This document shows positions 1 through 35,878 of a stretch of DNA of 35,878 nucleotides, piece after piece. The position numbers and the translations under genes were made by a program. The stretch is from a virus. Its lineage: Duplodnaviria; Heunggongvirae; Uroviricota; Caudoviricetes. Within the stretch, counting starts at the first letter, position 1. Every line of letters begins with the position of its first letter. The stretch lies in the IMG/VR virus record IMGVR_UViG_2703718854_000001; one strand, given 5' to 3'. A model generated the notes under the pieces. It did not search any database, was not told where the DNA came from, and saw only the letters and a program-made list of their open reading frames with translations.

Positions 1-333
1 ATGGGGGAAGGTGAGGTGAATAAAATAGCTGCTATATCATTAATTAGTGTTTTTCTTATGTCTGGTTGTGCTGTGCATAATGATGAGACAAGTATCGGTA
101 AATTTGGCCTTGCATATAAAAGTAATATTCAGCGTAAACTCGATAACCAATACTACACCGAAGCCGAAGCTTCTTTAGCCAGGGGTAGAATATCTGGTGC
201 AGAAAATATAGTAAAAAATGATGCAGCCCATTTCTGTGTTACTCAGGGCAAAAAAATGCAAATAGTTGAGCTGAAGACAGAAGGTGTAGGATTACATGGT
301 GTCGCTCGTCTGACATTCAAATGTGGAGAGTGA
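1..333 (+). CDS. Putative small lipoprotein in the host flank; may be truncated by the window start (alternative GTG start at 16)
   Basis: ORF runs from base 1; the N-terminus has a lipoprotein-type signal (hydrophobic stretch ending LMSGC); function not recognised. Confidence 0.45.
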   Translation: MGEGEVNKIAAISLISVFLMSGCAVHNDETSIGKFGLAYKSNIQRKLDNQYYTEAEASLARGRISGAENIVKNDAAHFCVTQGKKMQIVELKTEGVGLHGVARLTFKCGE

Positions 334-490
334 GAATATTTTTTGGTAAGCGTCAAATATGTGCGTTCTGGTTGTGCTTAGCCGGAACCTGTGCGAGCAC
401 GATGCCGTTACGTGAAAGGCATCGTGCTATGAAGGGAGATTCTATCGATGTGGTCAATGGAAGACGGTGACCAGGGATAGGGCTTATGCA

Positions 491-518
491 TAAAAAATAA
501 GCCCGTGTAAGGGAGATT
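491..518. repeat. attL core, 28-bp direct repeat identical to the attR copy
   Basis: taaaaaataagcccgtgtaagggagatt occurs exactly at 491-518 and 34345-34372; it contains the 27-bp core I recall for P2 att. Confidence 0.8.
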
Positions 519-597
519 TAGGGTGTCACCAGTAGGGGCTTTCAACGGTACAATGCGGGTTTGAGCGGCATAAATTACCACTGAAAGCCCTTAAACG

Positions 598-1611
598 TTA
601 CTCTACTGTGGACACTGTGTGGACACTCTCGGCCTCAGTACCACCTCTTAGCGGATTAAGAGAAATGGCGTCCTGAAGGTACTCTGGCGCAAAATGAGCG
701 TAAACCATAGTTTGCTCAATCCGCGTGTGACCTAGTATCCGTTGTAGCGTGATAATACTTCCTCCATTAATCATGAAATGAGTGGCAAAGCTGTGCCTTA
801 GTGCATGTGTGGCTTGCCCCATTGGCAAATCCGGTTTTATTGCTTTCATTGTTCGTCTGAAGCGAGGGTAATCAGCATCAGGGAATAAAAAACCTCGTTT
901 GTTATCCGCGATCATTTTGGCAACAGCCTCTGAGATCGGGACGGTGCGTGGTTTGTTTGTTTTCGTTTTAACAAACGTGACGCGGTTATGGATGATATTT
1001 TCTGCTTTCAAACGAGCTGCTTCTCCCCAACGTGCTCCAGTACTCAGGCAAAGAATCGCAATCTTTTTGTTGTCGCCGTCAAGAGCAGCAAGCAGTAAGG
1101 CAATTTCTTCCTGCGTGAGATAGCCTGTGTCTGGTTTTTCCTCCTTAAGCCTTTTTGTCCCTCTGATAGGGTGCTCACCAAAGAATAACTCCGCTTCAAT
1201 CAGGGCTGTAAACATGCCGCTAATACATGTTAAATCACGATTGATACTCGAAGGTTTAATACCCTGACTTCTTCGGGTGGCGCAGTACTGGCTGATAAGC
1301 GATTTCGTAATTTGAAATGCGCATGGGTCATTCGTTATTTTTGTGAAGATTTCAATTTTTCCAAGATTAGATTTCCCATGCTCTTCGTGTTTACCCTTTA
1401 AATCCCACCAGATCTGTGTCAGCTCCGACAGACGTCGCTTGTCTGTTGGTTTTGATAGCCATTCTTTATTGTGGTGGTTGTACAACGTGTATTTCTCGAA
1501 AGCGACAGCTTCGCTTTTCTTATCAAACTTCCTACGGATGCGTTTTCCATTACGTCCAGTAGGGCGGATGTCCACTTCATATCGACCATCATCGAGTTTT
1601 TTGATTGCCAT
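598..1611 (-). CDS. int: Tyrosine integrase, P2 Int-like (337 aa)
   Basis: 337 aa, same length as P2 Int; C-terminal catalytic signature (ARWGEAARL, HALRHSFATHF, MVYAHF); sits beside attL. Confidence 0.93.
   Translation of the reverse strand: MAIKKLDDGRYEVDIRPTGRNGKRIRRKFDKKSEAVAFEKYTLYNHHNKEWLSKPTDKRRLSELTQIWWDLKGKHEEHGKSNLGKIEIFTKITNDPCAFQITKSLISQYCATRRSQGIKPSSINRDLTCISGMFTALIEAELFFGEHPIRGTKRLKEEKPDTGYLTQEEIALLLAALDGDNKKIAILCLSTGARWGEAARLKAENIIHNRVTFVKTKTNKPRTVPISEAVAKMIADNKRGFLFPDADYPRFRRTMKAIKPDLPMGQATHALRHSFATHFMINGGSIITLQRILGHTRIEQTMVYAHFAPEYLQDAISLNPLRGGTEAESVHTVSTVE
607..625. promoter_or_regulatory. Candidate Int arm-type binding sites: two direct TGTGGACAC repeats 10 bp apart
   Basis: Direct repeats at 607-615 and 617-625; a similar TGTGG(T/A)C pair lies on the other arm at 34286-34304. 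Confidence 0.35.
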
Positions 1612-1726
1612 CAGAAAACCCTCCGAGTGGTGTGTTTTTTTGCGACTACTAATCGCTTTTTTCGTGGTGGCTGAAATTTAGCCACCAATAGTAGGCACTT
1701 GTGATGAATATATTCACGATGAATTG

Positions 1727-2026
1727 TTAACCAGTCTTTTGACCGGAGTGGGGTGACGTTGTTTCGTTTTGCCCAAAGTGTGCGAGAGCGGGCGCAATTT
1801 GCCCGGACTCAGGAGCGATCTGATTGGTCATGAACCATAAAGTGTATTTGGTGAATTGTGGGGTCTGCAGGATGTTCATCATGACATCTGTTGGAGGTGT
1901 TGAACGACCACTTTCATAGTAACTCAGCGTGCCATACGGAACCCCTGTTAAATCAGCAAGTTGTTGTCTGCTCAAATACTCTGATTTTCGCATTAAGACT
2001 ATCTTCTCGCTTATCGTGTTTGACAT
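1727..2026 (-). CDS. C: Immunity repressor C (99 aa)
   Basis: 99 aa as in P2 C; HTH-like QQLADLTGVPYGTLSYYESG; divergent from cox. Confidence 0.9.
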   Translation of the reverse strand: MSNTISEKIVLMRKSEYLSRQQLADLTGVPYGTLSYYESGRSTPPTDVMMNILQTPQFTKYTLWFMTNQIAPESGQIAPALAHFGQNETTSPHSGQKTG

Positions 2027-2029
2027 GGT

Positions 2030-2074
2030 GTTTAGATCTCAATAGTATTTAGTTTAGATGTAGATTGTTTAGTG
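2030..2074. promoter_or_regulatory. Lysogeny/lytic switch region with direct operator repeats (GTTTAGAT twice, 22 bp apart)
   Basis: GTTTAGAT at 2030-2037 and 2052-2059 between the divergent C and cox genes; P2 C is known to bind direct repeats. Confidence 0.5.
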
Positions 2075-2140
2075 CTTGGATGTGGGCACTAAAAGGCATT
2101 ATAAGACATTAAACGCAATTCATGAGGGCTAGAGGACGAC

Positions 2141-2416
2141 ATGAGCAAGCAAGTAACACTCATGACTGATGCGATTCCTTATCAGGAGTTCGCAAAACTA
2201 ATAGGAAAATCGACAGGAGCGGTTCGTCGGATGATCGATAAAGGAAAGCTGCCTGTAATTGATATGACCGATCCACAATCAGCTTCAGGTCGTGCAGGTG
2301 AATATTGGGTATACCTTCCGGCATGGAATAACGGACTAAAACTGGCTTATGAAAGCCGCCCTAAAGAGATTCGTGACGGCTGGTTGATGTGGTTAGGTCT
2401 CGGTGAACCACGTTAA
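2141..2416 (+). CDS. cox: Cox excisionase / transcriptional regulator (91 aa)
   Basis: 91 aa as in P2 Cox; first gene of the early operon, divergent from C. Confidence 0.9.
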   Translation: MSKQVTLMTDAIPYQEFAKLIGKSTGAVRRMIDKGKLPVIDMTDPQSASGRAGEYWVYLPAWNNGLKLAYESRPKEIRDGWLMWLGLGEPR

Positions 2417-2426
2417 GGAGAACCGT

Positions 2427-2597
2427 ATGAATGAGCCTCGTTGTATTGCTCAGTTACTGCGTAACGAAAGCCCCAGGGCGATTGACTTCACCATCACCCA
2501 TGGTAAGGGGCGTAAGGGAATCATTATCCGCACCAAAAAACAGAGTCCGTTAAAAAAGGCTCTGACCTTTCTGAAAAGCCGGAGGGTATGGAAATGA
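2427..2597 (+). CDS. Small early protein at the P2 orf78 position
   Basis: ATG at 2427 preceded by AAGGAG with a 6-nt spacer; position between cox and B. Confidence 0.55.
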   Translation: MNEPRCIAQLLRNESPRAIDFTITHGKGRKGIIIRTKKQSPLKKALTFLKSRRVWK

Positions 2598-3094
2598 CAG
2601 TGATGACGCTCAATCTCGTTGAAAAACAGCCAGCAGCTATGCGCCGGATAATTGGTAAGCATCTTGCCGTTCCTCGCTGGCAGGATACATGTGATTATTA
2701 TAATCAGATGATGGAGCGCGAACGGCTAACAGTTTGCTTTCATGCGCAGTTAAAACAGCGTCACGCAACGATGCGTTTTGAAGAAATGAACGACGTCGAA
2801 CGTGAACGACTGGTATGTGCAATTGATGAATTGCGTGGGGCATTCTCAAAACGTCGTCAGGTCGGTGCAAGTGAGTATGCATATATTAGTTTTTTAACAG
2901 TCAGTCAGCGTCGTACTTTATTTATGCATGCCGGATTGACTGAAAAAGAATTTAACCAGCCATACTGGCGAATTAATGAAGAGTCATGTTACTGGCGTGA
3001 TGCTTTATTCCGTGCATTACGTGAATTATTCAGCCTGTTTGAGTATGCACCGACAATTCTGACATCGGTAAAACCAGAGCAATATCTGCATTAA
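2594..3094 (+). CDS. B: Replication protein B (helicase-loader-like), 166 aa
   Basis: Position and 166-aa length match P2 B; GGAGGG Shine-Dalgarno 7 nt upstream of the ATG at 2594. Confidence 0.75.
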   Translation: MTVMTLNLVEKQPAAMRRIIGKHLAVPRWQDTCDYYNQMMERERLTVCFHAQLKQRHATMRFEEMNDVERERLVCAIDELRGAFSKRRQVGASEYAYISFLTVSQRRTLFMHAGLTEKEFNQPYWRINEESCYWRDALFRALRELFSLFEYAPTILTSVKPEQYLH

Positions 3095-3157
3095 GTAATT
3101 AACCAGAGTTTTTAACGCACTTAATTGTGCGGGGCTTCTTTTTGCCTGGAGAAAGTC

Positions 3158-3382
3158 ATGCATACAGTTTCTGAAAATCAGTGCGGTAAATACGCATTAC
3201 TGCTGCAACAGGCCAGAACCGAAGCACAGGCCGATGCAGCGACGCGCTTTTCTTCTCATCTTGACGCCATGATTCGCCACATCACAAAGGCGGAGTTATC
3301 CCGCGTGGAGATAGTCGAGCTGCTCAGTCAGGAGTCGGAAAAATTTCACAACATCGGATTGTCTCGCGGGGAGGTGCTTTGA
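3158..3382 (+). CDS. Small early protein at the P2 orf80 position
   Basis: Position in the early operon; ATG at 3158 with GGAGAAAG upstream. Confidence 0.5.
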
Positions 3383-3684
3383 TGTCCTGTTCTCGTTCAG
3401 TTGTTTTACTGAACAATGCCTTAAAAATCGCCGTTATGAAAAATGGCGATTTGTCTCTTATTCAACTTGGTCTTGATAAAGAAAAACGCGAAATAACTGA
3501 ATCTGTTATCGCGATTTATCAGAGTGAATTAAACCTCCTGTCTGATGTGGTCAATTTACTTGTTAAACGCGCTGTATTTCACAAGCAAATTTCCTCCGTG
3601 GATGAACTGACGAAATTAACGACAGAAATCGCCAGCTATTGCGCTGATGAATTTAAAAAACTGAACGACAAAAGGAACTGGTAA
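3382..3684 (+). CDS. Small early protein at the P2 orf81 position
   Basis: Translationally coupled to the previous ORF; GGGGAGG Shine-Dalgarno. Confidence 0.55.
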   Translation: MSCSRSVVLLNNALKIAVMKNGDLSLIQLGLDKEKREITESVIAIYQSELNLLSDVVNLLVKRAVFHKQISSVDELTKLTTEIASYCADEFKKLNDKRNW

Positions 3685-3908
3685 TGCCGGACAACGTAGA
3701 TTTTATTCAGGAACAACAGGCTGAATTACTGGAGCGCCAGATTAACGCGGCAAGGGTAAAACATTGCGGTGCTTCTGCGCTGGTTTGCGAAGAGTGTGAC
3801 GCGCCAATACCTGCTGCCCGTCGTGCGGCTTATCCGTCAGCCACGCGTTGTGTTTCCTGTCAGGCAGTCTTTGAAGCAAAAAACAAACATTACCGGAGAA
3901 CGGCATGA
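3684..3908 (+). CDS. C4 zinc-finger protein, TraR/DksA-like, at the P2 orf82 position
   Basis: CxxC...CxxC motif (CEECD...CVSCQ); translationally coupled. Confidence 0.65.
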   Translation: MPDNVDFIQEQQAELLERQINAARVKHCGASALVCEECDAPIPAARRAAYPSATRCVSCQAVFEAKNKHYRRTA

Positions 3909-4180
3909 GTATTCGTATTGAAATTGGCGAACGTTATGTCGTTACCAGTGACAGCTTTCAGTTTATTCTCCACGAGAAAAAGAGAGCGGAAAGCGGTAAA
4001 AACGCCGGTCAGGAATGGCTGGCGGTGGTTGGTTATTACCCGAAATTAAGCCAGCTCGTTTCCGGCCTGATGCATCACGATATTCTGACCGGAAGCGCAA
4101 AATCTTTTGCCGATTTAAACGTGCAGGTTGAGCAACTCAGCAGGCGTTGTTCAGAGGCTTTTGGCTCATATGGACGTTAA
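3905..4180 (+). CDS. Small early protein at the P2 orf83 position
   Basis: Position immediately upstream of A; overlapping start/stop. Confidence 0.55.
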   Translation: MSIRIEIGERYVVTSDSFQFILHEKKRAESGKNAGQEWLAVVGYYPKLSQLVSGLMHHDILTGSAKSFADLNVQVEQLSRRCSEAFGSYGR

Positions 4181-6458
4181 AGCCTCCGGGCGTTTTGTCC
4201 CTCCGTCAGCATTTGCCGCAGACACCGGTAAGACGTTTACCGGTGCTTATGCATGGAACGCGCCACGCGAGGCTGTCGGGCGCGAAAGACCCCTTACACG
4301 TGACGAGATGCGTCAGGTGCAAGGTGTTTTATCCACGATAAATCGCCTGCCTTATTTTTTGCGCTCGCTGTTTACTTCACGCTATGACTACATCCGGCGC
4401 AATAAAAGCCCGGTGCACGGGTTTTATTTCCTCACATCCACTTTTCAGCGTCGTTTATGGCCGCGTATTGAGCGTGTGAATCAGCGCCATGAAATGAACA
4501 CCGACGCGTCGTTGCTGTTTTTGGCAGAGCGTGACCACTATGCACGCCTGCCGGGAATGAATGACAAGGAGCTGAAAAAGTTTGCCGCCCGTATCTCATC
4601 GCAGCTTTTCATGATGTATGAGGAACTCTGCGATGCCTGGGTGGATGCGCATGGCGAAAAAGAATCGCTGTTTACGGATGAGGCGCAGGCTCACCTGTAT
4701 GGTCATGTTGCTGGCGCTGCACGTGCTTTCAATATTTCCCCTCTCTACTGGAAAAAATACCGTAAAGGGCAGATGACCACGAGGCAGGCATATTCTGCCA
4801 TTGCCCGTCTGTTTAACGATGAGTGGTGGACTCATCAGCTTAAAGGCCAGCGTATGCGTTGGCATGAGGCGTTACTGATTGCTGTCGGGGAGGTAAATAA
4901 AGACCGTTCACCTTATGCCAGTAAACATGCTATTCGTGATGTGCGTGCGCGCCGCCAGGCAAATCTGGAATTTCTTAAATCGTGTGACCTTGAAAACAGG
5001 GAAACCGGCGAACGCATCGACCTTATCAGTAAGGTGATGGGCAGTATTTCTAATCCAGAAATTCGCCGGATGGAGCTGATGAACACCATCGCCGGAATTG
5101 AGCGTTACGCCGCCGCAGAGGGTGATGTGGGGATGTTTATCACGCTGACCGCGCCGTCAAAGTATCACCCGACACGTCAGGTCGGAAAAGGCGAAAGTAA
5201 AACCGTCCAGCTTAATCACGGCTGGAACCATGAGGCATTTAATCCAAAGGATGCGCAGCGTTATCTCTGCCGTATCTGGAGCCTGATGCGCACGGCATTC
5301 AAGGATAATGATTTACAGGCCTACGGTTTGCGTGTCGTTGAGCCACACCACGACGGAACGCCGCACTGGCATATGATGCTTTTTTGTAATCCACGCCAGC
5401 GTAACCAGATTATTGAAATCATGCGTCGCTATGCGCTCAAAGAGGATGGCGACGAAAGAGGAGCCGCGCGAAACCGTTTTCAGGCAAAACACCTTAACCG
5501 GGGCGGTGCTGCGGGGTATATCGCGAAATACATCTCAAAAAACATCGATGGCTATGCACTGGATGGTCAGCTCGATAACGATACCGGCAGACCGCTGAAA
5601 GACACTGCTGCGGCTGTTACCGCATGGGCGTCAACGTGGCGCATCCCACAATTTAAAACGGTTGGTCTGCCGACAATGGGGGCTTACCGTGAACTACGCA
5701 AATTGCCTCGCGGCGTCAGCATTGCTGATGAGTTTGACGAGCGCGTCGAGGCTGCACGCGCCGCCGCAGACAGTGGTGATTTTGCGTTATATATCAGCGC
5801 GCAGGGTGGGGCAAATGTCCCGCGCGATTGTCAGACTGTCAGGGTCGCCCGTAGTCCGTCGGATGAAGTTAACGAGTACGAGGAAGAAGTCGAGAGAGTG
5901 GTCGGCATTTACGCGCCGCATCTCGGCGCGCGTCATATTCATATCACCAGAACGACGGACTGGCGCATTGTGCCGAAAGTTCCGGTCGTTGAGCCTTTGA
6001 CTTTAAAAAGCGGCATCGCCGCGCCTCGGAGTCCTGTCAATAACTGTGGAAAGCTCACCGGCGGTAATACTTCGTTACCGGTTCCCACGCCTTCTGAGCA
6101 CGCCGCAGCAGTGCTTAATCTGGTTGATGACGGTGTTATCGAATGGAATGACCCGGAGGTCGTGAGGACGCTCAGGGGTGCATTAAAACACGGACTGAGA
6201 AGACCAAACCGTCAGCAAAGAAACGGAAGCCCGTTAAAACCACATGAAATTGCGCCATCGGCCAGACTGACCCGGTCGGAACGAATGCAAATCACCCGTA
6301 TCCGCGTTGACCTTGCTCAGAACGGTATCAGGCCGCAGCGATGGGAGCTTGAGGCGCTGGCGCGTGGGGCAACCGTAAATTATGGCGGAAAAAAATTCAC
6401 GTATCTGGTTGCTAATGAGTGGTTCGGGTTTCAAGATGACGTGTCATTTTTCATATAA
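4170..6458 (+). CDS. A: Replication initiation protein A (rolling-circle nickase), about 762 aa
   Basis: Size and position match P2 A (761 aa); HWH and YIAKYISK motifs are typical of rolling-circle initiators; start taken at the in-frame ATG at 4170. Confidence 0.88.
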   Translation: MDVKASGRFVPPSAFAADTGKTFTGAYAWNAPREAVGRERPLTRDEMRQVQGVLSTINRLPYFLRSLFTSRYDYIRRNKSPVHGFYFLTSTFQRRLWPRIERVNQRHEMNTDASLLFLAERDHYARLPGMNDKELKKFAARISSQLFMMYEELCDAWVDAHGEKESLFTDEAQAHLYGHVAGAARAFNISPLYWKKYRKGQMTTRQAYSAIARLFNDEWWTHQLKGQRMRWHEALLIAVGEVNKDRSPYASKHAIRDVRARRQANLEFLKSCDLENRETGERIDLISKVMGSISNPEIRRMELMNTIAGIERYAAAEGDVGMFITLTAPSKYHPTRQVGKGESKTVQLNHGWNHEAFNPKDAQRYLCRIWSLMRTAFKDNDLQAYGLRVVEPHHDGTPHWHMMLFCNPRQRNQIIEIMRRYALKEDGDERGAARNRFQAKHLNRGGAAGYIAKYISKNIDGYALDGQLDNDTGRPLKDTAAAVTAWASTWRIPQFKTVGLPTMGAYRELRKLPRGVSIADEFDERVEAARAAADSGDFALYISAQGGANVPRDCQTVRVARSPSDEVNEYEEEVERVVGIYAPHLGARHIHITRTTDWRIVPKVPVVEPLTLKSGIAAPRSPVNNCGKLTGGNTSLPVPTPSEHAAAVLNLVDDGVIEWNDPEVVRTLRGALKHGLRRPNRQQRNGSPLKPHEIAPSARLTRSERMQITRIRVDLAQNGIRPQRWELEALARGATVNYGGKKFTYLVANEWFGFQDDVSFFI

Positions 6459-6535
6459 AACATTTCAAAATTCAATGTAATGAAAGCATATCGTATATCG
6501 CTTTAATATGTGTTATTCTTCTTGGTTGTTAATGT

Positions 6536-6563
6536 TTGATTTTATATGAAAAAATATTATATA
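6536..6563 (+). promoter_or_regulatory. Candidate sigma70 promoter for the RT locus (TTGATT, 16-nt spacer, TATATA)
   Basis: Sequence match only, in a very AT-rich segment where chance matches are common. Confidence 0.25.
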
Positions 6564-6619
6564 TAGAAAGATCAAATACAACGGTTTACTTGTTATGATG
6601 CAATTATTGGTTAGTTAGT

Positions 6620-6870
6620 GAGATACATCGCCATCAATTGGGTATTTTTTACCCGTGGAAAGTTAACACTTTCTACCGTTTACCCCGCGCAACGCCCCTG
6701 CCAGCGACAAGAGTCACAGGACCAGGTGGTATGGCGTATGGGAATTCGAACCCTTTGGGCGACAAAGGGTTCGTGGAGCAGGGAGCTAGTGCTGTTCAAT
6801 CTCATCCTTATGAGGGCGAACCATAGTGTTGGAGCAGACATACCGTTTGCACACTATGGGCATAAGGAGC
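6620..6870 (+). ncRNA. Candidate structured non-coding RNA or leader upstream of the RT operon (possible retron msr-msd)
   Basis: Perfect 11-bp hairpin at 6747-6773; 9-bp stem 6821-6829/6851-6859 nested in an 8-bp stem 6805-6812/6861-6868 that pairs with the downstream Shine-Dalgarno; the overlapping ORFs have no ribosome-binding site and look non-coding. Confidence 0.3.
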
Positions 6871-6875
6871 AAATC

Positions 6876-7031
6876 ATGAAGAATGATAAATTAACCAACG
6901 AACAGCAGGCGCAGAACAAGTCAAACCTGAAAAAGAGGGCTGGTTATGCTTGGGAATTATTCAAATGGGGTATTAGACTGTTTGATTTAGTCACTCGAGC
7001 ACTGGACTACTTAGAAGGGGGTGGTGAGTAA
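6876..7031 (+). CDS. Small protein (51 aa), first ORF of the RT operon
   Basis: ATG at 6876 with AAGGAG 6 nt upstream; hydrophilic N-terminus and amphipathic C-terminus; no recognisable domain. Confidence 0.35.
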   Translation: MKNDKLTNEQQAQNKSNLKKRAGYAWELFKWGIRLFDLVTRALDYLEGGGE

Positions 7032-7067
7032 TGCGTCCTCCCTAGTTTCAATAGCATGGAGTTGCCT

Positions 7068-7376
7068 ATGTTACATAAAGCCCTTCGTTTAATAAGGCAA
7101 TACCATAAAGAATCAATAGTTGAGTTATCTTCATCTTTAGGTATTCCAAAAGACAAAATAGTATCGCTTGAAAGCGGAGTTTGGTCACCGTCGATTGAAG
7201 TCTTAGAGCGTTACGCCTCCCATTTCGACATACCAGTATCCTCTTTAGTATTCTTTTCGGAATCATTAGGCACGCAAGGCCGTTTGTCTAAGCGATTGCG
7301 TTTAAATTTAGCCGGTAAAGTTCTGGATGTTCTGGAGTGGGTAAGTAATAAAAATGAAAAAACGGAAAAAGCTTAA
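7068..7376 (+). CDS. XRE-family HTH protein (about 102 aa) immediately upstream of, and overlapping, the RT gene
   Basis: Cro/C1-like HTH (SIVELSSSLGIPKDKIVSLESG); GGAG 6 nt upstream of the ATG at 7068 (alternative ATG at 7056); 3' end overlaps the RT start by 23 nt. Confidence 0.65.
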   Translation: MLHKALRLIRQYHKESIVELSSSLGIPKDKIVSLESGVWSPSIEVLERYASHFDIPVSSLVFFSESLGTQGRLSKRLRLNLAGKVLDVLEWVSNKNEKTEKA

Positions 7377-8304
7377 GGTTAATACTAAAAATAAATCTTA
7401 TGACATAATGGATTCGCCATTTTACAAACTCAAAAGTAAAAGAAAACTGGCGAATTTGCTTTGTGTTAGTCTTGAAGAATTATACTCTTTGAGAAAAGAT
7501 GAAGGAAACTATTCCGTTTTTGAGCAACTTTCTAAAAAAGGAAAAGCACGAAAAATACAAAAGCCTTTAGAAAAACTAGAACTTGTACATACACGAATTG
7601 CAAGTTTGTTATCACGGATTGCTTTGCCAGAATATCTGCACTCGGGGAAGAAGAAGTGCTCTAATGTGACGAATGCTAAAGCTCATCTTAATAATGAAAA
7701 GATGATGACAACAGATATTAAAGCTTTTTTTCCATCAACTACAAGAGGGATGATATTTTCTTTTTTCTTTTCGATGATGAAAATGTCATCTGATGTTGCT
7801 GATGTTTTGTCCCACATATGTACTTGTCATGACCGATTACCAACAGGTAGTCGCATCAGTATGCCGTTGGCATATTTTGCAAATTCAAGAATGTTTGGTG
7901 AAATATATCAACTTTGCCAAAAGTTACGAGTTAACATGACTGTTTATGTTGATGATCTCACTTTTTCAGGTGGTAACGTAAATCGATTGTTTTGCGCTGT
8001 AATTCGTAAGATCGTTAATAAGCATGGACATGTTATACACCCAACGAAAACAAAATTATATGCCAGAGATAAGCCTAAGTTGGTAACTGGAGTTATTGTA
8101 TTCGGTAATGCTTTAAAAGTTAGGAATGAGCAGCATTTTTTGATGGCTAGGGAAATAGATTATTGGAAAATAATTAAAGACGCCGAAAATGCGAGAGAAA
8201 CAATCATTGCCAAAAAGCTCTTTGGCCGTTTGCATTCAATGGGAGTGATTGAGCAACGTTACAAATCGAAGGTGCTTACTTTAAAGGCTAATACTGCAAA
8301 TTAA
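7354..8304 (+). CDS. Reverse transcriptase, retron-type (316 aa)
   Basis: YVDD active-site motif; NAKAH (NAxxH), DIKAFFPS, LPTGSxxSxxLA and a VTG motif (KLVTGVIVF) align block by block with the retron Ec86 RT recalled from memory; 316 aa is retron-sized; AT-rich cargo. Confidence 0.8.
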   Translation: MKKRKKLKVNTKNKSYDIMDSPFYKLKSKRKLANLLCVSLEELYSLRKDEGNYSVFEQLSKKGKARKIQKPLEKLELVHTRIASLLSRIALPEYLHSGKKKCSNVTNAKAHLNNEKMMTTDIKAFFPSTTRGMIFSFFFSMMKMSSDVADVLSHICTCHDRLPTGSRISMPLAYFANSRMFGEIYQLCQKLRVNMTVYVDDLTFSGGNVNRLFCAVIRKIVNKHGHVIHPTKTKLYARDKPKLVTGVIVFGNALKVRNEQHFLMAREIDYWKIIKDAENARETIIAKKLFGRLHSMGVIEQRYKSKVLTLKANTAN

Positions 8305-8427
8305 CATATTGAATGTATTGCATAAAAGCATCAATAATTAAAATGACTTGGCGTTAGTAACGCCGCAAGTGCAGGAATTTACTTTCGATGCAGGCGGCGT
8401 TGATTAGAAACCTCAGAAAGTAGTTAG

Positions 8428-8865
8428 CTATGAAGCTGACGTCACAAAATTAACGCCAAGAGTCAACAGGTTTGTCACTGCTCCAGCAATTACACCTGGA
8501 GTTCCGTCTTTTACTGCACTGATAATTTTATCACCCATCGTTTCATTACCGCCAAGTGCTTCGGGTTTTTTGTTGAGCACCGCGAGTGCTTTCTCGGTCA
8601 GGCGCACATCATGAAAACCGGTCTGATGGTCTGTTCCGTACAGAATATAGCCGTTTTCGCTTAGGAAAGTGAATGTGCCATCAACCACACTACGCAACTG
8701 ATTCAGTGCTTTCATTTCTGGTGAGTTAAGTTGGTCAAAGTAGTCATCAGGTAACGCGGCGTTAAATTTTTTGTAGGTGATGACTTGTGGTACAGGAAAG
8801 TTATCCCATAGCACCGCAAAGATTTCTGCCGTCTGTTGGTTGAATAATTCGAGATTTTTGGACAT
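8428..8865 (-). CDS. Hypothetical protein (145 aa) with a predicted C-terminal transmembrane anchor
   Basis: Good Shine-Dalgarno (GAAAGGGAA); C-terminal hydrophobic stretch GVIAGAVTNLLTLGVNFV; convergent with the RT gene. Confidence 0.55.
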   Translation of the reverse strand: MSKNLELFNQQTAEIFAVLWDNFPVPQVITYKKFNAALPDDYFDQLNSPEMKALNQLRSVVDGTFTFLSENGYILYGTDHQTGFHDVRLTEKALAVLNKKPEALGGNETMGDKIISAVKDGTPGVIAGAVTNLLTLGVNFVTSAS

Positions 8866-9196
8866 GCATAGTTCCCTTTCATCAATTAAAGACCCTTATG
8901 CCGACTGGGCAAAGAGGCTAACTGTAATGGCCTCAAATAACGACCTGAGCTCTCGCGAGGTGGATAGTTACACTGAAAAAATGGTTGAACAAGCCAGTAA
9001 AGATGAGCTTATGGTCGTTATAAAATACCTGTTAAATCACATCAGAATGAATAAATAAAATGATCTATATCAAGATGTTATCTCACATTTATGAAAGTCC
9101 GTGGACAACGATTTTTCTGCTAATTGTTGTCAGTACGTGCCTCAACAGTGTGATTGGTGCATTGCGCGGCCAGTGACAACTATAAAAATTGATCAG

Positions 9197-9224
9197 AACC
9201 GGCATCATGAATGCCGGTTTTTTT
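9197..9224 (+). terminator. Rho-independent terminator (9-bp GC-rich stem, T-run)
   Basis: aaccggcat-catga-atgccggtt followed by tttttt. Confidence 0.5.
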
Positions 9225-9382
9225 GTGCTTTTTCTGTGATATCCCCGTTTTTATCTGTGCATGCAATATGTGCATGGTTTTGCATGTGCCGGAGTTACAT
9301 GTTCTGGCCGTGCGTCCGCCAAGACTGGCGTGGCTCAAAAGCGGTATTGCAACTGCATTAAAACCGCCCCATGAAGCGGGCG

Positions 9383-9401
9383 GGCGAGGCGGGGAAAGCA
9401 C
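9383..9401. other. cos site: P2-type 19-nt cohesive-end sequence GGCGAGGCGGGGAAAGCAC
   Basis: Exact match to the P2 cohesive-end sequence as I recall it; lies between the old/tin-type region and Q, as in P2. Confidence 0.55.
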
Positions 9402-9545
9402 TGCGCGCAGCCCGTCAAGAATAAAAAACTCTCTTGCAGGTAGAAAACATTCTGTTAACATTTGTCTGGATGAAGTTTAAGTTAGAAATTTATGTTAATG
9501 AACTGATTGATACTTATGTTTTGTCAATAATTTAGGAATGTTAAG

Positions 9546-10682
9546 ATGACAAGCTATGTTACATGGGCAAATAAAGGTGGAATAGGTAAATCAACATTAT
9601 CTTTCCAATTGGCGTTAAAATACGCGAGATTAAACACGAATAAAAAAGTAATCATAATAGATATGAGCCCTCAGTGTGATGTCTCTAGAATGTTATTGGG
9701 GGGAGGGCATTTTAACGGTGAGCAAAAGATCTTGGATAGAATGACCTCTAATCCAAGGTTGACAATTTACCGGTATCTTGAGGCCTGTGTTAATGATGTT
9801 CCTTCTGGGAGGGGATGGCCTGATTCATTATCATACTTAATTGAACCTAATTCTTTTCGAGACGAAAACGCAGAAAAATTGCCTGATAATATTAGTATGG
9901 TCTGTGGAGATTTCGACTTAGAGAGGGTTACTCATAGTTTAGATAATTTGCCACAACCTCAACCAAGAGGCGGGCGTGTTCCGTCGGGTGCTCATTACTC
10001 AGCATATTTATTGCCACGCACTTTTCTACGGAAAATGGTGGAGGACTTTGAGCGCGAATACAGGGATGTGACAATTTTTATTGATACGGATCCATATTAT
10101 TCGGTAGTAACAACACATCTGGGGCTTCTGGCTGCAGACAGGTTGATTTCGGCATACTCTCCTTCATCTCAAGCAAGCCAGTATGCAGTATATCGTAGCT
10201 TAGAGTTTCTATACGATCCTAATTATGGACTGGTGCAAGAGGTTAATACACAGAGAGCAATATATGGTACCCCTTGGTTTGATAGTTTAAATAATATAAT
10301 TACAACACCGAATATATCTGTTGCAAATCTTTATATGGTAGTAAGTAACATGAATACGCCTCAGGCTGGAAGAGGACAACCTCCATACAGCCAACCCCAA
10401 AAACTACATAGACAATCGCAACAAGAAGTTATATCTAGAATTAATGACACATTAAGTAGTTTGGGGATCGCGCATGATTATGTTCATGACTATTTATGGG
10501 ATCTCAAGAGATTAGGTTTGATTTGTGATTATAATGGTTTTGATTTAGCAACAATTCAATTAGGGGAAAATTATGCGGAACCAAGTGATGATGGTAATTA
10601 TTATGTAAATACTACAGGTGGAACACCGATCCAATTATCATCCTATAATGCTAGGATCGAAACTGTTACATCAAAACTATAA
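9546..10682 (+). CDS. ParA/MinD-family P-loop ATPase with an unrecognised C-terminal extension of about 130 aa (378 aa)
   Basis: Deviant Walker A KGGIGKST; A' (IIIDMSPQ) and Walker B-like (IFIDTDP) motifs; AT-rich; no parB-like partner nearby. Confidence 0.7.
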   Translation: MTSYVTWANKGGIGKSTLSFQLALKYARLNTNKKVIIIDMSPQCDVSRMLLGGGHFNGEQKILDRMTSNPRLTIYRYLEACVNDVPSGRGWPDSLSYLIEPNSFRDENAEKLPDNISMVCGDFDLERVTHSLDNLPQPQPRGGRVPSGAHYSAYLLPRTFLRKMVEDFEREYRDVTIFIDTDPYYSVVTTHLGLLAADRLISAYSPSSQASQYAVYRSLEFLYDPNYGLVQEVNTQRAIYGTPWFDSLNNIITTPNISVANLYMVVSNMNTPQAGRGQPPYSQPQKLHRQSQQEVISRINDTLSSLGIAHDYVHDYLWDLKRLGLICDYNGFDLATIQLGENYAEPSDDGNYYVNTTGGTPIQLSSYNARIETVTSKL

Positions 10683-10688
10683 GAACTA

Positions 10689-10710
10689 GGGGAGCAAATG
10701 CTCCCTTTCT
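10689..10710 (+). terminator. Candidate rho-independent terminator after the ParA-like gene
   Basis: gggagc-aaat-gctccc hairpin followed by tttct. Confidence 0.4.
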
Positions 10711-10754
10711 ATATATGGGTTATTAATTACCCGCTTATATAAATATTGAAGAAA

Positions 10755-11774
10755 CTATAGGGTGTATTGTCTGAATTTTATTACATTCTGACCGAGCCAG
10801 CCGTTTATTTCCCGAATCCTGTCCTGTAACGGGATAAGCTCATTGCGGACAAAGACCTTTGCCACTTTCTCAATATCACCCAGCGCCCCGACGTTCTCCG
10901 GCTTGCCGCCCATCAACTGAAAGGGGATGCGGTGCGCGTCCAGCAGGTCTGCGGCGCTGGCTTTTTTGATATTAAAAAAATCATCCTTCGTTGCCACTTC
11001 ACTGAGCGGGATAATTTTAATGCCGTCGGCTTTCCCTTGTGGGGCATAGAGAAACAGGTTTTTAAAGTTGTTGCGGCCTTTCGACTTCACCATGTTTTCG
11101 CGGAGCATTTCGATATCGTTGCGATCCTGCACGGCATCGGTGACGTACATGATGTATCCGGCATGTGCGCCGTTTTCGTAATACTTGCGGCGGAACAGCG
11201 TGGCCGACTCATTCAGCCAGGCAGAGTTAAGGGCGCTGAGATATTCCGGCAGGCCGTACAGCTCCTGATTAATATCCGGCTCCAGCAGGTGAAACACGGA
11301 GCCGGGCGCGAAAGGTGTCGGCTCATGGAAGGACGGCACCCACCAGTAAACATCCTCTTCCACGCCACGGCGGGTATATTTTGCCGGTGAGGTTTCCAGT
11401 CTGATGACCTTACCGGTGGTGCTGTATCGCTTTTCCAGAAACGCATTACCGAACACCAGAAAATCCAGCACAAAGCGGCTGAAATCCTGCTGGGAAAGCC
11501 ACGGATGCGGGATAAATGTCGAGGCCAGAATATTACGTTTGACGTAAATCGGTGAGCTGTGATGCACGGCAGCACGCAGACTTTTTGCCAGACCGGTAAA
11601 GCTGACCGGTGGCTCATACCATCTGCCGTTACTGATGCACTCGACGTAATCCAGAATGTCACGACGGTCGAGTACCGGCACCGGCTCACCAAAGGTGAAT
11701 GCCTCCATTTTCGGGGCGCTGGCGGTCATTTTTTTTGCCGCAGGTTGCGGTGTTTTCCCTTTTTTCTTACTCAT
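10755..11774 (-). CDS. Q: Portal protein
   Basis: 339 aa at the position of P2 Q (344 aa); stop/start overlap with P. Confidence 0.88.
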   Translation of the reverse strand: MSKKKGKTPQPAAKKMTASAPKMEAFTFGEPVPVLDRRDILDYVECISNGRWYEPPVSFTGLAKSLRAAVHHSSPIYVKRNILASTFIPHPWLSQQDFSRFVLDFLVFGNAFLEKRYSTTGKVIRLETSPAKYTRRGVEEDVYWWVPSFHEPTPFAPGSVFHLLEPDINQELYGLPEYLSALNSAWLNESATLFRRKYYENGAHAGYIMYVTDAVQDRNDIEMLRENMVKSKGRNNFKNLFLYAPQGKADGIKIIPLSEVATKDDFFNIKKASAADLLDAHRIPFQLMGGKPENVGALGDIEKVAKVFVRNELIPLQDRIREINGWLGQNVIKFRQYTL

Positions 11775-13546
11775 CAGTAAAACTCCAGAATGGTGGATGT
11801 CAGCGGGGTGCTGATACCGGCGGTGAGTGGCTCATTTAACAGGGCGTGCATGGTCGCCCAGGCGAGGTCGGCGTGGCTGGCTTCCTCGCTGCGGCTGGCC
11901 TCATAGGTGGCGCTGCGTCCGCTGCTGGTCATGGTCTTGCGGATAGCCATGAACGAGCTGGTGATGTCGGTGGCGCTGACGTCATATTCCAGACAGCCAC
12001 GGCGGATAACGTCTTTTGCCTTGAGCACCATTGCGGTTTTCATTTCCGGCGTGTAGCGGATATCGCGCGCGGCGGGATAGAACGAGCGCACGAGCTGGAA
12101 CACGCCGACACCGAGGCCGGTGGCATCAATCCCGATGTATTCAACGTTATATTTTTCGGTGAGTTTGCGGATGGATTCCGCCTGGGTGGCAAAGTCCATG
12201 CCTTTCCACTGGTGACGCTCAAGTATTCTGAATTTGCCACCGGCCACCACCGGCGGTGCCAGCACCACGCATCCGGCGCTGTCGCCACGGTGTGACGGGT
12301 CGTAACCAATCCATACCGGGCGGGAGCCGAACGGATTGGCGGCAAACGGCGCATAGTCTTCCCATTCTTCCAGCGTGTCGACCATGCAGCGTTGCAGCTC
12401 CTCGAACGGGAACACCGACGCCTTGTCGTCAACAAATTCACACATGAACAGGTTTTTAAAATCGTCGGCGCTGTTTTCACGTTTGAGCTGCTCAATGTCG
12501 AACAGCGTGCAGCCACCTTTCAGGGCGTCCTCAATGGTGACAATCTGCCGCCACTGGCCGTCCGCACAGAGAAGCCCACCGGCAAGGGCGTTATGACTGA
12601 CGTCGATTTCCACGCGTTCGGCGGCGCTGGCGCGTCCCCGGTTGAACAGTTCACCTGACCAGAACGGGTAGGCGTCGTGCGCCAGCGTGGACGGGGTGGA
12701 GAAATAGGTCGAACGCAGGTGACTCTGTGAGGCCATACCTGATGCCACCTTACGCAGTACCTGAAAATTCGGGATCCAGAAAATCTCGTCGACGTACAGG
12801 TCGCCGTTATGGCTCTGTGCGGTGTTGGAGTTGGTGCCGAGAAAAATTAGTTTTGCGCCGTTATTGCCCAGGACAATCGGGTCACCGGTCAGGTCAACGT
12901 CAACCAGACGGGCAAAGGCGATGATGTATTCGCGGAACACATACGCCTGCGTTTTACTGGCCGACAGAAAAATCTGGTTATGGCCGGTTTTCAGGGCGCG
13001 CAGCAGCGCCTCGCGGGAAAAATAAAACGTTGCGCCAATCTGGCGGGATTTCAGTATATCGCGGATGCGGTGCTCAAGCCCGGCGCGATACCAGTGCAAC
13101 TGATAGTCGAAAGACTGCTCAAAGAAAATCTGCTCCAGCTTTTCGATGGCTTCGTCACTGAAAAAATTCTTTTTCGGTTTGCGACGCCCGCCTTTGTTGC
13201 GGTTAGCGACGTTCGGATTAAGGTCTGCCTCGTTGCCGGTCTGACTGTAGCGGTTGACCCGCGCCAGTCGTTCAATCTGGCGTCCCAGCAGGTCAATTTC
13301 CTTGAAGTCACCGCCGGTTTTCTGCGGTTTGATGATGAGCTGGGTCAGCCGCGCTTCCAGGCTCATTTCGACACGGCTGATGGGGGCAACGCTGTCCCAG
13401 CCGTCGCGCTGTTTCCAGCTCTGTACCGTCGGGCGTTTCATCTGCAACATGGCGGCAATCTGCGGCACGGAAAACCCCTGCCAGTACAGCAGCGCCGCCT
13501 GCCGACGCGGGTCGTGTAAAAGAGTGGTGTCTGTGGTGATGGTCAT
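11774..13546 (-). CDS. P: Terminase large (ATPase) subunit, 590 aa
   Basis: Length equals P2 P when started at the ATG with a GAGG Shine-Dalgarno; divergent from O. Confidence 0.88.
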   Translation of the reverse strand: MTITTDTTLLHDPRRQAALLYWQGFSVPQIAAMLQMKRPTVQSWKQRDGWDSVAPISRVEMSLEARLTQLIIKPQKTGGDFKEIDLLGRQIERLARVNRYSQTGNEADLNPNVANRNKGGRRKPKKNFFSDEAIEKLEQIFFEQSFDYQLHWYRAGLEHRIRDILKSRQIGATFYFSREALLRALKTGHNQIFLSASKTQAYVFREYIIAFARLVDVDLTGDPIVLGNNGAKLIFLGTNSNTAQSHNGDLYVDEIFWIPNFQVLRKVASGMASQSHLRSTYFSTPSTLAHDAYPFWSGELFNRGRASAAERVEIDVSHNALAGGLLCADGQWRQIVTIEDALKGGCTLFDIEQLKRENSADDFKNLFMCEFVDDKASVFPFEELQRCMVDTLEEWEDYAPFAANPFGSRPVWIGYDPSHRGDSAGCVVLAPPVVAGGKFRILERHQWKGMDFATQAESIRKLTEKYNVEYIGIDATGLGVGVFQLVRSFYPAARDIRYTPEMKTAMVLKAKDVIRRGCLEYDVSATDITSSFMAIRKTMTSSGRSATYEASRSEEASHADLAWATMHALLNEPLTAGISTPLTSTILEFY

Positions 13547-13719
13547 GAATACCTCGCCGTGATGAATACACGGCAAGGCTACTGAGTCGCGCCCCGCGAT
13601 TCGCTAAGGTGCTGTTGTGTCAGTGATAAGCCATCCGGGACTGATGGCGGAGGATGCGCATCGTCGGGAAACTGATGCCGACATGTGACTCCTCTAATCA
13701 CTATTCAGGACTCCTGACA

Positions 13720-14574
13720 ATGGCAAAAAAAGTCTCAAAATTCTTTCGTATCGGCGTTGAGGGTGACACCTGTGACGGGCGTGTCATCAGTGCGCAGGAT
13801 ATTCAGGAAATGGCCGAAACCTTTGACCCGCGAGTCTATGGTTGCCGCATTAACCTGGAACATCTGCGCGGCGTCCTGCCTGACGGTATTTTTAAGCGTT
13901 ATGGCGATGTGGTCGAACTGAAGGCCGAAAAGATTGACGATGATTCGGCGCTGAAAGGCAAATGGGCGCTGTTTGCGAAAATCACCCCGACCGATGACCT
14001 TATCGCGATGAACAAGGCCGCGCAGAAGGTCTATACCTCAATGGAAATTCAGCCGAACTTTGCCAATACAGGCAAATGTTATCTGGTGGGTCTGGCCGTC
14101 ACCGATGACCCGGCAAGCCTCGGCACGGAATACCTGGAATTCTGCCGCACGGCAAAACACAACCCTCTGAACCGCTTCAAATTAAGCCCTGAAAACCTGA
14201 TTTCAGTGGCAACGCCTGTTGAGCTGGAATTTGAAGACCTGCCTGAAACCGTGTTCACAGCCCTGACCGAAAAGGTGAAATCCATTTTTGGCCGCAAACA
14301 GGCCAGCGATGACGCCCGTCTGAATGACGTGCATGAAGCGGTGACCGCTGTTGCTGAACATGTGCAGGAAAAACTGAGCGCCACTGAGCAGCGCCTCGCT
14401 GAGATGGAAACCGCTTTTTCCGCACTTAAGCAGGATGTGACTGACAGGGCGGATGAAACCAGCCAGGCATTCACCCGCCTGAAAAACAGTCTCGACCACA
14501 CCGAAAGTCTGACCCAGCAGCGCCGCAGTAAAGCCACCGGCGGTGGCGGTGACGCCCTGATGACGAACTGCTGA
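13720..14574 (+). CDS. O: Capsid scaffolding protein, 284 aa
   Basis: Length and position match P2 O. Confidence 0.88.
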   Translation: MAKKVSKFFRIGVEGDTCDGRVISAQDIQEMAETFDPRVYGCRINLEHLRGVLPDGIFKRYGDVVELKAEKIDDDSALKGKWALFAKITPTDDLIAMNKAAQKVYTSMEIQPNFANTGKCYLVGLAVTDDPASLGTEYLEFCRTAKHNPLNRFKLSPENLISVATPVELEFEDLPETVFTALTEKVKSIFGRKQASDDARLNDVHEAVTAVAEHVQEKLSATEQRLAEMETAFSALKQDVTDRADETSQAFTRLKNSLDHTESLTQQRRSKATGGGGDALMTNC

Positions 14575-14632
14575 CCGGCGTCAGTCAGTCCGGGAAAACC
14601 TTCACGATTAACCCTTAATTTCAGGAAAAACT

Positions 14633-15706
14633 ATGCGCCAGGAAACCCGCTTTAAATTTAATGCCTACCTGTCCCGTGTTGCCGAACTGAACGGCATCGA
14701 CGCCGGTGATGTGTCGAAAAAATTCACCGTTGAACCGTCGGTCACCCAGACCCTGATGAACACCATGCAGGAGTCCTCTGACTTTCTGACCCGCATCAAC
14801 ATTGTGCCGGTCAGCGAAATGAAAGGGGAAAAAATTGGTATTGGTGTCACCGGCTCCATCGCCAGCACCACCGACACCGCCGGTGGCACCGAGCGTCAGC
14901 CGAAGGACTTCTCGAAGCTGGCGTCCAACAAGTACGAATGCGACCAGGTTAACTTCGATTTTTATATCCGCTACAAAACGCTGGACCTGTGGGCGCGTTA
15001 TCAGGATTTCCAGCTCCGTATCCGTAACGCCATTATCAAACGCCAGTCCCTTGATTTCATCATGGCCGGTTTTAACGGCGTGAAGCGTGCCGAAACCTCT
15101 GACCGCAACAGTAATCCGATGCTGCAGGATGTGGCGGTCGGCTGGCTGCAGAAATACCGCAATGAAGCCCCGGCGCGCGTGATGAGCAAGGTCACTGACG
15201 AGGAAGGCCGCACCACCTCTGAGGTTATCCGCGTGGGTAAGGGCGGTGATTATGCCAGCCTTGATGCACTGGTGATGGATGCGACCAACAACCTGATTGA
15301 ACCGTGGTATCAGGAAGACCCTGACCTTGTGGTGATTGTGGGACGTCAGCTACTGGCGGACAAGTATTTTCCCATCGTCAACAAGGAGCAGGACAACAGC
15401 GAAATGCTGGCCGCTGACGTCATCATCAGCCAGAAACGCATCGGCAACCTGCCAGCGGTACGCGTCCCGTACTTCCCGGCGGATGCGATGCTCATCACGA
15501 AGCTGGAAAACCTGTCCATCTACTACATGGATGACAGCCATCGCCGCGTGATTGAGGAAAACCCGAAACTCGACCGCGTGGAGAACTACGAGTCAATGAA
15601 CATTGATTACGTGGTGGAAGACTACGCCGCCGGTTGTCTGGTGGAAAAAATTAAGGTCGGTGATTTCTCCACACCGGCTAAAGCGACCGCAGAGCCGGGA
15701 GCGTAA
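14633..15706 (+). CDS. N: Major capsid protein, 357 aa
   Basis: Length and position match P2 N. Confidence 0.9.
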   Translation: MRQETRFKFNAYLSRVAELNGIDAGDVSKKFTVEPSVTQTLMNTMQESSDFLTRINIVPVSEMKGEKIGIGVTGSIASTTDTAGGTERQPKDFSKLASNKYECDQVNFDFYIRYKTLDLWARYQDFQLRIRNAIIKRQSLDFIMAGFNGVKRAETSDRNSNPMLQDVAVGWLQKYRNEAPARVMSKVTDEEGRTTSEVIRVGKGGDYASLDALVMDATNNLIEPWYQEDPDLVVIVGRQLLADKYFPIVNKEQDNSEMLAADVIISQKRIGNLPAVRVPYFPADAMLITKLENLSIYYMDDSHRRVIEENPKLDRVENYESMNIDYVVEDYAAGCLVEKIKVGDFSTPAKATAEPGA

Positions 15707-15709
15707 CCG

Positions 15710-16453
15710 ATGACGAGTCCCGCACAGCGCCACATGATGCGGGTCTCGGCAGCGATGACCGCGCAGCGGGAAGCCGCCCCGCTGCGACATGCAACTGTCT
15801 ATGAGCAGATGCTGGTCAAGCTGGCCGCAGACCAGCGCACACTGAAAGCGATTTACTCAAAAGAGCTTAAGGCCGCGAAAAAACGCGAACTGCTGCCGTT
15901 CTGGTTGCCGTGGGTGAACGGCGTGCTGGAGCAGGGCAAAGGCGCACAGGATGACATTCTGATGACAGTCATGCTGTGGCGTCTGGATACCGGCGATATT
16001 GCCGGTGCGCTGGAGATTGCCCGCTATGCCCTGAAGTACGGTCTGACCATGCCGGGTAAACACCGCCGCACCCCGCCGTACATGTTCACCGAGGAGGTGG
16101 CGCTTGCGGCCATGCGCGCTCACGCTGCCGGTGAGTCTGTGGATCCCCGCCTGCTGACGGACACCCTTGAACTGACCGCCACGGCTGACATGCCTGATGA
16201 AGTGCGCGCAAAGCTGCACAAAATCACCGGTCTGTTTCTGCGTGACGCTGGTGATGCCGCAGGGGCGCTGGCGCACCTGCAACGTGCGACACAGCTCGAC
16301 TGTCAGGCAGGCGTCAAAAAAGAGATTGAACGACTGGAGCGGGAGCTGAAACCGAAGCCGGAGCCGCAGCCAAAAGCGGTCACCCGCGCCCCGCGTAAGA
16401 CCCGGAGCGTGACACCGGCAAAACGTGGACGCCCGAAAAAGAAAGCCAGTTAA
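15710..16453 (+). CDS. M: Terminase small subunit, 247 aa
   Basis: Length and position match P2 M. Confidence 0.88.
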   Translation: MTSPAQRHMMRVSAAMTAQREAAPLRHATVYEQMLVKLAADQRTLKAIYSKELKAAKKRELLPFWLPWVNGVLEQGKGAQDDILMTVMLWRLDTGDIAGALEIARYALKYGLTMPGKHRRTPPYMFTEEVALAAMRAHAAGESVDPRLLTDTLELTATADMPDEVRAKLHKITGLFLRDAGDAAGALAHLQRATQLDCQAGVKKEIERLERELKPKPEPQPKAVTRAPRKTRSVTPAKRGRPKKKAS

Positions 16454-16552
16454 CAACCGAATGCGCCCCGCGCCAGGGCGGCACGCCGGTCAGTGACGGT
16501 GAATCACCTGACACTGCACCGGCGTCCACCGCCCGACTTTTCAGAGGTAGTC

Positions 16553-17062
16553 ATGATGACGCTGATTATTCCGCGAAAGGAGGCTCCCGTGTCCGGTGAG
16601 GGTACGGTGGTCATCCCGCAACCGGCAGGCGACGAGCCGGTGATTAAAAACACGTTCTTTTTTCCCGATATCGACCCGAAGCGCGTCCGGGAACGTATGC
16701 GCCTTGAGCAGACCGTCGCCCCCGCCCGTCTGCGTGAGGCCATCAAGTCAGGCATGGCTGAAACGAATGCGGAGCTGTACGAGTACCGCGAACAGAAAAT
16801 TGCCGCCGGTTTTACGCGTCTGGCTGACGTCCCGGCGGACGATATCGACGGTGAAAGCATCAAGGTTTTTTACTACGAGCGCGCCGTGTGTGCGATGGCG
16901 ACCGCGTCGCTTTATGAGCGTTATCGCGGCGTGGATGCCAGTGCGAAAGGCGACAAGAAGGCCGACAGCATTGACAGCACCATTGATGAACTGTGGCGGG
17001 ATATGCGCTGGGCGGTGGCGCGCATCCAGGACAAGCCGCGCTGCATCGTGAGTCAAATCTGA
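16553..17062 (+). CDS. L: Head completion protein, 169 aa
   Basis: Length and position match P2 L. Confidence 0.85.
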   Translation: MMTLIIPRKEAPVSGEGTVVIPQPAGDEPVIKNTFFFPDIDPKRVRERMRLEQTVAPARLREAIKSGMAETNAELYEYREQKIAAGFTRLADVPADDIDGESIKVFYYERAVCAMATASLYERYRGVDASAKGDKKADSIDSTIDELWRDMRWAVARIQDKPRCIVSQI

Positions 17063-17265
17063 TGAAGACCTTTGCGCTACAGGGCGACACGCTCGACGCC
17101 ATCTGTGTCCGGTATTACGGGCGCACTGAGGGCGTGGTTGAGACCGTGCTCGCCGCAAATCCGGGACTGGCTGAACTGGGTGCGGTGCTGCCACACGGCA
17201 CCGCTGTCGAACTGCCCGACGTTCAGACCGCGCCCGTGGCTGAAACTGTCAATCTGTGGGAGTAA
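17062..17265 (+). CDS. X: Tail protein X, 67 aa
   Basis: Length and position match P2 X; ATGA overlap with L. Confidence 0.85.
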   Translation: MKTFALQGDTLDAICVRYYGRTEGVVETVLAANPGLAELGAVLPHGTAVELPDVQTAPVAETVNLWE

Positions 17266-17268
17266 CGC

Positions 17269-17550
17269 ATGACAGCAGAAGAAAAAAGCGTCCTGTCGCT
17301 TTTCATGATTGGGGTGCTGATTGTTGTCGGCAAGGTGCTTGCCGGTGGTGAACCCATCACCCCGCGTCTGTTTATCGGGCGCATGTTGCTCGGTGGTTTT
17401 GTCTCGATGGTTGCCGGTGTTGTTCTGGTGCAGTTTCCTGACCTGTCACTGCCTGCGGTGTGCGGCATCGGCTCCATGCTGGGTATCGCCGGTTATCAGG
17501 TGATTGAGATTGCCATTCAGCGCCGCTTTAAGGGCAGGGGGAAACCGTAA
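17269..17550 (+). CDS. Y: Holin, 93 aa
   Basis: Hydrophobic membrane segments with a charged C-terminus; length matches P2 Y. Confidence 0.85.
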   Translation: MTAEEKSVLSLFMIGVLIVVGKVLAGGEPITPRLFIGRMLLGGFVSMVAGVVLVQFPDLSLPAVCGIGSMLGIAGYQVIEIAIQRRFKGRGKP

Positions 17551-18047
17551 TGCCGGTAATTAACACGCATCAGAATATCGCCGCCTTTCTCGACATGCTG
17601 TCGGTATCCGAAGGGACGGCGAATCATCCGCTGACGAAAAACCGTGGCTATGACGTGATAGTCACCGGACTGGACGGGAAGCCGGAAATTTTCACCGACT
17701 ACAGTGACCACCCGTTCGCGCATGGCCGACCGGCGAAGGTGTTTAACCGTCGCGGTGAAAAATCCACGGCCTCCGGTCGCTATCAGCAGCTTTACCTGTT
17801 CTGGCCGCATTACCGCAAACAGCTTGCCCTGCCGGATTTCAGTCCGCTGTCACAGGACAGACTTGCCATTCAGTTGATCCGCGAACGCGGTGCACTGGAT
17901 GACATCCGGGCGGGACGCATTGAGCGCGCCATTTCACGCTGTCGCAATATCTGGGCGTCCCTGCCGGGTGCCGGTTACGGTCAGCGTGAGCATTCACTGG
18001 AAAAACTGGTCACCGTCTGGCGTACCGCTGGCGGCGTACCGGCTTAA
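17550..18047 (+). CDS. K: Endolysin (lysozyme/transglycosylase), 165 aa
   Basis: Length and position match P2 K. Confidence 0.88.
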   Translation: MPVINTHQNIAAFLDMLSVSEGTANHPLTKNRGYDVIVTGLDGKPEIFTDYSDHPFAHGRPAKVFNRRGEKSTASGRYQQLYLFWPHYRKQLALPDFSPLSQDRLAIQLIRERGALDDIRAGRIERAISRCRNIWASLPGAGYGQREHSLEKLVTVWRTAGGVPA

Positions 18048-18061
18048 ACGGAGTAAACACC

Positions 18062-18487
18062 ATGAAGAAATTATCCCTTTCACTGATGCTGAACGTGTCG
18101 CTGGCGCTGATGCTGGCACTGTCCCTGATTTACCCGCAGAGCGGGGCCGTCAATTTTGTCGCTGCCTGGGCGATTCTGGCGACGGCTATCTGTGTGGTTG
18201 CCGGTGGTGTTGGCGTGTATGCCACTGAGTATGTACTGGAACGCTACGGGCGAGAGCTGCCGCCGGAATCGCTGGCCGTGAAGATTGTCACGTCGCTGTT
18301 TTTGCAGCCGGTGCCGTGGTGCAGACGGGCGGCGGGTCTGGTGGTGATGGTGGCGACGTTTCTCTCGCTGGTCGCTGCCGGGTGGATTTTTACCGCGCTG
18401 ATTTATCTCGTGGCATCGCTGTTTTTCCGACTGATGCAGACTGCCTGCCGTCAGCGTCTTGAGGGGCGGGAACTATGTCAAAGCTGA
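18062..18487 (+). CDS. lysA: Lysis timing protein LysA, 141 aa, membrane protein
   Basis: Multi-transmembrane composition; length and position match P2 lysA. Confidence 0.8.
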   Translation: MKKLSLSLMLNVSLALMLALSLIYPQSGAVNFVAAWAILATAICVVAGGVGVYATEYVLERYGRELPPESLAVKIVTSLFLQPVPWCRRAAGLVVMVATFLSLVAAGWIFTALIYLVASLFFRLMQTACRQRLEGRELCQS

Positions 18488-18900
18488 TGATTGTGCTGGT
18501 TGTGTTGTTATCGCTGGCGGTGGCGGGTCTGTTTCTGGCGAAGCATAAAAACGCCAGCCTGCGCACCTCACTGGACAGGGCAAACAACGTCGCCAGTGAA
18601 CAGCAGGCGACTATCTCCATGCTGAAAAATCAGCTTCATGTTGCCCTCTCCAGGGCAGACAAAAACGAGCTGGCGCAGGTGGCACTGCGTCAGGAACTGG
18701 AGAACGCCGCGAAGCGTGAAGCTCAGCGCGAGAAAACCATCACGAGATTACTCAATGAAAACGAAGATTTTCGCCGCTGGTACGGTGCTGACCTGCCTGA
18801 TGCTGTGCGCCGGTTGCACCAGCGCCCCGCCTGCACCGACGCCAGTGATTGTCCACAACGCCTGCCCGAAAGTGAGTCTTTGCCCGATGCCGGGCAGTGA
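18475..18900 (+). CDS. lysB: LysB (Rz-like inner-membrane spanin), 141 aa
   Basis: N-terminal transmembrane segment with a coiled-coil-like remainder; length matches P2 lysB. Confidence 0.8.
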   Translation: MSKLMIVLVVLLSLAVAGLFLAKHKNASLRTSLDRANNVASEQQATISMLKNQLHVALSRADKNELAQVALRQELENAAKREAQREKTITRLLNENEDFRRWYGADLPDAVRRLHQRPACTDASDCPQRLPESESLPDAGQ

Positions 18901-19045
18901 CCCGGAGACGAACGGCGATTTAAGTGCCGATATCCGGCAGCTTGAGAACGCGCTGGCACGCTGTGCCAGCCAGGTAAAAATGATTAAACACTGTCAGGAC
19001 GAAAACGATGCTCAAACCCGACAGCCTGCGCAGGGCGCTGACTGA
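18755..19045 (+). CDS. lysC: LysC (Rz1-like outer-membrane lipoprotein spanin), 96 aa, in the +1 frame inside and beyond lysB
   Basis: Lipoprotein signal (LMLCAGC), Pro-rich; length and embedded arrangement match P2 lysC. Confidence 0.6.
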   Translation: MKTKIFAAGTVLTCLMLCAGCTSAPPAPTPVIVHNACPKVSLCPMPGSDPETNGDLSADIRQLENALARCASQVKMIKHCQDENDAQTRQPAQGAD

Positions 19046-19475
19046 TGCCGTCACGGTGCTGAAAACCAGTCCAGAGATGCTGCGGATATTCGTGGATAAC
19101 GGGAGTATTGCCTCCACACTGGCGACGTCGCTGTCATTCGAAAAGCGTTACACGCTCAATGTGATTGTGACCGACTTTACCGGTGATTTTGACCTGCTCA
19201 TCGTGCCGGTGCTGGCGTGGCTGCGGGAAAATCAGCCCGACATCATGACCACCGACGCAGGCCAGAAAAAGGGCTTCACGTTTTATGCAGACATCAACAA
19301 TGACAGCAGCTTTGATATCAGCATCAGCCTGATGCTGACCGAGCGCACGCTGGTCAGTGAGGTTGACGGCGCGCTGCATGTGAAGAATATCCCGGAACCT
19401 CCGCCGCAGGAGCCGGTCACCCGCCCGATGGAGCTTTATATCAATGGCGAACTGGTGAGCAAGTGGGATGAATGA
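19008..19475 (+). CDS. R: Tail completion protein R, 155 aa
   Basis: Length and position match P2 R. Confidence 0.85.
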   Translation: MLKPDSLRRALTDAVTVLKTSPEMLRIFVDNGSIASTLATSLSFEKRYTLNVIVTDFTGDFDLLIVPVLAWLRENQPDIMTTDAGQKKGFTFYADINNDSSFDISISLMLTERTLVSEVDGALHVKNIPEPPPQEPVTRPMELYINGELVSKWDE

Positions 19476-19920
19476 GTTTAAGCGTTTTGAAGACCGGCTG
19501 GCCGGACTTATTGAATCGCTGTCACCGTCAGGGCGTCGGCGACTGAGTGCCGAACTGGCGAAACGTCTGCGTCAGAGTCAGCAGCGTCGGGTGATGGCAC
19601 AGAAAGCCCCGGACGGCACACCCTACGCGCCACGCCAGCAGCAGAGCGCCAGAAAAAAGACCGGTCGCGTTAAGCGAAAAATGTTTGCGAAACTTATCAC
19701 CAGTCGTTTTTTGCATATCCGCGCCAGCCCGGAACAGGCATCAATGGAATTTTACGGCGGGAAGTCACCGAAAATCGCCAGCGTGCATCAGTTTGGTCTG
19801 TCGGAAGAAACCCGGAAAGACGGTAAGAAAATTGATTATCCGGCGCGTCCTTTGCTCGGCTTTACCGGTAAGGATGTGCAGATGATTGAAGAGATTATCC
19901 TGGCTCACCTCGATCGTTAG
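19468..19920 (+). CDS. S: Tail completion protein S, 150 aa
   Basis: Length and position match P2 S. Confidence 0.85.
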   Translation: MNEFKRFEDRLAGLIESLSPSGRRRLSAELAKRLRQSQQRRVMAQKAPDGTPYAPRQQQSARKKTGRVKRKMFAKLITSRFLHIRASPEQASMEFYGGKSPKIASVHQFGLSEETRKDGKKIDYPARPLLGFTGKDVQMIEEIILAHLDR

Positions 19921-20070
19921 TTGTGCAATTTTTTTACGCTTTATTGCTGAGTTGTTGATTGTTGTATAACACTCTTTGTATTTTCGTCGGATAAGTTTTA
20001 ATTGCCACTTGAAAATATACAGTCGATTGGGGCATAAGGATTCATCAATGGTGATCGTTTGAATGTTTAA

Positions 20071-20101
20071 GGCCGCGATAAAATGTCGCGGCCAGTTTTT
20101 T
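20071..20101 (+). terminator. Rho-independent terminator after S (possibly bidirectional)
   Basis: ggccgcga-taaaat-tcgcggcc hairpin followed by tttttt. Confidence 0.5.
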
Positions 20102-20124
20102 CCGTTTGCGAACTGACCAGGTTG

Positions 20125-20868
20125 TTATCTGGTTAAATAAGTGAGCTCACTCTCTTTAGGTATTAGCTGAGTGTCTCCTCCCCATTCGTTCATGATGTTT
20201 TTTCTCGCATTCCAGTATTCTTGGTAAGTATCTTGATGAACAGTGTAGATACTTGCTAAAAGCCAGTGTTGATACTTAAGAGTCGTGTATTGGTATTCTT
20301 CTATTATCGGTAAAATGAATAAGTTTTTTTGCTTTAGTGAGATTAAATATTCTTTTGTTTGTTTGGTGGTTCTGTCATTGTTTAAGATTCTTTCAATCTT
20401 AAATGAAAAGCCGTGCATGTTTATATTTCTTTGGAGGTGCATGAATGATGATATTGATGGGGCGATCATGTTTTGATGCGTCAGGATGTTTCTTAAATCC
20501 TCCATTAATTTTATTACTGGATTATTTCGGAATTCATGATTGATGAATGCCTCTGATTTGATTTTAATGTCGGCAATATTTAATGCTTTTGTTTTAAGTA
20601 GGTTGCGCGTTGAATCTCTAAATGATAATGCTGAAGATATATAATTGAAAAGGTGTCTTGATATGTTTAAATGTTCTTTTTTAAATTTGTCTCTGTTAAA
20701 TGAATGACGGGAAACAATGTCAGGGGAGTTGAATTTGCTTAATTCATGTTGGACAACTTCGTAATTGGCAATATGCATATGTCCAAGTAAATTGGTGTCG
20801 GAGATTTTTAAATACTCTTGATGGGCGATGGTGTCTTTTTGATTTTCCCAGATTTGATATTTATCCAT
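20125..20868 (-). CDS. AT-rich hypothetical protein (247 aa) on the opposite strand between S and V (P2 orf30 position)
   Basis: Long ORF with much lower GC than the backbone, antisense to the late operons; no domain recognised. Confidence 0.6.
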   Translation of the reverse strand: MDKYQIWENQKDTIAHQEYLKISDTNLLGHMHIANYEVVQHELSKFNSPDIVSRHSFNRDKFKKEHLNISRHLFNYISSALSFRDSTRNLLKTKALNIADIKIKSEAFINHEFRNNPVIKLMEDLRNILTHQNMIAPSISSFMHLQRNINMHGFSFKIERILNNDRTTKQTKEYLISLKQKNLFILPIIEEYQYTTLKYQHWLLASIYTVHQDTYQEYWNARKNIMNEWGGDTQLIPKESELTYLTR

Positions 20869-20887
20869 ACTTCAGTTCCTTCTTGAT

Positions 20888-20905
20888 TGTGCCAAAAATG
20901 ATACA
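20888..20905 (+). promoter_or_regulatory. Candidate Ogr-dependent late promoter for V (TGT-N12-ACA dyad)
   Basis: TGT gccaaaaatgat ACA at 20888-20905, with a TATAAAT-like -10 about 25 bp downstream and the V ATG at 20952. Confidence 0.45.
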
Positions 20906-20951
20906 ACGGGTTGTAATGGTTTATCGAGTATAAATCTCTCATTATTGCCGT

Positions 20952-21587
20952 ATGAGCACATTATCAAATATTCAGGAACTCGCGCGCGCACTGCGCAACA
21001 TGATACGCACCGGCATTGTCGTCGAAACCGACCTTAACGCCGGTCGCTGCCGTGTGCAGACCGGCGGCATGTGCACCGACTGGCTTCAGTGGCTGACCCA
21101 TCGCGCCGGGCGTTCGCGCACATGGTGGGCACCTTCCGTGGGGGAACAGGTGCTGATTCTGGCCGTGGGCGGTGAACTTGACACGGCGTTTGTTCTGCCG
21201 GGGATTTATTCCGGCGATAACCCCGCGCCGTCTGCGTCGGCGGATGCCCTGCATATCCGTTTCCCTGACGGGGCGGTGATTGAGTATGAACCCGAAACCA
21301 GTGCACTCACGGTAAGCGGAATTAAAACGGCCAGCGTGACGGCTTCTGATTCTGTTACTGCCACGGTGCCGGTGGTCACGGTGAAAGCATCAACCCGCGT
21401 CACCCTGGACACACCAGAGGTGGTCTGCACCAACAGGCTGATTACCGGCACGCTGGAAGTGCAGAAGGGCGGGACGATGCGCGGCAACATTGAACACACC
21501 GGCGGTGAACTCTCATCAAACGGTAAGGTACTGCATACCCATAAACACCCCGGCGACAGCGGCGGCACAACCGGGAGTCCTCTATGA
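20952..21587 (+). CDS. V: Baseplate spike / assembly protein V, 211 aa
   Basis: Length and position match P2 V. Confidence 0.88.
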   Translation: MSTLSNIQELARALRNMIRTGIVVETDLNAGRCRVQTGGMCTDWLQWLTHRAGRSRTWWAPSVGEQVLILAVGGELDTAFVLPGIYSGDNPAPSASADALHIRFPDGAVIEYEPETSALTVSGIKTASVTASDSVTATVPVVTVKASTRVTLDTPEVVCTNRLITGTLEVQKGGTMRGNIEHTGGELSSNGKVLHTHKHPGDSGGTTGSPL

Positions 21588-21931
21588 CAGCGCGTTATCT
21601 CGGAATGAATCGCAGTGATGGCCTGACTGTCACTGACCTTGAGCATATCAGCCAGAGTATCGGCGATATCCTGCGCACACCGGTCGGCTCACGGGTGATG
21701 CGTCGTGATTACGGCTCGTTGCTGGCGTCAATGATTGACCAGCCGCAGACTCCGGCGCTTGAGTTGCAGATTAAGGTCGCCTGTTACATGGCAGTGCTGA
21801 AATGGGAACCCCGCGTCACCCTGTCATCCGTCACCACGGCGCGCATTTTTGACGGGCGAATGACGGTCACGTTAACCGGTCAGCACAACGACACCGGCCA
21901 GCCACTTTCGTTAACCATCCCTGTGAGTTGA
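21584..21931 (+). CDS. W: Baseplate protein W (gp25-like), 115 aa
   Basis: Length and position match P2 W. Confidence 0.88.
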   Translation: MTARYLGMNRSDGLTVTDLEHISQSIGDILRTPVGSRVMRRDYGSLLASMIDQPQTPALELQIKVACYMAVLKWEPRVTLSSVTTARIFDGRMTVTLTGQHNDTGQPLSLTIPVS

Positions 21932-21935
21932 AACC

Positions 21936-22844
21936 ATGCCGATTATCGACCTGAACCAGCTACCCGCACCGGATGTGGTCGAGGAGCTGGACTTTGAAAC
22001 CATTCTTGCCGAACGCAAGGCGACACTGATTTCCCTTTACCCGGAAGACCAGCAGGAGGCGGTCGCCCGTACCCTGACGCTGGAATCCGAACCTCTCGTC
22101 AAACTGCTGGAGGAAAATGCTTATCGTGAGCTTATCTGGCGTCAGCGTGTGAATGAGGCCGCACGGGCGGTAATGCTGGCCTGTGCCGCCGGTAATGACC
22201 TTGATGTGATTGGTGCCAATTACAACACCACGCGCCTGACTATCACCCCGGCAGATGATTCGACCATCCCGCCGACACCGGCAGTGATGGAGTCTGACAC
22301 CGATTATCGTCTGCGTATTCAGCAGGCGTTTGAGGGCTTAAGCGTCGCCGGGTCGGTGGGAGCCTATCAGTATCATGGTCGCAGTGCCGACGGGCGTGTC
22401 GCGGATATCTCTGTCACCAGTCCGTCTCCGGCCTGCGTCACTATCTCCGTGCTGTCTCGCGAAAATAACGGTGTCGCATCCGAAGACCTGCTGGCGGTGG
22501 TGCGCAACGCCCTGAATGGTGAGGACGTCAGGCCGGTGGCCGACCGCGTGACCGTGCAGTCTGCCGCCATCGTTGAATACCAGATAAACGCCACGCTTTA
22601 CCTTTACCCTGGTCCCGAAAGCGAACCCATCCGCGCTGCTGCCGTGAAAAAACTGGAAGCGTACATCACGGCACAGCACCGGCTGGGGCGCGACATCCGT
22701 CTGTCTGCTATTTATGCCGCTTTGCATGTGGAAGGCGTGCAGCGTGTCGAGCTGGCTGCACCACTGGCCGACATTGTGCTCAACAGTACGCAGGCGTCTT
22801 TCTGCACCGAATACCGCGTCGTGACCGGGGGCTCGGATGAGTGA
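21936..22844 (+). CDS. J: Baseplate protein J, 302 aa
   Basis: Length and position match P2 J. Confidence 0.88.
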   Translation: MPIIDLNQLPAPDVVEELDFETILAERKATLISLYPEDQQEAVARTLTLESEPLVKLLEENAYRELIWRQRVNEAARAVMLACAAGNDLDVIGANYNTTRLTITPADDSTIPPTPAVMESDTDYRLRIQQAFEGLSVAGSVGAYQYHGRSADGRVADISVTSPSPACVTISVLSRENNGVASEDLLAVVRNALNGEDVRPVADRVTVQSAAIVEYQINATLYLYPGPESEPIRAAAVKKLEAYITAQHRLGRDIRLSAIYAALHVEGVQRVELAAPLADIVLNSTQASFCTEYRVVTGGSDE

Positions 22845-23367
22845 TTCGCGACTGCTGCCGACCGGCTCATCACCGCTTGAAGTTGCCGCCGCAAAAGCCT
22901 GTGCGGAAATTGAAAAAACGCCGGTCAGTATTCGTGAACTGTGGAACCCGGACACCTGTCCGGCAAATCTGCTGCCGTGGCTGGCGTGGGCGTTTTCGGT
23001 CGACAGGTGGGATGAAAAGTGGCCGGAAGCGACAAAACGCGCCGTTATCCGCGATGCCTATTTCATCCACTGTCATAAGGGCACGATAGGTGCAATCCGG
23101 CGTGTGGTGGAGCCGCTGGGCTATCTCATCAACGTGACGGAGTGGTGGGAAACCAGTGACCCGCCGGGCACCTTCCGGCTTGATATTGGTGTACTGGAAA
23201 GTGGCATCACAGAGGCAATGTATCAGGAAATGGAACGGCTGATTGCTGATGCCAAACCTGCAAGCCGTCACCTTATTGGCCTGAACATTACCCGGGACAT
23301 TCCCGGCTACCTGTTCGCCGGTGGTGTGGCTTACGACGGCGATGTAATTACGGTTTACCCCGGATAA
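22837..23367 (+). CDS. I: Baseplate protein I, 176 aa
   Basis: Length and position match P2 I. Confidence 0.88.
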   Translation: MSDSRLLPTGSSPLEVAAAKACAEIEKTPVSIRELWNPDTCPANLLPWLAWAFSVDRWDEKWPEATKRAVIRDAYFIHCHKGTIGAIRRVVEPLGYLINVTEWWETSDPPGTFRLDIGVLESGITEAMYQEMERLIADAKPASRHLIGLNITRDIPGYLFAGGVAYDGDVITVYPG

Positions 23368-23377
23368 GTGAGGAATA

Positions 23378-25306
23378 ATGAGCACAAAATTCAGAACCGT
23401 TATCACCACTGCCGGTGCAGCAAAGCTGGCAGCGGCAACCGCGCCGGGAGGGCGGAAGGTCAACATTACCACGATGGCCGTCGGGGATGGCGGTGGTAAA
23501 TTGCCTGTCCCGGATGCCGGACAGACCGGGCTTATCCATGAAGTCTGGCGACATGCGCTGAACAAAATCAGCCAGGACAAACGAAACAGTAATTATATTA
23601 TCGCAGAGCTGGTTATTCCGCCGGAGGTGGGCGGTTTCTGGATGCGTGAGCTTGGCCTGTACGATGATGCGGGAACATTAATTGCCGTGGCGAACATGGC
23701 CGAAAGTTATAAGCCAGCTCTTGCCGAAGGCTCAGGGCGTTCGCAGACCTGTCGCATGGTCATCATCGTCAGCAGTGTGGCCTCAGTGGCGCTGACCATT
23801 GACACCACAACGGTGATGGCGACGCAGGATTACGTTGATGACAAAATTGCAGAGCATGAACAGTCACGACGTCACCCGGACGCCTCGCTGACCGCAAAAG
23901 GTTTTACTCAGTTAAGCAGTGCGATCAACAGCACGTCTGAAACACTGGCCGCAACGCCGAAAGCGGTAAAGGCCGCGTATGATCTTGCTAACGGGAAATA
24001 CACTGCGCAGGATGCCACCACAGCGCGAAAAGGCCTTGTCCAGCTCAGTAGCGCCACCAACAGCACGTCTGAAACGCTCGCCGCAACACCAAAAGCGGTA
24101 AAGGCAGCATATGACCTTGCTAACGGGAAATACACTGCACAGGACGCCACCACAGCGCGAAAAGGTCTTGTCCAGCTCAGTAGCGCCACCAACAGCGATT
24201 CTGAAACGCTTGCAGCAACGCCAAAGGCGGTTAAGACAGCGTATGACCTTGCTAACGGGAAATACACTGCGCAGGATGCCACCACGGCGCGAAAAGGCCT
24301 TGTCCAGCTCAGTAGCGCCACCAACAGTGATTCTGAAACGCTGGCCGCAACACCAAAAGCAGTGAAGTCTGCCTATGACAATGCTGAAAAACGTCTTCAG
24401 AAAGATCAGAACGGTGCGGATATTCCGGGAAAGGATACCTTCACGAAAAATATCGGTGCCTGTCGTGCTTATAGCGGCGCTTTGAGCACTGAAGCCGGAA
24501 ACTGGACAACCGCTCAGTTTATTGAATGGCTGGATTCCCGTGGTGCATTTAATCATCCGTACTGGATGTGCAAATGTTCATGGTCATACGGCAATAATAA
24601 AATTATTACCGATACTGGCTGTGGAACTATTCATCTTGCAGGTTGCGTTATTGAGGTTATGGGTAATAAAGGTGCCATGACCATCCGTGTAACAACACCA
24701 AGCACTTCCACCGGAGGCGGCACCACTAACGCTCAATTCACTTATATTAATCATGGTGATGCTTATGCTCCTGGCTGGCGACGAGACTACAACACGAAAA
24801 ACCAGCAGCCTGCATTTGCTTTAGGGAAAACAGGAAGCACTGTCGGAAATGATAAAGCTGTTGGCTGGAACTGGAATAGCGGGGTCTATCAAGCAAATAT
24901 TGGTGGCGCATCGACATTAATCCTCCATTTCAATATGAGCGAGGGGAGTTGCCCTGCCGTACAGTTCCGTGTGAATTATAAGAACGGCGGTATTTATTAT
25001 CGTTCAGCGCGTGATGGTTATGGATTTGAGGCTGACTGGTCAGAGTTTTACACCACAACCCGCAAACCCTCTGCGGGAGATGTTGGTGCATATACCAAAG
25101 ATGAATCGGATTCTCGCTATGTACGAGATATTCGCCTGGGCACACGTGTTGTTCAGACTATGCAAAAAGGTGTGATGTATGAGAAAGCAGGGCACGTAAT
25201 TACCGGGCTTGGTATTGTCGGTGAAGTCGATGGTGATGACCCCGCAGTATTCAGACCAATACAAAAATACATCAATGGAACATGGTATAACGTCGCACAG
25301 GTGTAA
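23378..25306 (+). CDS. H: Tail fiber protein H (642 aa) with an internal repeat array and a divergent C-terminal receptor-binding region
   Basis: Conserved P2-like N-terminus; 44-aa repeats; lower-GC C-terminal third. Confidence 0.85.
   Translation: MSTKFRTVITTAGAAKLAAATAPGGRKVNITTMAVGDGGGKLPVPDAGQTGLIHEVWRHALNKISQDKRNSNYIIAELVIPPEVGGFWMRELGLYDDAGTLIAVANMAESYKPALAEGSGRSQTCRMVIIVSSVASVALTIDTTTVMATQDYVDDKIAEHEQSRRHPDASLTAKGFTQLSSAINSTSETLAATPKAVKAAYDLANGKYTAQDATTARKGLVQLSSATNSTSETLAATPKAVKAAYDLANGKYTAQDATTARKGLVQLSSATNSDSETLAATPKAVKTAYDLANGKYTAQDATTARKGLVQLSSATNSDSETLAATPKAVKSAYDNAEKRLQKDQNGADIPGKDTFTKNIGACRAYSGALSTEAGNWTTAQFIEWLDSRGAFNHPYWMCKCSWSYGNNKIITDTGCGTIHLAGCVIEVMGNKGAMTIRVTTPSTSTGGGTTNAQFTYINHGDAYAPGWRRDYNTKNQQPAFALGKTGSTVGNDKAVGWNWNSGVYQANIGGASTLILHFNMSEGSCPAVQFRVNYKNGGIYYRSARDGYGFEADWSEFYTTTRKPSAGDVGAYTKDESDSRYVRDIRLGTRVVQTMQKGVMYEKAGHVITGLGIVGEVDGDDPAVFRPIQKYINGTWYNVAQV
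23887..24390 (+). repeat. In-frame tandem repeat array within H: 132-bp unit, about 3.8 copies
   Basis: Unit starts at 23987, 24119 and 24251 (period 132 bp); encodes KGLVQLSSATNS(T/D)SETLAATPKAVKAAYDLANGKYTAQDATTAR. Confidence 0.8.
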
Positions 25307-25309
25307 TTT

Positions 25310-25837
25310 ATGCAGCATTTAAAAAATATTATTGCGGGTAATCCAAAAACTGTTGCCCAATATCAACTGACAAAAAATTTTGATGTTATCTGGTTATGGT
25401 CCGAAGAGGGAAAAAACTGGTATGAGGAAGTAAGTAATTTTCAGGAGGACACGATAAAGATTGTTTACGACGAGAATAATATAATTGTCGGCATCACCAG
25501 AGATGCTTCAACACTTAACCCTGAAGGTTTTAGCGTTGTCGAGGTTCCTGATATTACCGCCAACCGACGTGCTGATGACTCAGGTAAATGGATGTTTAAG
25601 GATGGTGCCGTGATTAAGCGGATTTATACGGCAGACGAACAGCAACAACAGGCCGAATCACAAAAGGCCGCGTTACTTTCCGAAGCGGAAAGCGTTATCC
25701 AGCCGCTGGAACGCGCCGTCAGGCTGAATATGGCGACGGATGGGGAGCGCGCACGACTGGAGTCATGGGAACGCTACAGCGTTCTGGTCAGCCGTGTGGA
25801 TCCTGCAAATCCTGAATGGCCGGAAATACCGCAATAA
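25310..25837 (+). CDS. G: Tail fiber assembly chaperone G, 175 aa
   Basis: Length and position match P2 G. Confidence 0.8.
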
Positions 25838-26127
25838 GTTGTATGATATCTGGAGTGAGCTAACGTATCTATGGCACAGAGTAAAACTTAATCTGACAGT
25901 CTGCTCTGTACCAAAAGCGGAACTTGCTTACATCGTGCTATGTTAGTTTGCTGGGAGCAGGTCATTATCTACGTGATTGCTATTTTATAACTTGGATAAA
26001 ATGGGGGATGAACATAATATCGAGACAGTGATTGCAGAGTTAGTCATTATAGGCGGGCATCAGTTCATGCCGGATCTCTAATGCAATTATCAGGAAAATA
26101 TGGGACGTTTTATCAATCAGAGGAAAT

Positions 26128-27354
26128 ATGTTACAGTTCAGCTTTGTATCAAATGACGTTGTTATGACTTACGACGGTGACAGCGGAGAACAAATAATTT
26201 GGGTTTGGGAGAGTTTAAATAAATTTCAAACAGTATGCATTTCACGAATTTTTAACTTTCAACTCCAGGATTTGAGAAACCCACCGTCAACCGTTCAGGA
26301 TTTTAATGATTACGAATATTCCTTTAATTTTGGCACGCTTAATAATGAATACATAACAGTTCCGGGACGGATTCTAAGCATTAATCGAGATGTCCTTATA
26401 CATAAGTCCATCAAGCTTGAAAGGAAAGTATTTGCGTCAGAACGCAACGTCTCCATTTTTGGTCGGCTTTCAAAACTACTCGATCACACTAATCCCATCA
26501 TCATCGGAGGAGATAAGCCGGAAGCTATACCAAAAAGCGTATTCCAGGAGTTGCAAAGTAAATTCCCCAACACAGGGGAACTGGATCGCTATGCTAATGC
26601 AAGGGTTCACGCTATTCTCGCAGGTTATCTTGATGGTATGAAAGATGCTCGCGAACGGTATGAACATTACCTAAACAGAAAAACAGTGATCAGAAAAACC
26701 GACAAACTGGGTTTAGAAGTTTTAAATAAGCTCGAAATTGAGAAATATACACTCATAAGAGACATTATCCAGGATGCGTTGAATAACAAAACTAACTTGT
26801 CTGAAGATGACTGGCAGAGCCTGATGATACCCTTCATCACATTACTTTTTCCAAAATATATCAAGGTCCTCGAGAAGGTTAAAATTTTCGACTATTACTC
26901 TAATCCTTCGGCTAAAACAAATCGGTTTATAGACATTGCACTGGTGGATGCAAACGGCAACCTTGATATCATCGAAGTCAAAAAGCCGTTTGATGATAAG
27001 ATCCTTCGCAAGACGCCCTATCGCGATAACTATATTCCTACATCAGAACTTAGCGGCGGTATTATGCAGGCTGAAAAGTATATTTTTCATTTATCTAAAT
27101 GGGGTGTTAAGGGTGAAAAAGAGCTTACGAATGCCTACAAGAATTCTCTGCCAGCGGGAATGTGTATTCGTATATCTAACCCAAAAGCCATCATCATTGT
27201 CGGGCGCGATCAGATAGCGAACGGTAACATGACCGACGGTCAGTTGCTTGATTTTGAGATAATCAAACGTAAGTACGCCAACATGATAGACATATTGACG
27301 TACGACGACCTGTTGCGTCGACTTAATAATACGATTGAAGCATTGAAAGGTTGA
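26128..27354 (+). CDS. Cargo protein at the Z/fun position (408 aa) with a C-terminal PD-(D/E)xK-like nuclease motif; Shedu (DUF4263)-like candidate
   Basis: IDIALVD...DIIEVKKP...QAEKY pattern in the C-terminal third; N-terminal 250 aa unrecognised; AT-rich; sits in the G-FI variable locus. Confidence 0.5.
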   Translation: MLQFSFVSNDVVMTYDGDSGEQIIWVWESLNKFQTVCISRIFNFQLQDLRNPPSTVQDFNDYEYSFNFGTLNNEYITVPGRILSINRDVLIHKSIKLERKVFASERNVSIFGRLSKLLDHTNPIIIGGDKPEAIPKSVFQELQSKFPNTGELDRYANARVHAILAGYLDGMKDARERYEHYLNRKTVIRKTDKLGLEVLNKLEIEKYTLIRDIIQDALNNKTNLSEDDWQSLMIPFITLLFPKYIKVLEKVKIFDYYSNPSAKTNRFIDIALVDANGNLDIIEVKKPFDDKILRKTPYRDNYIPTSELSGGIMQAEKYIFHLSKWGVKGEKELTNAYKNSLPAGMCIRISNPKAIIIVGRDQIANGNMTDGQLLDFEIIKRKYANMIDILTYDDLLRRLNNTIEALKG

Positions 27355-27516
27355 ATGCCCATGAGGTTCACACCCACAACGGGGAGCAGGTCACTTCCTC
27401 TTGTTTGATTGACATACCATAACGTCTGCTTTTGGCTCAAAGCAGACTGTCTGATTTGATAGCTTTTGGGCTATGTAAATTGTCAGTTGAAAAATGAGTG
27501 AGTACAAATCAGGACG

Positions 27517-27543
27517 GGCGGGCGAGTTGCCCGCCTTTTCTTT
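27517..27543 (+). terminator. Rho-independent terminator after the Z/fun-locus gene
   Basis: ggcgggc-gagtt-gcccgcc hairpin followed by ttttcttt. Confidence 0.6.
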
Positions 27544-27640
27544 AATCTGTTGTTTCATCCACTGACCAGTCAGGTCAAATAGCGTCTTATGCACTGCCCA
27601 ACAGAAAATAGTTGCACCCATTAACCACGGAGTTAAACGG

Positions 27641-28831
27641 ATGAGTGACTATCATCACGGCGTGCAGGTGCTGGAGATTAACGACGGCACCCGCGTCATT
27701 TCCACCGTATCCACCGCCATTGTTGGCATGGTCTGCACGGCCAGCGATGCGGATGCGGAAATCTTCCCCCTCAATAAACCGGTGCTGATTACCAATGTGC
27801 AGAGCGCAATTGCAAAGGCCGGTAAAAAAGGCACGCTGGCGGCGTCGTTACAGGCCATCGCTGACCAGTCAAAACCGGTCACCGTTGTCGTACGTGTGGA
27901 AGACGGCACCGGCGACGACGAGGAAACGAAACTCGCGCAGACCGTTTCCAATATCATCGGCACTACCGACGAAAACGGTCAGTACACCGGACTGAAAGCC
28001 CTGCTGGCGGCGGAGTCGGTAACCGGTGTTAAACCGCGTATTCTCGGTGTGCCGGGGCTGGATACCAAAGAGGTGGCAGTTGCACTGGCATCAGTCTGTC
28101 AGAAGCTGCGCGCTTTCGGGTATATCAGCGCATGGGGCTGTAAAACCATTTCCGAGGTGAAAGCTTACCGCCAGAATTTCAGCCAGCGTGAGCTGATGGT
28201 CATCTGGCCGGATTTCCTCGCATGGGATACGGTCGCCAGTACCACCGCCACCGCGTATGCCACCGCCCGTGCGCTGGGTCTGCGCGCTAAAATCGACCAG
28301 GAGCAGGGCTGGCATAAAACGCTGTCCAACGTCGGGGTGAACGGTGTTACCGGCATCAGCGCATCTGTATTCTGGGATTTGCAGGAGTCCGGTACTGATG
28401 CTGACCTGCTTAACGAGTCAGGTGTCACTACGCTGATTCGCCGCGACGGTTTCCGCTTCTGGGGTAACCGTACCTGCTCTGATGACCCGCTGTTCCTCTT
28501 TGAAAACTACACCCGCACCGCGCAGGTGCTGGCCGACACGATGGCTGAGGCGCACATGTGGGCGGTGGACAAGCCCATCACCGCAACGCTGATTCGCGAC
28601 ATCGTTGACGGCATCAATGCCAAATTCCGAGAGCTGAAAACAAACGGCTATATCGTGGATGCGACCTGCTGGTTCAGCGAAGAATCCAACGATGCGGAAA
28701 CCCTCAAGGCCGGAAAACTGTATATCGACTACGACTATACCCCGGTGCCTCCTCTTGAAAATCTGACCCTGCGCCAGCGTATTACCGATAAATACCTGGC
28801 AAATCTGGTCACCTCGGTTAACAGCAATTAA
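27641..28831 (+). CDS. FI: Tail sheath protein, 396 aa
   Basis: Length and position match P2 FI. Confidence 0.93.
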   Translation: MSDYHHGVQVLEINDGTRVISTVSTAIVGMVCTASDADAEIFPLNKPVLITNVQSAIAKAGKKGTLAASLQAIADQSKPVTVVVRVEDGTGDDEETKLAQTVSNIIGTTDENGQYTGLKALLAAESVTGVKPRILGVPGLDTKEVAVALASVCQKLRAFGYISAWGCKTISEVKAYRQNFSQRELMVIWPDFLAWDTVASTTATAYATARALGLRAKIDQEQGWHKTLSNVGVNGVTGISASVFWDLQESGTDADLLNESGVTTLIRRDGFRFWGNRTCSDDPLFLFENYTRTAQVLADTMAEAHMWAVDKPITATLIRDIVDGINAKFRELKTNGYIVDATCWFSEESNDAETLKAGKLYIDYDYTPVPPLENLTLRQRITDKYLANLVTSVNSN

Positions 28832-28843
28832 GGAGCCTGACCG

Positions 28844-29362
28844 ATGGCAATGCCGCGCAAACTCAAGTTAATGAACGTCTTTCTGAACGGCTACTGCTAT
28901 CAGGGCGTCGCGAAGTCCGTCACGCTACCAAAACTGACCCGTAAGCTCGAAAACTATCGCGGTGCGGGGATGAACGGCAGCGCACCGGTAGACCTCGGCC
29001 TTGATGACGATGCGCTGTCAATGGAGTGGTCGCTCGGTGGCTTCCCGGATTCGGTTATCTGGGAGCTTTACGCCGCAACCGGTGTGGATGCCGTACCGAT
29101 TCGTTTTGCAGGCTCTTACCAGCGCGACGATACCGGCGAAACGGTGGCCGTCGAGGTGGTCATGCGTGGACGTCAGAAAGAAATCGACACCGGCGAGGGC
29201 AAACAGGGAGAAGACACCGAGTCGAAAATCTCCGTGGTCTGCACCTATTTCCGGCTGACGATGGACGGTAAGGAGCTGGTCGAAATCGACACCATCAACA
29301 TGATTGAGAAGGTGAACGGCGTCGACCGGCTGGAGCAACACCGTCGCAATATCGGCCTGTGA
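28844..29362 (+). CDS. FII: Tail tube protein, 172 aa
   Basis: Length and position match P2 FII. Confidence 0.93.
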   Translation: MAMPRKLKLMNVFLNGYCYQGVAKSVTLPKLTRKLENYRGAGMNGSAPVDLGLDDDALSMEWSLGGFPDSVIWELYAATGVDAVPIRFAGSYQRDDTGETVAVEVVMRGRQKEIDTGEGKQGEDTESKISVVCTYFRLTMDGKELVEIDTINMIEKVNGVDRLEQHRRNIGL

Positions 29363-29418
29363 TTTTCATCCGGTCAGCCTGGCTGACCGGTTAACCCCGA
29401 TTCAGAAGTGAGAAAACC

Positions 29419-29694
29419 ATGAACAAAGAAAACGTCATTACCCTGGACAAGCCGGTCAAACGTGGTGAGCAGGTTATCGAACAGGTCACGCTGATGAAAC
29501 CTAATGCCGGGACGCTGCGCGGTGTCAGTCTGGCTGCGGTCGCAAACTCCGAAGTCGATGCACTGATCAAAGTGCTGCCGCGCATGACCGCACCGATGCT
29601 GACCGAGCAGGAAGTCGCCGCGCTGGAACTGCCTGACCTTGTGGCGCTGGCCGGTAAGGTGGTCGGTTTTTTGTCGCCGAACTCGGTGCAGTGA
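29419..29694 (+). CDS. E: Tail assembly chaperone E, 91 aa
   Basis: Length and position match P2 E; contains the T6G slippery site near its 3' end. Confidence 0.85.
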   Translation: MNKENVITLDKPVKRGEQVIEQVTLMKPNAGTLRGVSLAAVANSEVDALIKVLPRMTAPMLTEQEVAALELPDLVALAGKVVGFLSPNSVQ

Positions 29695-29846
29695 CGTTTC
29701 CGAAAAATCTCTCGGTCGATGATCTGATGGCGGATGTGGCAGTGATATTTCACTGGCCGCCATCAGAACTGTATCCCATGAGCCTGACCGAACTCATCAC
29801 ATGGCGCGAAAAGGCGCTCCGGCGAAGCGGAAACACGAATGAGTAA
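29419..29846 (+). CDS. E': E+E' tail assembly chaperone produced by a programmed -1 frameshift at TTTTTTG (29667-29673)
   Basis: The -1 frame stays open from the slippery heptamer to a TAA at 29844-29846, overlapping the T start; the product is about 142 aa, matching P2 E+E'. Confidence 0.6.
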
Positions 29847-32286
29847 CAATGTAAAATTACAGGTATTGCTCAGGGCTGTTGACCAGGCATCCCGCCCGTT
29901 TAAATCCATCCGCACAGCGAGCAAGTCGCTGTCGGGGGATATCCGGGAAACACAAAAATCACTGCGCGAGCTGAACGGTCAGGCATCCCGTATTGAGGGG
30001 TTCCGCAAGACCAGTGCACAGCTCGCCGTGACTGGTCAGGAACTGAAAAAAGCCAGACAGGAAGCCGCAGCACTGGCTGTCCAGTTTAAAAATACTGAAC
30101 GACCAACAAATGCACAGGCAAAGGCAATGGAAGCCGCGCGTAAAAATGTGTCGGAGTTACAGGCGAAATATAACAGCCTGAGATTGTCGGTACAGCGCCA
30201 GCGTCAGGAACTGAGTCAGGCGGGTATTAATACCCGTAATCTGGCGCATGATGAACGAGGGCTGAAAAACCGTATCAGTGAAACCACCGTACAGCTTAAC
30301 CGGCAGCGTGACGCGCTGGCGCGTGTCAGTGCGCAACAGGCAAAACTTAACGCAGTAAAACAGCGTTATCAGGCCGGAAAGGAACTGGCCGGAAATATGG
30401 CCTCAGTGGGCGCTGCCGGTGTGGGGATTGCTGCTGCGGGAACGATGGTCGGAGTTAAGCTGCTGATGCCCGGTTATGAGTTTGCGCAGAAAAACTCAGA
30501 ATTGCAGGCCGTGCTAGGAGTGGCAAAAGACTCCGCCGAAATGACCGCACTCCGCAAGCAGGCGCGCCAGCTCGGCGACAATACCGCAGCCTCGGCAGAT
30601 GATGCGGCCGGTGCGCAGATTATCATTGCGAAAGCGGGTGGAGATGCTGCGGCTATTCAGGCGGCAACGCCGGTCACGCTGAATATGGCACTGGCGAATC
30701 AGCGGTCGATGGAAGAAAACGCGCAACTGTTGCTGGGGACTAAGGCATCCTTTCAACTGTCAAATGATGATGTCAGCCATGTGGGCGACGTGTTGTCGGC
30801 AACGATGAATAAGTCGGCGGCTGATTTTCAGGGACTCAGTGATGCACTGACTTACCTCGGGCCGGTTGCGAGGACTGCAGGTGTAAGTCTTGAGCAGGCA
30901 GCAGCCATGACAGGTGTGCTGCATGACAATAACATCAGGGGGTCAATGGCGGGGACGGGTAGCAGTGCCGTTGTCACCCGATTACAGGCACCGACTGGAA
31001 AAGCATGGGATGCACTCAAAGAGCTTGGCGTTAAAACCTCGGACAAAAAGGGAAATATGCGTCCGTTGTTCACCATTCTGAAAGAGATTCAGGCCAGCTT
31101 TGATAAACACAAGCTGGGAACGTCTCAGAAGGGGGAATACCTTAAAACCATTTTTGGTGAGGAAGCCCTGAAATCAGCGAACGTTTTACTGGCAGCGGCA
31201 GCAAGCGGAAAACTGGATAAGCTGACCGCCACGCTGAAAGCCTCGGACGGTAAAACGGAAGAGCTGGTTAAAATCATGCAGGATAACCTCGGCGGTGACT
31301 TTAAGGAGTTTCAGTCCGCTTATGAGGCGGTGGGGACTGACCTGTTTGACCAGCAGGAAGGCGCACTGCGTAAGCTCACGCAGACGGCCACAAAGTATGT
31401 GTTAAAACTCGACGGCTGGATACAGAAAAATAAATCACTGGCGTCAACCATCGGCCTCATTGCCGGTGGCGCACTGGCGCTGACTGGCATCATCGGTGCC
31501 ATTGGTCTTGTAGCCTGGCCGGTTATCACCGGCATTAATGCCATCATCGCGGCAGCAGGCGCAATGGGGGCAGTCTTCACGACGGTTGGCAGTGCTGTTA
31601 TGACGGCCATCGGGGCGATTAGCTGGCCGGTTGTGGCTGTGGTGGCCGCCATTGTCGCCGGGGCGTTACTTATCCGTAAATACTGGGAGCCTGTCAGCGC
31701 ATTCTTTGGCGGTGTGGTGGAAGGGCTGAAAGCGGCATTTGCGCCGGTGGGGGAACTGTTCACGCCACTTAAGCCGCTGTTTGACTGGCTGGGCGAAAAG
31801 TTACAGGCCGCGTGGCAGTGGTTTAAAAAACTGATTGCCCCGGTTAAAGCCACACAGGACACCCTGAACCGTTGCCGTGACACGGGCGTCATGTTCGGGC
31901 AGGCACTGGCTGACGCGTTGATGCTGCCGCTTAATGCGTTCAACAAACTGCGCAGTGGTATTGACTGGGTACTGGAAAAACTCGGTGTCATCAACAAAGA
32001 GTCAGACACACTTGACCAGACCGCCGCCAGAACTCAAGCCGCCACGTATGGCACCGGTGGTTATATTCCGGCGACCAGCTCTTATGCAGGCTATCAGGCT
32101 TATCAGCCGGTTACGGCACCGGCTGGTCGCTCTTATGTGGACCAGAGTAAAAACGAATATCACATCAGTCTGACGGGCGGTACTGCGCCGGGGACTCAGC
32201 TCGACCGCCAGTTACAGGATGCGCTCGAAAAATACGAGCGGGATAAACGTGCGCGCGCCCGTGCCAGCATGATGCATGACGGTTAA
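29839..32286 (+). CDS. T: Tail tape measure protein, 815 aa
   Basis: Length and position match P2 T; coiled-coil N-terminus and Gly/Ala-rich transmembrane-like middle. Confidence 0.9.
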   Translation: MSNNVKLQVLLRAVDQASRPFKSIRTASKSLSGDIRETQKSLRELNGQASRIEGFRKTSAQLAVTGQELKKARQEAAALAVQFKNTERPTNAQAKAMEAARKNVSELQAKYNSLRLSVQRQRQELSQAGINTRNLAHDERGLKNRISETTVQLNRQRDALARVSAQQAKLNAVKQRYQAGKELAGNMASVGAAGVGIAAAGTMVGVKLLMPGYEFAQKNSELQAVLGVAKDSAEMTALRKQARQLGDNTAASADDAAGAQIIIAKAGGDAAAIQAATPVTLNMALANQRSMEENAQLLLGTKASFQLSNDDVSHVGDVLSATMNKSAADFQGLSDALTYLGPVARTAGVSLEQAAAMTGVLHDNNIRGSMAGTGSSAVVTRLQAPTGKAWDALKELGVKTSDKKGNMRPLFTILKEIQASFDKHKLGTSQKGEYLKTIFGEEALKSANVLLAAAASGKLDKLTATLKASDGKTEELVKIMQDNLGGDFKEFQSAYEAVGTDLFDQQEGALRKLTQTATKYVLKLDGWIQKNKSLASTIGLIAGGALALTGIIGAIGLVAWPVITGINAIIAAAGAMGAVFTTVGSAVMTAIGAISWPVVAVVAAIVAGALLIRKYWEPVSAFFGGVVEGLKAAFAPVGELFTPLKPLFDWLGEKLQAAWQWFKKLIAPVKATQDTLNRCRDTGVMFGQALADALMLPLNAFNKLRSGIDWVLEKLGVINKESDTLDQTAARTQAATYGTGGYIPATSSYAGYQAYQPVTAPAGRSYVDQSKNEYHISLTGGTAPGTQLDRQLQDALEKYERDKRARARASMMHDG

Positions 32287-32300
32287 GGAGGTGACGAAAA

Positions 32301-32780
32301 ATGATGCTCGCGTTAGGTATGTTTGTTTTTATGCGCCAGACGCTGCCACACCAGACCATGCAGCGTGAATCAGATTATCGCTGGCCGTCAAATTCCCGTA
32401 TCGGCAAACGGGATGCCTACCAGTTTCTCGGTGTGGGTGAGGAAAACATGACGCTTGCCGGTGTGCTTTATCCCGAACTGACTGGCGGCAAGCTGACGAT
32501 GACCACGCTCAGGCTGATGGCAGAGGAAGGCCGGGCGTGGCCGTTGCTGGATGGTACCGGCATGATTTACGGCATGTATGTCATCAGCAAGGTGAGTGAA
32601 ACAGGGAGTATTTTCTTTGCAGACGGCACACCCCGAAAAATTGATTTTACGCTGTCGCTCACCCGCGTTGACGAATCACTGGCCGCGCTTTATGGCGATA
32701 TCGGTAAACAGGCGGAATCGCTCATCGGTAAGGCTGGCAGTATGGCGACTAAATTCACAGGTATGACGGGGGCGGGATAA
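32301..32780 (+). CDS. U: Tail protein U, 159 aa
   Basis: Length and position match P2 U. Confidence 0.9.
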   Translation: MMLALGMFVFMRQTLPHQTMQRESDYRWPSNSRIGKRDAYQFLGVGEENMTLAGVLYPELTGGKLTMTTLRLMAEEGRAWPLLDGTGMIYGMYVISKVSETGSIFFADGTPRKIDFTLSLTRVDESLAALYGDIGKQAESLIGKAGSMATKFTGMTGAG

Positions 32781-33943
32781 TGCTGGATGCACTGACATTT
32801 GATGCAGGCAGTACGCTGACGCCGAATTACATGCTGATGCTCGACAGCAGGGATATTACCGGCAATATCAGCGACCGTCTGATGAGCATGACTCTGACGG
32901 ATAACCGGGGCTTTGAGGCTGACCAGCTTGATATTGAACTGAACGATGCCGACGGGCAGGTCGGACTGCCGGTTCGTGGCGCTGTCCTGACGGTGTATAT
33001 CGGCTGGAAAGGTTTTGCCCTGGTATGCAAAGGGAAATTTACCGTTGATGAGGTTGAACACCGGGGCGCGCCGGATGTGGTCACCATCCGCGCCCGGAGT
33101 GCAGATTTTCGCGGGACGCTCAATTCCCGCCGGGAAGGCTCCTGGCATGACACCACGCTCGGTGCGATTGTTGAGGCGATAGCCACCCGTAACAGGCTGG
33201 AAGCCAGTGTCGCTCCGTCACTGGCCGGAATTAAAATCCCGCACATCGACCAGTCGCAGGAGTCCGATGTGAAATTCCTGACCCGTCTTGCTGAACGCAA
33301 CGGCGGCGAGGTGTCGGTAAAAATGGGAAAACTGCTGTTTCTCAAAGCGGGGCAGGGGGTGACGGCCAGCGGTAAAAAAATCCCTCAGATTACCATCACC
33401 CGCAGCGACGGTGACCGTCATCATTTTGCGATTGCTGACCGTGGAGCCTATACCGGCGTAACAGCAAAGTGGTTACACACCAAAGACCCGAAACCGCAAA
33501 AGCAGAAGGTAAAACTGAAACGCAAAAAGAAAGAAAAACACCTGCGCGCACTGGAGCACCCGAAAGCGAAACCGGTCAGGCAGAAGAAAGCGCCAAAAGT
33601 GCCGGAAGCGCGCGAAGGTGAATACATGGCCGGTGAGGCTGACAATGTTTTTGCCCTGACCACGGTATATGCCACGAAAGCGCAGGCCATGCGCGCCGCT
33701 CAGGCGAAGTGGGATAAGCTGCAACGGGGCGTTGCGGAGTTCTCCATCAGTCTGGCTACTGGTCGGGCAGATATTTACACGGAAACGCCGGTCAAAGTAT
33801 CAGGCTTTAAGCGCGTCATAGACGAGCAGGACTGGACAATCACTAAGGTGACACATTTTCTGAATAATAGCGGCTTCACGACGTCCCTGGAGCTTGAGGT
33901 CAGGCTTTCTGATGTGGAGTACGAAACAGAAGATGATGAGTGA
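32780..33943 (+). CDS. D: Tail protein D, 387 aa
   Basis: Length and position match P2 D. Confidence 0.9.
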   Translation: MLDALTFDAGSTLTPNYMLMLDSRDITGNISDRLMSMTLTDNRGFEADQLDIELNDADGQVGLPVRGAVLTVYIGWKGFALVCKGKFTVDEVEHRGAPDVVTIRARSADFRGTLNSRREGSWHDTTLGAIVEAIATRNRLEASVAPSLAGIKIPHIDQSQESDVKFLTRLAERNGGEVSVKMGKLLFLKAGQGVTASGKKIPQITITRSDGDRHHFAIADRGAYTGVTAKWLHTKDPKPQKQKVKLKRKKKEKHLRALEHPKAKPVRQKKAPKVPEAREGEYMAGEADNVFALTTVYATKAQAMRAAQAKWDKLQRGVAEFSISLATGRADIYTETPVKVSGFKRVIDEQDWTITKVTHFLNNSGFTTSLELEVRLSDVEYETEDDE

Positions 33944-34024
33944 TATTTTTATTTTATCTATTTGTTTTATAAGGATAAATTAACTAAAATGGCACCATCA
34001 ACAAAACCGGAAGAGGTGCTCGCG

Positions 34025-34243
34025 ATGTTTCATTGTCCTTTATGCCAGCATGCCGCACATGCGCGTACAAGCCGCTATATCACTGACACGACAAAAGAGC
34101 GTTATCACCAGTGTCAGAACGTGAATTGCAGCGCCACGTTCATCACTTATGAGTCGGTACAGAGATACATCGTGAAGCCGGGAGAAGTCCACGCCGTGAG
34201 GCCGCACCCGTTGCCGTCAGGGCAGCAAATTATGTGGATGTAA
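34025..34243 (+). CDS. ogr: Late gene transcription activator Ogr (zinc finger), 72 aa
   Basis: CPLCQH...CQNVNC zinc finger; 72 aa from the third in-frame ATG; last phage gene before attR. Confidence 0.85.
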   Translation: MFHCPLCQHAAHARTSRYITDTTKERYHQCQNVNCSATFITYESVQRYIVKPGEVHAVRPHPLPSGQQIMWM

Positions 34244-34253
34244 TTACAAACAG

Positions 34254-34281
34254 AAAGCCCCTCAGTCGAGGGGCTTTTTTT
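34254..34281 (+). terminator. Rho-independent terminator after ogr
   Basis: gcccctc-agtc-gaggggc hairpin followed by ttttttt. Confidence 0.7.
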
Positions 34282-34344
34282 GTCGATGTGGTCAATGTGT
34301 GGACTTGACCAGAAATAAATCCTTTTATTTCAATTTGTTGTACG

Positions 34345-34372
34345 TAAAAAATAAGCCCGTGTAAGGGAGATT
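34345..34372. repeat. attR core, 28-bp direct repeat identical to attL; it is the 3' terminator end of cyaR
   Basis: Exact repeat of 491-518. Confidence 0.8.
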
Positions 34373-34432
34373 ACACAGGCTAAGGAGGTGGTTCCTGGTA
34401 CAGCTAGCATTTTATGGGTTATGTTTTTCAGC
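34346..34432 (-). ncRNA. cyaR: CyaR (RyeE) Hfq-dependent small RNA
   Basis: The reverse complement of 34346-34432 reads GCTGAAAAACATAACCCATAAAATGCTAGCTGTACCAGGAACCACCTCCTTAGCCTGTGTAATCTCCCTTACACGGGCTTATTTTTT, which matches the E. coli CyaR sequence as I recall it, including the terminator. Confidence 0.8.
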
Positions 34433-34500
34433 GAAACGGATGATAACCTTAATAAATGCAGCTGTATGTGATCGGTTTCTAAGAATTTTCCATCCGGGAA
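34433..34500 (-). promoter_or_regulatory. cyaR promoter region with a candidate CRP half-site
   Basis: On the minus strand, a TATCAT -10-like element lies just upstream of the CyaR 5' end, with TCACA-containing CRP-like sequence further upstream; CyaR is known to be CRP-activated. Confidence 0.3.
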
Positions 34501-34516
34501 AAATAATCGAAATTAA

Positions 34517-35878
34517 TCACTTACCGTGTGGGTTACGCGTGGTTTCCCCGGAGAAATTACGCATCAGCAGAGCGTAATTGAGCTCAAGATCCTGCGGGAC
34601 CGGGAGCCACACAGTATAACCATCGCCTGGTGCGACCGGCATCGCTTCACCTTTGGCGTTTTCCATGTGCTCAAGGGTAAAGTTAATGTTGCCTTGCGGC
34701 GTCATCAGCTCAAGGCTGTCGCCAACGGAGAATTTATTTTTCACCGCTACCGCCGCGAGGTCCCCCTTGCGCTCACCGGTAAACTCACCAACAAACTGCT
34801 GGCGGTCAGAAACTGAATAACCGTATTCGTAGTTCTGATAATCGTCGTGAGTATGACGACGCAGGAAACCTTCGGTATAGCCACGATGCGCCAGACCTTC
34901 CAGAGTTTCCAGCAGGCTGGTATCGAACGGTTTGCCCGCAGCGGCGTCATCGATAGCTTTACGGTAAACCTGTGCGGTGCGTGCGCAATAGTAGAAAGAT
35001 TTAGTACGGCCTTCGATTTTCAGCGAATGCACGCCCATTTTGGTCAGGCGTTCTACATGGGCGATGGCGCGCAGATCTTTCGAGTTCATGATGTAAGTGC
35101 CGTGCTCATCTTCAAACGCGGTCATATACTCGCCCGGACGCTGGGCTTCTTCGATCATAAACACTTTGTCGGTTGGCGCGCCGATACCCAGCGTCGGCTC
35201 AACATTTTGCACCGGAATCGGCTCGTACTTGTGTACGATGTTGCCAACGTCATCTTCTTTCCCTTCCTGGACGTTGTACTCCCAGCGGCAGGCGTTGGTG
35301 CAGGTACCCTGGTTCGGATCGCGCTTGTTGATATAGCCAGAGAGCAGGCAGCGACCGGAGTAGGCCATGCACAGTGCGCCGTGAACGAAGATCTCGATCT
35401 CCATATCCGGCACCTGATTGCGGATCTCTTCAATCTCTTCCAGCGACAGCTCGCGAGAGAGGATCACGCGGGTCAGGCCCATTTGCTGCCAGAATTTCAC
35501 CGTCGCCCAGTTTACGGCGTTAGCCTGCACCGAGAGGTGGATCGGCATTTCAGGGAAGTGCTCACGCACCAGCATAATCAGCCCTGGATCGGACATAATC
35601 AGCGCATCCGGCCCCATTTCCACCACCGGTTTCAGGTCACGGATAAAGGTTTTCAGCTTGGCGTTGTGCGGTGCAATGTTGACCACGACATAAAACTTTT
35701 TCCCCAGCGCGTGGGCTTCATTGATGCCGAGCTGAAGATTTTCGTGGTTGAATTCGTTGTTGCGCACACGCAGGGAGTAACGCGGCTGGCCCGCATAAAC
35801 AGCATCTGCGCCATAAGCGAAAGCGTAACGCATATTTTTCAGCGTTCCCGCCGGGGAAAGGAGTTCCGGTTTAAACAT
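34517..35878 (-). CDS. yegQ: Peptidase U32-family protein YegQ (TrhP), 453 aa, complete; start codon at the window edge
   Basis: 453 aa, N-terminus MFKPELLSPAGTLKNMRYAFAYGADAVYAG as recalled for E. coli YegQ; adjacent to cyaR as in E. coli. Confidence 0.88.
   Translation of the reverse strand: MFKPELLSPAGTLKNMRYAFAYGADAVYAGQPRYSLRVRNNEFNHENLQLGINEAHALGKKFYVVVNIAPHNAKLKTFIRDLKPVVEMGPDALIMSDPGLIMLVREHFPEMPIHLSVQANAVNWATVKFWQQMGLTRVILSRELSLEEIEEIRNQVPDMEIEIFVHGALCMAYSGRCLLSGYINKRDPNQGTCTNACRWEYNVQEGKEDDVGNIVHKYEPIPVQNVEPTLGIGAPTDKVFMIEEAQRPGEYMTAFEDEHGTYIMNSKDLRAIAHVERLTKMGVHSLKIEGRTKSFYYCARTAQVYRKAIDDAAAGKPFDTSLLETLEGLAHRGYTEGFLRRHTHDDYQNYEYGYSVSDRQQFVGEFTGERKGDLAAVAVKNKFSVGDSLELMTPQGNINFTLEHMENAKGEAMPVAPGDGYTVWLPVPQDLELNYALLMRNFSGETTRNPHGK

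What the first reader, a model, noticed from the sequence alone, without database searches (positions are those of the whole stretch)
396..518. Left host flank carries vestiges of an earlier P2-like attachment arm
Just outside attL, the flank has tcgatgtggtcaatg (445-459), an 8-nt spacer, then tgaccag (468-474). This is the same arrangement found on the phage ogr-side arm inside the prophage (34283-34297 and 34306-34312). There is also aagggagatt (432-441), identical to the last 10 nt of the att core, and an 11-bp perfect hairpin (396-406 with 418-428). This suggests the site was previously occupied by a related prophage that left an arm remnant, consistent with repeated integration and decay at cyaR.
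Basis: seen in the sequence. Interest (0 to 1): 0.45.

Follow-up and report, generated by a model that had tools for sequence, protein, structure and literature searches.

The report
Fossil P2 attachment arm beside cyaR
The "host" DNA just outside this P2 prophage carries a decayed copy of the phage's own integrase-binding arm; nearly all sequenced E. coli share it, so it is an old, probably inert leftover of an earlier P2-type insertion at a known phage landing site.

Summary
TCGATGTGGTCAATG-N8-TGACCAG lies at 445-474, 16 nt left of the attL core (491-518). It recurs at 34283-34312 in the prophage's ogr-side (P) arm, left of the attR core. That core is at 34345-34372, not 34347-34374. The shared stretch starts on the first base of the Int P-arm binding site annotated in phage P2.

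The same arm occurs in P2-like phages that use other cores and hosts, so it is phage-native. Some E. coli alleles keep 12 more nt, and there the similarity runs through the IHF region up to the core (47 of 64 columns).

The flank is not strain-specific. It is present in about 99% of 5,426 complete E. coli genomes, mostly next to an empty site. It varies as much as the neighbouring spacer, and its spacer GAAGACGG was not seen in any sampled phage arm.

It is therefore an old, apparently neutral fossil of a P2-type arm. K-12 has it beside the younger ogrK-D' remnant.

Two cited features are not supported as parts of it: aagggagatt is polymorphic with no core similarity upstream, and the hairpin has no phage counterpart.

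One wider possibility is suggestive only: the yegR island may be bounded by a degenerate second core near yegS.

The finding is ordinary in kind, with modest interest.

The parts
445..459 (+). Vestigial first Int arm-type site of a P2-type P arm (TCGATGTGGTCAATG, containing TGTGGTCA).
   Evidence: Identical to 34283-34297 and found nowhere else in the window. It starts on the first base of the Int 'P arm' protein_bind feature of P2 AF063097, 24293-24320. The P2-type arm repeat consensus is tgTGGaCa (PMC3448106). The 15-mer is intact in 13 of 14 E. coli haplotypes.
460..467 (+). Position of the second arm-type repeat, here decayed (GAAGACGG instead of TGTGGACG or TGTGGACT).
   Evidence: In 120 IMG/VR loci, TGTGGACG occurred 68 times, in every context listed within a phage arm, nearly always just after the ogr terminator. 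GAAGACGG occurred 51 times, always in the host flank of attL.
468..474 (+). TGACCAG, shared with the phage arm at 34306-34312.
   Evidence: Seen. It is polymorphic in E. coli: TGACCAG, TTACCAG, TCACCTG and TGACCTG all occur.
475..490 (+). Remains of the IHF-site region of the arm, shortened in this allele by a 12-nt deletion.
   Evidence: Two longer host alleles (GGATCAATCCGTCTCTATGGTTTATGCAC and GGATCAATCCGTATTTACAGCTTATGCAT) align with the P2 IHF region at 19-20 of 33 columns, matched by 13-21 of 5000 shuffles. The window allele alone is not significant. The E1-type allele is in 145 genomes, 63 of them with an empty site.
491..518 (+). attL core, a copy of the 3' half of the cyaR terminator.
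   Evidence: 28-nt identity with 34345-34372. Identical to the P2 attP core.
432..441 (+). AAGGGAGATT, identical to the last 10 nt of the core. Not assignable to the vestige.
   Evidence: Repeat found. It reads AAGGAGGATT in 7 of 14 haplotypes. There is no similarity to the left 18 nt of the core upstream. Some 10-mer of the core turns up in 100 of 20000 shuffled flanks.
396..428 (.). Stable inverted repeat in the yegR-cyaR spacer. It is a host feature of unknown role and has not been shown to derive from phage.
   Evidence: It has no T tail and the scan calls no terminator. It is kept in all sampled E. coli, with changes in the loop and at the top of the stem.
16..333 (+). yegR, a small lipoprotein gene that is the left neighbour of the vestige.
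   Evidence: RefSeq annotation of matching genomes. The family PF27694 is narrow. Kluyvera has no yegR between yegS and cyaR.
34283..34312 (+). Functional counterpart: the Int arm-type sites of the resident prophage's P arm (TGTGGTCA and TGTGGACT, 11 nt apart).
   Evidence: 97.7% identical to P2 over 34200-34372.
34313..34344 (+). IHF-site region of the resident prophage's P arm.
   Evidence: Corresponds to the P2 IHF protein_bind feature 24324-24357.
34345..34372 (+). attR core, the 3' half of the cyaR terminator.
34349..34434 (-). cyaR (RyeE) sRNA gene. Its terminator is the attachment core.
   Evidence: Rfam RF00112, 100.7 bits against a gathering score of 47, full length.
598..1611 (-). 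Integrase gene of the resident P2-like prophage. The P' arm Int sites TGTGGACA are at 607 and 618.
   Evidence: ORF list, motif scan and P2 annotation.

Best explanation
Window 445-490 is a molecular fossil: a decayed copy of the P (ogr-side) arm of a P2-type attachment site.

**Inferred history**
1. A P2-type phage once integrated at the cyaR terminator, using the same core and the same orientation as today's prophage.
2. Deletions later removed the prophage and left its P arm stuck to the core on the yegR side.
3. The first Int arm-type repeat survived. The second repeat mutated. The IHF region was eroded, with a further 12-nt deletion in this window's allele.
4. The relic is now in nearly all sequenced E. 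coli and drifts like the surrounding spacer.
5. When a new P2 integrates at the core, the fossil ends up just outside attL.

The fossil probably does nothing today. One arm half-site without its partner or the IHF site is unlikely to assemble Int.

**Shown and inferred**
- Shown: the homology, its phage-native direction, its near-universal presence in E. coli, and the absence of any detectable extra constraint.
- Inferred: the integration-then-deletion history, and the lack of function.
For: - **Position and significance.** The exact 15-mer plus 7-mer sit at the same side and orientation relative to the core. 0.04 matches are expected by chance. Local alignment without the cores gives z = 7-8.
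- **Match to a known binding site.** The shared stretch begins on the first base of the Int-binding 'P arm' feature annotated in the P2 record and covers it. It contains TGTGGTCA, one mismatch from the published arm repeat tgTGGaCa (PMC3448106).
- **Phage-native direction.** The arm is conserved in P2-like phages that have different cores (Wphi, L-413C, fiAA91-ss, P24A7b). It is also present in Yersinia phage and Xuanwuvirus sequences and matched by Klebsiella phages. The host flank is absent after the identical cyaR core in Kluyvera and Enterobacter.
- **Homology reaches the core.** Longer host alleles carry it through the IHF region: 19-20 of 33 columns, matched by 13-21 of 5000 shuffles. 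The whole arm matches at 47 of 64 columns.
- **Age.** The flank is in 5382 of 5426 genomes at 94-100% identity. It lies within about 0.7 kb of cyaR in 4565. The host spacer GAAGACGG was found only in host flanks, and no sampled arm carried it.
- **No extra constraint.** About 13% of sites vary, both inside the vestige (4 of 30) and in the adjacent spacer (about 14 of 104). The core does not vary apart from the length of its A run.
- **Precedent at this site.** K-12-type strains have this vestige, then a truncated core, then D'-ogrK, a P arm, the core and cyaR. cyaR is listed as a P2-type insertion site in E. coli W, K-12 and B (PMC3032704).
Against: - No prophage-bearing ancestor or intermediate has been seen.
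- No other Escherichia species could be examined for the flank. E. albertii, E. fergusonii and E. marmotae were not recovered by the one genome-collection scan, and the E. ruysiae locus is occupied on the cyaR side. The age and the ancestral allele are therefore unresolved.
- In the window's own allele the homology is only about 30 nt, and its 475-490 segment is not significant alone.
- The sequence left of 445 shows no convincing similarity to the ogr terminator.
- The constraint test rests on 14 haplotypes.
- Binding of Int to the surviving half-site was not tested.
Confidence: 0.78

Rival explanations
1. The similarity is recent. Resident or transient P2 prophages repeatedly copy part of their P arm into the host flank, by gene conversion or aberrant excision, so there is no single old remnant.
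For: The site is often occupied: in about 16% of complete genomes the two halves of attB lie far apart. The 15-mer is still perfectly identical to modern arms.
Against: The host copy has its own spacer, GAAGACGG, in every host context sampled (51 of 51, plus one GAAGATGG). That spacer was in none of the 69 phage-arm copies. The flank is present at empty sites across divergent haplotypes. It carries host-specific deletions relative to the arm.
Confidence: 0.07
2. The stretch is kept because it does something for the host or the phage. It could be an accessory Int-binding site that helps make this the preferred P2 site. It could also be a 10-codon ORF (ATG at 449) behind the Shine-Dalgarno-like AAGGAGG present in half the alleles.
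For: The 15-mer is intact in 13 of 14 haplotypes. The allele AAGGAGGATTCTATCGATG offers a Shine-Dalgarno sequence and a start codon. Both the host and phage copies read as 10-codon ORFs (sequence).
Against: Variable-site density equals that of the neighbouring spacer. The second arm repeat and the IHF region are gone. TGACCAG is polymorphic. The micro-ORF changes sequence and length between alleles: MWSMEDGDQG, MWSMEDGYQR, and about 24 aa in the E1 type. The spacing to the core differs from that in attP (16 nt against 32 nt).
Confidence: 0.08
3. The direction is reversed. P2-type phages took this part of their arm from the E. coli flank by imprecise excision, so the host copy is the original.
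For: In attL the flank sits exactly where the P arm sits in attP. An aberrant excision could in principle swap them.
Against: The same arm, including the paired tgTGGaCa repeats and the IHF region, occurs in peduoviruses with unrelated cores and other hosts. The repeat also occurs twice in the P' arm. The host flank is confined to Escherichia/Shigella among the cyaR loci recovered.
Confidence: 0.04
4. The similarity is chance resemblance of short motifs.
For: The matches are short.
Against: 0.04 matches are expected for the 15-mer even with 2 mismatches allowed. Local alignment gives z = 7-8. Position and orientation relative to the core are the same. There is independent anchored similarity in the longer alleles.
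Confidence: 0.01

Closest known systems
The ogrK-yegZ (ogr-D') cryptic P2 remnant of E. coli K-12 at the same site. (Barreiro & Haggard-Ljungquist 1992 is cited from memory because the paper was not available. The remnant is listed as 'ogr-D'' in PMC3032704 Table 2.)
   Same: Both are leftovers of a P2-type prophage at the cyaR core, produced by deletion of the int-proximal part. Both keep the ogr-side arm attached to the core.
   Different: The K-12 remnant is about 630 bp. It still has ogrK, part of gene D and an intact P arm, and it is present in only some strains. The vestige here is about 30-46 nt, has no gene, is decayed, and is present in about 99% of E. coli, including K-12, where it lies just outside the younger remnant.
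The P arm of P2 attP (Int arm-type sites plus an IHF site).
   Same: Same first 15 nt as the annotated Int site, same TGACCAG, same orientation, and abutting the same 27-28-nt core.
   Different: Only one of the two arm repeats survives. The IHF region is deleted or decayed. The distance to the core is shorter. There is no ogr terminator upstream.
Phage and island integration at the 3' ends of tRNA and sRNA genes, with accumulation of degenerate att repeats. The sdsR locus in Salmonella is one example (PMC3333887).
   Same: An sRNA terminator is used as attB. Foreign DNA is inserted repeatedly downstream, while the RNA gene's 3' end is regenerated by the element.
   Different: Here the evidence for the outer, older att copy near yegS is only suggestive.

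Membership tests
Functional P2-type attP P arm | Two direct arm-type repeats (consensus tgTGGaCa) one helical turn apart. | tested here: not met
   Only TGTGGTCA at 449 is present. The second position reads GAAGACGG. The phage arm has TGTGGTCA and TGTGGACT at 34287 and 34298. Consensus from PMC3448106.
Functional P2-type attP P arm | An IHF-binding region between the arm repeats and the core. | tested here: not met
   Window 475-490 shows no significant similarity to the P2 IHF region. The longer host alleles keep a degraded copy.
Functional P2-type attP P arm | Lies immediately 5' of the 27-nt core, in the same orientation. | tested here: met
   445-490 abuts the core at 491-518. The orientation matches 34283-34372.
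Functional P2-type attP P arm | Binds the Int N-terminal domain. | not testable with these tools
   Needs EMSA or footprinting.
Prophage remnant (cryptic prophage fragment) at an att site | Sequence homologous to phage DNA, adjacent to the attachment core. | tested here: met
   Phage-native direction.
Prophage remnant (cryptic prophage fragment) at an att site | Bounded by a second (outer) copy of the att core. | tested here: inconclusive
   ATAAAAAGTCAGTTCAGGTATGGGGATT lies near yegS (L003:1846-1874), about where E. hormaechei and Kluyvera have the core sequence. Its fitting score is reached by 5 of 1000 shuffles of the whole spacer and 3 of 5000 shuffles of the orthologous 60 nt. BLAST against 1 Mb of P2-like loci finds nothing. 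Stringent local alignment is not significant.
Prophage remnant (cryptic prophage fragment) at an att site | Presence or absence varies among strains. | tested here: not met
   Present in 5382 of 5426 genomes. It is effectively fixed, so it behaves as core-genome spacer.
CyaR/RyeE sRNA (context: identity of the attachment site) | Match to the Rfam RF00112 covariance model above its gathering score. | tested here: met
   100.7 bits against 47, full length, 34349-34434 on the minus strand.

The most novel reading that the evidence does not exclude
The whole Escherichia-specific interval of about 1.07 kb between yegS and cyaR may be the carcass of one ancient P2-type integration. The interval holds an AT-rich spacer, yegR, a truncated second lipoprotein gene, the hairpin and the arm fossil. 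On this reading it is bounded by a degenerate core (with P'-arm-like sequence) next to yegS and by the live core in the cyaR terminator. yegR would then be a domesticated phage cargo gene found in nearly all sequenced E. coli.
Probability: 0.3. Interest if true: 0.4.

Novelty: new member of a known kind. Interest (0 to 1): 0.27.

Why it matters
- **Annotation.** It shows that even the "empty" preferred P2 site of E. coli is not pristine host DNA. Prophage-boundary callers and att-site definitions at cyaR should expect arm-like sequence outside attL. Several public "phage" records already include this host flank.
- **Evolution.** It gives a dated layer in the history of a phage landing site at an sRNA terminator: an old, apparently fixed fossil, the younger K-12 remnant, and live prophages.
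- **Open hypothesis.** It raises the testable idea that yegR arrived as phage cargo.
- **Limits.** It does not reveal a new mechanism.

Tried and rejected
- **aagggagatt as the right end of an older core: rejected.** The left 18 nt of the core have no counterpart in 396-431 (p = 0.45). The full-core fit is weak (158 of 5000 shuffles for this allele, 485 of 5000 for the K-12 allele). The 10-mer is polymorphic.
- **Hairpin 396-428 as a relic of the ogr terminator: not supported.** Only a permissive alignment hints at it. It has no T tail and no terminator is called.
- **One genome-collection scan with a 41-nt cyaR pattern.** It returned only 8 loci: E. coli, Shigella, E. ruysiae, Enterobacter hormaechei and Kluyvera. 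The other Escherichia species were missed, so the age of the vestige beyond E. coli/Shigella is open.
- **YegR homologues as a route to outgroups.** The divergent ones lie at unrelated loci. The syntenic ones were E. coli assemblies, 97-98% identical to E. coli loci, one with visible homopolymer-length errors.
- **The PHROG hit for YegR (phrog_21109, E = 7.5e-75).** I discounted it as probably caused by host flank included in prophage records.
- **BLAST of the yegS-yegR spacer against about 1 Mb of P2-like loci: no weak hits.** Arm-repeat scans of the E. coli and E. hormaechei islands found nothing at the expected positions.
- **Barreiro & Haggard-Ljungquist 1992.** The paper could not be read. 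I could not check whether it already noted arm similarity in the attB flank.

Full report
**1. What the window is**

- The right flank holds yegQ/trhP on the minus strand and the sRNA gene cyaR (34349-34434, minus strand; Rfam RF00112, 100.7 bits).
- The 28-nt sequence TAAAAAATAAGCCCGTGTAAGGGAGATT occurs at 491-518 and at 34345-34372. It is the P2 attP core and forms the 3' half of the cyaR terminator.
- Between the two copies lies a P2-like prophage. Its integrase gene is at 598-1611 on the minus strand. Over 34200-34372 (the 3' end of ogr, the P arm and the core) it is 97.7% identical to P2.
- The left flank is yegR (16-333) plus a 157-nt spacer (334-490).
- The order on the plus strand is: yegR, spacer, attL core, int ... 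ogr, P arm, attR core, cyaR, yegQ.

**2.

- TCGATGTGGTCAATG occurs only at 445-459 and 34283-34297. With up to 2 mismatches allowed, 0.04 matches are expected by chance.
- TGACCAG follows 8 nt later in both places.
- AAGGGAGATT is at 432-441 and 509-518, and the inverted repeat is at 396-428.
- With the cores removed, local alignment of 334-490 against 34150-34344 gives z = 7-8 under three scoring schemes.
- One coordinate needs correcting: the right core is 34345-34372.

**3. What the shared motif is**

- The P2 GenBank record marks 24293-24320 as the Int binding site of the P arm. It marks 24324-24357 as the IHF site and 24356-24383 as the core.
- The annotated Int site reads TCGATGTGGTCAATGTGTGGACGTGACC. 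The host match therefore starts on its first base.
- P2-type arm sites are direct repeats with consensus tgTGGaCa (PMC3448106).
- The prophage arm has TGTGGTCA and TGTGGACT 11 nt apart. The P' arm has TGTGGACA twice (607 and 618). The host flank has only the first repeat, TGTGGTCA at 449.
It is intact in the phage and decayed (GAAGACGG) in the host.

**4. The direction of descent is phage to host**

- The arm is conserved in many P2-like phages whose cores differ: Wphi, L-413C, fiAA91-ss, P24A7b and pro483. Yersinia phage and Xuanwuvirus sequences also show the repeats and the ATAAATCC...TTTATTTCA region, and Klebsiella phages match the same part of the query.
- In Kluyvera and Enterobacter hormaechei the cyaR sequence and core are identical to E. 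coli, but the DNA after the core is unrelated to the E. coli flank.

**5. The homology reaches the core in other alleles**

- 145 of 5,426 E. coli genomes carry an allele with 12 extra nt between TGACCAG and the core. In 63 of them the site is empty, so this is a host allele.
- A second long allele appears in IMG/VR prophage flanks.
- The segment was aligned globally to the P2 IHF region, anchored by TGACCAG on one side and the core on the other. The two long alleles match at 19 and 20 of 33 columns, reached by 21 and 13 of 5000 shuffles.
- The whole arm matches at 47 of 64 columns.
- The window's allele has the 12-nt deletion. That explains why its motif sits closer to the core than in the phage arm.

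**6. The vestige is old, near-universal and apparently neutral**

- Window 1-520 is found at 94-100% identity in 5,382 of 5,426 complete E. coli genomes.
- A synthetic empty site (300-518 joined to 34373-34600) is matched in one place, at 80% coverage or more, in 4,565 genomes.
- Among 120 IMG/VR loci containing the motif, the spacer TGTGGACG occurred 68 times, in every context listed within a phage arm and nearly always just after the ogr terminator. GAAGACGG occurred 51 times, always in the host flank of attL. No sampled phage arm carries the host version, which argues against recent copying.
- In 14 clean E. coli haplotypes, about 13% of sites vary both inside 445-474 (4 of 30) and in 341-444 (about 14 of 104). 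The core varies only in the length of its A run.
- The sample is small, but it gives no sign of special constraint.

**7. K-12 shows two layers**

K-12-type strains, and the GenBank record "Phage TP", read as follows: yegR, spacer with the vestige, truncated core TAAAAAAATAAGCCCGTGTA, D', ogrK, intact P arm, core, cyaR. The fossil and the known ogr-D' remnant are therefore separate events at the same site. cyaR is already listed as a P2-type insertion site in E. coli W, K-12 and B (PMC3032704).

**8. Features that do not belong to the vestige**

- AAGGGAGATT is one of two alleles. AAGGAGGATT is in 7 of 14 haplotypes.
- The remaining 18 nt of the core have no counterpart upstream of it (p = 0.45). 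Some 10-mer of the core appears in 0.5% of shuffled flanks.
- The hairpin 396-428 is real and stable (-24.6 kcal/mol). It has no T tail, is not called as a terminator, and shows no convincing similarity to the ogr terminator.

**9. A wider and weaker lead, outside the window**

- In Kluyvera sp. 142359, yegS starts 73 nt from the core, with no yegR in between.
- In E. hormaechei B56, a 1.9-kb island lies between the core and a second, 22-of-23-identical core copy next to the yegS upstream region.
- In E. coli, close to the corresponding place in the yegS upstream region (L003:1846-1874), the sequence ATAAAAAGTCAGTTCAGGTATGGGGATT fits the core. Its score is reached by 5 of 1000 shuffles of the whole spacer and by 3 of 5000 shuffles of the 60-nt orthologous stretch.
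- A permissive local alignment continues into P'-arm-like sequence (z = 4.1-5.7). A stringent alignment is not significant, and BLAST against P2-like loci finds nothing.
- I chose the permissive scoring after seeing the pattern, so this stays a hypothesis. The hypothesis is that the yegR island as a whole is the carcass of one ancient P2-type insertion.
- A related point concerns a 170-nt indel just after yegR. It is the 5' part of a second lipoprotein gene, which is intact beside yegR homologues at an unrelated locus in other bacteria (tblastn 40% identity over 37 aa, E = 2e-6).

**10. Verdict**

- The remnant is an apparently fixed, ancient and probably inert fossil shared by nearly all sequenced E. 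coli. It is not a peculiarity of this strain.
- Two of the four cited features are not part of it.
- Prophage remnants at this site are known, so this is a further and older example.
- I could not check whether the original papers on the P2 attachment sites already noted it.

Noticed in passing
Between window 333 and 334 (insertion point). Seen in L004:334-503 and L003:2494-2663.: Some E. coli strains have 170 extra nt right after yegR. They encode the N-terminal ~37 residues of a second lipoprotein, which is intact (110 aa) directly downstream of yegR homologues at an unrelated locus (L021:2822-3154). The window's allele has lost this piece.
   Followed up: partly
L013 (Enterobacter hormaechei B56), 499-2425.: A 1.9-kb island lies after cyaR. 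It is flanked by the P2-type core and a second, 22-of-23-identical core copy next to the yegS upstream region. It holds two ORFs (321 and 199 aa) with no Pfam match. This looks like an independent case of insertion at the cyaR core in another genus.
   Followed up: partly
L003:1846-1945 (yegS-yegR spacer of E. coli, just left of the window's start).: A possible degenerate copy of the att core, followed by P'-arm-like sequence, lies about where Kluyvera and E. hormaechei have the core sequence. It is significant only under position-specific or permissive tests.
   Followed up: partly
Window 479-504.: GGGCTTAT (flank) and ATAAGCCC (core) form an 8-bp inverted repeat that overlaps the descending stem and U-tract of the cyaR terminator. 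The longer alleles keep it with changed bases (GGTTTAT, GCTTAT). It could offer an alternative fold in cyaR read-through RNA. A published plasmid assay reports about 41% read-through at the CyaR terminator (PMC9765468).
   Followed up: no
Window 449-481 and 34287-34319.: Both the host vestige and the phage arm read as 10-codon ORFs (MWSMEDGDQG and MWSMCGLDQK). In half of the E. coli alleles the host copy is preceded by AAGGAGG, 9 nt upstream of the ATG. Length and sequence are not conserved between alleles, so this is probably a coincidence.
   Followed up: partly
Public records ON470606.1 (vB_EcoM-720R8), AY639599.1 ('Phage TP') and PHROG phrog_21109.: These 'phage' entries contain E. coli chromosomal flank (gatR, yegS, yegR, the spacer; or the K-12 ogr-D' locus with yegQ labelled 'putative protease'). 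The full-length PHROG match to YegR (E = 7.5e-75) may likewise come from host flank in prophage records; I did not check the PHROG's members.
   Followed up: partly
Window 34298-34305.: The resident prophage's second P-arm repeat is TGTGGACT. P2 itself and 68 of the 69 phage-arm copies in the IMG/VR sample have TGTGGACG (the other has CGTGGACG). That sample was restricted to arms ending in TGACCAG.
   Followed up: no

Follow-up and report, generated by a model that had tools for sequence, protein, structure and literature searches.

A probable Type VI retron of the Retron-Vpa2 lineage in the A-to-portal defence hotspot of a P2-like prophage

The locus at 6591-8304 of the window, which here means the whole 35,878-nt stretch of DNA analysed, is probably a Type VI retron, complete and of the Retron-Vpa2 lineage, with a Vpa2-like mechanism. 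A P2-like prophage carries it at the A-to-portal (tin/old) hotspot for defence genes. It consists of a predicted structured RNA, a gene for a small protein (SP) of 51 aa, a gene for a helix-turn-helix (HTH) protein and a gene for a reverse transcriptase (RT). The family and its likely mechanism have already been described in preprints of 2025-2026 on Retron-Vpa2 (Zhang et al., bioRxiv 10.1101/2025.10.22.683967) and Retron-Sen3 (Garcia-Rodriguez et al., bioRxiv 10.64898/2026.04.27.721009), and the locus is no new kind of system. The view of the initial annotation that the effector and mechanism were unknown has been superseded by these two studies.

Genomic setting

The SP, HTH and RT genes are all located in AT-rich cargo of the P2 gene A-to-portal interval. 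The stretch 6501-8500 has a GC content of 0.35-0.41, compared with 0.50-0.56 in the flanking P2 genes. The cargo is flanked by the P2 gpA gene (4128-6458; Pfam Phage_GPA, E 3e-123) and by the portal gene on the minus strand (10755-11774). The GC drop and the two flanks bear out the earlier reading of AT-rich cargo at the position of P2 tin and old. This insertion site, between gene A and the portal gene/cos, is the one that holds tin/old and the other AT-rich, exchangeable anti-phage cargo of the A-to-cos hotspot (PMC9122126). Retrons are listed among the contents of that hotspot (Rousset et al. 2022, PMC9122126), although the same study does not single out Type VI retrons, and the tin and old proteins are unrelated to those of the module described here. 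The prophage carries at least two defence systems, the Type VI retron and a Shedu system in the Z/fun locus.

The module was found in 100 of 5426 complete E. coli genomes and also occurs in P2-like phages of E. coli and Klebsiella. In E. coli it is represented by at least five divergent alleles, with 99, 96, 83 and 82% nucleotide identity for four of them and 64% identity at the RT protein level for another.

Two neighbouring genes were considered and rejected as parts of the system. A convergent gene for a 145-aa protein (phrog_2266; no Pfam or PADLOC match), described in the initial annotation as a membrane protein that could be the missing toxin, is replaced by FRG-domain or other genes in other retron-bearing loci and, because of this variability, is not regarded as a partner. 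A ParA-like ATPase gene (9546-10682) was rejected as the effector on similar grounds, since the neighbours vary among retron-bearing loci. It is co-directional with the RT gene, which corrects the earlier statement that no such ATPase was present, but a convergent gene separates it from the module, with which it is not conserved.

Reverse transcriptase and HTH protein

The RT gene (7354-8304, plus strand) encodes a protein of 316 aa with a YVDD box. It matches the PADLOC model RT_VI over profile positions 1-278 of 279 (E 3.9e-105, 349 bits), while the second-best PADLOC RT model reaches 152 bits; by this profile score, the enzyme falls in the type VI group (clade 3). The motifs NAKAH, DIKAFFPS, LPTGS, YVDD and KLVTGVIVF, which had been read by eye, are all seen in the sequence, and the RT_VI score places the assignment far beyond chance. 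In an alignment of 21 homologues, N107, A108, H111, P163-S166, Y198-D201, T245 and G246 are invariant, and these cover the NAxxH, YxDD and VTG motifs (NAKAH, YVDD and LVTG in the window). Structure comparison placed the RT nearest to the solved retron RTs of Ec86 (PDB 7v9u, E 6e-13, residues 53-262) and Ec67, and no solved Type VI retron structure was found in this search.

The HTH gene (7068-7376, plus strand) encodes a protein of 102 aa, is preceded by a Shine-Dalgarno (SD) sequence, GGAG, at 7058-7061 and matches PADLOC HTH_VI (E 7.7e-31). Its start was placed at the ATG at 7068 by homology, so that the protein begins MLHKALRLIRQYH, and PGAP annotates the same start. With its end at 7376, the gene shares 23 nt with the beginning of the RT gene, in agreement with the XRE-type HTH gene described initially as overlapping the RT. 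Residue R7 corresponds to the position at which the change R7D is toxic in Retron-Vpa2. Type VI of Mestre 2020 is defined by a clade-3 RT together with a Cro/C1 HTH protein of 91-110 aa (cluster 2_1), sometimes with a small auxiliary protein; a small HTH protein of this kind upstream of and overlapping the RT gene is what the window has. With the RT and HTH both matching type-VI-specific PADLOC models best, the earlier guess of a type VI retron is upheld, and retron type VI is, as judged from the sequences, a supported call for the pair.

That the RT might instead belong to the Abi-P2/UG, DGR or group II intron enzymes was a natural concern, as the same variable P2 locus is known to harbour Abi-P2, an RT that is functional but not of a retron (P2-EC30, Odegrip 2006; in the reference list of Rousset 2022), and the Pfam RVT_1 score of the window RT barely exceeds its threshold (30.4 vs 29.6 bits). 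The profile search proposed in the initial annotation speaks against it: among the PADLOC RT matches listed, 25 of 25 are retron RT models, the best being type VI and end to end, and none is an Abi-P2, DGR or group II intron model. Moreover, the retron motifs NAxxH and VTG are present and invariant, the closest solved structures are those of retron RTs, and a covarying msr-msd-like RNA adjoins the RT, while an Abi-P2/UG-type enzyme would be expected to match UG/Abi models best and to lack such an RNA. Intron RNA domains, DGR template/variable repeats and maturase domains were not found, and Rfam returned nothing. A non-retron RT can thus practically be discounted.

Similar to Retron-Eco1 (Ec86) and other canonical retrons, the window combines a homologous RT carrying NAxxH, YxDD and VTG with an msr-msd-type template that has a long msd hairpin. 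Canonical retrons have abundant msDNA as antitoxin and a separate enzyme as effector, whereas the Vpa2 type has little msDNA, whose proposed role is to activate a toxin that the same RNA encodes.

Hybrid RNA

The region upstream of the HTH gene is predicted to form a single structured transcript, the hybrid RNA (hyRNA, about 6606-7055, plus strand), which combines an msr-msd-like domain, a riboregulator and the SP coding sequence. This non-coding RNA, the largest and most conserved part of the system, was missed by the earlier reader. A putative extended -10 element, TGTTATGAT, was read from the sequence at 6591-6599 on the plus strand (hexamer TATGAT, 6594-6599), and a TGnTAnnAT-like element stands at an equal distance upstream of the conserved RNA in most other lineages. 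A consensus promoter scan made no call at 6591-6599 because the -35 region is weak. Conservation of the RNA region begins at about 6593; we infer a transcription start at about 6606, and a promoter near 6591-6599 would then drive an RNA of about 450 nt.

The hyRNA has a folding z-score of -4.7. Across 17 lineages, 87.8% of cells in the 83 proposed pairs are paired, compared with 42-48% when the pairing is slid, and none of 500 shuffles reached the observed value; 36 of the 83 pairs change on both sides. MAFFT alignments were the basis of these covariation counts. The region also aligns with a Vibrio parahaemolyticus locus (L089). This locus encodes a 55-aa SP with K15, I39, F43 and F45 and an HTH protein with R7, and it can be equated with Retron-Vpa2 because the Vpa2 paper mutated precisely this set of residues. 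An Rfam scan of 6000-11000 at E up to 1 returned no family, so no curated model covers this RNA. The layout of the Vpa2 type is found in the window, namely a three-arm RNA with an msr-msd arm, an arm that sequesters the RBS and start codon, an SP-coding arm and a 3' end annealing to the first arm.

The 5' part of the hyRNA resembles an msr-msd. Two msr-like stem-loops, SL1 (6639-6644/6650-6655) and SL2 (6657-6663/6668-6674), together occupying 6639-6674 on the plus strand, are supported by covariation, with 98% of cells paired and four of six pairs changing on both sides in SL1, and 97.5% and two of seven in SL2. They are followed by a long variable hairpin (6684-6742, plus strand), the predicted core msd, that is, the template for reverse transcription. 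Its interior varies among lineages in both sequence and length (62-99 nt), yet every lineage forms essentially one long, imperfect hairpin here, which stands on a conserved CCC/GGG base. Its counterpart in Vpa2 is the stem-loop published as the 63-nt msDNA region (10.1101/2025.10.22.683967). Next comes a perfect 11-bp inverted repeat (6747-6773, plus strand; arms 6747-6757/6763-6773) with direct repeat 1, GGGCGAC (6757-6763), at its tip; the stem is closed by a pair between the first G and the last C of the repeat, which leaves GGCGA (6758-6762) as the loop. This hairpin covaries while its loop is nearly invariant, and it is predicted to be the 3' part of the template, becoming the 5' stem-loop of the msDNA. 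The predicted msDNA of 90 nt has a fold z-score of -3.85 and a 5' hairpin with a TCGCC loop, matching the description of the Retron-Vpa2 msDNA, which has 86 nt (63 + 23 nt) and an essential 5' stem-loop (10.1101/2025.10.22.683967).

The riboregulator follows on the same strand. [quoted passage not shown] The two arms form an inverted repeat with 89% of cells paired, and pairing of the SD is seen in both constrained folds. As judged by eye, the complementarity is preserved in distant lineages although the sequences differ, for example in Vpa2 with CUCUGUAAU and AUUACGGAG. Between anti-SD and SD lies an inverted repeat that forms the riboregulator hairpin (6821-6859, plus strand), in which seven of nine pairs change on both sides. 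Direct repeat 2, GGGCGAA (6814-6820, plus strand), is the proposed docking site for the msDNA loop; its G, C, G and A are invariant in 17 lineages, and it is unpaired in both constrained folds. Zhang et al. described conserved 7-nt direct repeats, one in the msd loop and one in the riboregulator loop (10.1101/2025.10.22.683967), and the window has both, GGGCGAC and GGGCGAA, nearly invariant in 17 lineages and unpaired in the folds.

Long-range helices tie these domains to the SP coding sequence and fall into two crossing sets, with all 5' arms on the plus strand. In the first, the 5' arm of helix A, UUGGUUAGUU (6607-6616), pairs with SP codons 5-8 (6889-6898), with eight of ten pairs changing on both sides and 83% of cells paired, and crosses helices D and B; helix E joins GUGAGAU (6618-6624) to AUCUCAU (6799-6805), with 95% of cells paired against 27-55% in slid controls and A-U replaced by G-C in seven lineages. 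In the second, helix D pairs AGGGAG (6780-6785) with CUCCCU (7038-7043) just past the SP stop codon (91% paired; A-U replaced by G-C in four lineages), and helix B pairs UGCUGUUC (6790-6797) with GAACAGCA (6900-6907), the SP codons for a conserved E-Q-Q. Helix B was also found as an inverted repeat, is paired in 100% of cells and has two pairs that change on both sides. Helix C of the same set, between GGCGC in SP codons 11-13 (6908-6912) and GCGUC (7033-7037), closes the arm containing the remainder of the SP coding sequence, with five of five pairs changing on both sides and 97-100% of cells paired. Helices D, B and C form a junction and represent the minimum-free-energy fold. The 3' arm of helix D opens a conserved 3' element, CUCCCUAGUUUCAA (7038-7051, plus strand), which continues into an invariant G/UUUC motif; the element, including its AGUUUCAA part, consists of invariant alignment columns. 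The priming guanosine and the first templated base were sought by a1/a2 analogy with canonical retrons and were not located, as neither helix A nor helix E abuts the predicted end of the template.

The set of A and E and the set of D, B and C are both supported by covariation, and their constrained folds differ by about 6 kcal/mol. A simple model leaves the crossing unexplained. In addition, both GGGCGA repeats have a complement in a conserved single-stranded UCGCC (6628-6632, plus strand), which RNAalifold joins to the loop at 6758-6761 and whose only changes are wobble-compatible C-to-U. Any role of this element is speculative. Since its sequence is identical to that of the loop in the predicted msDNA hairpin, it might serve as an internal decoy. 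The hyRNA might then be a pseudoknotted or bistable switch in which UCGCC occupies the GGGCGA repeats as an RNA decoy until msDNA displaces it, a possibility not yet described for this lineage and one that we hold to be rather improbable.

Small protein

The SP gene (6876-7031, plus strand; 51 aa) is preceded by the SD AAGGAG (6864-6869) and encodes a basic N-terminal part followed by an amphipathic C-terminal helix. By position, it lies between the non-coding RNA and the HTH gene, where the Vpa2 type has its small toxic protein gene, and we infer that it is co-transcribed with the RNA. A 137-aa ORF starting with GTG (6618-7031) was rejected, as it consists of the SP frame prolonged upstream through the non-coding RNA. 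The product matches phrog_15287 (E 8e-34) and is modelled by AlphaFold2 as a single helix (residues 3-47, pLDDT 86). Its helical hydrophobic moment is high, but it is not hydrophobic enough to span a membrane as a helix (19-residue Kyte-Doolittle maximum 0.63). In Retron-Vpa2 and Retron-Sen3, the SP is the toxic effector (10.1101/2025.10.22.683967; 10.64898/2026.04.27.721009). The SP of the window is likewise likely to be an amphipathic helical toxin by this comparison, and the earlier suggestion that the small ORF could be a toxin agrees with the experiments on these two relatives.

As the SP frame is embedded in the structured RNA, it could be asked whether the 51 codons are translated at all, or are conserved for the RNA structure alone while a neighbour, either the convergent 145-aa protein or the ParA-like ATPase, acts as the true effector. 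Synonymous divergence in the SP gene is indeed far below that in the RT gene in seven of eight lineages (pS 0-0.44 vs 0.54-0.79), and several SP codons are base-paired in covarying helices; these two observations show that the RNA constraint on this stretch is real. On the other side, pN is below pS in seven of eight lineage comparisons. Nearly all HTH-RT loci compared have an SD-preceded ORF of 45-65 codons at the same place, and this intact ORF with its SD persists down to about 32% RT identity despite complete sequence change, so that the ORF described initially upstream of the HTH gene can be taken as real and conserved in position. Most small proteins of related loci share the basic N-terminal part and the amphipathic helix. 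Furthermore, stop or frameshift mutants of SP abolish both toxicity and defence in Vpa2 and Sen3 (10.1101/2025.10.22.683967; 10.64898/2026.04.27.721009). The neighbours differ among retron-bearing loci, and a ParA-like gene is in keeping with the partition systems that are frequent at this hotspot (PMC9122126). An untranslated ORF with a neighbouring effector is thus very improbable, and a translated toxin is the reading followed below.

Relationship to Retron-Vpa2 and other Type VI retrons

Retron-Vpa2 (10.1101/2025.10.22.683967) has the same order of RNA, SP, HTH and RT as the window. Its RT (P0075) is 54% identical to the window RT, and R7 and the N-terminus of the HTH protein are conserved. 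The two hyRNAs are homologous, sharing SL1, SL2, the long msd hairpin, the hairpin with a GGGCGA-type loop, the anti-SD/SD helix, the second repeat and the 3' CCCUAGUUUC element. They differ in the interior of the msd, which is unrelated, in the length of the SP (51 aa in the window, 55 aa in Vpa2) and in their location, the window retron being in an E. coli P2 prophage and Retron-Vpa2 on a Vibrio chromosomal island. A direct BLASTP comparison of the two SPs was not significant (E 0.73), so their homology is argued from position and synteny, from the shared RNA and from intermediate sequences, through which they can be aligned.

Retron-Eco12, a Type VI retron of E. coli described as related to Vpa2, defends against lambda-vir and has no detectable basal msDNA (10.1101/2025.10.22.683967). 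It may be the same element as that of the window or an allele of it. Retron-Sen3 of Salmonella (cl2075; 10.64898/2026.04.27.721009) shares the SP-HTH-RT architecture, and its SP gene too lies within a covarying RNA scaffold with alternative long-range pairings. It differs from the window in its RT sub-clade and in its SP of 79 aa, which has extra N- and C-terminal segments, and it produces ssDNA and SP constitutively, its trigger requiring Gam (RecBCD inhibition). Abortive-infection or anti-phage phenotypes are known for Vpa2, Eco12 and Sen3 (10.1101/2025.10.22.683967; 10.64898/2026.04.27.721009).

Proposed mode of action

On comparative grounds, a Vpa2-like mechanism appears the most likely for the window locus. 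As suggested by the experiments on Retron-Vpa2, the RT, the HTH protein and the RNA would form a complex in which HTH restrains reverse transcription, while host nucleases such as RecBCD would keep msDNA low. Upon infection by a phage with recombination proteins, that is, an annealing protein and an exonuclease such as lambda Red, msDNA of about 90 nt, complementary to about 6684-6773, would accumulate. The TCGCC loop of its 5' hairpin may then dock on repeat 2 (6814-6820) and open the anti-SD/SD helix; this docking is a hypothesis even in the Vpa2 paper (10.1101/2025.10.22.683967). SP would thereby be translated, its amphipathic helix would stop growth, and the infected cell would release no phage, as in abortive infection. 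HTH and RT would be translated from their overlapping genes downstream of SP. Because P2 is without a Red-like system, the prophage would not trigger its own retron.

The control demonstrated for Retron-Sen3 offers a different scheme for the same gene order and the same placing of the SP gene in a structured RNA (10.64898/2026.04.27.721009). There, ssDNA and SP would be constitutive, the HTH protein would neutralise SP as an antitoxin, and loss of RecBCD would free the toxin, so that the level of msDNA is not the signal. HTH is needed for viability in Retron-Sen3 (10.64898/2026.04.27.721009), its inactivation is toxic in both Vpa2 and Sen3, and it co-purifies with RT in both, all of which such a scheme would readily accommodate. 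In addition, sequestration of the ribosome-binding site is also predicted in Sen3, where SP is constitutive, so sequestration alone is no proof of translational control. The window nevertheless departs from Sen3 in its SP: the 79-aa SP of the cl2075 lineage has an N-terminal extension and a C-terminal amphipathic extension, the proposed HTH interface, while the window SP has 51 aa, lacks the 75-79-aa form with extensions and aligns with the short 55-aa Vpa2 type. The loci with at least 40% RT identity include no SP of 75-79 aa, both GGGCGA repeats central to the Vpa2 model are kept in the window, and E. coli Eco12 is without detectable basal msDNA. Sen3-type control of the window locus is therefore judged unlikely, though it deserves real weight beside the Vpa2-like mechanism.

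Implications

The two members of this retron type that have been studied seem to work in opposite ways, and the window locus gives the type a natural model in E. coli, set in a well-understood prophage. About 100 natural alleles have been sequenced as part of complete E. coli genomes. These alleles combine a hypervariable msd with a nearly frozen riboregulator, and their helices are clear and testable. If the hyRNA were indeed a switch with a built-in decoy, this would give a concrete mechanism for msDNA-triggered translation of the toxin, and it might account for the difference between "inducible" and "constitutively armed" related Type VI retrons.

Prophage Setting and Retron Genes

The window is a P2-like prophage with an integrase (598-1611, minus strand), the replication protein gpA (4128-6458, plus strand; Pfam Phage_GPA, E 3e-123) and a portal gene (10755-11774, minus strand), and the region between gene A and the portal gene is AT-rich cargo (GC 0.35-0.44 versus 0.50-0.57 in the flanks). 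Retrons are known cargo of this A-to-portal hotspot (PMC9122126). In its anatomy, the retron locus consists of a structured transcript of ~450 nt (hybrid RNA, ~6606-7055), which joins an msr-msd-like domain and a riboregulator to the coding sequence of a small protein (SP), followed by genes for a helix-turn-helix (HTH) protein and a reverse transcriptase (RT). The RT (7354-8304, plus strand, 316 aa) carries the motifs NAKAH, DIKAFFPS, LPTGS, YVDD and KLVTGVIVF, the HTH ORF ends at 7376 with a 23-nt overlap with the RT start, and the 51-codon SP ORF (6876-7031) is preceded by an AAGGAG Shine-Dalgarno (SD). All of these coding elements had been listed in the initial annotation and were found in the sequence, while the RNA, the core of the system, had been overlooked. 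Comparison with a homologous Vibrio parahaemolyticus locus (L089) fixed the HTH start at ATG 7068 (MLHKALRLIRQYH; 102 aa), and the PGAP annotation agrees.

The best PADLOC model for the RT was RT_VI, matched along its whole length (E 3.9e-105, 349 bits; next best model 152 bits), and all 25 PADLOC matches listed for it were retron RT models; the HTH protein matched HTH_VI (E 7.7e-31). Pfam assigned RVT_1 to the RT and gave weak HTH_3-type matches for the HTH protein. Moreover, the nearest solved structures were the retron Ec86 and Ec67 RTs, and the NAxxH, PTGS, YVDD and (V)TG residues were invariant in 21 RT homologues (48-85% identity). Type VI retrons are defined by a clade-3 retron RT and a Cro/C1 HTH protein of 91-110 aa, with a small helical protein also present in some (Mestre 2020), and the matches fit this definition. 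It is nearly certain that the system is a Type VI retron, as had been proposed from the sequence; the PADLOC matches listed for the RT gave no sign of clustering with Abi-P2, DGR or intron RTs, named at that time as contrary evidence.

Distribution and Neighbouring Genes

The RNA and SP-HTH-RT module is present in 100 of 5426 complete E. coli genomes, chromosomal in all, as alleles of ~99, 96, 83 and 82% nucleotide identity, and it also occurs in Peduovirus P22H1 and Klebsiella P2-like phages. A fifth allele in E. coli C5 (NZ_CP010122.1, 2215613-2222825), with an RT protein about 64-65% identical, lies in a non-P2 island adjoining yeiP, together with a DUF4236 gene, a YkgJ-family gene and a recombinase; its location outside any P2 prophage implies transfer of the module between types of mobile element. 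The retron match has coordinates 2290-4135 or 2298-4128 in at least eight E. coli assemblies labelled 'complete' (e.g., NZ_CM128599.1, NZ_LR890334.1, NZ_CP115376.1). These records thus seem to open at the start of P2 gene A, exactly or to within a few bases, and to have been rotated to the prophage replication gene instead of dnaA.

Convergent with the RT gene is a gene for a 145-aa protein (8428-8865, minus strand) of phrog_2266 (E 1e-60; function unknown), which had been suggested as a possible toxin. This gene or a homologue adjoins the retron in E. coli EF7-18-58 and Klebsiella phage ST147-VIM1phi7.1, but a gene for an FRG-domain protein takes its place in E. coli KE40, and other genes replace it in other retron-bearing P2 prophages. 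Since the downstream gene varies among retron loci, the 145-aa protein was rejected as the effector.

The cargo also encodes a ParA-like P-loop ATPase of 378 aa (9546-10682, plus strand; Pfam AAA_31/CbiA, phrog_164 ParA-like), for which PADLOC gave no match. Putative partition systems occupy this hotspot in roughly one in four P2-like phages (PMC9122126), and the ATPase probably belongs to one of these. At the P2 Z/fun position, AT-rich cargo holds a full-length Shedu SduA gene (26128-27354, plus strand, 408 aa; PADLOC PDLC04067, E 4e-219; Pfam SduA_C), which gives the prophage a second defence system. In addition, an AT-rich 247-aa ORF (20125-20868, minus strand; GC ~0.35) between tail-completion-like and baseplate-like genes matched neither Pfam nor PADLOC and may represent additional cargo, located at P2 orf30.

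Structure of the Hybrid RNA

Nucleotide conservation extends from ~6593 to the HTH start. The RNA region was aligned from 17 lineages, and pairs were counted against a structure defined on the window's numbering. Of the cells in its 83 pairs, 87.8% were paired versus 42-48% with partners slid, 36 pairs changed on both sides versus 14-21, and none of 500 shuffles attained the observed pairing or covariation. The structure begins with SL1 (6639-6644 with 6650-6655) and SL2 (6657-6663 with 6668-6674), followed by a long hairpin (6684-6742), whose interior has its own sequence and length (62-99 nt) in each lineage but always folds as essentially a single, long imperfect hairpin, and by a perfect 11-bp hairpin with loop GGCGA (6747-6773). 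Helices D (6780-85 with 7038-43), B (6790-97 with 6900-07) and C (6908-12 with 7033-37; five of five pairs covary) then form a three-way junction. An anti-SD pairs with the SP SD (6805-12 with 6861-68), next to a second GGGCGA copy (6814-20) and a covarying hairpin (6821-59). The msDNA predicted as the complement of 6684-6773 would be 90 nt, with a 5' hairpin of loop TCGCC and a long stem (z -3.85). A priming guanosine was sought in the hybrid RNA, and no position was found.

Two further helices, also supported by covariation, go beyond the published picture. Helix A pairs 6607-16 with SP codons 5-8 (6889-98), with eight of ten pairs changing on both sides, and helix E pairs 6618-24 with 6799-6805, with 95% of cells paired and A-U replaced by G-C in seven lineages. 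Each crosses helices D and B. Constrained folds gave -156.9 kcal/mol for D/B/C, equal to the unconstrained optimum, and -151.2 kcal/mol for A/E, and both leave the SD paired and both repeats in loops, which indicates a pseudoknot or two alternative states. A conserved 5' UCGCC (6628-32), with wobble-compatible changes only, complements either repeat and matches the predicted msDNA loop exactly; any role for it is speculative.

Between the window and the KE40 locus (83% allele), the RNA and SP part is 93-97% identical and the RT gene 70-83%; the SPs differ by seven amino-acid changes and no synonymous ones, while RT pS (synonymous divergence) is 0.67. This contrast suggests extreme RNA constraint or module exchange between alleles.

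The Small Protein

In nearly all related loci recovered by a scan of 100,044 species genomes, an SD-preceded short ORF, in most of 45-65 codons, ends 20-40 nt before the HTH gene. Aligned SPs from enteric bacteria, Providencia, Xenorhabdus, Vibrio and Shewanella share a QQ motif, a basic stretch and an amphipathic helix, and most of these lineages have an EGGDE-like tail. The window SP matches phrog_15287 (E 8e-34), a phage protein family of unknown function, and is predicted to be a single long helix (pLDDT 86), with a C-terminal half strongly amphipathic and too polar for a membrane-spanning segment. In seven of eight lineages compared, pS was 0-0.44 for SP versus 0.54-0.79 for the RT, as expected of a coding sequence that doubles as structured RNA, and nonsynonymous divergence (pN) of SP was below pS in seven of eight comparisons.

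Relation to Characterised Type VI Retrons

Type VI retrons have already been characterised in two preprints, and standard tools (PADLOC) detect the window system. The work of Zhang et al. (10.1101/2025.10.22.683967) centres on Retron-Vpa2, with a brief treatment of E. coli Retron-Eco12, which the window system possibly is itself. The Vpa2 operon runs ncRNA, SP, HTH, RT, and its abundant 'hybrid RNA' of ~470 nt combines the msr-msd with the coding sequence of SP. The toxin of the system is SP, and HTH restrains reverse transcription; msDNA is undetectable until lambda Beta and Exo or infection permit its accumulation (10.1101/2025.10.22.683967). SP translation requires the msDNA, for which conserved 7-nt repeats are the proposed docking site (10.1101/2025.10.22.683967). 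The RT has V. parahaemolyticus relatives of 57% and 54% identity, and the locus of the latter, L089, encodes a 55-aa SP with K15, I39, F43 and F45 and an HTH protein with R7; the Vpa2 study mutated precisely these residues, which identifies L089 as Retron-Vpa2 or an identical allele. Direct BLASTP between the window and Vpa2 SPs gave no significant similarity. The predicted 90-nt msDNA with its 5' hairpin matches the 86-nt (63 + 23 nt) Vpa2 msDNA, whose 5' stem-loop is essential, and the window RNA shows the reported 'three arms from a central node', sequestered RBS and two loop repeats (10.1101/2025.10.22.683967).

Retron-Sen3 represents another sub-lineage, with 79-aa SPs, in which ssDNA and SP are constitutive, control lies with HTH as antitoxin and RecBCD status, and alternative RNA conformations were proposed for its own lineage (Garcia-Rodriguez et al., 10.64898/2026.04.27.721009). 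A Sen3-type model is rather unlikely for the window system; given its lineage, SP type, conserved repeats and riboregulator, Vpa2-like action is somewhat favoured, whereby a phage recombination trigger would lead to msDNA accumulation and thereby derepress SP translation. From these relatives we infer complex formation, the trigger, msDNA accumulation and toxicity. The remaining value of the system lies in its crossing helix sets and in the element as a native E. coli model.

Follow-up and report, generated by a model that had tools for sequence, protein, structure and literature searches.

The retron locus and its transcript

The window, a 35,878-nucleotide stretch of viral DNA, carries a Type VI retron with the gene order SP–HTH–RT, which is cargo of a P2-like prophage of E. 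coli. Genes for a 51-amino-acid small protein (SP), an HTH protein and a retron reverse transcriptase (RT) follow one another on the plus strand (Table 1), with the HTH gene overlapping the RT start at 7354. The type assignment uses the classification of Mestre et al. 2020 together with the PADLOC models, and draws on the RT clade, the adjoining HTH gene and the upstream SP that gives the SP–HTH–RT order. The RT_VI match spans positions 1–278 of 279, the runner-up PADLOC model being RT_III-A (E = 3.9e-45), and the motifs YVDD, NAKAH and VTG are seen in the protein. The retron is found in 100 of 5,426 complete E. coli genomes, O157:H7 strains among these, and other E. coli variants have a leader 70–94% identical to the present one. 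Strains EF7-18-58 and DSM 101139 match it at 99.9% over the retron and at 100% over the leader–SP segment.

PGAP calls SP as a gene in each of the E. coli relatives, and the protein matches phrog_15287 (E = 8e-34). In 29 of 29 homologues the syntenic position holds a small ORF that has a Shine–Dalgarno sequence (SD). The SD of SP itself, AAGGAG at 6864–6869, sits 6 nt 5′ of the ATG at 6876. The toxin role of SP is known from Vpa2 and Sen3 experiments (Zhang et al. 2025; Garcia-Rodriguez et al. 2026), and by analogy the present SP is predicted to be a toxic effector.

Transcription would start near 6605, from a candidate extended −10 element that is kept in E. coli and Klebsiella relatives. A promoter consensus scan made no call at 6591–6599, because the −35 is weak; a covarying leader helix that starts at 6607 fits the candidate start.

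Table 1. Features of the retron locus, in window coordinates
Feature	Position	Strand	Basis or remark
Candidate extended −10 promoter element, TGtTATGAT	6591–6599	+	Read from sequence
Helix W	6607–6616 UUGGUUAGUU / 6889–6898 AAUUAACCAA	+	3′ strand is SP codons 5–8; inverted-repeat search
Helix X	6618–6624 GUGAGAU / 6799–6805 AUCUCAU	+	Directly 5′ of anti-SD
Element Y, UCGCC	6628–6632	+	Complementary to both direct repeats (GGCGA)
Two msr-like hairpins	6640–6644/6650–6654 and 6655–6663/6668–6676	+	MFE fold
Long imperfect hairpin, candidate main msd stem (reverse-transcription template)	6684–6742	+	Homologue comparison
Perfect 11-bp hairpin	6747–6773	+	Inverted repeat; DR1 GGGCGA (6757–6762) in and beside loop
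a2-like arm / a1-like arm	6774–6785 / 7038–7050	+	MFE of full RNA; flanks SP gene
Arm-closing stem	6790–6797 UGCUGUUC / 6900–6907 GAACAGCA	+	3′ strand is SP codons 9–11
Riboregulator	6805–6869	+	Anti-SD 6805–6812, SD strand 6861–6868
DR2 GGGCGA, riboregulator internal loop	6814–6819	+	Conserved direct repeat
Riboregulator inner stems	6821–6829/6851–6859 and 6834–6839/6845–6850	+	MFE, inverted repeats
Small hairpin over SP start codon, AUCAU/AUGAU	6873–6877/6883–6887	+	MFE
SP, 51-aa small protein, predicted toxic effector	6876–7031	+	Third hyRNA arm is SP mRNA
HTH protein of retron	7068–7376	+	PADLOC HTH_VI, E = 7.7e-31; PGAP start 7068
Retron reverse transcriptase	7354–8304	+	PADLOC RT_VI, E = 3.9e-105; Pfam RVT_1

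Structure and covariation of the RNA

The initial annotation had described 6620–6870 as a highly structured segment, and the folding energies bear this out. The minimum free energy (MFE) of 6600–6890 is −104.1 kcal/mol, against −79.7 ± 4.9 kcal/mol for 200 dinucleotide shuffles (z −4.98, with 0 of 200 as good), and that of 6604–7075 is −161.9 kcal/mol (z −4.54). Compensatory changes also preserve the helices in about 28 homologues, whose sources are numerous Gammaproteobacteria, a single Nitrosomonas and contigs of prophages. When 19 homologues are aligned by sequence only (MAFFT), the structure of the present RNA is 77.8% paired, compared with 42–48% in slid controls, and 212 cells are changed on both sides, compared with 64–97. 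For the arm that bears the ribosome-binding site (RBS), the covariance-model alignment of 29 matches is 96.8% paired against a control of ~40%, with compensatory changes at 29 of 31 pairs, including 8 of 8 anti-SD/SD pairs, these values coming from an alignment fitted to the structure and biased towards it. RNAalifold, applied to the plain MAFFT alignment of the same arm, found the outer closing stem only, since the interior is misaligned there, a problem that the covariance model cured. No Rfam family reached its gathering threshold in the whole window, and 6450–7150 gave noise only (E = 2.4, at E ≤ 10), which says only that Rfam lacks the Type VI hybrid RNA (hyRNA).

An iterated nucleotide profile (nhmmer) matches the Vpa2 locus over 477 nt (L092 752–1228; E = 5e-39, later 3e-57), where the length of the hyRNA is given in the preprint as ~470 nt (Zhang et al., bioRxiv 10.1101/2025.10.22.683967). 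The sequence L092 is taken as Vpa2 on the strength of its SP, which agrees with the partial sequences that Garcia-Rodriguez et al. list in Table S3, barring an apparent two-residue lapse in the table as extracted; the arm-2 covariance model matches it at 48.5 bits (E = 1e-8). Judged by these profile matches, the RNA of ~6607–7082 is homologous to the Vpa2 hyRNA along its full length.

The two msr-like hairpins are 100% and 89% paired by cells, with four compensatory pairs each across 19 homologues. They are followed in all homologues by one long hairpin of 50–84 nt, at the position of 6684–6742, that varies by 18-nt indels and is poorly conserved in sequence. This hairpin aligns with the long stem of Vpa2 (L092 821–871), which carries a 63-nt msDNA signal according to Zhang et al. 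(bioRxiv 10.1101/2025.10.22.683967). All homologues then have a perfect hairpin of 6–13 bp whose stem sequence changes. The 11-bp example reported here by the initial annotation, in which 6747–6757 (CGAACCCTTTG) pairs with 6763–6773 (CAAAGGGTTCG), was verified as an inverted repeat in the sequence. It aligns with Vpa2 876–902, where the loop holds the 7-nt repeat GGACGAA, and corresponds to the msd stem-loop from which the Vpa2 msDNA gains its 5′ stem-loop, described as essential for derepression (Zhang et al. 2025). The template is predicted to occupy ~6680–6773, the equivalent of Vpa2 817–902, and to comprise the variable long hairpin and the 11-bp hairpin. The priming (branching) G was not located: G6630 varies, three lineages having A instead; G6640 never changes but is taken up by the first base pair of a hairpin; and the first Gs 3′ of the a1-like arm are part of the HTH Shine–Dalgarno sequence.

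Clean a1/a2 terminal repeats had been sought in the segment without success, and indeed no canonical terminal pair lies inside 6620–6870; an a1/a2-like pair does exist, having been missed because one of its arms is outside the 250-bp box. This helix, 6774–6785 with 7038–7050, is 82% paired with compensatory changes at 7 of 12 pairs, and is found in Vpa2 as 903–914 / 1184–1197. Its a1-like arm is directly 3′ of the SP stop codon, and the repeat abuts the predicted template end. As for 8340–8460, named initially as another place where the ncRNA might map, the stretch folds strongly (z = −4.63) and has a 10-bp inverted repeat, but it is outside the retron, between convergent genes, in a position where the gene after RT differs among related loci; it holds a terminator-like hairpin serving the minus-strand gene.

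The compound hairpin proposed over the SP Shine–Dalgarno sequence proved to be fully complementary in both stems. The outer one joins 6805–6812 (TCCTTATG) to 6861–6868 (CATAAGGA) and the inner one 6821–6829 (CCATAGTGT) to 6851–6859 (ACACTATGG), each at 100%, and five of the six bases of AAGGAG fall within the outer stem. Throughout the covariance-model alignment the SD helix is 95–100% paired and every pair is compensatory, and for 16 of 19 homologues an independent single-sequence fold likewise joins the SD to an anti-SD upstream of it; averaged over the ensemble of the present sequence itself, the SD is only ~50% paired. The start-codon hairpin is moderately conserved (65–74% paired) and has an equivalent in Vpa2. 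The arm-closing stem is recovered by RNAalifold from a sequence-only alignment of 29 homologues, is compensatory at 8 of 8 pairs, and is 99–100% paired across alignments.

The short direct repeats listed by the initial annotation are all present (TACCGTTT at 6674 and 6841, TGGAGCAG at 6774 and 6830, CGAACC at 6747 and 6817), but most are not conserved family-wide. GGAGCAG (6775, 6832) and TACCGTTT were rejected as functional repeats, being confined to the closest E. coli relatives. What is conserved across the family is the GGGCGA core alone (6757–6762 and 6814–6819), which overlaps the listed CGAACC. One copy (DR1) lies in the msd hairpin loop and the other (DR2) in the riboregulator internal loop, and both change together across lineages. 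Repeats in these two loops are described for Vpa2 in the preprint (Zhang et al., bioRxiv 10.1101/2025.10.22.683967).

The 5′ leader, 6607–6624, base-pairs on either side of the SD/AUG domain, with each of its flanks. Helix W is a duplex of 8–12 bp in 27 of 28 homologues, in ~14 distinct sequence versions, and leader and target pair at −9.8 kcal/mol with their own partners, against −4.7 ± 0.5 kcal/mol when permuted (0 of 5000). Helix X occurs in four matched haplotypes (GAGAU/AUCUC, GGGAU/AUCCC, GAGAG/CUCUC and GGGAG/CUCCC), its 5-bp core unbroken throughout; own duplexes have −7.5 kcal/mol, whereas cross pairs reach −4.7 kcal/mol (0 of 2000 by permutation). A terminal stem between leader and 3′ tail, as in the Vpa2 fold, was rejected as a conserved feature, with own pairs at −9.1 kcal/mol and permuted pairs at −9.85 kcal/mol (p = 0.95). 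Element Y has the sequence of the msDNA copy of DR1 and co-varies with both repeats, being UCGUC/GACGA in Vpa2, UCGCU/AGCGA in Nitrosomonas, UCACC/GGUGA in Alcanivorax, Legionellaceae and Pseudohongiella, and UCUCAC/GUGAGA in Pseudoalteromonas and Catenovulum. Compensatory change is seen at three of its four core pairs, a result equalled by 0 of 500 shuffles, on columns that were extracted by hand.

A possible, though rather doubtful, reading goes further. W, X and the arm-closing stem would together make up a pseudoknotted node, and since SP codons 5–11 supply two of the strands, the N-terminal codons of the toxin would be selected as RNA structure. There would also be a three-partner switch, with Y parked on DR1 or beside helix X in one state, and Y, or the msDNA that mimics it, on DR2 in the other. 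Pairing of Y with DR2 would exclude the anti-SD/SD helix, because an H-type pseudoknot with helix X would loop out the anti-SD, and that state would thus be ON. The switch or pseudoknot reading may, in part or whole, already be drawn in published figures.

Comparison with known systems

The Vpa2 retron of Vibrio parahaemolyticus, also of Type VI, has the order hyRNA (ncRNA and SP), HTH, RT, and the present RT and HTH are 54% and 48% identical to its proteins. The two RNAs agree helix by helix, through the two msr-like hairpins, the long msd hairpin and the perfect hairpin with its loop repeat, to the SP-flanking inverted repeat, the arm-closing stem, the anti-SD/SD helix, the riboregulator-loop repeat and the start-codon hairpin. 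They differ in host and vehicle, here a P2-like prophage of E. coli; in the shared repeat, of 6 nt here (GGGCGA) and 7 nt in Vpa2 (GGACGAA); and in the hairpin loop, of 5 nt here and 7 nt in Vpa2. SP has diverged (BLASTP E = 0.73), agreeing in synteny, size and composition alone, and the strong pairing of leader with 3′ tail in the Vpa2 fold is unconserved both here and family-wide.

In the Vpa2 experiments, RNA-seq shows enrichment of the hyRNA, SP proves toxic, as does removing the non-coding part of the hyRNA, and msDNA supplied in trans derepresses SP solely when its 5′ stem-loop is intact (Zhang et al., bioRxiv 10.1101/2025.10.22.683967). The same source reports on Retron-Eco12, a Type VI retron of E. 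coli described as Vpa2-related, for which msDNA is undetectable at rest, yet defence against lambda vir is observed. No sequence or accession for Retron-Eco12 was found in the accessible preprint text or supplements, and it may be the present locus or another variant.

The mechanism varies within Type VI: Retron-Sen3 makes its ssDNA constitutively, and its SP is held under post-translational toxin–antitoxin control with HTH (Garcia-Rodriguez et al., bioRxiv 10.64898/2026.04.27.721009). Sen3 and its cluster, cl2075, resemble the present locus in the SP–HTH–RT order, in a structured ncRNA within ~280 nt of the SP start, in an SP RBS held in a stem, in a long-range IR1–IR2 pair that flanks SP, and in an SP coding sequence under RNA-structure selection. 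They belong to another RT/SP sublineage, marked in cl2075 by an SP of ~79 aa whose C-terminal helix is amphipathic; the SP here has 51 aa, and the present RT groups with Vpa2-like RTs. By eye, the present SP is also unlike the Sen3, Yersinia and Xenorhabdus SP segments of the published table.

Canonical retron msr–msd RNAs, such as that of Retron-Eco1 (Ec86), have msr hairpins, a long msd template hairpin, and an inverted repeat right next to where the template ends. The present RNA shares these elements and, like them, adjoins a retron RT, but it runs on into the effector mRNA, and its template-side repeat has a partner located beyond the effector gene, on the 3′ side, instead of at the 5′ end; the msDNA is, in the Vpa2 model, an activator and not an antitoxin. 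There is a further likeness to toehold-type switches and sRNA-activated mRNAs, in that hairpins enclose both the SD and the AUG and a short single-stranded loop (DR2) is open to a complementary strand, although the proposed trans-activator is here a DNA copied from the same RNA and the complementarity is just 6–7 nt.

Proposed mechanism and alternative readings

Two possibilities had been offered at the outset for the segment, a retron msr–msd and a leader that hides the downstream RBS, and both hold together in a hyRNA with a predicted template and a riboregulator, as indicated by Vpa2 homology and covariation. It is very probable that 6620–6870 is the non-coding 5′ part of a Vpa2-like hyRNA, containing an msd template and an msDNA-opened riboregulator over the SP toxin. 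The Type VI hyRNA class was first described in 2025 (Zhang et al.), so the present finding is correct and not new, and the locus is a further member of a known element.

A single transcript, from ~6605 to at least 7050–7080, would serve three jobs, as msr/msd, as riboregulator and as SP coding sequence. What follows on msDNA, triggers, toxicity and derepression at the present locus is carried over from the Vpa2 experiments. Within the resting cell, SP is probably untranslated and msDNA scarce, the latter, it is proposed, because HTH restrains RT and host nucleases clear the DNA. The riboregulator at 6805–6868 and the AUG hairpin would hold SP off, with the leader at 6607–6624 clamping both flanks. 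Phage recombination or anti-RecBCD functions would then lead msDNA to accumulate, and its 5′ stem-loop, carrying the DR1 complement TCGCCC, would hybridise to DR2 (GGGCGA, 6814–6819). With DR2 occupied, the SD would be freed, SP made, and growth of the infected cell arrested. DR1 and DR2 share 6 nt only, and the opening of a 7–8-bp helix is accounted for by neither the paper nor nearest-neighbour modelling.

The same architecture could be run in the manner of Sen3, with ssDNA and SP both constitutive, HTH as antitoxin, RecBCD inhibition as trigger and an SD hairpin that only tunes expression. Such control has been shown for Retron-Sen3, an Enterobacterales SP–HTH–RT Type VI retron whose ncRNA also buries the SP RBS and whose IR1–IR2 pair flanks SP (Garcia-Rodriguez et al. 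2026), and an SD about half paired in the present ensemble is in keeping with it. It is nonetheless unlikely to be what operates here: RT (54%), HTH (48%) and full-length hyRNA homology place the locus in the Vpa2-related lineage and not in cl2075, SP does not resemble the Sen3 SP segments by eye, the locus has the conserved DR1/DR2 pair on which the msDNA model hinges, and Retron-Eco12, in E. coli, is without detectable msDNA at rest. Far less probable still is a cis-acting translational leader or attenuator of the SP–HTH–RT operon that is never reverse-transcribed. Sequestration of SD and AUG would by itself amount to riboregulation, and a plain leader would agree with the lack of an Rfam retron family match and of canonical terminal a1/a2 repeats within 6620–6870; yet the neighbouring RT is a retron RT, a hypervariable long hairpin between conserved elements is an msd signature, the segment aligns with the Vpa2 segment to which RT-dependent DNA was mapped, and the predicted template ends right beside an a1/a2-like repeat.

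That the region codes for protein, through ORF 6618–7031 (137 aa) or 6638–6826 (62 aa), can for practical purposes be set aside, in agreement with the initial annotation, which had doubted both. Neither ORF has a Pfam match, even though both are open in the window, the phage record LR595870.1 annotates a 393-nt CDS over the equivalent region, and SP matches positions 47–97 of the 97-position phrog_5826 profile. ORF 6618–7031 is the SP frame extended upstream, a frame that 18 of 29 homologues close with a stop within 16 codons of the SP ATG; PGAP calls the 51-aa SP alone in all E. coli relatives. Sequence variation across the region obeys base-pairing rather than codons. A minus-strand ORF, 6680–6841, was discarded along with these two.

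Under the favoured reading, that of a Vpa2-like hyRNA, the locus matters for the logic of Type VI retrons, which is inverted in the Vpa2 model, where the reverse-transcribed DNA frees the toxin mRNA rather than restraining the toxin. With the present locus the same device is seen at work-site in E. coli, carried by a P2-like prophage within its cargo region, and this offers a native-host model for the priming site, for the opening of the SD helix by a 6–7-nt DNA:RNA contact, and for the role of the leader contacts. For annotation, it means that the ~270 nt upstream of such RT operons are ncRNA, and not an ORF as in at least one phage record.

Setting and distribution of the retron

The window looks like an almost complete P2-like prophage, in which the gpA replication gene at 4128–6458 (Pfam Phage_GPA, E = 3e-123) is the sole prophage gene confirmed through a family search; a putative P2-type integrase gene (598–1611) and a putative downstream late-gene block are read solely from ORF layout. 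The sRNA gene cyaR (CyaR/RyeE) adjoins the prophage at 34349–34434 on the minus strand (Rfam, 100.7 bits). Immediately after gpA come an AT-rich spacer, the region under study (6620–6870), and the genes for a small protein (SP), an HTH protein and a reverse transcriptase (RT). With this SP-HTH-RT arrangement, the locus is a Type VI retron, placed as prophage cargo between gpA and the late-gene block.

Otherwise similar prophages (loci L001–L008) differ in what they carry 3′ of RT (window 8428–10682), a stretch that looks like a site of variable cargo. The window encodes a protein of 145 aa and unknown function (phrog_2266) together with a ParA/AAA_31-like ATPase of 378 aa; an FRG-domain protein takes this place in strain AR_0067 and phage P2_2H1, and a different hypothetical protein in ECE228 and ECA64. 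The intergenic segment 8300–8470 has an unusually stable fold (−50.1 kcal/mol, z = −4.63), with a perfect 10-bp inverted repeat (CTTGGCGTTA / TAACGCCAAG, 8347–8356 / 8451–8460, 94 nt between arms), the far arm of which lies within a minus-strand gene (8428–8865) whose terminator-like hairpin is at 8364–8350. Related loci have different downstream neighbours, so the structure is not a conserved companion of the retron.

Of 5,426 complete E. coli genomes, 100 carry the retron, as several variants whose leaders are 70–100% identical; it is also present in Peduovirus P2_2H1 and Klebsiella P2-like phages. Related loci were gathered from genomes and viral contigs by RT alignment. A nucleotide profile built iteratively from the region matched full-length counterparts (~440–490 nt) in 60 loci. 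These reduce to 29 non-redundant sequences spanning Enterobacterales, Xenorhabdus, Vibrio, Shewanella, Colwellia, Marinobacter, Alcanivorax, Nitrosomonas, Hafnia, Yersinia, Legionellaceae and Acinetobacter. In E. coli C5, a variant with ~70% leader identity (L006; NZ_CP010122.1 2217496–2220987) is not associated with P2 gpA but flanked by DUF4236 and YkgJ-family genes, and the retron module therefore moves between contexts; a near-identical leader and SP occur in L010 (Enterobacteriaceae UBA5654). Xenorhabdus hominickii carries the same Type VI retron twice in one genome, on separate contigs (L026 and L027; NZ_NJAI01000001, NZ_NJAI01000003), with identical profile-match coordinates and scores for the two RNAs.

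Architecture of the hybrid RNA

The region almost certainly forms the non-coding portion of the hybrid RNA (hyRNA) of a Type VI retron, in which it both provides the template for RT and represses SP translation. The initial annotation had described a highly structured segment sequestering a ribosome-binding site (RBS), RNA rather than protein, and tentatively a retron msr-msd or regulatory leader; its observations are confirmed and its interpretation is supported, the latter by full-length homology to the hyRNA of the published Retron-Vpa2. The perfect 11-bp hairpin (6747–6757 / 6763–6773), the 8-bp (6805–6812 / 6861–6868) and 9-bp (6821–6829 / 6851–6859) stems, and the short direct repeats are all present, and AAGGAG (6864–6869), the Shine-Dalgarno (SD) 6 nt 5′ of the ATG at 6876, is overlapped by the outer stem. 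Folding of 6600–6890 gave −104.1 kcal/mol versus −79.7 ± 4.9 for shuffled sequences (z = −4.98), and the full RNA, 6604–7075, gave −161.9 kcal/mol (z = −4.54).

Neither ORF called here (6618–7031, 6638–6826) had a Pfam match. ORF 6618–7031 was rejected as a gene, being the SP frame open upstream, with a stop at most 16 codons from the SP ATG in 18 of 29 homologues; PGAP annotates the 51-aa SP only. In LR595870.1 (Peduovirus P2_2H1; L007 1372–1764) a 393-nt CDS is annotated across the structured RNA into SP, probably a mis-call, and SP matches only positions 47–97 of the 97-position phrog_5826 profile; both probably arise because the SP frame was spuriously extended upstream. In the E. coli lineages, a further in-frame ATG (6810) yields a 73-aa version of SP.

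Features of the retron locus (window coordinates; anti-SD, strand pairing with the SD; DR1 and DR2, direct repeat copies)
Feature	Position	Observation
Leader helix W	6607–6616 with 6889–6898 (SP codons 5–8)	8–12 bp in 27/28 homologues
Leader helix X	6618–6624 with 6799–6805, abutting anti-SD	four matched haplotypes
Two msr-like hairpins	6640–6676	100% and 89% paired
Long variable hairpin, candidate msd	6684–6742	50–84 nt among homologues
Perfect hairpin	6747–6773	DR1 in loop
a2/a1-like inverted repeat	6774–6785 with 7038–7050	82% paired, 7/12 pairs compensatory
Arm-closing stem	6790–6797 with 6900–6907 (SP codons 9–11)	8/8 pairs compensatory, sequence-only alignment
Riboregulator	6805–6868	DR2 (6814–6819) in internal loop
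Start-codon hairpin	6873–6887	65–74% paired
Third arm	remainder of SP coding sequence	
SP ORF	6876–7031	51 aa
HTH gene	7068–7376	PADLOC HTH_VI, E = 7.7e-31
RT gene	7354–8304	PADLOC RT_VI, E = 3.9e-105

For the RBS arm, pairing was 96.8% against ~40% in slid controls, with 29 of 31 pairs compensatory, in a covariance-model alignment that is biased towards the structure because it was fitted to it. Helix W exists in ~14 sequence versions, and strands paired with their own partners at −9.8 kcal/mol compared with −4.7 ± 0.5 when permuted. Both leader helices cross the arm-closing stem as well as the inverted repeat, which implies either a pseudoknotted node or alternating structures; with W and X enforced, a nested fold lies only ~7 kcal/mol above the minimum free energy and retains the SD helix. 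SP codons 5–11 (6889–6907) supply the 3′ sides of helix W and of the arm-closing stem, both of which covary strongly. The residues encoded there differ by lineage (EQQA, FWQA, YWLA, DQQ) in step with the RNA strands upstream, and RNA pairing has thus clearly shaped the coding sequence.

Comparison with published Type VI retrons

For Retron-Vpa2, Zhang et al. (bioRxiv 10.1101/2025.10.22.683967) describe a structured ~470-nt hybrid RNA in which msr-msd is joined to the ORF of a toxic small protein, with ‘three arms from a central node’ linked by inverted repeats, a 3′ end that anneals back onto arm one, and stem-loops holding the SP RBS and AUG; the window anatomy agrees with the description given there. 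Loci L091/L092 were identified as Retron-Vpa2 from SP sequence against Table S3 fragments of Garcia-Rodriguez et al., in agreement except for an apparent 2-residue lapse in the extracted table. The profile of the region covers 477 nt of the Vpa2 locus (E = 5e-39), and the folds of the two RNAs consist of the same helices. RT and HTH are 54% and 48% identical to their Vpa2 counterparts, whereas SP has diverged past BLASTP (E = 0.73), yet is syntenic and alike in size and layout. Two different Type VI retron lineages occur in Vibrio parahaemolyticus (L089 versus L091/L092), one in RT cluster P0053 with a 47-aa SP and the other in P0075 with a 55-aa SP; the E. coli SP resembles the P0053-type SP (…NQQAQ…WFEGGE) more closely than it does that of Vpa2.

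According to Zhang et al., Vpa2 msDNA is undetectable at rest and builds up on phage triggers, SP translation requires msDNA (supply in trans suffices), and a 7-nt direct repeat has one copy in an msd loop and one in a riboregulator loop. The msDNA is there said to total 86 nt, of which 63 nt cover a long stem-loop and 23 nt lie to its right, with an essential 5′ stem-loop. This length fits L092 817–902, which aligns with window 6680–6773, making the perfect hairpin the predicted template of the essential stem-loop; reverse transcription should begin beside 6774, at the inverted-repeat arm. In the window, GGGCGA (6757–6762 and 6814–6819) corresponds to the Vpa2 repeat GGACGAA (L092 886–892 and 945–951).

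Retron-Sen3, of another sublineage (Garcia-Rodriguez et al., bioRxiv 10.64898/2026.04.27.721009), offers a different precedent, and Type VI retrons are therefore not uniform: its ncRNA resembles the hyRNA in its buried RBS and in IR1-IR2 around SP, but unlike Vpa2 it produces ssDNA constitutively and SP/HTH control is post-translational. On the grounds of lineage, of repeat conservation and of how Retron-Eco12, an E. coli Type VI retron also tested by Zhang et al., behaves, we prefer the Vpa2 model, and consider it fairly likely here that a phage trigger would cause msDNA to accumulate, which would derepress SP through DR1 and DR2.

A leader pentamer co-varying with both repeats

The leader pentamer UCGCC (6628–6632) is complementary to DR1 and DR2, and co-varies with both: pentamer and repeat are UCGUC / GACGA in Vpa2, UCACC / GGUGA in three lineages, UCGCU / AGCGA in Nitrosomonas, and UCUCAC / GUGAGA in Pseudoalteromonas and Catenovulum. 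In hand-extracted columns, 3 of 4 pairs of the pentamer-repeat core were compensatory, equalled by none of 500 shuffles. As the msDNA copy of DR1 has the identical sequence, msDNA would mimic the pentamer. Neither in a nested fold nor in simple steric terms can the pentamer pair with DR2 while helix X and the anti-SD/SD helix are both present; such pairing could therefore mark the open state, judging from a short helix. The retron is of a kind already described in 2025–2026, and could even be Retron-Eco12; anything that might extend published knowledge is confined to the leader contacts and the three-way co-variation.

Follow-up and report, generated by a model that had tools for sequence, protein, structure and literature searches.

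Inverted repeats beside a Type VI retron probably represent a divergent copy of a conserved hairpin element in the gpA-to-cos cargo slot of 186/P2-like phages

The nested inverted repeats at positions 8305-8460 of a 35,878-nt stretch of tailed-phage DNA (Caudoviricetes; IMG/VR record IMGVR_UViG_2703718854_000001; hereafter the window), located between a retron reverse transcriptase (RT) gene and a convergent gene for a 145-aa protein, very probably belong to a copy of a conserved phage element and not to a retron non-coding RNA (ncRNA). This element comprises a long stem-loop (HP1) and a 3' half with a second, small hairpin (HP2), and is structured, covarying and strand-specific. It delimits the cargo slot exactly on its inner side in classical phage 186, in 69 phage records and in about a tenth of complete E. 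coli genomes. It is unannotated and absent from Rfam. With regard to its function, an RNA mechanism involving 3'-end formation, processing or insulation is proposed tentatively and at somewhat less than even confidence, while identification and mechanism, blended into one judgement, are held at slightly better than even confidence.

The repeats of the window and their predicted fold

The original prediction, made from the sequence alone, described four alternating copies of GGCGTT/AACGCC, and both their number and their coordinates are confirmed: on the + strand, positions 8350-8355 and 8396-8401 read GGCGTT, and 8359-8364 and 8452-8457 read the complementary AACGCC. Likewise, the two inverted repeats built on these copies are perfect and located as described, with the outer pair CTTGGCGTTA (8347-8356) and TAACGCCAAG (8451-8460) extending over 10 nt and the inner pair AACGCCGC (8359-8366) and GCGGCGTT (8394-8401) over 8 nt. 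Among 3000 dinucleotide shuffles of 8305-8460, a 6-mer occurring four times together with its complement arises in 3.1%, a perfect inverted repeat of at least 10 nt in 1.3%, and both in combination in 0.23%.

The predicted minimum fold of 8300-8470 is the nested structure including the outer helix on both strands, with -50.1 kcal/mol (z -4.63) on the + strand and -46.3 kcal/mol (z -4.18) on the - strand, and 0 of 200 shuffles fold as well in either case. Of the two arrangements originally envisaged, the nested long-range structure is thus the predicted minimum, but its outer helix is devoid of comparative support; the two local hairpins, on the other hand, differ widely in energy, as HP1 reaches -21.1 kcal/mol locally on the + strand and about -18 on the - strand, while the short hairpin between repeat copies 1 and 2 attains only about -8 (-7.8) kcal/mol. 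The hairpins lack a downstream T-run on the + strand; on the - strand, a simple terminator scan flags the short hairpin 8364-8350 with its trailing AAGTCATTTT.

Table 1. Positions of the features in the window, with the basis of each assignment
Feature	Position	Strand	Basis and remarks
gpA gene (end)	6458	+	
Retron ncRNA (non-coding part of the hybrid RNA)	6590..6875 (about)	+	Fold, conservation, published Type VI architecture
51-aa SP gene	6876-7031		Directly downstream of the retron ncRNA
Type VI retron RT gene	7354..8304	+	PADLOC RT_VI 3.9e-105, Pfam RVT_1; cargo left of the element
Left outer arm CTTGGCGTTA	8347..8356	.	Lineage-specific, by comparison of fetched loci
Divergent copy of the conserved ~69-nt HP1-HP2 element	8351..8427	+	Covariance model R1; span includes 8 nt of modelled 5' flank
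HP1, 19-position stem and 5-nt loop	8359..8401	+	Register and pair counts; fold -21.1 kcal/mol
3' half of the element: linker, HP2 position, terminal GTTAG	8402..8427	+	Alignments; strongly diverged
145-aa gene, phrog_2266, function unknown	8428..8865	-	PHROG match 2.4e-61; cargo right of the element
Right outer arm TAACGCCAAG	8451..8460	-	CTT GGC GTT A(AT) = Leu-Gly-Val-Asn codons of the 145-aa protein (ORF, translation)
Canonical intrinsic terminator, t95b homologue	9195..9221	+	Terminator scan, alignment with the 186 right end, 186 annotation; right border of the cargo slot
cos (GGCGAGGCGGGGAAAGCAC)	9385-9403		Downstream of the t95b-like terminator
Portal gene	10755-11774	-	

The element family

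The family consensus of ~69 nt reads AAC-[16-bp variable stem]-loop-[stem]-GTT GAACAA CGAGC-NNN-GCGAG GCGTTAG. Carriers include phage 186, 69 phage records and 525 of 5,426 E. coli genomes (about a tenth of the complete genomes), and each of these 525 genomes features one to three copies, with homology confined to the element itself. The Rfam search returned no match at E<=1 within window positions 6400-9500, nor at the element in two further loci (L010 and L012). Elsewhere in the window, the only gathering-level Rfam match is CyaR at 34349-34434.

The original prediction called for folding and covariation analysis across homologous loci, and such analysis supports the inner hairpin and leaves the outer helix unsupported. 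The long stem HP1 is maintained through compensatory changes: among 56 distinct copies, 15 of the 19 pairs have changed on both sides and 91% of the cells are paired, while the sequence varies freely, with up to six pair types at a single position. A first set of 27 copies had yielded 12 of 19 pairs changed on both sides and 93.2% paired cells, and RNAalifold on the family returns HP1 only. For the 56 copies, none of 500 shuffles reaches any of the measures, and registers slid against each other are paired to merely 31-43%; since the copies are related by descent, the shuffle controls overstate the significance, and the slid-register control as well as the many pair types constitute the sounder evidence. 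In L066-L185, the 16-nt pattern used in the search accounts for part of the conservation seen in the 3' half, although identity inside the element still amounts to 0.91 in a protein-ascertained set free of this bias.

The element is dispensable, since P2 itself does without it, and so does the L002 locus of E. coli strain 405, which harbours a related retron. In addition, it occurs in contexts lacking any RT, namely in phage 186, in Midge and next to GNAT, DinI and Fic genes.

The copy in the window

Covariance model R1, built from the 56 distinct copies with the lineage of the window excluded, was searched against the whole window with filters off and matched 8351-8427 on the + strand with 27.6 bits (E 5.7e-6); the runner-up in the window reached 11.7 bits, and the - strand at this location 11.1 bits. 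The sister copy from O157 obtains 35.5 bits. The inner repeat of the window (8359-8366/8394-8401) corresponds to the perfect 8-bp base of HP1, whose register of 19+5+19 is that of the family (family loop 4-7 nt) and whose AAC/GTT closure is present. In total, 12 Watson-Crick pairs, three G·U pairs and four mismatches are found in this HP1, with the erosion in the upper stem.

The 3' half is far more strongly altered: GATTAGAAACCTCAGAAAGTAGTTAG shares with the consensus GAACAACGAGCCCCGCGAGGCGTTAG just an initial GA and a final GTTAG. In the alignments, the conserved series of GAACAA, HP2 (CGAGC-N3-GCGAG) and GCGTTAG is not found and HP2 is absent, and the copy of the window is therefore a degenerate member of the family. 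Because of the four mismatches in the upper stem of HP1 and the loss of HP2, this degraded copy may have forfeited its function.

Position in the gpA-to-cos cargo slot

The gpA-to-cos region of P2-like prophages ranks among the richest known reservoirs of anti-phage systems, and the way in which cargo is exchanged there is a standing question (PMC9122126, PMC13586616); a second homologous crossover was postulated for the exchange at this hotspot by Rousset et al. in 2022 (PMC9122126). The element is not mentioned in these papers, as neither hairpin, stem-loop nor terminator occurs in PMC13586616 and neither hairpin nor intergenic in PMC9122126.

The position of the element within this region is fixed. 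The copies are invariably co-oriented with gpA and located 226-2899 nt downstream of it (81/81), and in each case a portal gene follows downstream on the opposite strand (84/84), an order that recurs in the window with gpA, element, cos and portal gene (Table 1). By contrast with the element, its neighbourhood is highly variable: the copies have 61 distinct right flanks, and on both sides identity drops from 0.91-0.94 inside the element to 0.27-0.39, with both flanks put at random identity (0.28), so that the ends of the element coincide with the points at which synteny breaks. The comparison with related prophages that had been advised hence identifies the element of the inner hairpin as a marker of the cargo boundary, and the earlier idea of a recombination or processing site at this boundary stands as far as the position is concerned.

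In phage 186, the element occupies 30344-30412 between the orf97 stop codon and the annotated p95 terminator t95b; it is thereby part of the p95 (tum-orf97) transcript and ends 24 nt ahead of t95b. Locus L075 carries two rightward genes, each with its own copy of the element directly after the stop codon. Window positions 9195-9385 align with the t95b-to-cos stretch of phage 186, and the stop codon of the 145-aa gene, which is found with many different left neighbours, directly abuts the end of the element. Judging from these comparisons, two cargo modules adjoin each other here within the gpA-to-cos hotspot of a P2/186-like prophage, the retron having been inserted left of the element and a module of the 145-aa and a 64-aa gene between the element and the t95b-like terminator. 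The element offers a precise landmark that delimits the hotspot cargo, the left part extending from gpA to the element and the right part from the element to t95b/cos.

Several other readings of the locus were rejected. An assignment as 3' UTR of the 145-aa gene is at odds with the pattern scan, which shows dozens of unrelated right-hand genes beside the element, and with phage 186, which carries the element and has no leftward gene there. A family-wide long-range pairing between AACGCC at the base of HP1 and GGCGTT at the stop codon, as predicted for L010, is unsupported, because GGCGTT is fixed while the left arm changes (L012, L044, L057) and RNAalifold returns only HP1. An own promoter of the element was dismissed, its left flank being unrelated between contexts, and TTGAAT-18-AATAAT at 8309-8338 is within chance expectation (11 such matches found in the scan, 13.2 expected). 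Readings of the top of HP1 and the linker as LexA box or IHF site failed by eye in spacing or consensus, and the positions vary.

Strand of folding

The element folds in the + sense, which is the sense of gpA, of the retron and of the SOS operon of phage 186. Within HP1, G·U cells outnumber A·C cells by 107 to 11, over 16 and 9 pair positions, respectively, which argues for folding on this strand; read on the - strand, the HP1 helix is only 83.2% paired. Moreover, + strand folds are usually the stabler ones, as exemplified by L034 with -38.4 versus -16.9 kcal/mol. HP2 alternates between a form with tandem G·A and a Watson-Crick form, a switch that can be understood only for + strand folding. 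Single-stranded DNA would account for the + strand bias just as well.

The outer pair

The outer 10-nt pair appears to be a lineage-specific by-product, and the comparison yields no evidence of selection on the outer helix. Together, its left arm and the 5' arm of HP1 make up the quasi-palindrome CTTGGCGTTA-G-TAACGCC(GC)AAG, and among all loci fetched the arrangement GGCGTTA..TAACGCC is restricted to the window, L001, L004 and L018-L022, the spacers at other retron-plus-element junctions being different. The right arm lies within the 3' coding end of the 145-aa gene, as originally noted, where it encodes Leu-Gly-Val-Asn. In relatives, these same residues are mostly specified by GGT GTC AAT, and the O157 sister lineage has TAACACCAAG, a synonymous change that produces a mismatch in the outer pair, C·A on the + strand and G·U on the - strand. 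Since the nested fold is the predicted minimum on both strands, a role of the structure with its outer helix may nevertheless be conceivable in the lineage of the window. A 16/17-nt match of TAACGCCAAG.GTCAA to P2 Tin raised the idea that Tin is homologous to the 145-aa protein; this was discarded as BLASTP detected no such homology.

The adjacent Type VI retron

The RT and HTH genes represent a Type VI retron (PADLOC RT_VI 3.9e-105, HTH_VI 7.7e-31), a type in which the ncRNA precedes the small-protein (SP) gene (bioRxiv 10.1101/2025.10.22.683967; 10.64898/2026.04.27.721009). In the window, 6560-7060 folds with a z of -4.05, and the ncRNA region is near-identical across six retron lineages apart from one variable internal stem. 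The proposal that the repeats are an alternative site of the retron ncRNA is contradicted by this structured, conserved ncRNA upstream of SP (~6590-6875), by the occurrence of the element in 186, Midge and other phages that lack an RT, and by its absence from the related retron L002. That the repeats form the template RNA (msr-msd) or a second retron RNA downstream of the RT gene thus has a practically negligible probability. The likeness to the Type VI hybrid RNA or msr-msd of Retron-Vpa2, Retron-Eco12 and Retron-Sen3 is one of neighbourhood only, comprising an adjacent Type VI RT gene and nested inverted repeats that superficially resemble a1/a2 and an msd stem. In contrast to such RNAs, the element is misplaced relative to the operon, following the RT stop codon instead of preceding SP-HTH-RT. 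Moreover, it is independent of the RT and not co-inherited with its lineage, as hundreds of prophages without RT carry it and it is not conserved among related retrons, and the five retron-plus-element junctions share no common spacer sequence. The Type VI retron of the window is a complete SP-HTH-RT unit with an upstream ncRNA, and sequence downstream of RT should be left out when it is cloned.

Possible function and alternatives

The element is proposed to function at the RNA level, within the 3' UTR of rightward transcripts, a role suggested by the strand bias and the annotation of phage 186. HP1 would most likely set or protect RNA 3' ends or constitute an RNase III-type site of double-strand processing, as it forms a continuous 19-bp helix devoid of a U-tract; in either case, convergent cargo would be insulated from rightward read-through, which makes the element an RNA candidate that may shield defence genes from SOS and early phage transcription. 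Stem-loops that protect or process bacterial and phage 3' UTRs are exemplified by REP-type mRNA stabilisers and by the lambda sib site, where RNase III controls int. The element resembles these in its long, mostly continuous helix lacking a U-tract, its location right after stop codons and between convergent units with the real terminator downstream, its reading on one strand and its one to three copies per element-bearing genome. It differs from them as a distinct ~69-nt family with a second small hairpin and a near-invariant 3' half, confined to one fixed map position in 186/P2-like phages, and its cleavage or stabilisation is only putative. The near-invariant 3' half might additionally provide a short homology patch for cargo exchange on either side, which would render the element a candidate for the second homologous crossover postulated before (PMC9122126).

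That the element instead serves as a transcription terminator between convergent genes, either bidirectionally or solely for the leftward 145-aa gene, is unlikely. Like intrinsic terminators such as t95b of phage 186, it presents a G+C-rich hairpin between the ends of convergent genes, and it is always located between convergent or end-to-end genes with stop codons a few bases away on both sides; moreover, the 3' flank of the family is mildly U-rich on the - strand (GUUUAUUAAU, GUUUUCUAU) and the scan flags 8364-8350 there. However, the combination of hairpin and U-tract that marks an intrinsic terminator is missing on the + strand, which is favoured by the G·U bias: HP1 and HP2 are always followed by GUUGAACAAC in the family, and HP1 by GUUGAUUAG in the window, which bears out the original view that these are not classical intrinsic terminators. 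On the - strand, the flag concerns only the weak hairpin followed by AAGUCAUUUU, and no more than 3-4 U are found in a flank that is replaced at each cargo swap. If termination were restricted to the leftward direction, the short hairpin GGCGTTACTAACGCC (8364-8350, - strand) together with AAGTCATTTTAATTATT would be a working terminator in the lineage of the window, but at -7.8 kcal/mol it would be up against HP1 (-18), whose transcription comes first. Where needed, these phages employ textbook terminators (t95b; 9195-9221 and 9383-9364 in the window), and the true, annotated terminator of phage 186 is situated 24 nt beyond the element. In contrast to terminators of the t95b type, the element thus has no U-tract on its best-folding strand, and it is not a classical terminator.

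The strand bias being equally suited to DNA, the element could also operate as folded single-stranded DNA, either as a signal for priming or primosome loading on the + strand that gpA-driven rolling-circle replication displaces, or as a strand-specific site of cassette recombination comparable to integron attC or to strand transfer by HUH nucleases, a reading that we consider quite unlikely. It accommodates the strand-specific folding on the very strand that contains the gene A coding sequence and the annotated nick site, the constant location 0.2-2.9 kb downstream of gpA, and the sharp junctions of variable DNA exactly at both ends of the element. The cores of attC sites (RYYYAAC...GTTRRRY) pair with each other, and the element recalls them in part, with a stem closed by AAC...GTT and a following GTTGAAC that fits GTTRRRY. 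Further features shared with attC are an imperfect hairpin that folds strand-specifically, with a variable stem and kept AAC...GTT, the placement exactly at cassette junctions, and stop codons of neighbouring genes that run into the element. Two-copy, cassette-like arrangements exist as well. On the contrary, the element is much shorter than attC and features neither evident L boxes nor documented extrahelical bases, its variable left flank contains no complement of GAAC in the right core, it occurs usually in one or two copies and not in arrays, and no integron-type (IntI) integrase was seen in the annotated neighbourhoods inspected. Moreover, P2 replicates without the element, AAC/GTT covaries once (AAT/ATT in L034) as base pairs do, and homologous recombination via the conserved 30-nt half explains the sharp junctions with no need for a dedicated enzyme. 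The resemblance of the - strand to the P2 ori nick site (CGCCTCG, 7 nt) is within chance, as is that to the cos overhang (GCGAGGCG, 8 nt), and the phage 186 cos does not covary. It is improbable that crossovers in the P2/186 defence hotspot actually take place at the element, as a strand-specific folded structure, attC-like or used by the HUH nuclease gpA or a host enzyme, where cargo cassettes would be excised and inserted; this would explain the unrelated genes ending at its first or last bases with stop codons running in, the two-copy cassettes, and the extra GGCGTTAG-like half-site that abuts the element of the window on the retron side.

A low probability, finally, is assigned to the view that the element is a functionless island of shared homology, a modular 'linker' kept through recombinants, and that the repeats of the window are neutral palindrome debris. 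The sharp junctions on both sides, the eroded copy of the window and the second homologous crossover postulated by Rousset et al. (PMC9122126) agree with this view, as do the flips between CGAG and CTCG in HP2 and the extra arm of the quasi-palindrome, which resembles a template-switch mutation and not a product of selection. The element indeed has in common with the linker sequences of modular phage evolution, and with the P2 cos-adjacent hotspot described in PMC9122126, that a short conserved island separates interchangeable modules between gpA and gpQ. Unlike a passive linker, however, which should keep its sequence and not its structure, HP1 does the opposite with 15 of 19 covarying pairs, which suggests selection on structure, and among its substitutions G·U is favoured ten to one on one of the strands.

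Repeats and gene context of the intergenic region

Between the convergent reverse transcriptase (RT) and 145-aa genes, the four copies of GGCGTT/AACGCC (starting at 8350, 8359, 8396 and 8452) and two perfect inverted repeats, an outer one of 10 nt (8347-8356/8451-8460) and an inner one of 8 nt (8359-8366/8394-8401), are present as originally described. The nested structure is likewise predicted for 8300-8470 on both strands, with -50.1 kcal/mol (z -4.63) on the + strand and -46.3 kcal/mol (z -4.18) on the - strand, and none of 200 shuffles was as good in either case. Among 3000 dinucleotide shuffles of 8305-8460, 0.23% combined the four-fold 6-mer with a 10-nt perfect inverted repeat. The inner hairpin dominates, with about -21 kcal/mol vs about -8 for the short hairpin of copies 1 and 2. 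On the + strand the hairpins lack a T-run downstream. On the - strand the short hairpin 8364-8350 is succeeded by AAGTCATTTT and was flagged in a simple terminator scan.

The window is a P2/186-like prophage, and the locus corresponds to the hotspot beside cos, from gpA to gpQ, that Rousset et al. described (PMC9122126).

Features of the prophage around the repeats
Feature	Position	Strand	Remarks
Replication gene A	ends 6458	+	
51-aa small protein (SP)	6876-7031	+	
Helix-turn-helix (HTH) protein	7056-7376	+	PADLOC HTH_VI, 7.7e-31
Reverse transcriptase	7354-8304	+	PADLOC RT_VI, 3.9e-105
Intergenic region with repeats	8305-8427		
145-aa gene	8428-8865	-	phrog_2266
64-aa gene	8864-9058	+	phrog_2454
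Canonical terminator	9195-9221	+	
cos overhang	9385-9403		GGCGAGGCGGGGAAAGCAC
ParA-like gene	9546-10682	+	378-aa ATPase; between cos and portal gene
Portal gene	10755-11774	-	
CyaR/RyeE sRNA gene	34349-34434	-	100.7 bits; close to the far end of the prophage

The 145-aa and 64-aa genes (8428-9058), whose start codons overlap (CATG), constitute a mobile two-gene module of unassigned function that is found beside many neighbours in P2-like phages of Escherichia, Klebsiella, Salmonella and Citrobacter. A hydrophobic tail rich in glycine forms the C-terminus of the 145-aa protein.

Placement of the retron RNA

The stretch 6590-8304 holds a complete Type VI retron, comprising a conserved ncRNA, the SP, the HTH protein and the RT. 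In Retron-Vpa2 and Retron-Eco12 (10.1101/2025.10.22.683967) as well as in Retron-Sen3 (10.64898/2026.04.27.721009), the ncRNA precedes the SP gene and is contiguous with it, and Type VI ncRNAs feature several stem-loops no farther than about 280 nt from the SP start, as well as a variable internal stem (10.1101/2025.10.22.683967; 10.64898/2026.04.27.721009). The upstream region of the window agrees with this layout, and 6560-7060 folds with a z of -4.05. Moreover, the roughly 300 nt before the SP gene are near-invariant in six retron lineages, the RTs of which are just 81-86% identical, the ncRNA region being more conserved than the retron proteins. The single variable internal stem of this region, which bears an 18-nt indel, is likely the msd stem. 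On the contrary, sequence 3' of the RT is not common to these retrons: in E. coli strain 405 an unrelated spacer and an FRG-domain gene follow the retron, and the spacers differ among five retron-plus-hairpin junctions. Judged by position and co-inheritance, the repeats are not the alternative location of the retron ncRNA that had been suggested.

A discrete element of about 69 nt

When the 145-aa gene was traced in E. coli genomes, deposited phages, one genome per species and IMG/VR, a long hairpin was found to adjoin its stop codon across left neighbours as different as the Type VI retron, DinI/Tum-like genes, a 69-aa ORF, GNAT and Fic, while loci with ComEC on the left are devoid of it. In the window, AACGCCGC...GCGGCGTT forms the base of the same hairpin, in a register of 19+5+19. 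A search of IMG/VR with 16 nt of the conserved 3' flank as pattern gave 82 matches, 73 of which carry the hairpin, and most matches adjoin right-hand genes unrelated to the 145-aa gene. Because the hairpin thus stands beside many unrelated genes, the conserved unit is a discrete element of about 69 nt. It encompasses, in order, AAC, a 16-bp variable stem, a loop, the returning stem and GTT (together the 19-pair hairpin HP1), then GAACAA, a small second hairpin HP2 (CGAGC-NNN-GCGAG) and GCGTTAG. Identity amounts to 0.91-0.94 in the 3' half vs a random 0.27-0.39 in both flanks, a contrast that also holds in the set ascertained by protein rather than by pattern. As suspected of a cargo boundary, the inner hairpin is conserved in related prophages and the flanks change at the ends of the element; this does not extend to the outer repeat, which is lineage-specific.

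The element occurs in 69 phage records, among them 186, PSP3, Wphi, EtG and Midge, and in 525 of 5,426 complete E. coli genomes (one to three unannotated copies each), where homology is limited to the element itself. P2 lacks it, Rfam holds no match and the phage 186 record has no annotation for it. In full-text word searches of two P2 hotspot papers, "hairpin" was absent from both PMC13586616 and PMC9122126, "stem-loop" and "terminator" from the former, and "intergenic" from the latter, the older subscription-only literature on phage 186 being outside the scope of these searches.

Covariation and strand

Structure statistics were obtained from 56 distinct copies, none of the window's lineage. 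Covariation across homologous loci is evident, with HP1 changed on both sides at 15 of 19 pairs and 91% of cells paired (12 of 19 and 93.2% in a first set of 27 copies), and RNAalifold gives the same helix. No shuffle attains any of these measures, a statistic inflated by the relatedness of the copies by descent. Firmer evidence is provided by the slid registers, in which just 31-43% of cells pair, by the many pair types and by a ten-to-one wobble asymmetry (107 G·U vs 11 A·C cells, over 16 vs 9 positions). On the opposite strand only 83.2% of cells pair, + strand folds are mostly more stable (in the extreme case -38.4 vs -16.9 kcal/mol), and HP2 alternates between a tandem G·A and a perfect form, which is sensible on the + strand only. 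Hence, the folded form of the element is a single strand with the sense of gene A.

In otherwise identical backgrounds (loci L085 vs L100 and other copies; alignment columns 68-72), HP2 switches between the forms CGAGC..GCGAG and CTCGC..GCGAG. The two altered bases make one arm exactly complementary to the other, as is typical of template-switch mutation at quasi-palindromes.

A covariance model of the 56 copies, run on the window with filters off, matched 8351-8427 (+) with 27.6 bits (E 5.7e-6), compared to 11.7 bits for the runner-up and 11.1 for the same site on the - strand; the sister copy of O157:H7 scored 35.5 bits. Judged by its sequence, the window copy is degenerate: HP1 is perfect in its lower 8 bp but has four mismatches in the upper stem, both substitutions separating it from the O157 copy unpair paired positions, and the 3' half has diverged beyond recognition save for the first GA and the terminal GTTAG. 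The stretch 8351-8427 is very probably a copy of the element and not a retron RNA.

Two cargo slots

Wherever the fetched DNA includes gene A (81 of 81 copies), the element is co-oriented with it and lies 226-2899 nt downstream, in 84 of 84 cases the portal gene comes after the element on the other strand, and 61 distinct right flanks were found. In phage 186 the element (30344-30412) is situated between the orf97 stop and t95b, the annotated terminator of the LexA-controlled p95 (tum-orf97) transcript, which lies 24 nt beyond it; the right cohesive end is about 210 nt away. In addition, window 9195-9385 aligns with the t95b-to-cos region of phage 186. From gene order, varied flanks, the phage 186 position and this alignment it is clear that one cargo slot is bounded by two fixed features, the element and t95b/cos. 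In the window this slot is filled by the 145-aa/64-aa module, and the retron sits in a second slot, which extends from gene A to the element. At locus L075, two successive rightward genes (DinI-like and a 69-aa ORF) each have their own copy directly after the stop codon.

Some loci, including L075, retain just the first ~20 codons of the 145-aa gene, fused to the element. The 61-nt stretch 9348-9408, which includes the cos overhang and a hairpin (9364-9383), matches more than 2,000 E. coli genomes. In megablast against the 5,426 genomes the match ends at 9408, so the ParA-like cargo is absent from all of them; since other strains have different genes at this spot, it is a second variable slot, located beyond cos. 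Several complete E. coli records (e.g. NZ_CP115376.1, position 4081) are rotated so that the ATG of prophage gene A, annotated as replication endonuclease, comes first; presumably, start-fixing software mistook it for the replicon initiator gene.

Possible function of the element

A conserved, covarying and + strand-specific structure is thus found at the inner border of the cargo slot and, by the phage 186 annotation, within a rightward transcript directly ahead of a real terminator. The original proposal of a recombination or processing site at the cargo boundary stands as to position, the inner hairpin being part of the element at the slot border, which is a candidate for either activity. 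The element may act as RNA that sets or protects the 3' ends of rightward messages or serves as target of a double-strand-specific RNase, as suggested by the continuous 19-bp helix and the absence of a U-tract on the folding strand; read-through into convergent cargo would be reduced in consequence. Such a mechanism is put forward tentatively. In its presumed mode of action, the element most resembles protective or processing 3'-UTR stem-loops such as REP-type stabilizers and lambda sib, but does not show their defining features. The missing U-tract sets it apart from intrinsic terminators and, together with the location of t95b 24 nt further on, weakens the view that it terminates transcription itself.

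A role as single-stranded DNA, in replication priming or site-specific cassette exchange, would fit the strand bias and the razor-sharp junctions, and integron attC sites share the strand-specific folding, the kept AAC...GTT and the position at cassette junctions, though the full set of features that define attC was not recognised. This role is weakened by P2 doing without the element and by no cognate enzyme being seen in the annotated neighbourhoods inspected. A passive linker is contradicted by the evolutionary preservation of structure. Besides an RNA role, the invariant 3' half could offer a stretch of homology for the second crossover that has been postulated in hotspot exchange (PMC9122126), and the element would gain in interest if such exchange were shown to take place at it.

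The outer repeat

The left arm of the outer repeat is limited to the E. coli retron-plus-145-aa lineage (the window and loci L001, L004 and L018-L022). Together with the 5' arm of HP1 it forms a quasi-palindrome, CTTGGCGTTA-G-TAACGCC(GC)AAG, the sort of product that arises from template-switch extension of a hairpin. The right arm indeed lies in the 3' coding end of the 145-aa gene (codons Leu-Gly-Val-Asn), where most relatives spell Gly-Val-Asn as GGT GTC AAT. In the sister lineage, O157, the left arm contains one additional T and the right arm a synonymous C-to-T change (mRNA sense; G-to-A on the + strand); both lower + strand complementarity, and the latter leaves a G·U on the - strand. The outer helix shows no sign of selection, and with two lineages only nothing is provable. 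Nor is there support for an alternative, family-wide pairing between AACGCC at the base of HP1 and the GGCGTT of the adjacent stop codon, as GGCGTT is fixed where the left arm changes.

The 145-aa protein and P2 Tin show no relationship elsewhere (BLASTP E 0.17, in another segment), but the 3' ends of their genes share 16 of 17 nt, TAACGCCAAG(A/C)GTCAA (window 8451-8467; P2, L065, 3715-3731), encoding Leu-Thr-Leu-Gly-Val in both; this may be the scar of a recombination event or a chance match (about 1% for the 10-mer).

Follow-up and report, generated by a model that had tools for sequence, protein, structure and literature searches.

Next to a retron reverse transcriptase (RT), and close to the cohesive end of a P2-type prophage, a gene for a 145-residue protein (orf145) lies head-to-head with a gene for a 64-residue protein (orf64). 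The question raised by this locus is whether the larger protein is a tail-anchored toxin, which works for the RT or is kept in check by the smaller protein, or whether the two genes are independent of the RT and of each other. The window, i.e., the whole stretch of 35,878 nucleotides that was analysed, is a P2-type prophage with integrase, C repressor and cox at its left end. The features that matter for the argument are the following:

4128 to 6458: replication gene A (gpA)
6876 to 8304, plus strand: type VI retron, adjoining but separate from orf145
6876 to 7031, plus strand: SP toxin of the retron, 51 amino acids (PHROG 15287, 8e-34)
7056 to 7376, plus strand: HTH gene of the retron (PADLOC HTH_VI, 7.7e-31)
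7354 to 8304, plus strand: RT gene of the retron (PADLOC RT_VI, 3.9e-105)
8340 to 8401, minus strand: candidate terminator of orf145, GC-rich hairpin(s) and a T run, with a scan match at 8364 to 8350
8428 to 8865, minus strand: orf145, 145 amino acids, predicted winged-helix protein with conserved N- and C-terminal helices (PHROG 2266)
8864 to 9058, plus strand: orf64, 64 amino acids, predicted three-helix protein (PHROG 2454)
9075 to 9176, plus strand: orf33, 33 codons, predicted single-pass membrane peptide, MLSHIYESPWTTIFLLIVVSTCLNSVIGALRGQ
9195 to 9228, plus strand: intrinsic terminator of orf64-orf33, an 11-bp stem followed by a T run
9383 to 9401, no strand: P2-type cohesive end (cos), GGCGAGGCGGGGAAAGCAC
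10755 to 11774, minus strand: portal gene Q (gpQ)
10755 to 13576, minus strand: portal gene Q together with terminase gene P

The reading that we favour, at a probability slightly better than even, is that orf145, orf64 and orf33 constitute an independent, dispensable and conserved right flank of the known cos-proximal defence hotspot of P2, and that orf145 encodes a soluble MarR-like protein. The initial annotation of this DNA was largely right in what it observed in the sequence and largely wrong in how it interpreted it.

Position, genes and transcription units of the flank

The interval between gpA and gpQ near cos is known as a hotspot for anti-phage systems (Rousset et al. 2022, PMC9122126); in P2, old and tin reside there. 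The interval with orf145 and orf64 lies between the same two genes and adjoins cos, and the position of GGCGAGGCGGGGAAAGCAC is the exact start or end of the linear records of 186, SEN1, Midge and P2-like phages. The initial annotation had placed the genes at the site equivalent to that of old/tin, immediately before cos, and this placement holds. The GC content drops from about 0.55 in the phage backbone to 0.33-0.46 across the gpA-gpQ interval. The block thus resembles old/tin in its position between gpA and cos, in its GC content, which is low in relation to the backbone, in being made of non-essential accessory genes, and in that the adjoining cargo differs by phage and consists mostly of known or candidate defence systems. 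It differs in that Old (an ATPase-TOPRIM nuclease) and Tin have no sequence or fold relation to it, and in that orf145, orf64 and orf33 are not variable cargo but a conserved flank, common to phages with different cargo. This flank belongs to one sub-lineage of P2-like phages and is not part of the adjacent retron. Phage 186 shares sequence with its orf64 side only from the terminator onward, and P2 only the cos core. Among 5,426 complete E. coli genomes, 79 have the orf145 region and 94 the orf64-orf33 region, always on the chromosome and in single copy.

The coordinates of the two larger genes were confirmed. Their ATGs overlap by 2 nt, head-to-head, in the CATG at 8863 to 8866, and this register recurs in every one of the 51 loci with both genes, out of 62 loci collected from phage records, E. 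coli genomes, one-genome-per-species contigs and IMG/VR. Both are genuine protein-coding genes, as follows from selection, from the open frame and from their PHROG matches. The match of orf145 to PHROG 2266 (2.4e-61) covers residues 1-142, i.e., it is a full-length profile match, the dN/dS ratio is 0.08, and there is an excess of differences at third codon positions. The small plus-strand frame had been proposed with some reserve, and it is a gene too. It gives a full-length match to PHROG 2454 (7.3e-39 over residues 1-64), its frame is the sole stop-free one in 48 of 48 unique sequences, and its median dN/dS is 0.20, compared with about 1.1-1.4 in the shifted frames, again with an excess of third-position differences. 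The 62 loci encode 44 distinct orf64 proteins of 63-64 residues with an invariant DLSSRE motif, and homologues are confined to prophages of Enterobacterales. The AlphaFold model of orf64 is a three-helix bundle (pLDDT about 78), for which no informative structural match was found.

The flank consists of two back-to-back transcription units which share the CATG start, with orf145 read leftward and orf64 plus orf33 rightward. A Shine-Dalgarno-like AAGGGAA stands 7 nt upstream of the orf145 ATG, so that the ribosome-binding site described earlier is present, but it is moderate and not strong. The leftward transcript is likely to end at the hairpin(s) at 8340 to 8401; a longer hairpin 3' of orf145 is conserved in the window and in the loci L001, L003, L021 and L025. 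A strong terminator had been said to follow orf64. The terminator is real and strong, with stem and T run at 9195-9221, but it does not come directly after orf64, since orf33 lies in between. The distance from the orf64 stop codon to the terminator is 137 nt, all of it highly conserved, and the terminator itself, which is conserved in all loci and situated about 190 nt before cos, has a counterpart in phage 186, where a 'terminator' is annotated at the homologous place. Scans with the sigma-70 consensus, with a position-weight model and for the Ogr-type motif TGT-N12-ACA gave no convincing promoter for either unit, and Rfam had no match within 6300-9600. RNA folding of 9040-9228 gave a z value of -2.2, to which the terminator contributes most, and the hairpin inside this segment displayed no compensatory changes when the aligned sequences were inspected by eye.

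Relations to the retron and between the two genes

Type VI retrons are self-contained ncRNA-SP-HTH-RT operons, in which the role of toxic effector falls to the SP, a small protein whose C-terminal core is hydrophobic, and in which, for Retron-Sen3 as one of the two systems studied, the HTH protein neutralises the SP (bioRxiv 10.1101/2025.10.22.683967, 10.64898/2026.04.27.721009). The retron in the window has an SP and an HTH protein of its own, while orf145 is convergent with the RT gene, on the opposite strand and with a hairpin/terminator in between, and thus lies outside the co-oriented retron operon. Furthermore, the RT_VI cluster is present in only 14 of the 51 loci with orf145 and absent from the other 37. 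Other loci with orf145 have instead DinI, a GNAT acetyltransferase, Fic/PDC-S04, PDC-M48A/B, a DUF262-type GmrSD/HEC-06 nuclease or a Sel1-repeat protein. Since the retron is complete and the RT is found in a minority of the loci, orf145 is not the RT effector, one of the two possibilities raised for it, but a conserved neighbour of variable cargo.

How orf145 and orf64 relate to each other can be read from loci where only one of them is left. In 11 IMG/VR loci (L052-L062) and in the isolated phages SW9 and SI22, orf64 occurs without an intact orf145. The alignment displays a clean, internal deletion from about codon 18 of orf145 to its stop codon. What is left comprises the first 17-19 codons of the gene, with 52 nt ahead of orf64, and the hairpin beyond the end of orf145. 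A stretch of 52 nt is about as long as a promoter for orf64 would be. From the occurrence of this clean deletion in the 11 loci, SW9 and SI22 follows that orf145 is dispensable for a viable phage.

Where both genes are present, they have diverged to different extents. In the pairwise comparison with locus L003, pS is 0.23 for orf145 and 0.05 for orf64, while in that with locus L002, pN is 0.05 for orf145 and 0.29 for orf64. These discordant values imply that the two genes are independently recombining neighbours and not a co-evolving pair. In addition, no homologue of orf64 was found near the distant homologues of orf145 in Mu-like phages, NrS-1, Helicobacter pullorum, a P2-like prophage, Agarivorans and Vibrio. 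A 72-aa head-to-head frame in locus L066, considered as a counterpart of orf64, is unrelated to it. The idea of a divergent toxin/antidote pair, suggested by the shared start, is contradicted by the survival of orf64 after deletion of orf145, by the different recombination histories and by the distant homologues of orf145 that lack orf64; as judged from these comparisons, orf145 and orf64 do not form an obligate toxin/antidote pair.

Family, fold and tail of the 145-residue protein

Searching 1.84 billion representatives with an orf145 profile returned 707 clusters, nearly all of 125-160 residues and with end-to-end matches. The 53 distant homologues that were examined are 21-47% identical to orf145, and all of them fall in PHROG 2266. 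The family is acidic, with a median pI of 5.1. There was no match of orf145 to a Pfam, NCBIfam or PADLOC family, and no PADLOC 2.0 defence-system model matched orf145, orf64 or the orf145 family. WP_000042038 and WP_024168670 are included in supplementary file 6 of Rousset et al. (2022, PMC9122126), which gives gene arrangements of the P2 hotspot, and are labelled 'hypothetical'; a literature search by accession and PHROG number gave no characterisation of these proteins beyond the 'hypothetical' listings of that study. The profile scans had uninformative PHROG memberships as their only result. The earlier alternative, that the 145-aa gene is an independent accessory gene ('moron') and not a structural or housekeeping one, is supported.

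The homologues are found in a wide range of contexts. Several Mu-like contigs carry one (25-31% identity) in the early operon, directly upstream of gemA-mor, and the Nitratiruptor phage NrS-1 has one in its early region. Others occur in Helicobacter pullorum prophages, in a GC-rich P2-like prophage between the tail and lysogeny modules, in a small chromosomal islet of Agarivorans and, as a single-gene cassette between attC repeats, in an integron of Vibrio parahaemolyticus. A 175-aa neighbour apparently shared by two of the distant homologues turned out to be two proteins that are not homologous. Because the homologues in these contexts have no orf64 partner, the protein of this family acts alone, and because several of the phages express it together with early lytic genes, it fits poorly with a suicide effector expressed from the prophage. 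In the Mu-like phages, the gene recalls the 'semi-essential early region' of Mu, in that it adjoins gemA-mor and is co-transcribed with early genes, whereas in the P2-like phages orf145 occupies the end of the genome, is encoded on the other strand from the early operon and has its own terminator.

The AlphaFold model of orf145 is confident for residues 11-100 and has the predicted layout of the MarR family, i.e., a winged helix-turn-helix flanked by N- and C-terminal helices. Conservation peaks at residues 1-26 and 110-122, in close as well as distant alignments, and the helix-turn-helix segment 27-72 is the most variable part. The likeness to MarR/SlyA regulators thus consists in the size (the family has about 140-150 residues), in the helix order (a1, winged helix, a5, a6), in terminal helices that are the most conserved parts, and in HMM alignments to MarR-family structures which are below threshold and extend through the C-terminal helices. 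Unlike those regulators, orf145 has no significant match to Pfam MarR models or to MarR proteins in the PDB, and its family is acidic. None of three profiles found a significant match in PDB sequence searches (best E-values 0.13-0.8; 0.15-1.4 in the comparison with the MarR family), and hhalign gave a probability of about 1% for orf145 against E. coli MarR. There was, in sum, no significant match to any characterised family, by sequence or structure. An acidic protein is unusual for a DNA-binding regulator, and the median pI of the family weakens the simple view that orf145 binds DNA. The most likely reading of orf145 is that of a soluble MarR-like winged-helix protein from a large uncharacterised phage family.

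The C-terminal tail had been described as one hydrophobic helix that anchors the protein in the membrane, an architecture likened to that of abortive-infection effectors. In enterobacterial orf145, the last 23 residues are uncharged, rich in Gly, Thr and Asn and predicted to be helical, although with an AlphaFold pLDDT below 50. The best Kyte-Doolittle mean over 19 residues is 1.52, below the usual cut-off of 1.6 for a membrane helix, and the summed Hessa scale is +4.3 kcal/mol, to be compared with +0.24 for orf33, so that the tail is too polar for a membrane helix. Only one of the 53 distant homologues reaches 1.6; their tails have a median of four charged residues, and the equivalent C-terminal helix is charged and amphipathic. 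Neither the anchor nor the likeness to abortive-infection effectors survives these values, and orf145 is most likely no membrane toxin. Because the enterobacterial tail has no charged residue and comes as near to the cut-off as it does, it may allow weak or peripheral membrane association.

Helix order, size and the sub-threshold MarR alignments lead instead to a reading of the tail as a dimer-interface or interaction helix. The protein would be cytoplasmic and of MarR-type build, with a dimer interface formed by the N-terminal helix and the two C-terminal helices, as suggested by topology and conservation, and the 'hydrophobic tail' would be a buried or amphipathic dimerisation or interaction helix and not a membrane anchor. 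The variable helix-turn-helix face would bind nucleic acid or a host or phage protein. Acting alone, orf145 would be a regulator or a host-directed accessory factor and not a killing effector.

The peptide orf33 and the competing explanations

The 33-codon frame starts 16 nt after orf64. An alternative in-frame start in the window is the ATG at 9060, 1 nt beyond the end of orf64, and in most other loci an AAGGA motif stands in its place. The peptide has one strongly hydrophobic helix in fewer than 50 residues, with a Kyte-Doolittle mean of 2.18, and is, as predicted from its sequence, a credible single-pass membrane peptide and the only convincing membrane component of the block. Of 54 unique homologous sequences, 35 have an intact orf33, and pN/pS is lower in its frame (0.33) than out of frame (0.61 and 1.76). 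Its start is lost, or the frame is shifted, deleted or replaced, in about a third of the variants, with orf64 intact. Pfam and PHROG have no family for it. Among the records examined it is annotated once, as QBQ71544.1 of a Klebsiella phage, and neither the E. coli RefSeq records nor the other phage records list it. It would be the sole credible membrane-active product of the flank, with orf64 as its upstream partner, possibly translationally coupled to it.

This arrangement invites an analogy, for orf64-orf33 only, with the SP/HTH pair of type VI retrons; orf145 is no member of such a pair. In both cases a very small protein, hydrophobic in its C-terminal part, stands beside a small helical protein, and both occupy the same hotspot. 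The order is reversed in orf64-orf33, with the helical protein first, there is no homology, RT or ncRNA, and the role as a toxin is putative. By this analogy, orf64 and orf33 may form a functional unit, tentatively and at well below even probability, in which orf33 would disturb the membrane under the control of orf64, as a toxin-antitoxin-like system or in superinfection exclusion or abortive infection. Such a unit is consistent with the strong predicted transmembrane helix of orf33 and the purifying selection on it, with its start so close behind orf64 and with the restriction of the segment 9059-9196 to phages that have orf64. It is also consistent with the frequent inactivation of orf33 while orf64 is always kept, as is typical where a toxin is lost and its antitoxin stays. 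Against it stand the generic three-helix fold of orf64 and the searches with orf64 and orf33, which disclosed no homology to known toxin or immunity families. Moreover, orf64 remains under selection where orf33 is dead, which means that it has another role too.

The remaining alternatives assign the function to orf145. That it is a tail-anchored membrane toxin or Abi effector, serving the retron or standing alone, with orf64 as divergent antidote, is highly unlikely. The uncharged, helical tail of the enterobacterial proteins, the overlapping start codons and the location in a defence hotspot (PMC9122126) are what such a toxin could be argued from. They are outweighed by the Kyte-Doolittle and Hessa values, by the charged and amphipathic tails of 52 of the 53 distant homologues, and by the strong conservation of the orf145 tail sequence itself, which is not expected of a generic anchor; in addition, the retron has its own SP toxin, the RT is absent from 37 of the 51 loci, orf64 persists without orf145 and has its alleles shuffled relative to it, and homologues reside inside early lytic operons of Mu-like phages. 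It is unlikely, though less starkly so, that orf145 is a local MarR-like transcription factor acting on the shared 5' region and thereby on orf64-orf33, on its own promoter and on co-oriented cargo downstream. The winged-helix fold with its MarR-like size and topology points in this direction, and so does the head-to-head arrangement, in which the lack of intergenic DNA means that each promoter must sit inside the other gene, together with the retention of exactly the first 52 nt of orf145 in the deletion derivatives and the Fic, PDC-M48B, GmrSD and Sel1 genes that sometimes follow orf145 on the same strand. However, orf64-orf33 is kept intact where orf145 is deleted, homologues that form single integron cassettes or lie in early operons of Mu-like phages do without such a partner, the family is acidic, a conserved terminator hairpin separates orf145 from most of the downstream cargo, and the scans gave neither an operator-like repeat nor a promoter.

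We regard it as rather improbable that orf145 is a counter-defence or host-takeover protein which inhibits a host factor, e.g., a nucleoid-associated protein or an SMC/kleisin-type system. The small size and acidity of the family, its embedding in early lytic operons of Mu-like phages and in NrS-1, and its occurrence as a mobile single-gene cassette agree with such a role, for which the annotation of Midge provided a further hint: it records, from HHpred, a similarity to the T7 gp5.5/5.7 fusion protein, and gp5.5 is annotated in T7 as an H-NS antagonist. That similarity was not reproduced (hhalign probability below 1%), so that orf145 was not retained as gp5.5/gp5.7-like, and no database link to any anti-defence family was found. 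The regulator, counter-defence and peptide-module explanations are all compatible with the data. A more far-reaching proposal, to which only a small probability is given, is that orf145-orf64-orf33 is an undescribed phage system in phage-phage or phage-host conflict; in one form of it, orf33 would be a membrane effector, orf64 its controller and PHROG 2266 a new and widespread counter-defence or sensor family, with at least 700 clusters in P2-like phages, Mu-like phages and integron cassettes.

For the reading as an independent flank with a soluble MarR-like protein, the consequences are as follows. The type VI retron is complete without orf145, which removes a false lead, and the label 'tail-anchored Abi effector' should not be propagated. 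A gene for a 33-aa membrane peptide, overlooked until now, is added to the locus, and a conserved and dispensable three-gene flank of the P2 hotspot is now defined, which may serve as a recombination anchor for the exchange of cargo. PHROG 2266 emerges as a broad family, predicted to be MarR-like and spread over P2-like phages, Mu-like phages and integron cassettes, and it is a reasonable candidate for defence and anti-defence screening.

The small ORF downstream of orf64 and its variants

Between orf64, the 64-aa gene that starts head-to-head with the 145-aa gene orf145, and the terminator lies one further small reading frame, which carries no annotation.

9075-9176 (+; alternative start at 9060): orf33, a 33-codon ORF

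The product of orf33 is a single-pass peptide with strong hydrophobicity. Among related sequence variants the frame is under purifying selection wherever it is intact, and it is broken in about one third of them. In loci L037-L042, for instance, it lacks its ATG and also carries a frameshift, and in the same loci the cargo slot downstream of orf145 holds both PDC-M48B, which has a metallo-beta-lactamase fold (match 1e-100), and the membrane protein PDC-M48A (match 1e-50). In L047 and L051 the place of orf33 (the position of 9075-9176 in the window) is taken by an inserted 77-aa gene (MHHVPFDIPKHKTHSVKLMAVVNRLQQIM...), similar to a 71-78-aa protein (cluster 50) that adjoins orf145 in other loci; it has the look of a small gene that is mobile or has been duplicated. 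For L078 (E. coli O157:H7 FRIK944), RefSeq has at 3291-3560 not the 33-aa ORF but an 89-aa minus-strand 'hypothetical protein' that spans the orf33, terminator and cos region, and this is probably a mis-call.

In L052-L062 and in phage SW9 (L072), orf145 has a clean internal deletion that begins near codon 18 and extends to the stop codon. A 52-nt stretch upstream of orf64 is spared, and so is the hairpin downstream of orf145. The deletion scar is adjoined by DinI.

The type VI retron and the ParA-like gene

The window contains a complete type VI retron at 6459-8304 (+), with three protein-coding genes.

6876-7031 (+): SP toxin ORF, 51 aa, PHROG 15287
7056-7376 (+): HTH gene
7354-8304 (+): RT gene

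The stretch 5' of the SP toxin ORF (6459-6875) is low in GC and is matched by no Rfam model. By analogy with Retron-Vpa2 and Retron-Sen3, for which an ncRNA and hybrid RNA have been described, the corresponding retron RNA should lie within it.

A lone gene is found between cos and the portal gene.

9546-10682 (+): ParA/MinD-like P-loop ATPase, 378 aa; Pfam AAA_31 (4e-10), PHROG 164 'ParA-like partition protein'

No ParB-like partner for it was seen in the window. About one quarter of P2-like phages have a 'putative plasmid partitioning system' (Rousset 2022, PMC9122126), and the ATPase may correspond to this.

Distant homologues of orf145

A homologue with 30% identity to orf145 occurs in a GC-rich P2-like prophage (L066, 6782-7432), and there too its start lies head-to-head (CATATG) with that of an opposite-strand ORF of 72 aa. 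This ORF was rejected as a counterpart of orf64, to which it is unrelated; possibly it is a shadow ORF of GC-rich DNA. In Vibrio parahaemolyticus (L065, 6862-7565), the orf145 homologue is a single-gene integron cassette, bracketed by attC repeats of about 120 nt; the array to which it belongs has 18 cassettes or more.

Follow-up and report, generated by a model that had tools for sequence, protein, structure and literature searches.

How should a P2-type cohesive end be read when accessory genes lie on both sides of it, including the interval between cos and the portal gene Q? The question is raised by a 35,878-bp stretch of viral DNA (the window in what follows), and it concerns the standing of the cos site itself, the novelty of the layout, the route by which the cargo arrived and the role of its single gene, which encodes a ParA-like protein. 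We consider it highly probable that the window holds an intact prophage with a genuine cos site, that the conserved core around this site splits the gpA-gpQ region into two independently exchanging sub-loci, and that a ParA cassette has replaced the spacer of the second.

The prophage and its cos site

The element in the window looks like an intact P2-like prophage of P2 size, judging from its ends and its gene content. The span between the att repeats is 33,854 bp, compared with 33,593 bp for the P2 genome, and its main landmarks are the following:

491-518, plus strand: attL core, a 28-bp direct repeat, TAAAAAATAAGCCCGTGTAAGGGAGATT, with the identical 28-mer at 34345-34372
598-1611, minus strand: integrase, full length by Pfam
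4128-6458: gpA, full length by Pfam
9354-9408: conserved cos core of 55 bp, with 54/55 identity to the P2 junction
9383-9401, plus strand: P2-type cohesive end of 19 nt, an exact and unique match; putative terminase cleavage site with predicted 5' overhangs
10755-11774, minus strand: portal gene Q, 339 aa (Pfam Phage_portal), with 97-98% identity to 80 IMG/VR P2-like portals
11774-13576, minus strand: terminase large subunit P (Pfam Terminase_6N, Terminase_6C and Terminase_5)
34345-34372, plus strand: attR core, 28 bp, TAAAAAATAAGCCCGTGTAAGGGAGATT, overlapping the 3' end of the CyaR sRNA gene

The scaffold (O), capsid (N), small terminase (M) and head completion (L) genes, which are situated downstream of P, as well as those for the tail sheath, gpD and Ogr, are also full length by Pfam. 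Rfam places CyaR_RyeE at 34349-34434 on the minus strand, where the right repeat overlaps it, and a U32 peptidase gene follows past this repeat; the prophage adjoins cyaR/yegQ.

The 19-mer GGCGAGGCGGGGAAAGCAC is present in a single copy, at 9383-9401 on the plus strand, and no second site was found in the window at up to three mismatches. A chance occurrence was rejected, since only 0.03 matches per shuffle are expected at up to three mismatches and the expectation for an exact match is far lower. The preliminary description of this DNA had taken the 19-mer for the P2 cohesive end, and the cosL (1-19) and cosR (33575-33593) annotations of the P2 reference, NC_001895, consist of the same letters. 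Nucleotides 1-19 of P4 (NC_001609) are the same 19-mer as well.

The alignment of the circularised P2 junction with the window by BLAST delimited the 55-bp core, in which 29 bp precede the 19-mer and TGCGCGC follows it. This core is common to P2-like phages and P4 satellites, is flanked on either side by a loss of homology with relatives, and was found in every related locus inspected. The concept of a core of about 55 bp is attributed to Ziermann and Calendar (1990) in PMC5694545. In a P2-like genome that is complete, the site falls between the gpA side and the operon for portal and terminase, and by its letters and its position 9383-9401 is a genuine P2-type cos site of the prophage. Terminase is predicted to cut here, which would leave 19-nt 5' overhangs on the virion DNA. 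P2-type prophages cannot be induced through SOS.

The cos-Q slot and its cargo

High-identity homology to P2 ends at 9408 and returns at 10780, the equivalent of P2 position 227. Alignment to P2 and its relatives thus defined the boundaries of the insertion: P2 positions 27-226 (200 bp), which in NC_001895 contain the spacer, the terminator tQ (160-181) and the last 13 Q codons, are replaced in the window by 1,371 bp, at 9409-10779. The distance from the 19-mer to the Q stop codon is 1,353 bp (9402-10754), in agreement with the interval of about 1.35 kb with an AT-rich ParA-like gene that had been described before, and the cargo stands out in composition, with 37.0% GC for the cassette and 38.3% for the ParA-like coding sequence against 55.8% for Q and P. 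The earlier figure of roughly 100 bp between the P2 cohesive end and the end of Q has to be corrected, as the P2 Q stop lies 167 bp past the 19-mer (Q CDS 187-1221). The cassette is composed of four parts:

9409-9545, plus strand: AT-rich leader of 137 bp with a putative promoter of its own and an AGGA ribosome-binding site 9 nt before the ATG
9546-10682, plus strand: gene for a ParA/MinD-fold ATPase of 378 aa, a cargo (moron) gene identified by Pfam, PHROGs and predicted fold
10690-10705: GC hairpin GGGAGCAAATGCTCCC, terminator-like in the scan, between the convergent ParA-like gene and Q
10755-10779, minus strand: diverged final 8 codons of Q including the stop, which belong to the cassette and mark where the replacement ends on the right

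A distance of 7 bp separates the 19-mer from the cassette, which begins directly past TGCGCGC (9408/9409), and the ParA-like gene runs away from cos, convergent with Q. The promoter of this gene is presumed to lie in the leader, where a scan for consensus sigma-70 promoters gave no strong match. The P2 terminator tQ is missing from the window because positions 27-226 were replaced, and the hairpin is likely to be a terminator standing in for it. The Q protein ends in NVIKFRQYTL* in the window and in EVIRFKNYSLDTDND in P2; a longer comparison, ...GWLGQNVIKFRQYTL in the window against ...GWLGQEVIRFKNYSLDTDND* in P2, shows that the two tails are diverged yet clearly homologous.

The cargo on the other side of cos was assigned with PADLOC and PHROGs:

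6459-9353: gpA-side cargo, 39% GC, with a retron-like pair of HTH_VI and RT_VI plus small ORFs
6618-7031: ORF of 137 aa
7056-7376: HTH_VI (PADLOC, 7.7e-31)
7354-8304: retron-type RT_VI (PADLOC, 3.9e-105)
8428-8865, minus strand: ORF of 145 aa
up to 9058: small ORF
9195-9221: hairpin

When Rfam was used to look for a retron msr/msd or another RNA close to cos, the sole match was CyaR at attR. The classical cargo of the P2 reference (orf91, tin and old) is all on the gpA side of cos. With cargo at 6459-9353 and at 9409-10779, the earlier proposal that cargo flanks cos, and would hence occupy both ends of the virion genome, is consistent with the predicted cut: after terminase cleavage the ParA-like gene would form the left end of the virion DNA and the retron module its right end.

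The frequency of cargo between cos and Q was estimated from small samples (79 and about 38 loci) picked by similarity ranking. Among the 80 IMG/VR viral contigs with the most similar portal, cos was recognisable downstream of Q in 79, and 76 of these showed the standard gap of 127-218 bp between the conserved Q boundary and cos. The gene in the window is thus accessory in the sense of being absent from close relatives. The other three contigs (L008, L060 and L083) carry AT-rich cargo of 1.5-2.1 kb. The E. coli sample was evenly spaced over 2,256 complete-genome records matching 9340-15000 and gave 39 rows with cos and Q joined, most of which span about 4,480 bp, the empty state, versus 5,653 bp in the window. 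The cargos observed were:

L008: a DUF262-like protein of 353 aa and a protein of 204 aa
L060: a 333-aa protein with C-terminal hydrophobic segments
L083: proteins of 360 aa and 229 aa
E. coli NC22, one row: the ParA-like cassette itself
E. coli, two rows including MEI4B-1023: a 645-aa AAA ATPase, in one row with an extra hypothetical gene
E. coli MS 69-1, one row: an Ec48-type retron with reverse transcriptase and membrane effector

Other cargo is thus found in about 3/38 of the sampled E. coli prophages, and cos-Q cargo in general in roughly 4-8% of close relatives. Two E. coli rows have an IS21-family element in the spacer, where such insertions are tolerated; one further row has an IS30-family insertion somewhere within the matched span. 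The ParA-like gene itself was detected in two of 5,426 complete E. coli genomes, in the cos-Q slot both times, and the window cassette is 99.6% identical to the NC22 copy. A donor copy elsewhere in E. coli was rejected, as a distant blastn search of 9409-10779 against the 5,426 genomes matched the same slot in these two only.

Cargo at this position has precedents. In the Pseudomonas phage phiCTX (Nakayama et al. 1999; NC_003278), cosL (1-21) is followed by ctx on the plus strand (362-1222) and Q on the minus strand (1417-2469), so that, as in the window, a cohesive end is followed by one plus-strand accessory gene and then by the minus-strand portal gene. The ctx gene has its own promoter and terminators, and the ParA-like gene of the window is convergent with Q and followed by the hairpin at 10690-10705, although no consensus promoter appeared in the scan; phiCTX differs from the window in its host, in its 21-nt cos and in its cargo, a pore-forming toxin instead of a ParA-fold ATPase. 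PMC5694545 cites phiCTX as an argument that cosL-Q is a foreign-gene hotspot, and four ORFs separate cosL from the Q homologue according to the phiRSY1 paper. In addition, Rousset et al. 2022 (PMC9122126) describe a cos-proximal gpA-gpQ hotspot of anti-phage systems in 18,150 E. coli loci. The region 6459-10779 of the window lies inside this hotspot and shares its features, being AT-rich, adjacent to cos and highly variable between phages that are otherwise nearly identical, and the ParA-like protein in its NC22 copy, WP_074400489, is already present in Table S5A of that study.

The layout had been called non-canonical for P2, and it does depart from P2 and 186, which have only a spacer of about 170 bp with a terminator between cos and the portal gene, whereas the slot of the window is filled; it cannot be called an unrecognised arrangement, since phiCTX, phiRSY1 and the gpA-gpQ hotspot precede it. 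The possibility that relatives commonly carry conserved genes between cos and Q was borne out by half: genes do occur there, but they are variable and restricted to a minority (3/79 and about 3/38). The hotspot is known and the layout represents a minority state of it, not a new architecture, and current understanding is not overturned, because the cosL-Q site was proposed as a hotspot in the 1990s. What the slot holds in this case is a rare, uncharacterised ParA-fold ATPase whose family also occurs in the cos-proximal hotspot of P4-like satellites.

The junction next to cos is fixed. In all seven loci in which it was read (the window, NC22, MEI4B-1023, L008, L060, L083 and EF7-18-58, with MS 69-1 left out), the cargo starts 5-7 bp past the 19-mer, at TGCGC(GC)|, and EF7-18-58 breaks directly past TGCGCGC. 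Transcription runs from cos toward Q in 8/8 prophage loci with cargo, that is, these seven and MS 69-1. The right boundary is variable: L060 retains most of the spacer and tQ, L008 retains tQ, and in L083, MEI4B-1023 and the window the sequence is replaced up to the last Q codons, each with its own Q tail.

The same junction is found in P4. The P4 hotspot (gop-beta-cII, from cosL to int) has the same position and orientation as the cos-Q slot and a junction about 7 bp past the 19-mer: P4 reads GGCGAGGCGGGGAAAGCAC CGCGCGC, followed by unique sequence up to gop at 247, and the cloned P4-type systems of Rousset Table S2 diverge at the same point as P4. Measured from the 19-mer, the cos-Q slot occupies in P2 the position that the hotspot has in P4. 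The far boundaries differ, with the integrase in P4 and the portal gene in the window, and the window element is a full helper phage, unlike the P4 satellite.

These comparisons also bear on whether cos is still in use. It could be a relic in a defective prophage, or the insertion could have abolished packaging through the lost spacer, and virion ends would then be nonexistent or elsewhere. The removal of all P2 sequence from 27 to 226, including tQ, would fit such a reading, as would EF7-18-58, a relative with cos-Q cargo in which the portal gene is a truncated pseudogene. Yet the 19-mer shows no mismatch to P2 and the core 54/55 identity, P4 is packaged by the P2 terminase although it shares only this core and diverges at the same +7, and every head and packaging gene of the window is full length in a genome of 33.85 kb (33.59 kb in P2). 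Moreover, Q and P are intact in several independent lineages that retain cargo in the slot, and the same layout occurs in phiCTX, which is viable. We therefore regard a relic as very improbable and favour a genuine cos site in an intact prophage.

Exchange on the two sides of cos

Comparison of the two sides of cos in related prophages revealed different combinations of the same modules:

Window: type VI retron-like module on the left, ParA-like gene on the right
NC22: ImmA/IrrE (M78) peptidase and a hypothetical gene on the left, the same ParA-like cassette as the window on the right
EF7-18-58: the retron module of the window on the left, the pair of 360 aa and 229 aa on the right

At about 9348, where the cos core has its left edge, the window becomes homologous to NC22 and to further E. 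coli prophages. In Rousset Table S5A the retron module, the M78 pair and the 360+229-aa pair are each listed alone, and the M78 pair is also listed together with WP_074400489. These data show that the left and right cargos of cos assort independently, which is the outcome to be expected if recombination takes place in the conserved core or next to it. Rousset et al. 2022 (PMC9122126) speculate that the cohesive ends serve as recombination substrate.

The conserved core of about 55 bp would thus divide the hypervariable gpA-gpQ region into two sub-loci. The left one (gpA-cos) would here hold the type VI retron-like module, and the right one (cos-Q), normally an empty spacer of about 200 bp with tQ, would have been replaced by the 1.37-kb cassette with its leader, ATPase gene, hairpin and diverged Q end. 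Such cassettes may move among P2-like genomes by homologous recombination, with the cos core and the Q gene as the two homologous flanks. The Q tails suggest that the second crossover took place in Q and that the donors were diverged P2-like phages; a crossover in Q would explain why each cassette carries a diverged Q tail. Rousset 2022 and Moura de Sousa 2026 (PMC13586616), in the text available of each, treat gpA-gpQ as one locus, which is here split at cos, and the split itself, the junction with P4 fixed at +7 and the independence of the two halves were not found stated in that text. Splitting gpA-gpQ at cos bears on how helpers and satellites acquire accessory genes, and it provides a rule for annotation: the 55-bp cos core is a fixed island, and AT-rich sequence that begins 5-7 bp past GGCGAGGCGGGGAAAGCAC toward the portal is exchangeable cargo.

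The closest relatives of the ParA-like protein reside in satellites, between delta/psu and the integrase, which is the P4 hotspot. They are found in P4-like satellites of Serratia nevei (87% identity) and Morganella (79%), in Pantoea agglomerans (79%) in the canonical alpha-AlpA-delta-Psu ... int layout, and in Klebsiella quasipneumoniae (78%), where a 477-aa DUF8370 gene precedes. The Serratia and Pantoea relatives and an Enterobacter relic have a recognisable P2/P4-type cos upstream of the gene, at a distance of 170-350 bp and in the same orientation. Nucleotide identity with the satellite copies amounts to 72-74%; it is confined to the coding sequence and ends at its boundaries, and no flank homology was detected between the cassette and these copies.

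The occurrence in satellites raises the possibility that a co-resident P4-like satellite was the direct and recent source of the cassette, by recombination at the shared cos during co-packaging or co-induction. The cassette and the P4 hotspot have an identical left junction, at cos plus 7 bp, the nearest protein relatives lie just downstream of cos in the Serratia and Pantoea satellites, and recombination at cos ends of this kind was proposed by Rousset et al. (PMC9122126). Against this, the alignment with the satellite copies covers the coding sequence alone, at 72-74% identity, and on this ground a recent direct capture was rejected. No complete E. coli genome carries any part of 9409-10779 outside the P2 slot, and the right end of the cassette is a diverged Q tail, which satellites do not have. 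Direct capture is therefore improbable, and exchange among P2-like genomes is the route we prefer for the cassette. Transfer of the ParA-like gene between satellite and helper appears to be old or indirect, because the identity is low and stops at the ends of the coding sequence and because P4 has no Q; over longer times the family may also circulate in the cos-proximal hotspot of P4-like satellites. According to Moura de Sousa et al. 2026 (PMC13586616), whose data include 8,165 P2-like prophages, there is almost no recent exchange between P2 and P4 at a threshold of >85% identity. The Serratia satellite copy, with 87% protein identity, would just pass this threshold.

The ParA-like protein

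A search of 5.8 billion proteins recovered 96 clusters of the ParA-like family, nearly all of 377-378 aa, from Enterobacterales, Aeromonas, Vibrio, Pseudomonas, Burkholderia and myxobacteria. When species-representative genomes were scanned with the family alignment, only about seven full-length relatives were found, along with a different, shorter ParA family, and none of the full-length relatives was among the Enterobacterales representatives. Distant members (50-58%) are located in integrase/resolvase islands of Pseudomonas aeruginosa, Burkholderia pseudomallei and Cronobacter, and the Burkholderia copy is near AbiEi/AbiEii. The distribution of the gene is sporadic, and no conserved partner gene was observed across the family contexts except DUF8370, which is restricted to Klebsiella and has no equivalent in the window. 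Such surroundings point to a mobile accessory gene carried by integrated elements and not to a plasmid partition protein.

Among Pfam families only AAA_31 and CbiA match the protein, over its N-terminal part, and in PHROGs it corresponds to the ParA-like phrog_164. In the curated families it remained under every cutoff, with only generic P-loop/ParA N-terminal matches, and no defence family of PADLOC-DB v2 matched it at E <= 0.01. The deviant Walker A motif NKGGIGKST is nearly invariant in 30 aligned homologues and is accompanied by a Walker B-like IDTDPY; D-x-SPQCDVSR, GDFDLER, DTDPY, SPSSQASQYA and several cysteines count among the invariant positions of these 30 members. The AlphaFold2 model (pLDDT 91.3, pTM 0.91) was compared with the PDB by Foldseek, which retrieved ParA, Soj, McdA, delta, MinD and NifH-like ATPases at 12-17% identity, with probability 1.0 and TM-scores of up to 0.77 as normalised to the shorter targets; the top match was the uncharacterised DIP2308. 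By its predicted structure the protein is a divergent SIMIBI ATPase of the ParA/MinD fold. It resembles ParA, Soj, MinD and McdA in fold and deviant Walker A motif, but it is about 120 residues longer than Soj and McdA and lacks a partner gene, and its SPQCDVSR, GDFDLER and SPSSQASQYA motifs and its cysteines are atypical of partition ParAs. The extra 120 residues or so gave no separate informative match in the PDB search.

These features have to be weighed against a role in partition or maintenance, by which the ATPase would aid episomal persistence or segregation of the phage or satellite. The fold and the deviant Walker A motif with its signature lysine are those of ParA, Soj and McdA, Rousset et al. 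(PMC9122126) note putative partitioning systems in about a quarter of the P2-like hotspots, and the N-terminal 200 aa are 30-37% identical to small ParA proteins of 5-kb plasmids. The partitioning systems of Rousset et al., however, are of the StbA/Plasmid_stab_B type. The 1.37-kb cassette consists of a single gene, without a ParB/adaptor gene or centromere-like repeats, and the NCBIfam equivalog ParA_partition reached only 26 bits against a cutoff of 180, over residues 9-45. In addition, tblastn against 72,556 plasmid and 50,697 phage records detected no full-length family member; only ParAs of about 190 aa matched, over the first 200 residues at the identity just given. Every family context seen is an integrated element. 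A partition function is accordingly unlikely.

Our preferred reading, held with somewhat less than even confidence, is that the protein is an ATP-dependent dimerising NTPase encoded by a lysogenic-conversion gene that would be expressed from the prophage and act in conflicts among mobile elements rather than in DNA partition; exclusion of phages or satellites is proposed as an example because of the genomic context. A literature search for a ParA-like defence system returned nothing relevant and no experimental data on the family. In the available text of Rousset 2022 and Moura de Sousa 2026, no validated ParA-like defence is listed and the cos-Q ParA arrangement was not found among the systems tested. 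More speculatively, the gene could represent a new single-gene exclusion system against phages or satellites that travels specifically in the cos-proximal slot of P2-like helpers and P4-like satellites; in that case cos-Q might correspond, on the side of the helper, to the P4 hotspot and provide a route of helper-satellite gene flow largely missed by the 2026 survey at its threshold of >85% identity. The family is well conserved, mobile and confined to integrated elements, among them the hotspots of helpers and satellites, which makes it a reasonable defence-gene candidate.

Inferred exchange of the portal tail, and insertions between cos and gene Q

The C-terminal tails of the portal proteins were compared among P2-like loci, in the following stretches:

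window 10755-10779, minus strand, end of the portal gene Q
L099 (compared locus) 6325-6350, portal Q tail
L100 (compared locus) 6104-6130, portal Q tail
L001 (compared locus) 187-230, portal Q tail

The last ~10-15 portal residues differ with each cos-Q cassette (NVIKFRQYTL, EVIKSLDYNL and DIVAFKDYNF; EVIRFKNYSLDTDND in P2), and a hydrophobic-x-x-Y-x-L/F pattern is kept in every version compared, that of P2 included. Each cassette thus carries its own version of the tail, indicating that the portal C-terminus is swapped together with the cargo. The analysis also uncovered the IS21-family element ISEc12 inserted in the cos-Q spacer of E. coli WP7-S17-ESBL-01 (L101, 3265-5566) and of a second E. 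coli locus, H95. Both are otherwise standard P2-like prophages, and the spacer therefore tolerates 2.6-kb insertions.

The ParA-like family and its genomic contexts

Alignment of the ParA-like family (A1) revealed four conserved cysteines, C44, C81, C120 and C327 in the numbering of the window protein, two of them invariant and two nearly invariant, with one located within a switch-like SPQCDVSR motif. Weak NifH/Get3-type matches of the protein suggest that a metal or cluster site may exist at a dimer interface.

Besides the ParA-like gene, the P4-like satellites of Klebsiella (L089) and Morganella (L097) have genes for P2-type capsid and GPO_N-like proteins. In both of them the place of the P2/P4 cos core is taken by a GC-rich block, CCGCAGGCGGGTGCGGTGTAGTGC, common to L089 5093-5540 and L097 5119-6001 and situated upstream of the cargo, which may represent another cos type that serves a different helper lineage. 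Directly upstream of the ParA-like gene, the Klebsiella satellite carries one further gene:

L089 5540-6973, same strand as the ParA-like gene and 28 bp from it, 477-aa DUF8370 protein

Neither the window nor the other ParA-like contexts have this gene, so its product may be an optional partner of the ParA-like protein.

Away from the satellites of Enterobacterales, in islands of Pseudomonas, Burkholderia and Cronobacter, a gene for a ~190-aa serine recombinase (Resolvase) is found repeatedly 0.1-1.7 kb from the ParA-like gene, and the two may form a small mobile module; in the Burkholderia island an AbiEi/AbiEii pair adjoins them.

L084 (island) 9817-10392, Resolvase
L163 (island) 7257-7832, Resolvase
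L161 (island) 4857-5408, Resolvase

Other cargo and the attachment site of the prophage

The following features were identified in the window:

491-518 and 34345-34372, 28-bp att core repeat bounding the 33,854-bp prophage
6618-7031, plus strand, small ORF
7056-8304, plus strand, HTH_VI + RT_VI retron-like module on the gpA side of cos
8428-8865, minus strand, small ORF
8777-9058, plus strand, small ORF
20125-20868, minus strand, 247-aa ORF, very AT-rich (33% GC)
26128-27354, plus strand, full-length SduA/Shedu nuclease gene, 39.6% GC
34349-34434, minus strand, CyaR sRNA gene

The two overlapping genes of the retron-like module were recognised by PADLOC (HTH_VI, 7.7e-31; RT_VI, 3.9e-105), and an Rfam scan found no msr/msd or any other RNA for it. 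The small ORFs beside it match phrog_5826, phrog_2266 and phrog_2454, none with known function. The SduA/Shedu gene (PADLOC SduA, 4e-219) occupies the classical Z/fun variable locus, flanked by the tail-fibre genes and the sheath gene FI, and the prophage therefore holds at least two recognisable defence modules in addition to two unknown cargo genes. The 247-aa ORF sits between the head/lysis and the baseplate genes on the opposite strand and is a fourth cargo site; it matches phrog_12680 (function unknown) and nothing in Pfam, NCBIfam or PADLOC. Finally, the right att copy overlaps the 3' end of CyaR, and phage sequence therefore restores the end of cyaR upon integration.

Follow-up and report, generated by a model that had tools for sequence, protein, structure and literature searches.

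An orphan ParA-like gene at the cos-Q junction

The stretch of DNA analyzed in this study (hereafter the window) is a P2-like prophage of 35,878 nt (IMGVR_UViG_2703718854_000001), the features of which are listed in Table 1. Since the P2-type cohesive-end sequence was matched exactly and the portal gene Q is read from the minus strand, the gene of interest lies between cos and Q and is convergent with Q, as a preliminary description of the sequence had stated. Relative to a reference P2-like phage, the gene is carried in a cassette that replaces a short native segment, and homology to the reference picks up again at position 10780, within the 3' end of Q. A comparison of the C-termini revealed that the final ~10 codons of Q form a diverged allele, which is five codons shorter than that of the reference. 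The composition of the gene was likewise as described earlier: it is AT-rich, with a GC content of 38.3% (GC3 of 29%) against approximately 55% in the prophage backbone.

Table 1. Coordinates of features in the window and of motifs within the ParA-like gene
Feature	Position	Strand	Remarks
Integrase	598-1611		
gpA	4128-6458		
Type VI retron RT	7354-8304		On the opposite side of cos from the ParA-like gene
cos core	9348-9408		97% identical to reference phage NC_041848
P2-type cos cohesive-end sequence	9383-9401	+	GGCGAGGCGGGGAAAGCAC; exact match, 0.03 expected by chance
Cassette relative to reference P2-like phage	9409-10779		1371 bp in place of ~200 bp; blastn against L011 and L001
Candidate ribosome-binding site	9534-9537	+	AGGA, 8 nt before ATG; putative, read from the sequence
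Orphan ParA/MinD-fold ATPase gene	9546-10682	+	378 aa, ATG start
Deviant Walker A	9570-9596	+	N9-KGGIGKST-17; signature Lys10, P-loop Lys15
Walker A' / switch I	9648-9680	+	V35-IIIDMSPQCD-45
Subfamily-specific conserved loop	9951-10001	+	PQPQPRGGRVPSGAHYS; residues 136-152
Walker B strand	10068-10091	+	TIFIDTD; residues 175-182, strand 175-180 in the predicted model
C-terminal third	10215-10679	+	Residues 224-378; part of the predicted ParA fold and most divergent region between subfamilies
G+C-rich hairpin	10690-10705		GGGAGCAAATGCTCCC; separates the ParA-like gene from Q, with which it converges
Portal gene Q	10755-11774	-	phrog_68 portal, 5e-174
Terminase P	11774-13576		Structural genes downstream

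A promoter and a terminator of its own had also been attributed to the gene. The promoter was not recovered: a consensus scan found no sigma-70-like promoter in positions 9402-9545, and promoter-like matches in the region were not above chance level. As for the terminator, the hairpin downstream of the gene is indeed present and possibly serves as a two-way terminator for the ParA-like gene and Q, but the scan called it on the minus strand, and the plus-strand T-run is weak.

A prophage of E. coli NC22 (L001) shared positions 9348-11200 at 99% identity and carried other cargo to the left of cos, namely an ImmA/IrrE gene and a hypothetical gene where the window has the retron. Since NC22 keeps the cos-ParA-Q segment at this identity without the retron, the ParA-like gene is independent of the type VI retron RT, and a functional link between the two was rejected.

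Sequence motifs and predicted fold of the encoded protein

The deviant Walker A (KGGIGKST), Walker A', and Walker B motifs of the ParA type can be read directly in the protein, in agreement with the preliminary description, and they were invariant among 36 relatives in the family. Specifically, the invariant positions included W7, N9, K10, G11, G12, G14, K15, S16, and T17 of Walker A; D39, S41, P42, Q43, C44, and D45 of Walker A'; and D180, T181, and D182 of Walker B. Three of these residues (D39, P42, and Q43) are common to the families of the window protein and of GiPD474, a defense protein discussed below. In the conserved loop of residues 136-152, R141, G143, G148, and S152 were invariant, and residues 138-147 are missing from the sister family of ~352-aa proteins that is also described below.

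The models AAA_31, CbiA, PHROG 164 (ParA-like), and the NCBIfam ParA models matched only the N-terminal 45-208 residues, with Pfam AAA_31 (4e-10) and CbiA restricted to residues 8-206. This end of the Pfam coverage at residue 206 accounts for the remaining residues having been left unassigned before, when a novel C-terminal extension of about 130 residues was proposed. The proposal did not hold, as the region is homologous across the wider family, and the predicted model contains the core strands 261-269 and 313-318 and the helix 359-376 (pLDDT ~90) in the C-terminal third. Since these core strands and the terminal helix sit in the supposed extension, the region is modeled as belonging to the ParA fold, of which it forms the C-terminal part. 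The whole protein is a single ParA fold in this prediction, which together with the Walker A, A', and B motifs places it in the ParA/MinD superfamily.

Compared with canonical type Ib ParA, Soj, McdA, and MinD proteins (PDB 8ray, 6noo, 2bek, and 1g3r), the window protein is ~120 residues longer and only 12-18% identical, the extra residues relative to canonical ParA being insertions dispersed along the chain. Unlike these positioning ATPases, it has no partner gene of the ParB, McdB, or MinE type, no centromere, and no N-terminal HTH; the type Ia HTH is absent, as strand 1 comprises residues 2-8 and the Walker A begins at residue 9. It also shows no evident C-terminal membrane-targeting helix. 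In Soj of B. subtilis, R189 is the arginine responsible for non-specific DNA binding. No conserved counterpart of this arginine was found after strand 261-269 of the window protein, so nucleoid binding by the protein is not assured. An hhalign comparison with a single approximate Soj sequence aligned the P-loop region alone.

The best PDB sequence match, which was also the best Foldseek match, was DIP2308 of Corynebacterium diphtheriae (PDB 3pg5), a structural-genomics protein of 361 aa. It is likewise a long ParA-like protein, in which the Walker A lies at the very N-terminus and the switch reads 'DCDPQCN', and its sequence similarity to the window protein spans only ~50 residues (E 8e-6). 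A BFVD fold search returned one weak ParA match only. Strong homology to a characterized housekeeping ATPase was found in none of the profile, domain, and PDB sequence comparisons. PADLOC gave no match to the window protein, PADLOC and NCBIfam assigned it to no specific family, and no recognizable effector domain was found in it.

Distribution and conservation of the family

The protein database contained 96 relatives with 43-87% identity to the window protein, from Enterobacterales, Vibrionaceae, Aeromonas, Pseudomonas, Burkholderia, an alphaproteobacterium, and Myxococcota. Nearly all were 377-378 aa in length, and this length was constant from gamma- to deltaproteobacteria. The family alignment had a mean column identity of 62% and ~100 invariant positions, and it included the family-specific motifs GGGHxxGE, CGDFDLER, PQPxxRGGRxPxGxxYS, YSPSSQASQYA, and RLGLxCDYNG.

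When 1.84 billion cluster representatives were searched with an HMM, the 378-aa family appeared as one 50%-identity cluster (610 bits). The next-best score was 131 bits, from a broad set of ParA-like proteins of 340-370 aa, and 981 matches were found overall at E<1e-3. The longer relatives showed no informative domain fusions or additional Pfam domains. A scan of 100,044 species genomes identified close relatives at six loci, along with many loci encoding the sister family, which is 30-36% identical over residues 1-223. The genes flanking these sister-family loci were unrelated to one another and often housekeeping genes, and the loci were spread over many phyla. Among 5426 complete E. coli genomes, two carried the gene, both at 99.6%, and no member of the 378-aa family was found among 72,556 plasmids.

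Among enterobacterial orthologues, pN ranged from 0.10 to 0.16 and pS from 0.78 to 0.88, with a pN/pS of approximately 0.11-0.20; pN and pS are given in place of dS because the synonymous sites are saturated. These values indicate that the ParA-like gene is under strong purifying selection. The gene was AT-rich in every host, with a GC content of 48% even in P. aeruginosa. Two relatives (L015 and L016) were pseudogenized, being frameshifted or truncated.

Genomic contexts and absence of a partner gene

[quoted passage not shown] It was usually the sole cargo there, being the sole or last cargo gene in the satellites of Serratia, Pantoea, and Morganella. In the Klebsiella satellite, the preceding gene encodes a protein with DUF8370 and a match to PDC-M36A, a PADLOC candidate. 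In Serratia, the gene is preceded at ~360 bp by a cos-like sequence whose orientation matches that found in the window, an arrangement that would fit the swapping of cos-linked cargo between helper phages and satellites.

Other relatives occurred in different kinds of elements. For example, the gene was retained in a degraded P2-like remnant in Enterobacter (L103), it was located at the end of an inovirus-like prophage in Grimontia, and in one close-family member (L013) it follows an S24 CI-like gene. In P. aeruginosa, Burkholderia, and Cronobacter, it occupies the margin of islands that carry an integrase, with a small serine recombinase close by in a variable arrangement, and in Burkholderia it adjoins AbiE. 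Outside of Enterobacterales, the neighborhoods comprised a mix of mobile-element, defense, and housekeeping genes. A linkage to the resolvase, or an invertible promoter, was considered and rejected, as no convincing flanking inverted repeats were present and the arrangement was inconsistent. Similarly, the ligA-adjacent island of P. aeruginosa was considered as a core defense hotspot and proved not to be one of those hotspots.

Neighboring genes were clustered for all genes within 6 kb at 100 loci, and small flanking ORFs and repeats were also inspected. No conserved neighbor or small partner ORF was found across ~17 related contexts, and the 45 upstream same-strand genes that were compared were all unrelated. 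The cassette itself contained no ParB-like gene and no ORF of at least 20 aa with the character of a partner. No centromere-like repeat array was found; positions 8300-10800 held just short two-copy chance repeats. Hence, the earlier statement that a parB-like partner and obvious centromere repeats are lacking nearby was supported, and neither ParB nor parS was found in the related contexts. Between loci, DNA similarity ended at the ORF boundaries, and the non-coding flanks were not conserved. With neither an adjacent ParB, nor centromere repeats, nor a type Ia HTH, the locus does not, by its sequence, constitute a type I (ParABS) module. The selection signal, the AT-richness in all hosts, and the varied contexts together point to a selected, horizontally moving single-gene unit.

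Relationship to GiPD474 and to catalogued systems

The preliminary description recognized the gene as part of no named system. A record was nevertheless found in the catalogue of P2 hotspot cargo, where "system 160: AAA_31/CbiA" is listed as a single gene (Rousset et al. 2022, Cell Host Microbe, PMC9122126, Table S5B). This entry is the window protein with one residue different. System 160 has 11 occurrences in the gpA-gpQ hotspot of E. coli P2 prophages; the entry bears no comment and no family link, and it is absent from the named systems that were cloned and tested (PMC9122126). Two other candidates from this hotspot were rejected as matches. The "plasmid partitioning system in a quarter of P2 phages" of the same study (PMC9122126) is the unrelated StbA/Plasmid_stab_B, and another ParA-like protein of the P2 hotspot (367 aa, paired with RelA_SpoT or DUF5855) was similar only around the P-loop.

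The wider family includes GiPD474 (STM474_RS13505), a single-gene defense system in the Gifsy-1 prophage of Salmonella Typhimurium 4/74 (Bosma, Noireaux & Bowden 2025, Appl Environ Microbiol, PMC12724215). It was described as a ParA/MinD/Soj-like ATPase with an "unknown domain", encoded in the Gifsy-1 immunity region. Its deletion restored the plating of FO1, and GiPD474 alone reduced the EOP of T4 and Alf5 by ~5 logs in Salmonella or E. coli, with no effect on T7, SP6, LPST153, Jbel, VpaE1, and S16; a block at a post-adsorption step was suggested (PMC12724215).

The gene was located through the protein database, and the 361-aa protein P0262 was taken as GiPD474. Both lambda-Red arms of Table S2 lie on the P0262 gene, one exactly and the other with one mismatch. 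Additionally, P0262 has the GGVGKT at residues 29-34 as published, its gene is 1086 bp in length, and a CI-type repressor gene is located just upstream. Searches of the E. coli and phage collections with the primer arms gave no match.

The window protein and P0262 shared 26% identity over 306 aa (BLASTP, E 8e-23). A comparison by hhalign of the 378-aa family with a profile of GiPD474 and the sister family gave a probability of 100% (E 5.9e-46, 340 columns), and the alignment extended end to end, from residues 1-378 against 16-361, up to the last residue. Identity between the families was 27% over residues 1-223 and 12% over residues 224-378, the C-terminal third being 40-50% conserved within the family. 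Shared elements included W-x-N-K-G-G-x-G-K, PQ-x-[DN]-x-S, LGG, P-x-N, GD-x-x-L, and N268. Both proteins are encoded by a single prophage-borne gene without a partner, as AT-rich cargo of temperate elements, and both combine a ParA-like fold with a region that was assigned neither by Pfam nor by the authors of GiPD474.

Several differences were also observed. The window protein has its own loops at residues 107-110, 138-147, 225-232, 284-287, and 343-350, and it has no 18-residue N-terminal leader. The niches differ as well: the window gene resides at the P2 cos-Q junction or the P4 hotspot, whereas GiPD474 resides in a lambdoid immunity region after cI, next to a repressor/Cro/CII module that the window gene does not adjoin. 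Sister-family genes were found right after cI, in the position of lambda rex, in Klebsiella phage ST11-VIM1phi8.2, Pseudomonas phage phi297, and Salmonella phage S.Inf 5-2. The authors of GiPD474 used a homologue cut-off of at least 70% identity and 70% coverage (PMC12724215). At 26% identity, well below this cut-off, the window protein belongs to a distinct subfamily of the GiPD474 superfamily and is not a GiPD474 orthologue. The low identity, especially the ~12% in the C-terminal third, means that its function could differ.

Discussion

On the sequence comparisons, the 378-aa family most likely represents a distinct and divergent subfamily of GiPD474-type defense ATPases that P2 and P4 elements carry as cargo linked to cos. 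The proposal considered to have an about even chance of being right is that the window protein, as a member of the GiPD474 superfamily, protects the lysogen, and thereby the prophage, through post-adsorption exclusion of certain incoming phages and does so without a partner. Several lines of evidence argue for a role in defense, beginning with the full-length homology to a validated defense protein. The gene is a single-gene unit, without a conserved neighbor and with homology ending at the ORF ends, and it is located in hotspots, as shown by the retron across cos, PDC-M36A, AbiE, the P4 cargo, and the system 160 entry. In addition, sister-family genes follow cI in three temperate phages, pN is low relative to pS with all of the ATPase motifs invariant, and the 378-aa family is absent from the plasmids searched. 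The guess of anti-phage defense or exclusion made in the preliminary description thus gained support from GiPD474. Overall, that description was partly supported, leaving an orphan ParA-like ATPase that probably functions in defense and has no novel C-terminal domain.

Some observations weigh on the other side of a role in defense. These are the 26% identity, the lack of a PADLOC match, the mixed neighborhoods, and the lack of an effector domain, and further the promoter that was not found, the missing Soj-type arginine, and the two pseudogenized relatives.

By analogy with ParA/MinD ATPases in general, exclusion could proceed in four steps. The ATPase would be made in the lysogen and, as in other deviant-Walker-A ATPases, would form an ATP-sandwich dimer through the signature lysine, which would act as a nucleotide-dependent switch. 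The subfamily loops and the divergent C-terminal third would provide a surface that recognizes a phage-derived target, either protein or DNA. Engagement of the target would then block phage development, through sequestration or mislocalization of the target or through cell arrest. A more specific version, which seems unlikely as it stands, would have an immune ATPase without an effector, in which the ATP-locked dimer captures a phage component and tethers or mislocalizes it, the component being either DNA ends (for example, cos together with terminase) or a factor needed for replication or assembly. The C-terminal third would in this case be an exchangeable specificity module, and the P2/P4 subfamily would be specialized for conflicts in which cos-packaging phages, their satellites, and competitors take part; such a specialization would also account for the constant proximity of the gene to cos.

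The main rival to a role in defense is partition interference of the ParI type. Here, the ATPase would act on competing replicons that rely on ParABS (conjugative plasmids, for instance, or the phage-plasmids P1, N15, and SSU5) by titrating or mis-regulating their ParB/parS complexes or the nucleoid gradient, and the resident element would gain from their destabilization. A precedent exists in ParI (PP3700), an orphan ParA on a genomic island of P. putida KT2440, which destabilizes IncP-7 plasmids in a manner dependent on its ATPase motifs (Miyakoshi et al. 2012, as summarized in PMC9178275). Like the window protein, ParI is an orphan deviant-Walker-A ATPase, encoded by ~1.1 kb on an integrated mobile element, and it acts alone in a replicon conflict, its target being the partition of IncP-7 plasmids and not phages. 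The window protein is also an orphan ATPase of the ParA fold on integrated elements without ParB or parS, and the structures most similar to its model are those of true partition ATPases. However, its closest characterized relative, GiPD474, acts on lytic phages that have no partition system, and its family has conserved surface motifs of its own and only 12-18% identity to partition ParAs. The N-terminus of ParI, as derived from a primer (MSPLAAA), and its Walker A (KGGVGKS) are also unlike MTSYVTWANKGGIGKS of the window protein and the MxSYVxWANKGG of its family, the comparison being based on these published stretches of ParI alone. Partition interference is regarded as a doubtful explanation, albeit the leading competitor.

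Another accessory role is judged quite improbable, whether the modulation of a host process (division site, DnaA, or flagellar number) or counter-defense on behalf of the carrier. Numerous roles outside partition exist for ParA/MinD ATPases, the hotspots also hold non-defense cargo such as cytolethal distending toxin, and sister-family genes occur singly beside housekeeping genes in many phyla. Nevertheless, no conserved link to any host operon was found, and the only tested relative is a defense protein. The patchy and rare occurrence, as in two of the 5426 complete E. coli genomes, and the AT-richness in all hosts form the pattern of mobile conflict cargo.

P4 is able to persist as a plasmid. 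The gene could in principle serve the maintenance of its own element, with the ATPase positioning or partitioning an extrachromosomal form (the P4 plasmid state or excised circles) through an adaptor from the host or the element. The ParA fold has intact motifs, several carriers are P4-like satellites, and the small serine recombinase (resolvase) is nearby in Pseudomonas, Burkholderia, and Cronobacter. This explanation is very unlikely, because no adaptor gene, centromere repeats, or conserved non-coding flank was found, the carriers are diverse, and the search of 72,556 plasmids turned up no member of the family. The carriers, which include P2, P4-like satellites, islands, and an inovirus-like prophage, are unrelated and thus have no common element-encoded adaptor. 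The gene is also kept in the non-replicating Enterobacter remnant, and the P2 'partition system' of Rousset et al. (PMC9122126) is the unrelated StbA/Plasmid_stab_B. That the gene is a passenger without a function or the decaying remains of a past partition module, as the orphan status, the rarity in E. coli, and the two frameshifted or truncated relatives could suggest, is extremely improbable and contradicted by the signal of selection (pN/pS of ~0.11-0.20 with saturated synonymous sites) and by the fixed length of 377-378 aa, the 62% mean column identity, and the ~100 invariant positions.

It was not until late 2025 that defense by a lone ATPase of the ParA/MinD fold was demonstrated, in GiPD474. 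The present analysis places GiPD474 in a large superfamily, with more than 2,000 sister-family proteins at E<1e-20, which includes a sharply separate and highly conserved 378-aa subfamily of the P2/P4 cos-adjacent hotspot and of the edges of mobile elements. A functional hypothesis is now available for system 160, an unannotated entry in the catalogue of the P2 hotspot, and the family offers a concrete case of exchange of cos-linked cargo between helper phages and satellites. If the window protein is not anti-phage, it would join ParI as a second case of an orphan ParA deployed in inter-replicon conflict. The window protein and GiPD474, with their similar N-terminal cores and different C-terminal thirds, constitute a natural divergent pair for the mapping of specificity and mechanism, and the value of the finding rests mainly on working out how a ParA-fold protein without an effector can stop a phage.

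Cassette Junction and Decaying Copies

The last ~10 codons of the portal gene Q (window 10755-10785, compared with 1724-1765 in L011, a reference P2-like phage) represent a diverged allele, where the C-terminal end reads …GQNVIKFRQYTL in the window vs …GQEVIRFKNYSLDTDNG in L011 and is five codons shorter in the window. Because of this divergence, the right junction of the cassette carrying the ParA-like gene is placed, by sequence comparison, within the 3' end of Q.

Decay is evidently under way in some copies of the 378-aa family, as judged from two disrupted reading frames: the copy of Enterobacter ludwigii (L015 10001-11136) is split by a frameshift after residue ~49, and that of a gammaproteobacterial MAG (L016 10001-10735) is truncated by a stop at 244. 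A heavily deleted P2-like remnant in Enterobacter roggenkampii (L103 5811-8305), flanked by host genes, retains a cos-like site and the ParA-like gene, beside which only a gpS fragment was found.

Other Cargo of the Prophage

Several additional genes and one sRNA were identified in the window (Table). On the retron side of cos, no msr/msd RNA was detected by Rfam at the gathering threshold (6618-8304). The phrog_2266 and phrog_2454 ORFs (8428-9058) lie on opposite strands and overlap at 8777-8865. The tail genes are interrupted at about 25-27.5 kb by an AT-rich stretch (GC 0.38-0.48), probably the Z/fun hotspot. This island includes the Shedu-domain gene, a second defence locus of the prophage. 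The 247-aa ORF, inserted between late genes on the strand opposite to theirs, is likely another moron. Next to the right end of the prophage comes the CyaR/RyeE sRNA and then a host gene for a U32 peptidase; the cyaR locus seems to be the site of the prophage.

Table. Features of the window prophage and of two loci with sister-family or neighboring genes
Feature	Location	Strand	Remarks
Small ORF upstream of retron RT	window 6618-7031		No Pfam match
Small ORF upstream of retron RT	window 7056-7376		Overlaps RT start; no Pfam match
Type VI retron reverse transcriptase (RT)	window 7354-8304		gpA side of cos; PADLOC RT_VI 3.9e-105
phrog_2266 gene	window 8428-8865	minus	Conserved P2-hotspot gene, unknown function
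phrog_2454 gene	window 8777-9058	plus	PHROG match to C-terminal 64 aa; conserved P2-hotspot gene, unknown function
247-aa ORF	window 20125-20868	minus	Very AT-rich (GC 0.34-0.37); no Pfam match
Shedu-domain protein, 408 aa	window 26128-27354		SduA_C domain 3e-33
CyaR/RyeE sRNA	window 34349-34434	minus	Rfam 100.7 bits; adjoins prophage right end
DUF8370 protein gene	L092 6540-7973		Klebsiella P4-like satellite; matches PADLOC candidate PDC-M36A, 1.5e-46
Sister-family ParA-like gene	L113 1269-2327		E. coli plasmid pSUH-5, 5057 bp

ParA-Like Genes in Other Contexts

A ParA-like protein of 367 aa, with a RelA_SpoT or DUF5855 gene downstream, has been reported from P2 hotspots (systems 110 and 129; Rousset et al., 2022, Table S5B, PMC9122126). 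It differs from the window protein, and the likeness is limited to the surroundings of the P-loop.

In the Klebsiella satellite, the DUF8370 gene ends 28 bp before the downstream ParA-like gene; its product could be a separate neighbor or, in some satellites, an optional partner of the ParA-like protein. The P4 table of the same survey also contains "hypothetical + AAA_31" pairs (Rousset et al., 2022, PMC9122126). In ColE1-type mobilisable plasmids of ~5 kb from E. coli, Salmonella, E. albertii, and Klebsiella, the 352-aa sister-family ParA-like gene is the sole cargo. Such small plasmids are an odd home for a partition ATPase, which is consistent with a self-contained function of the sister-family genes.
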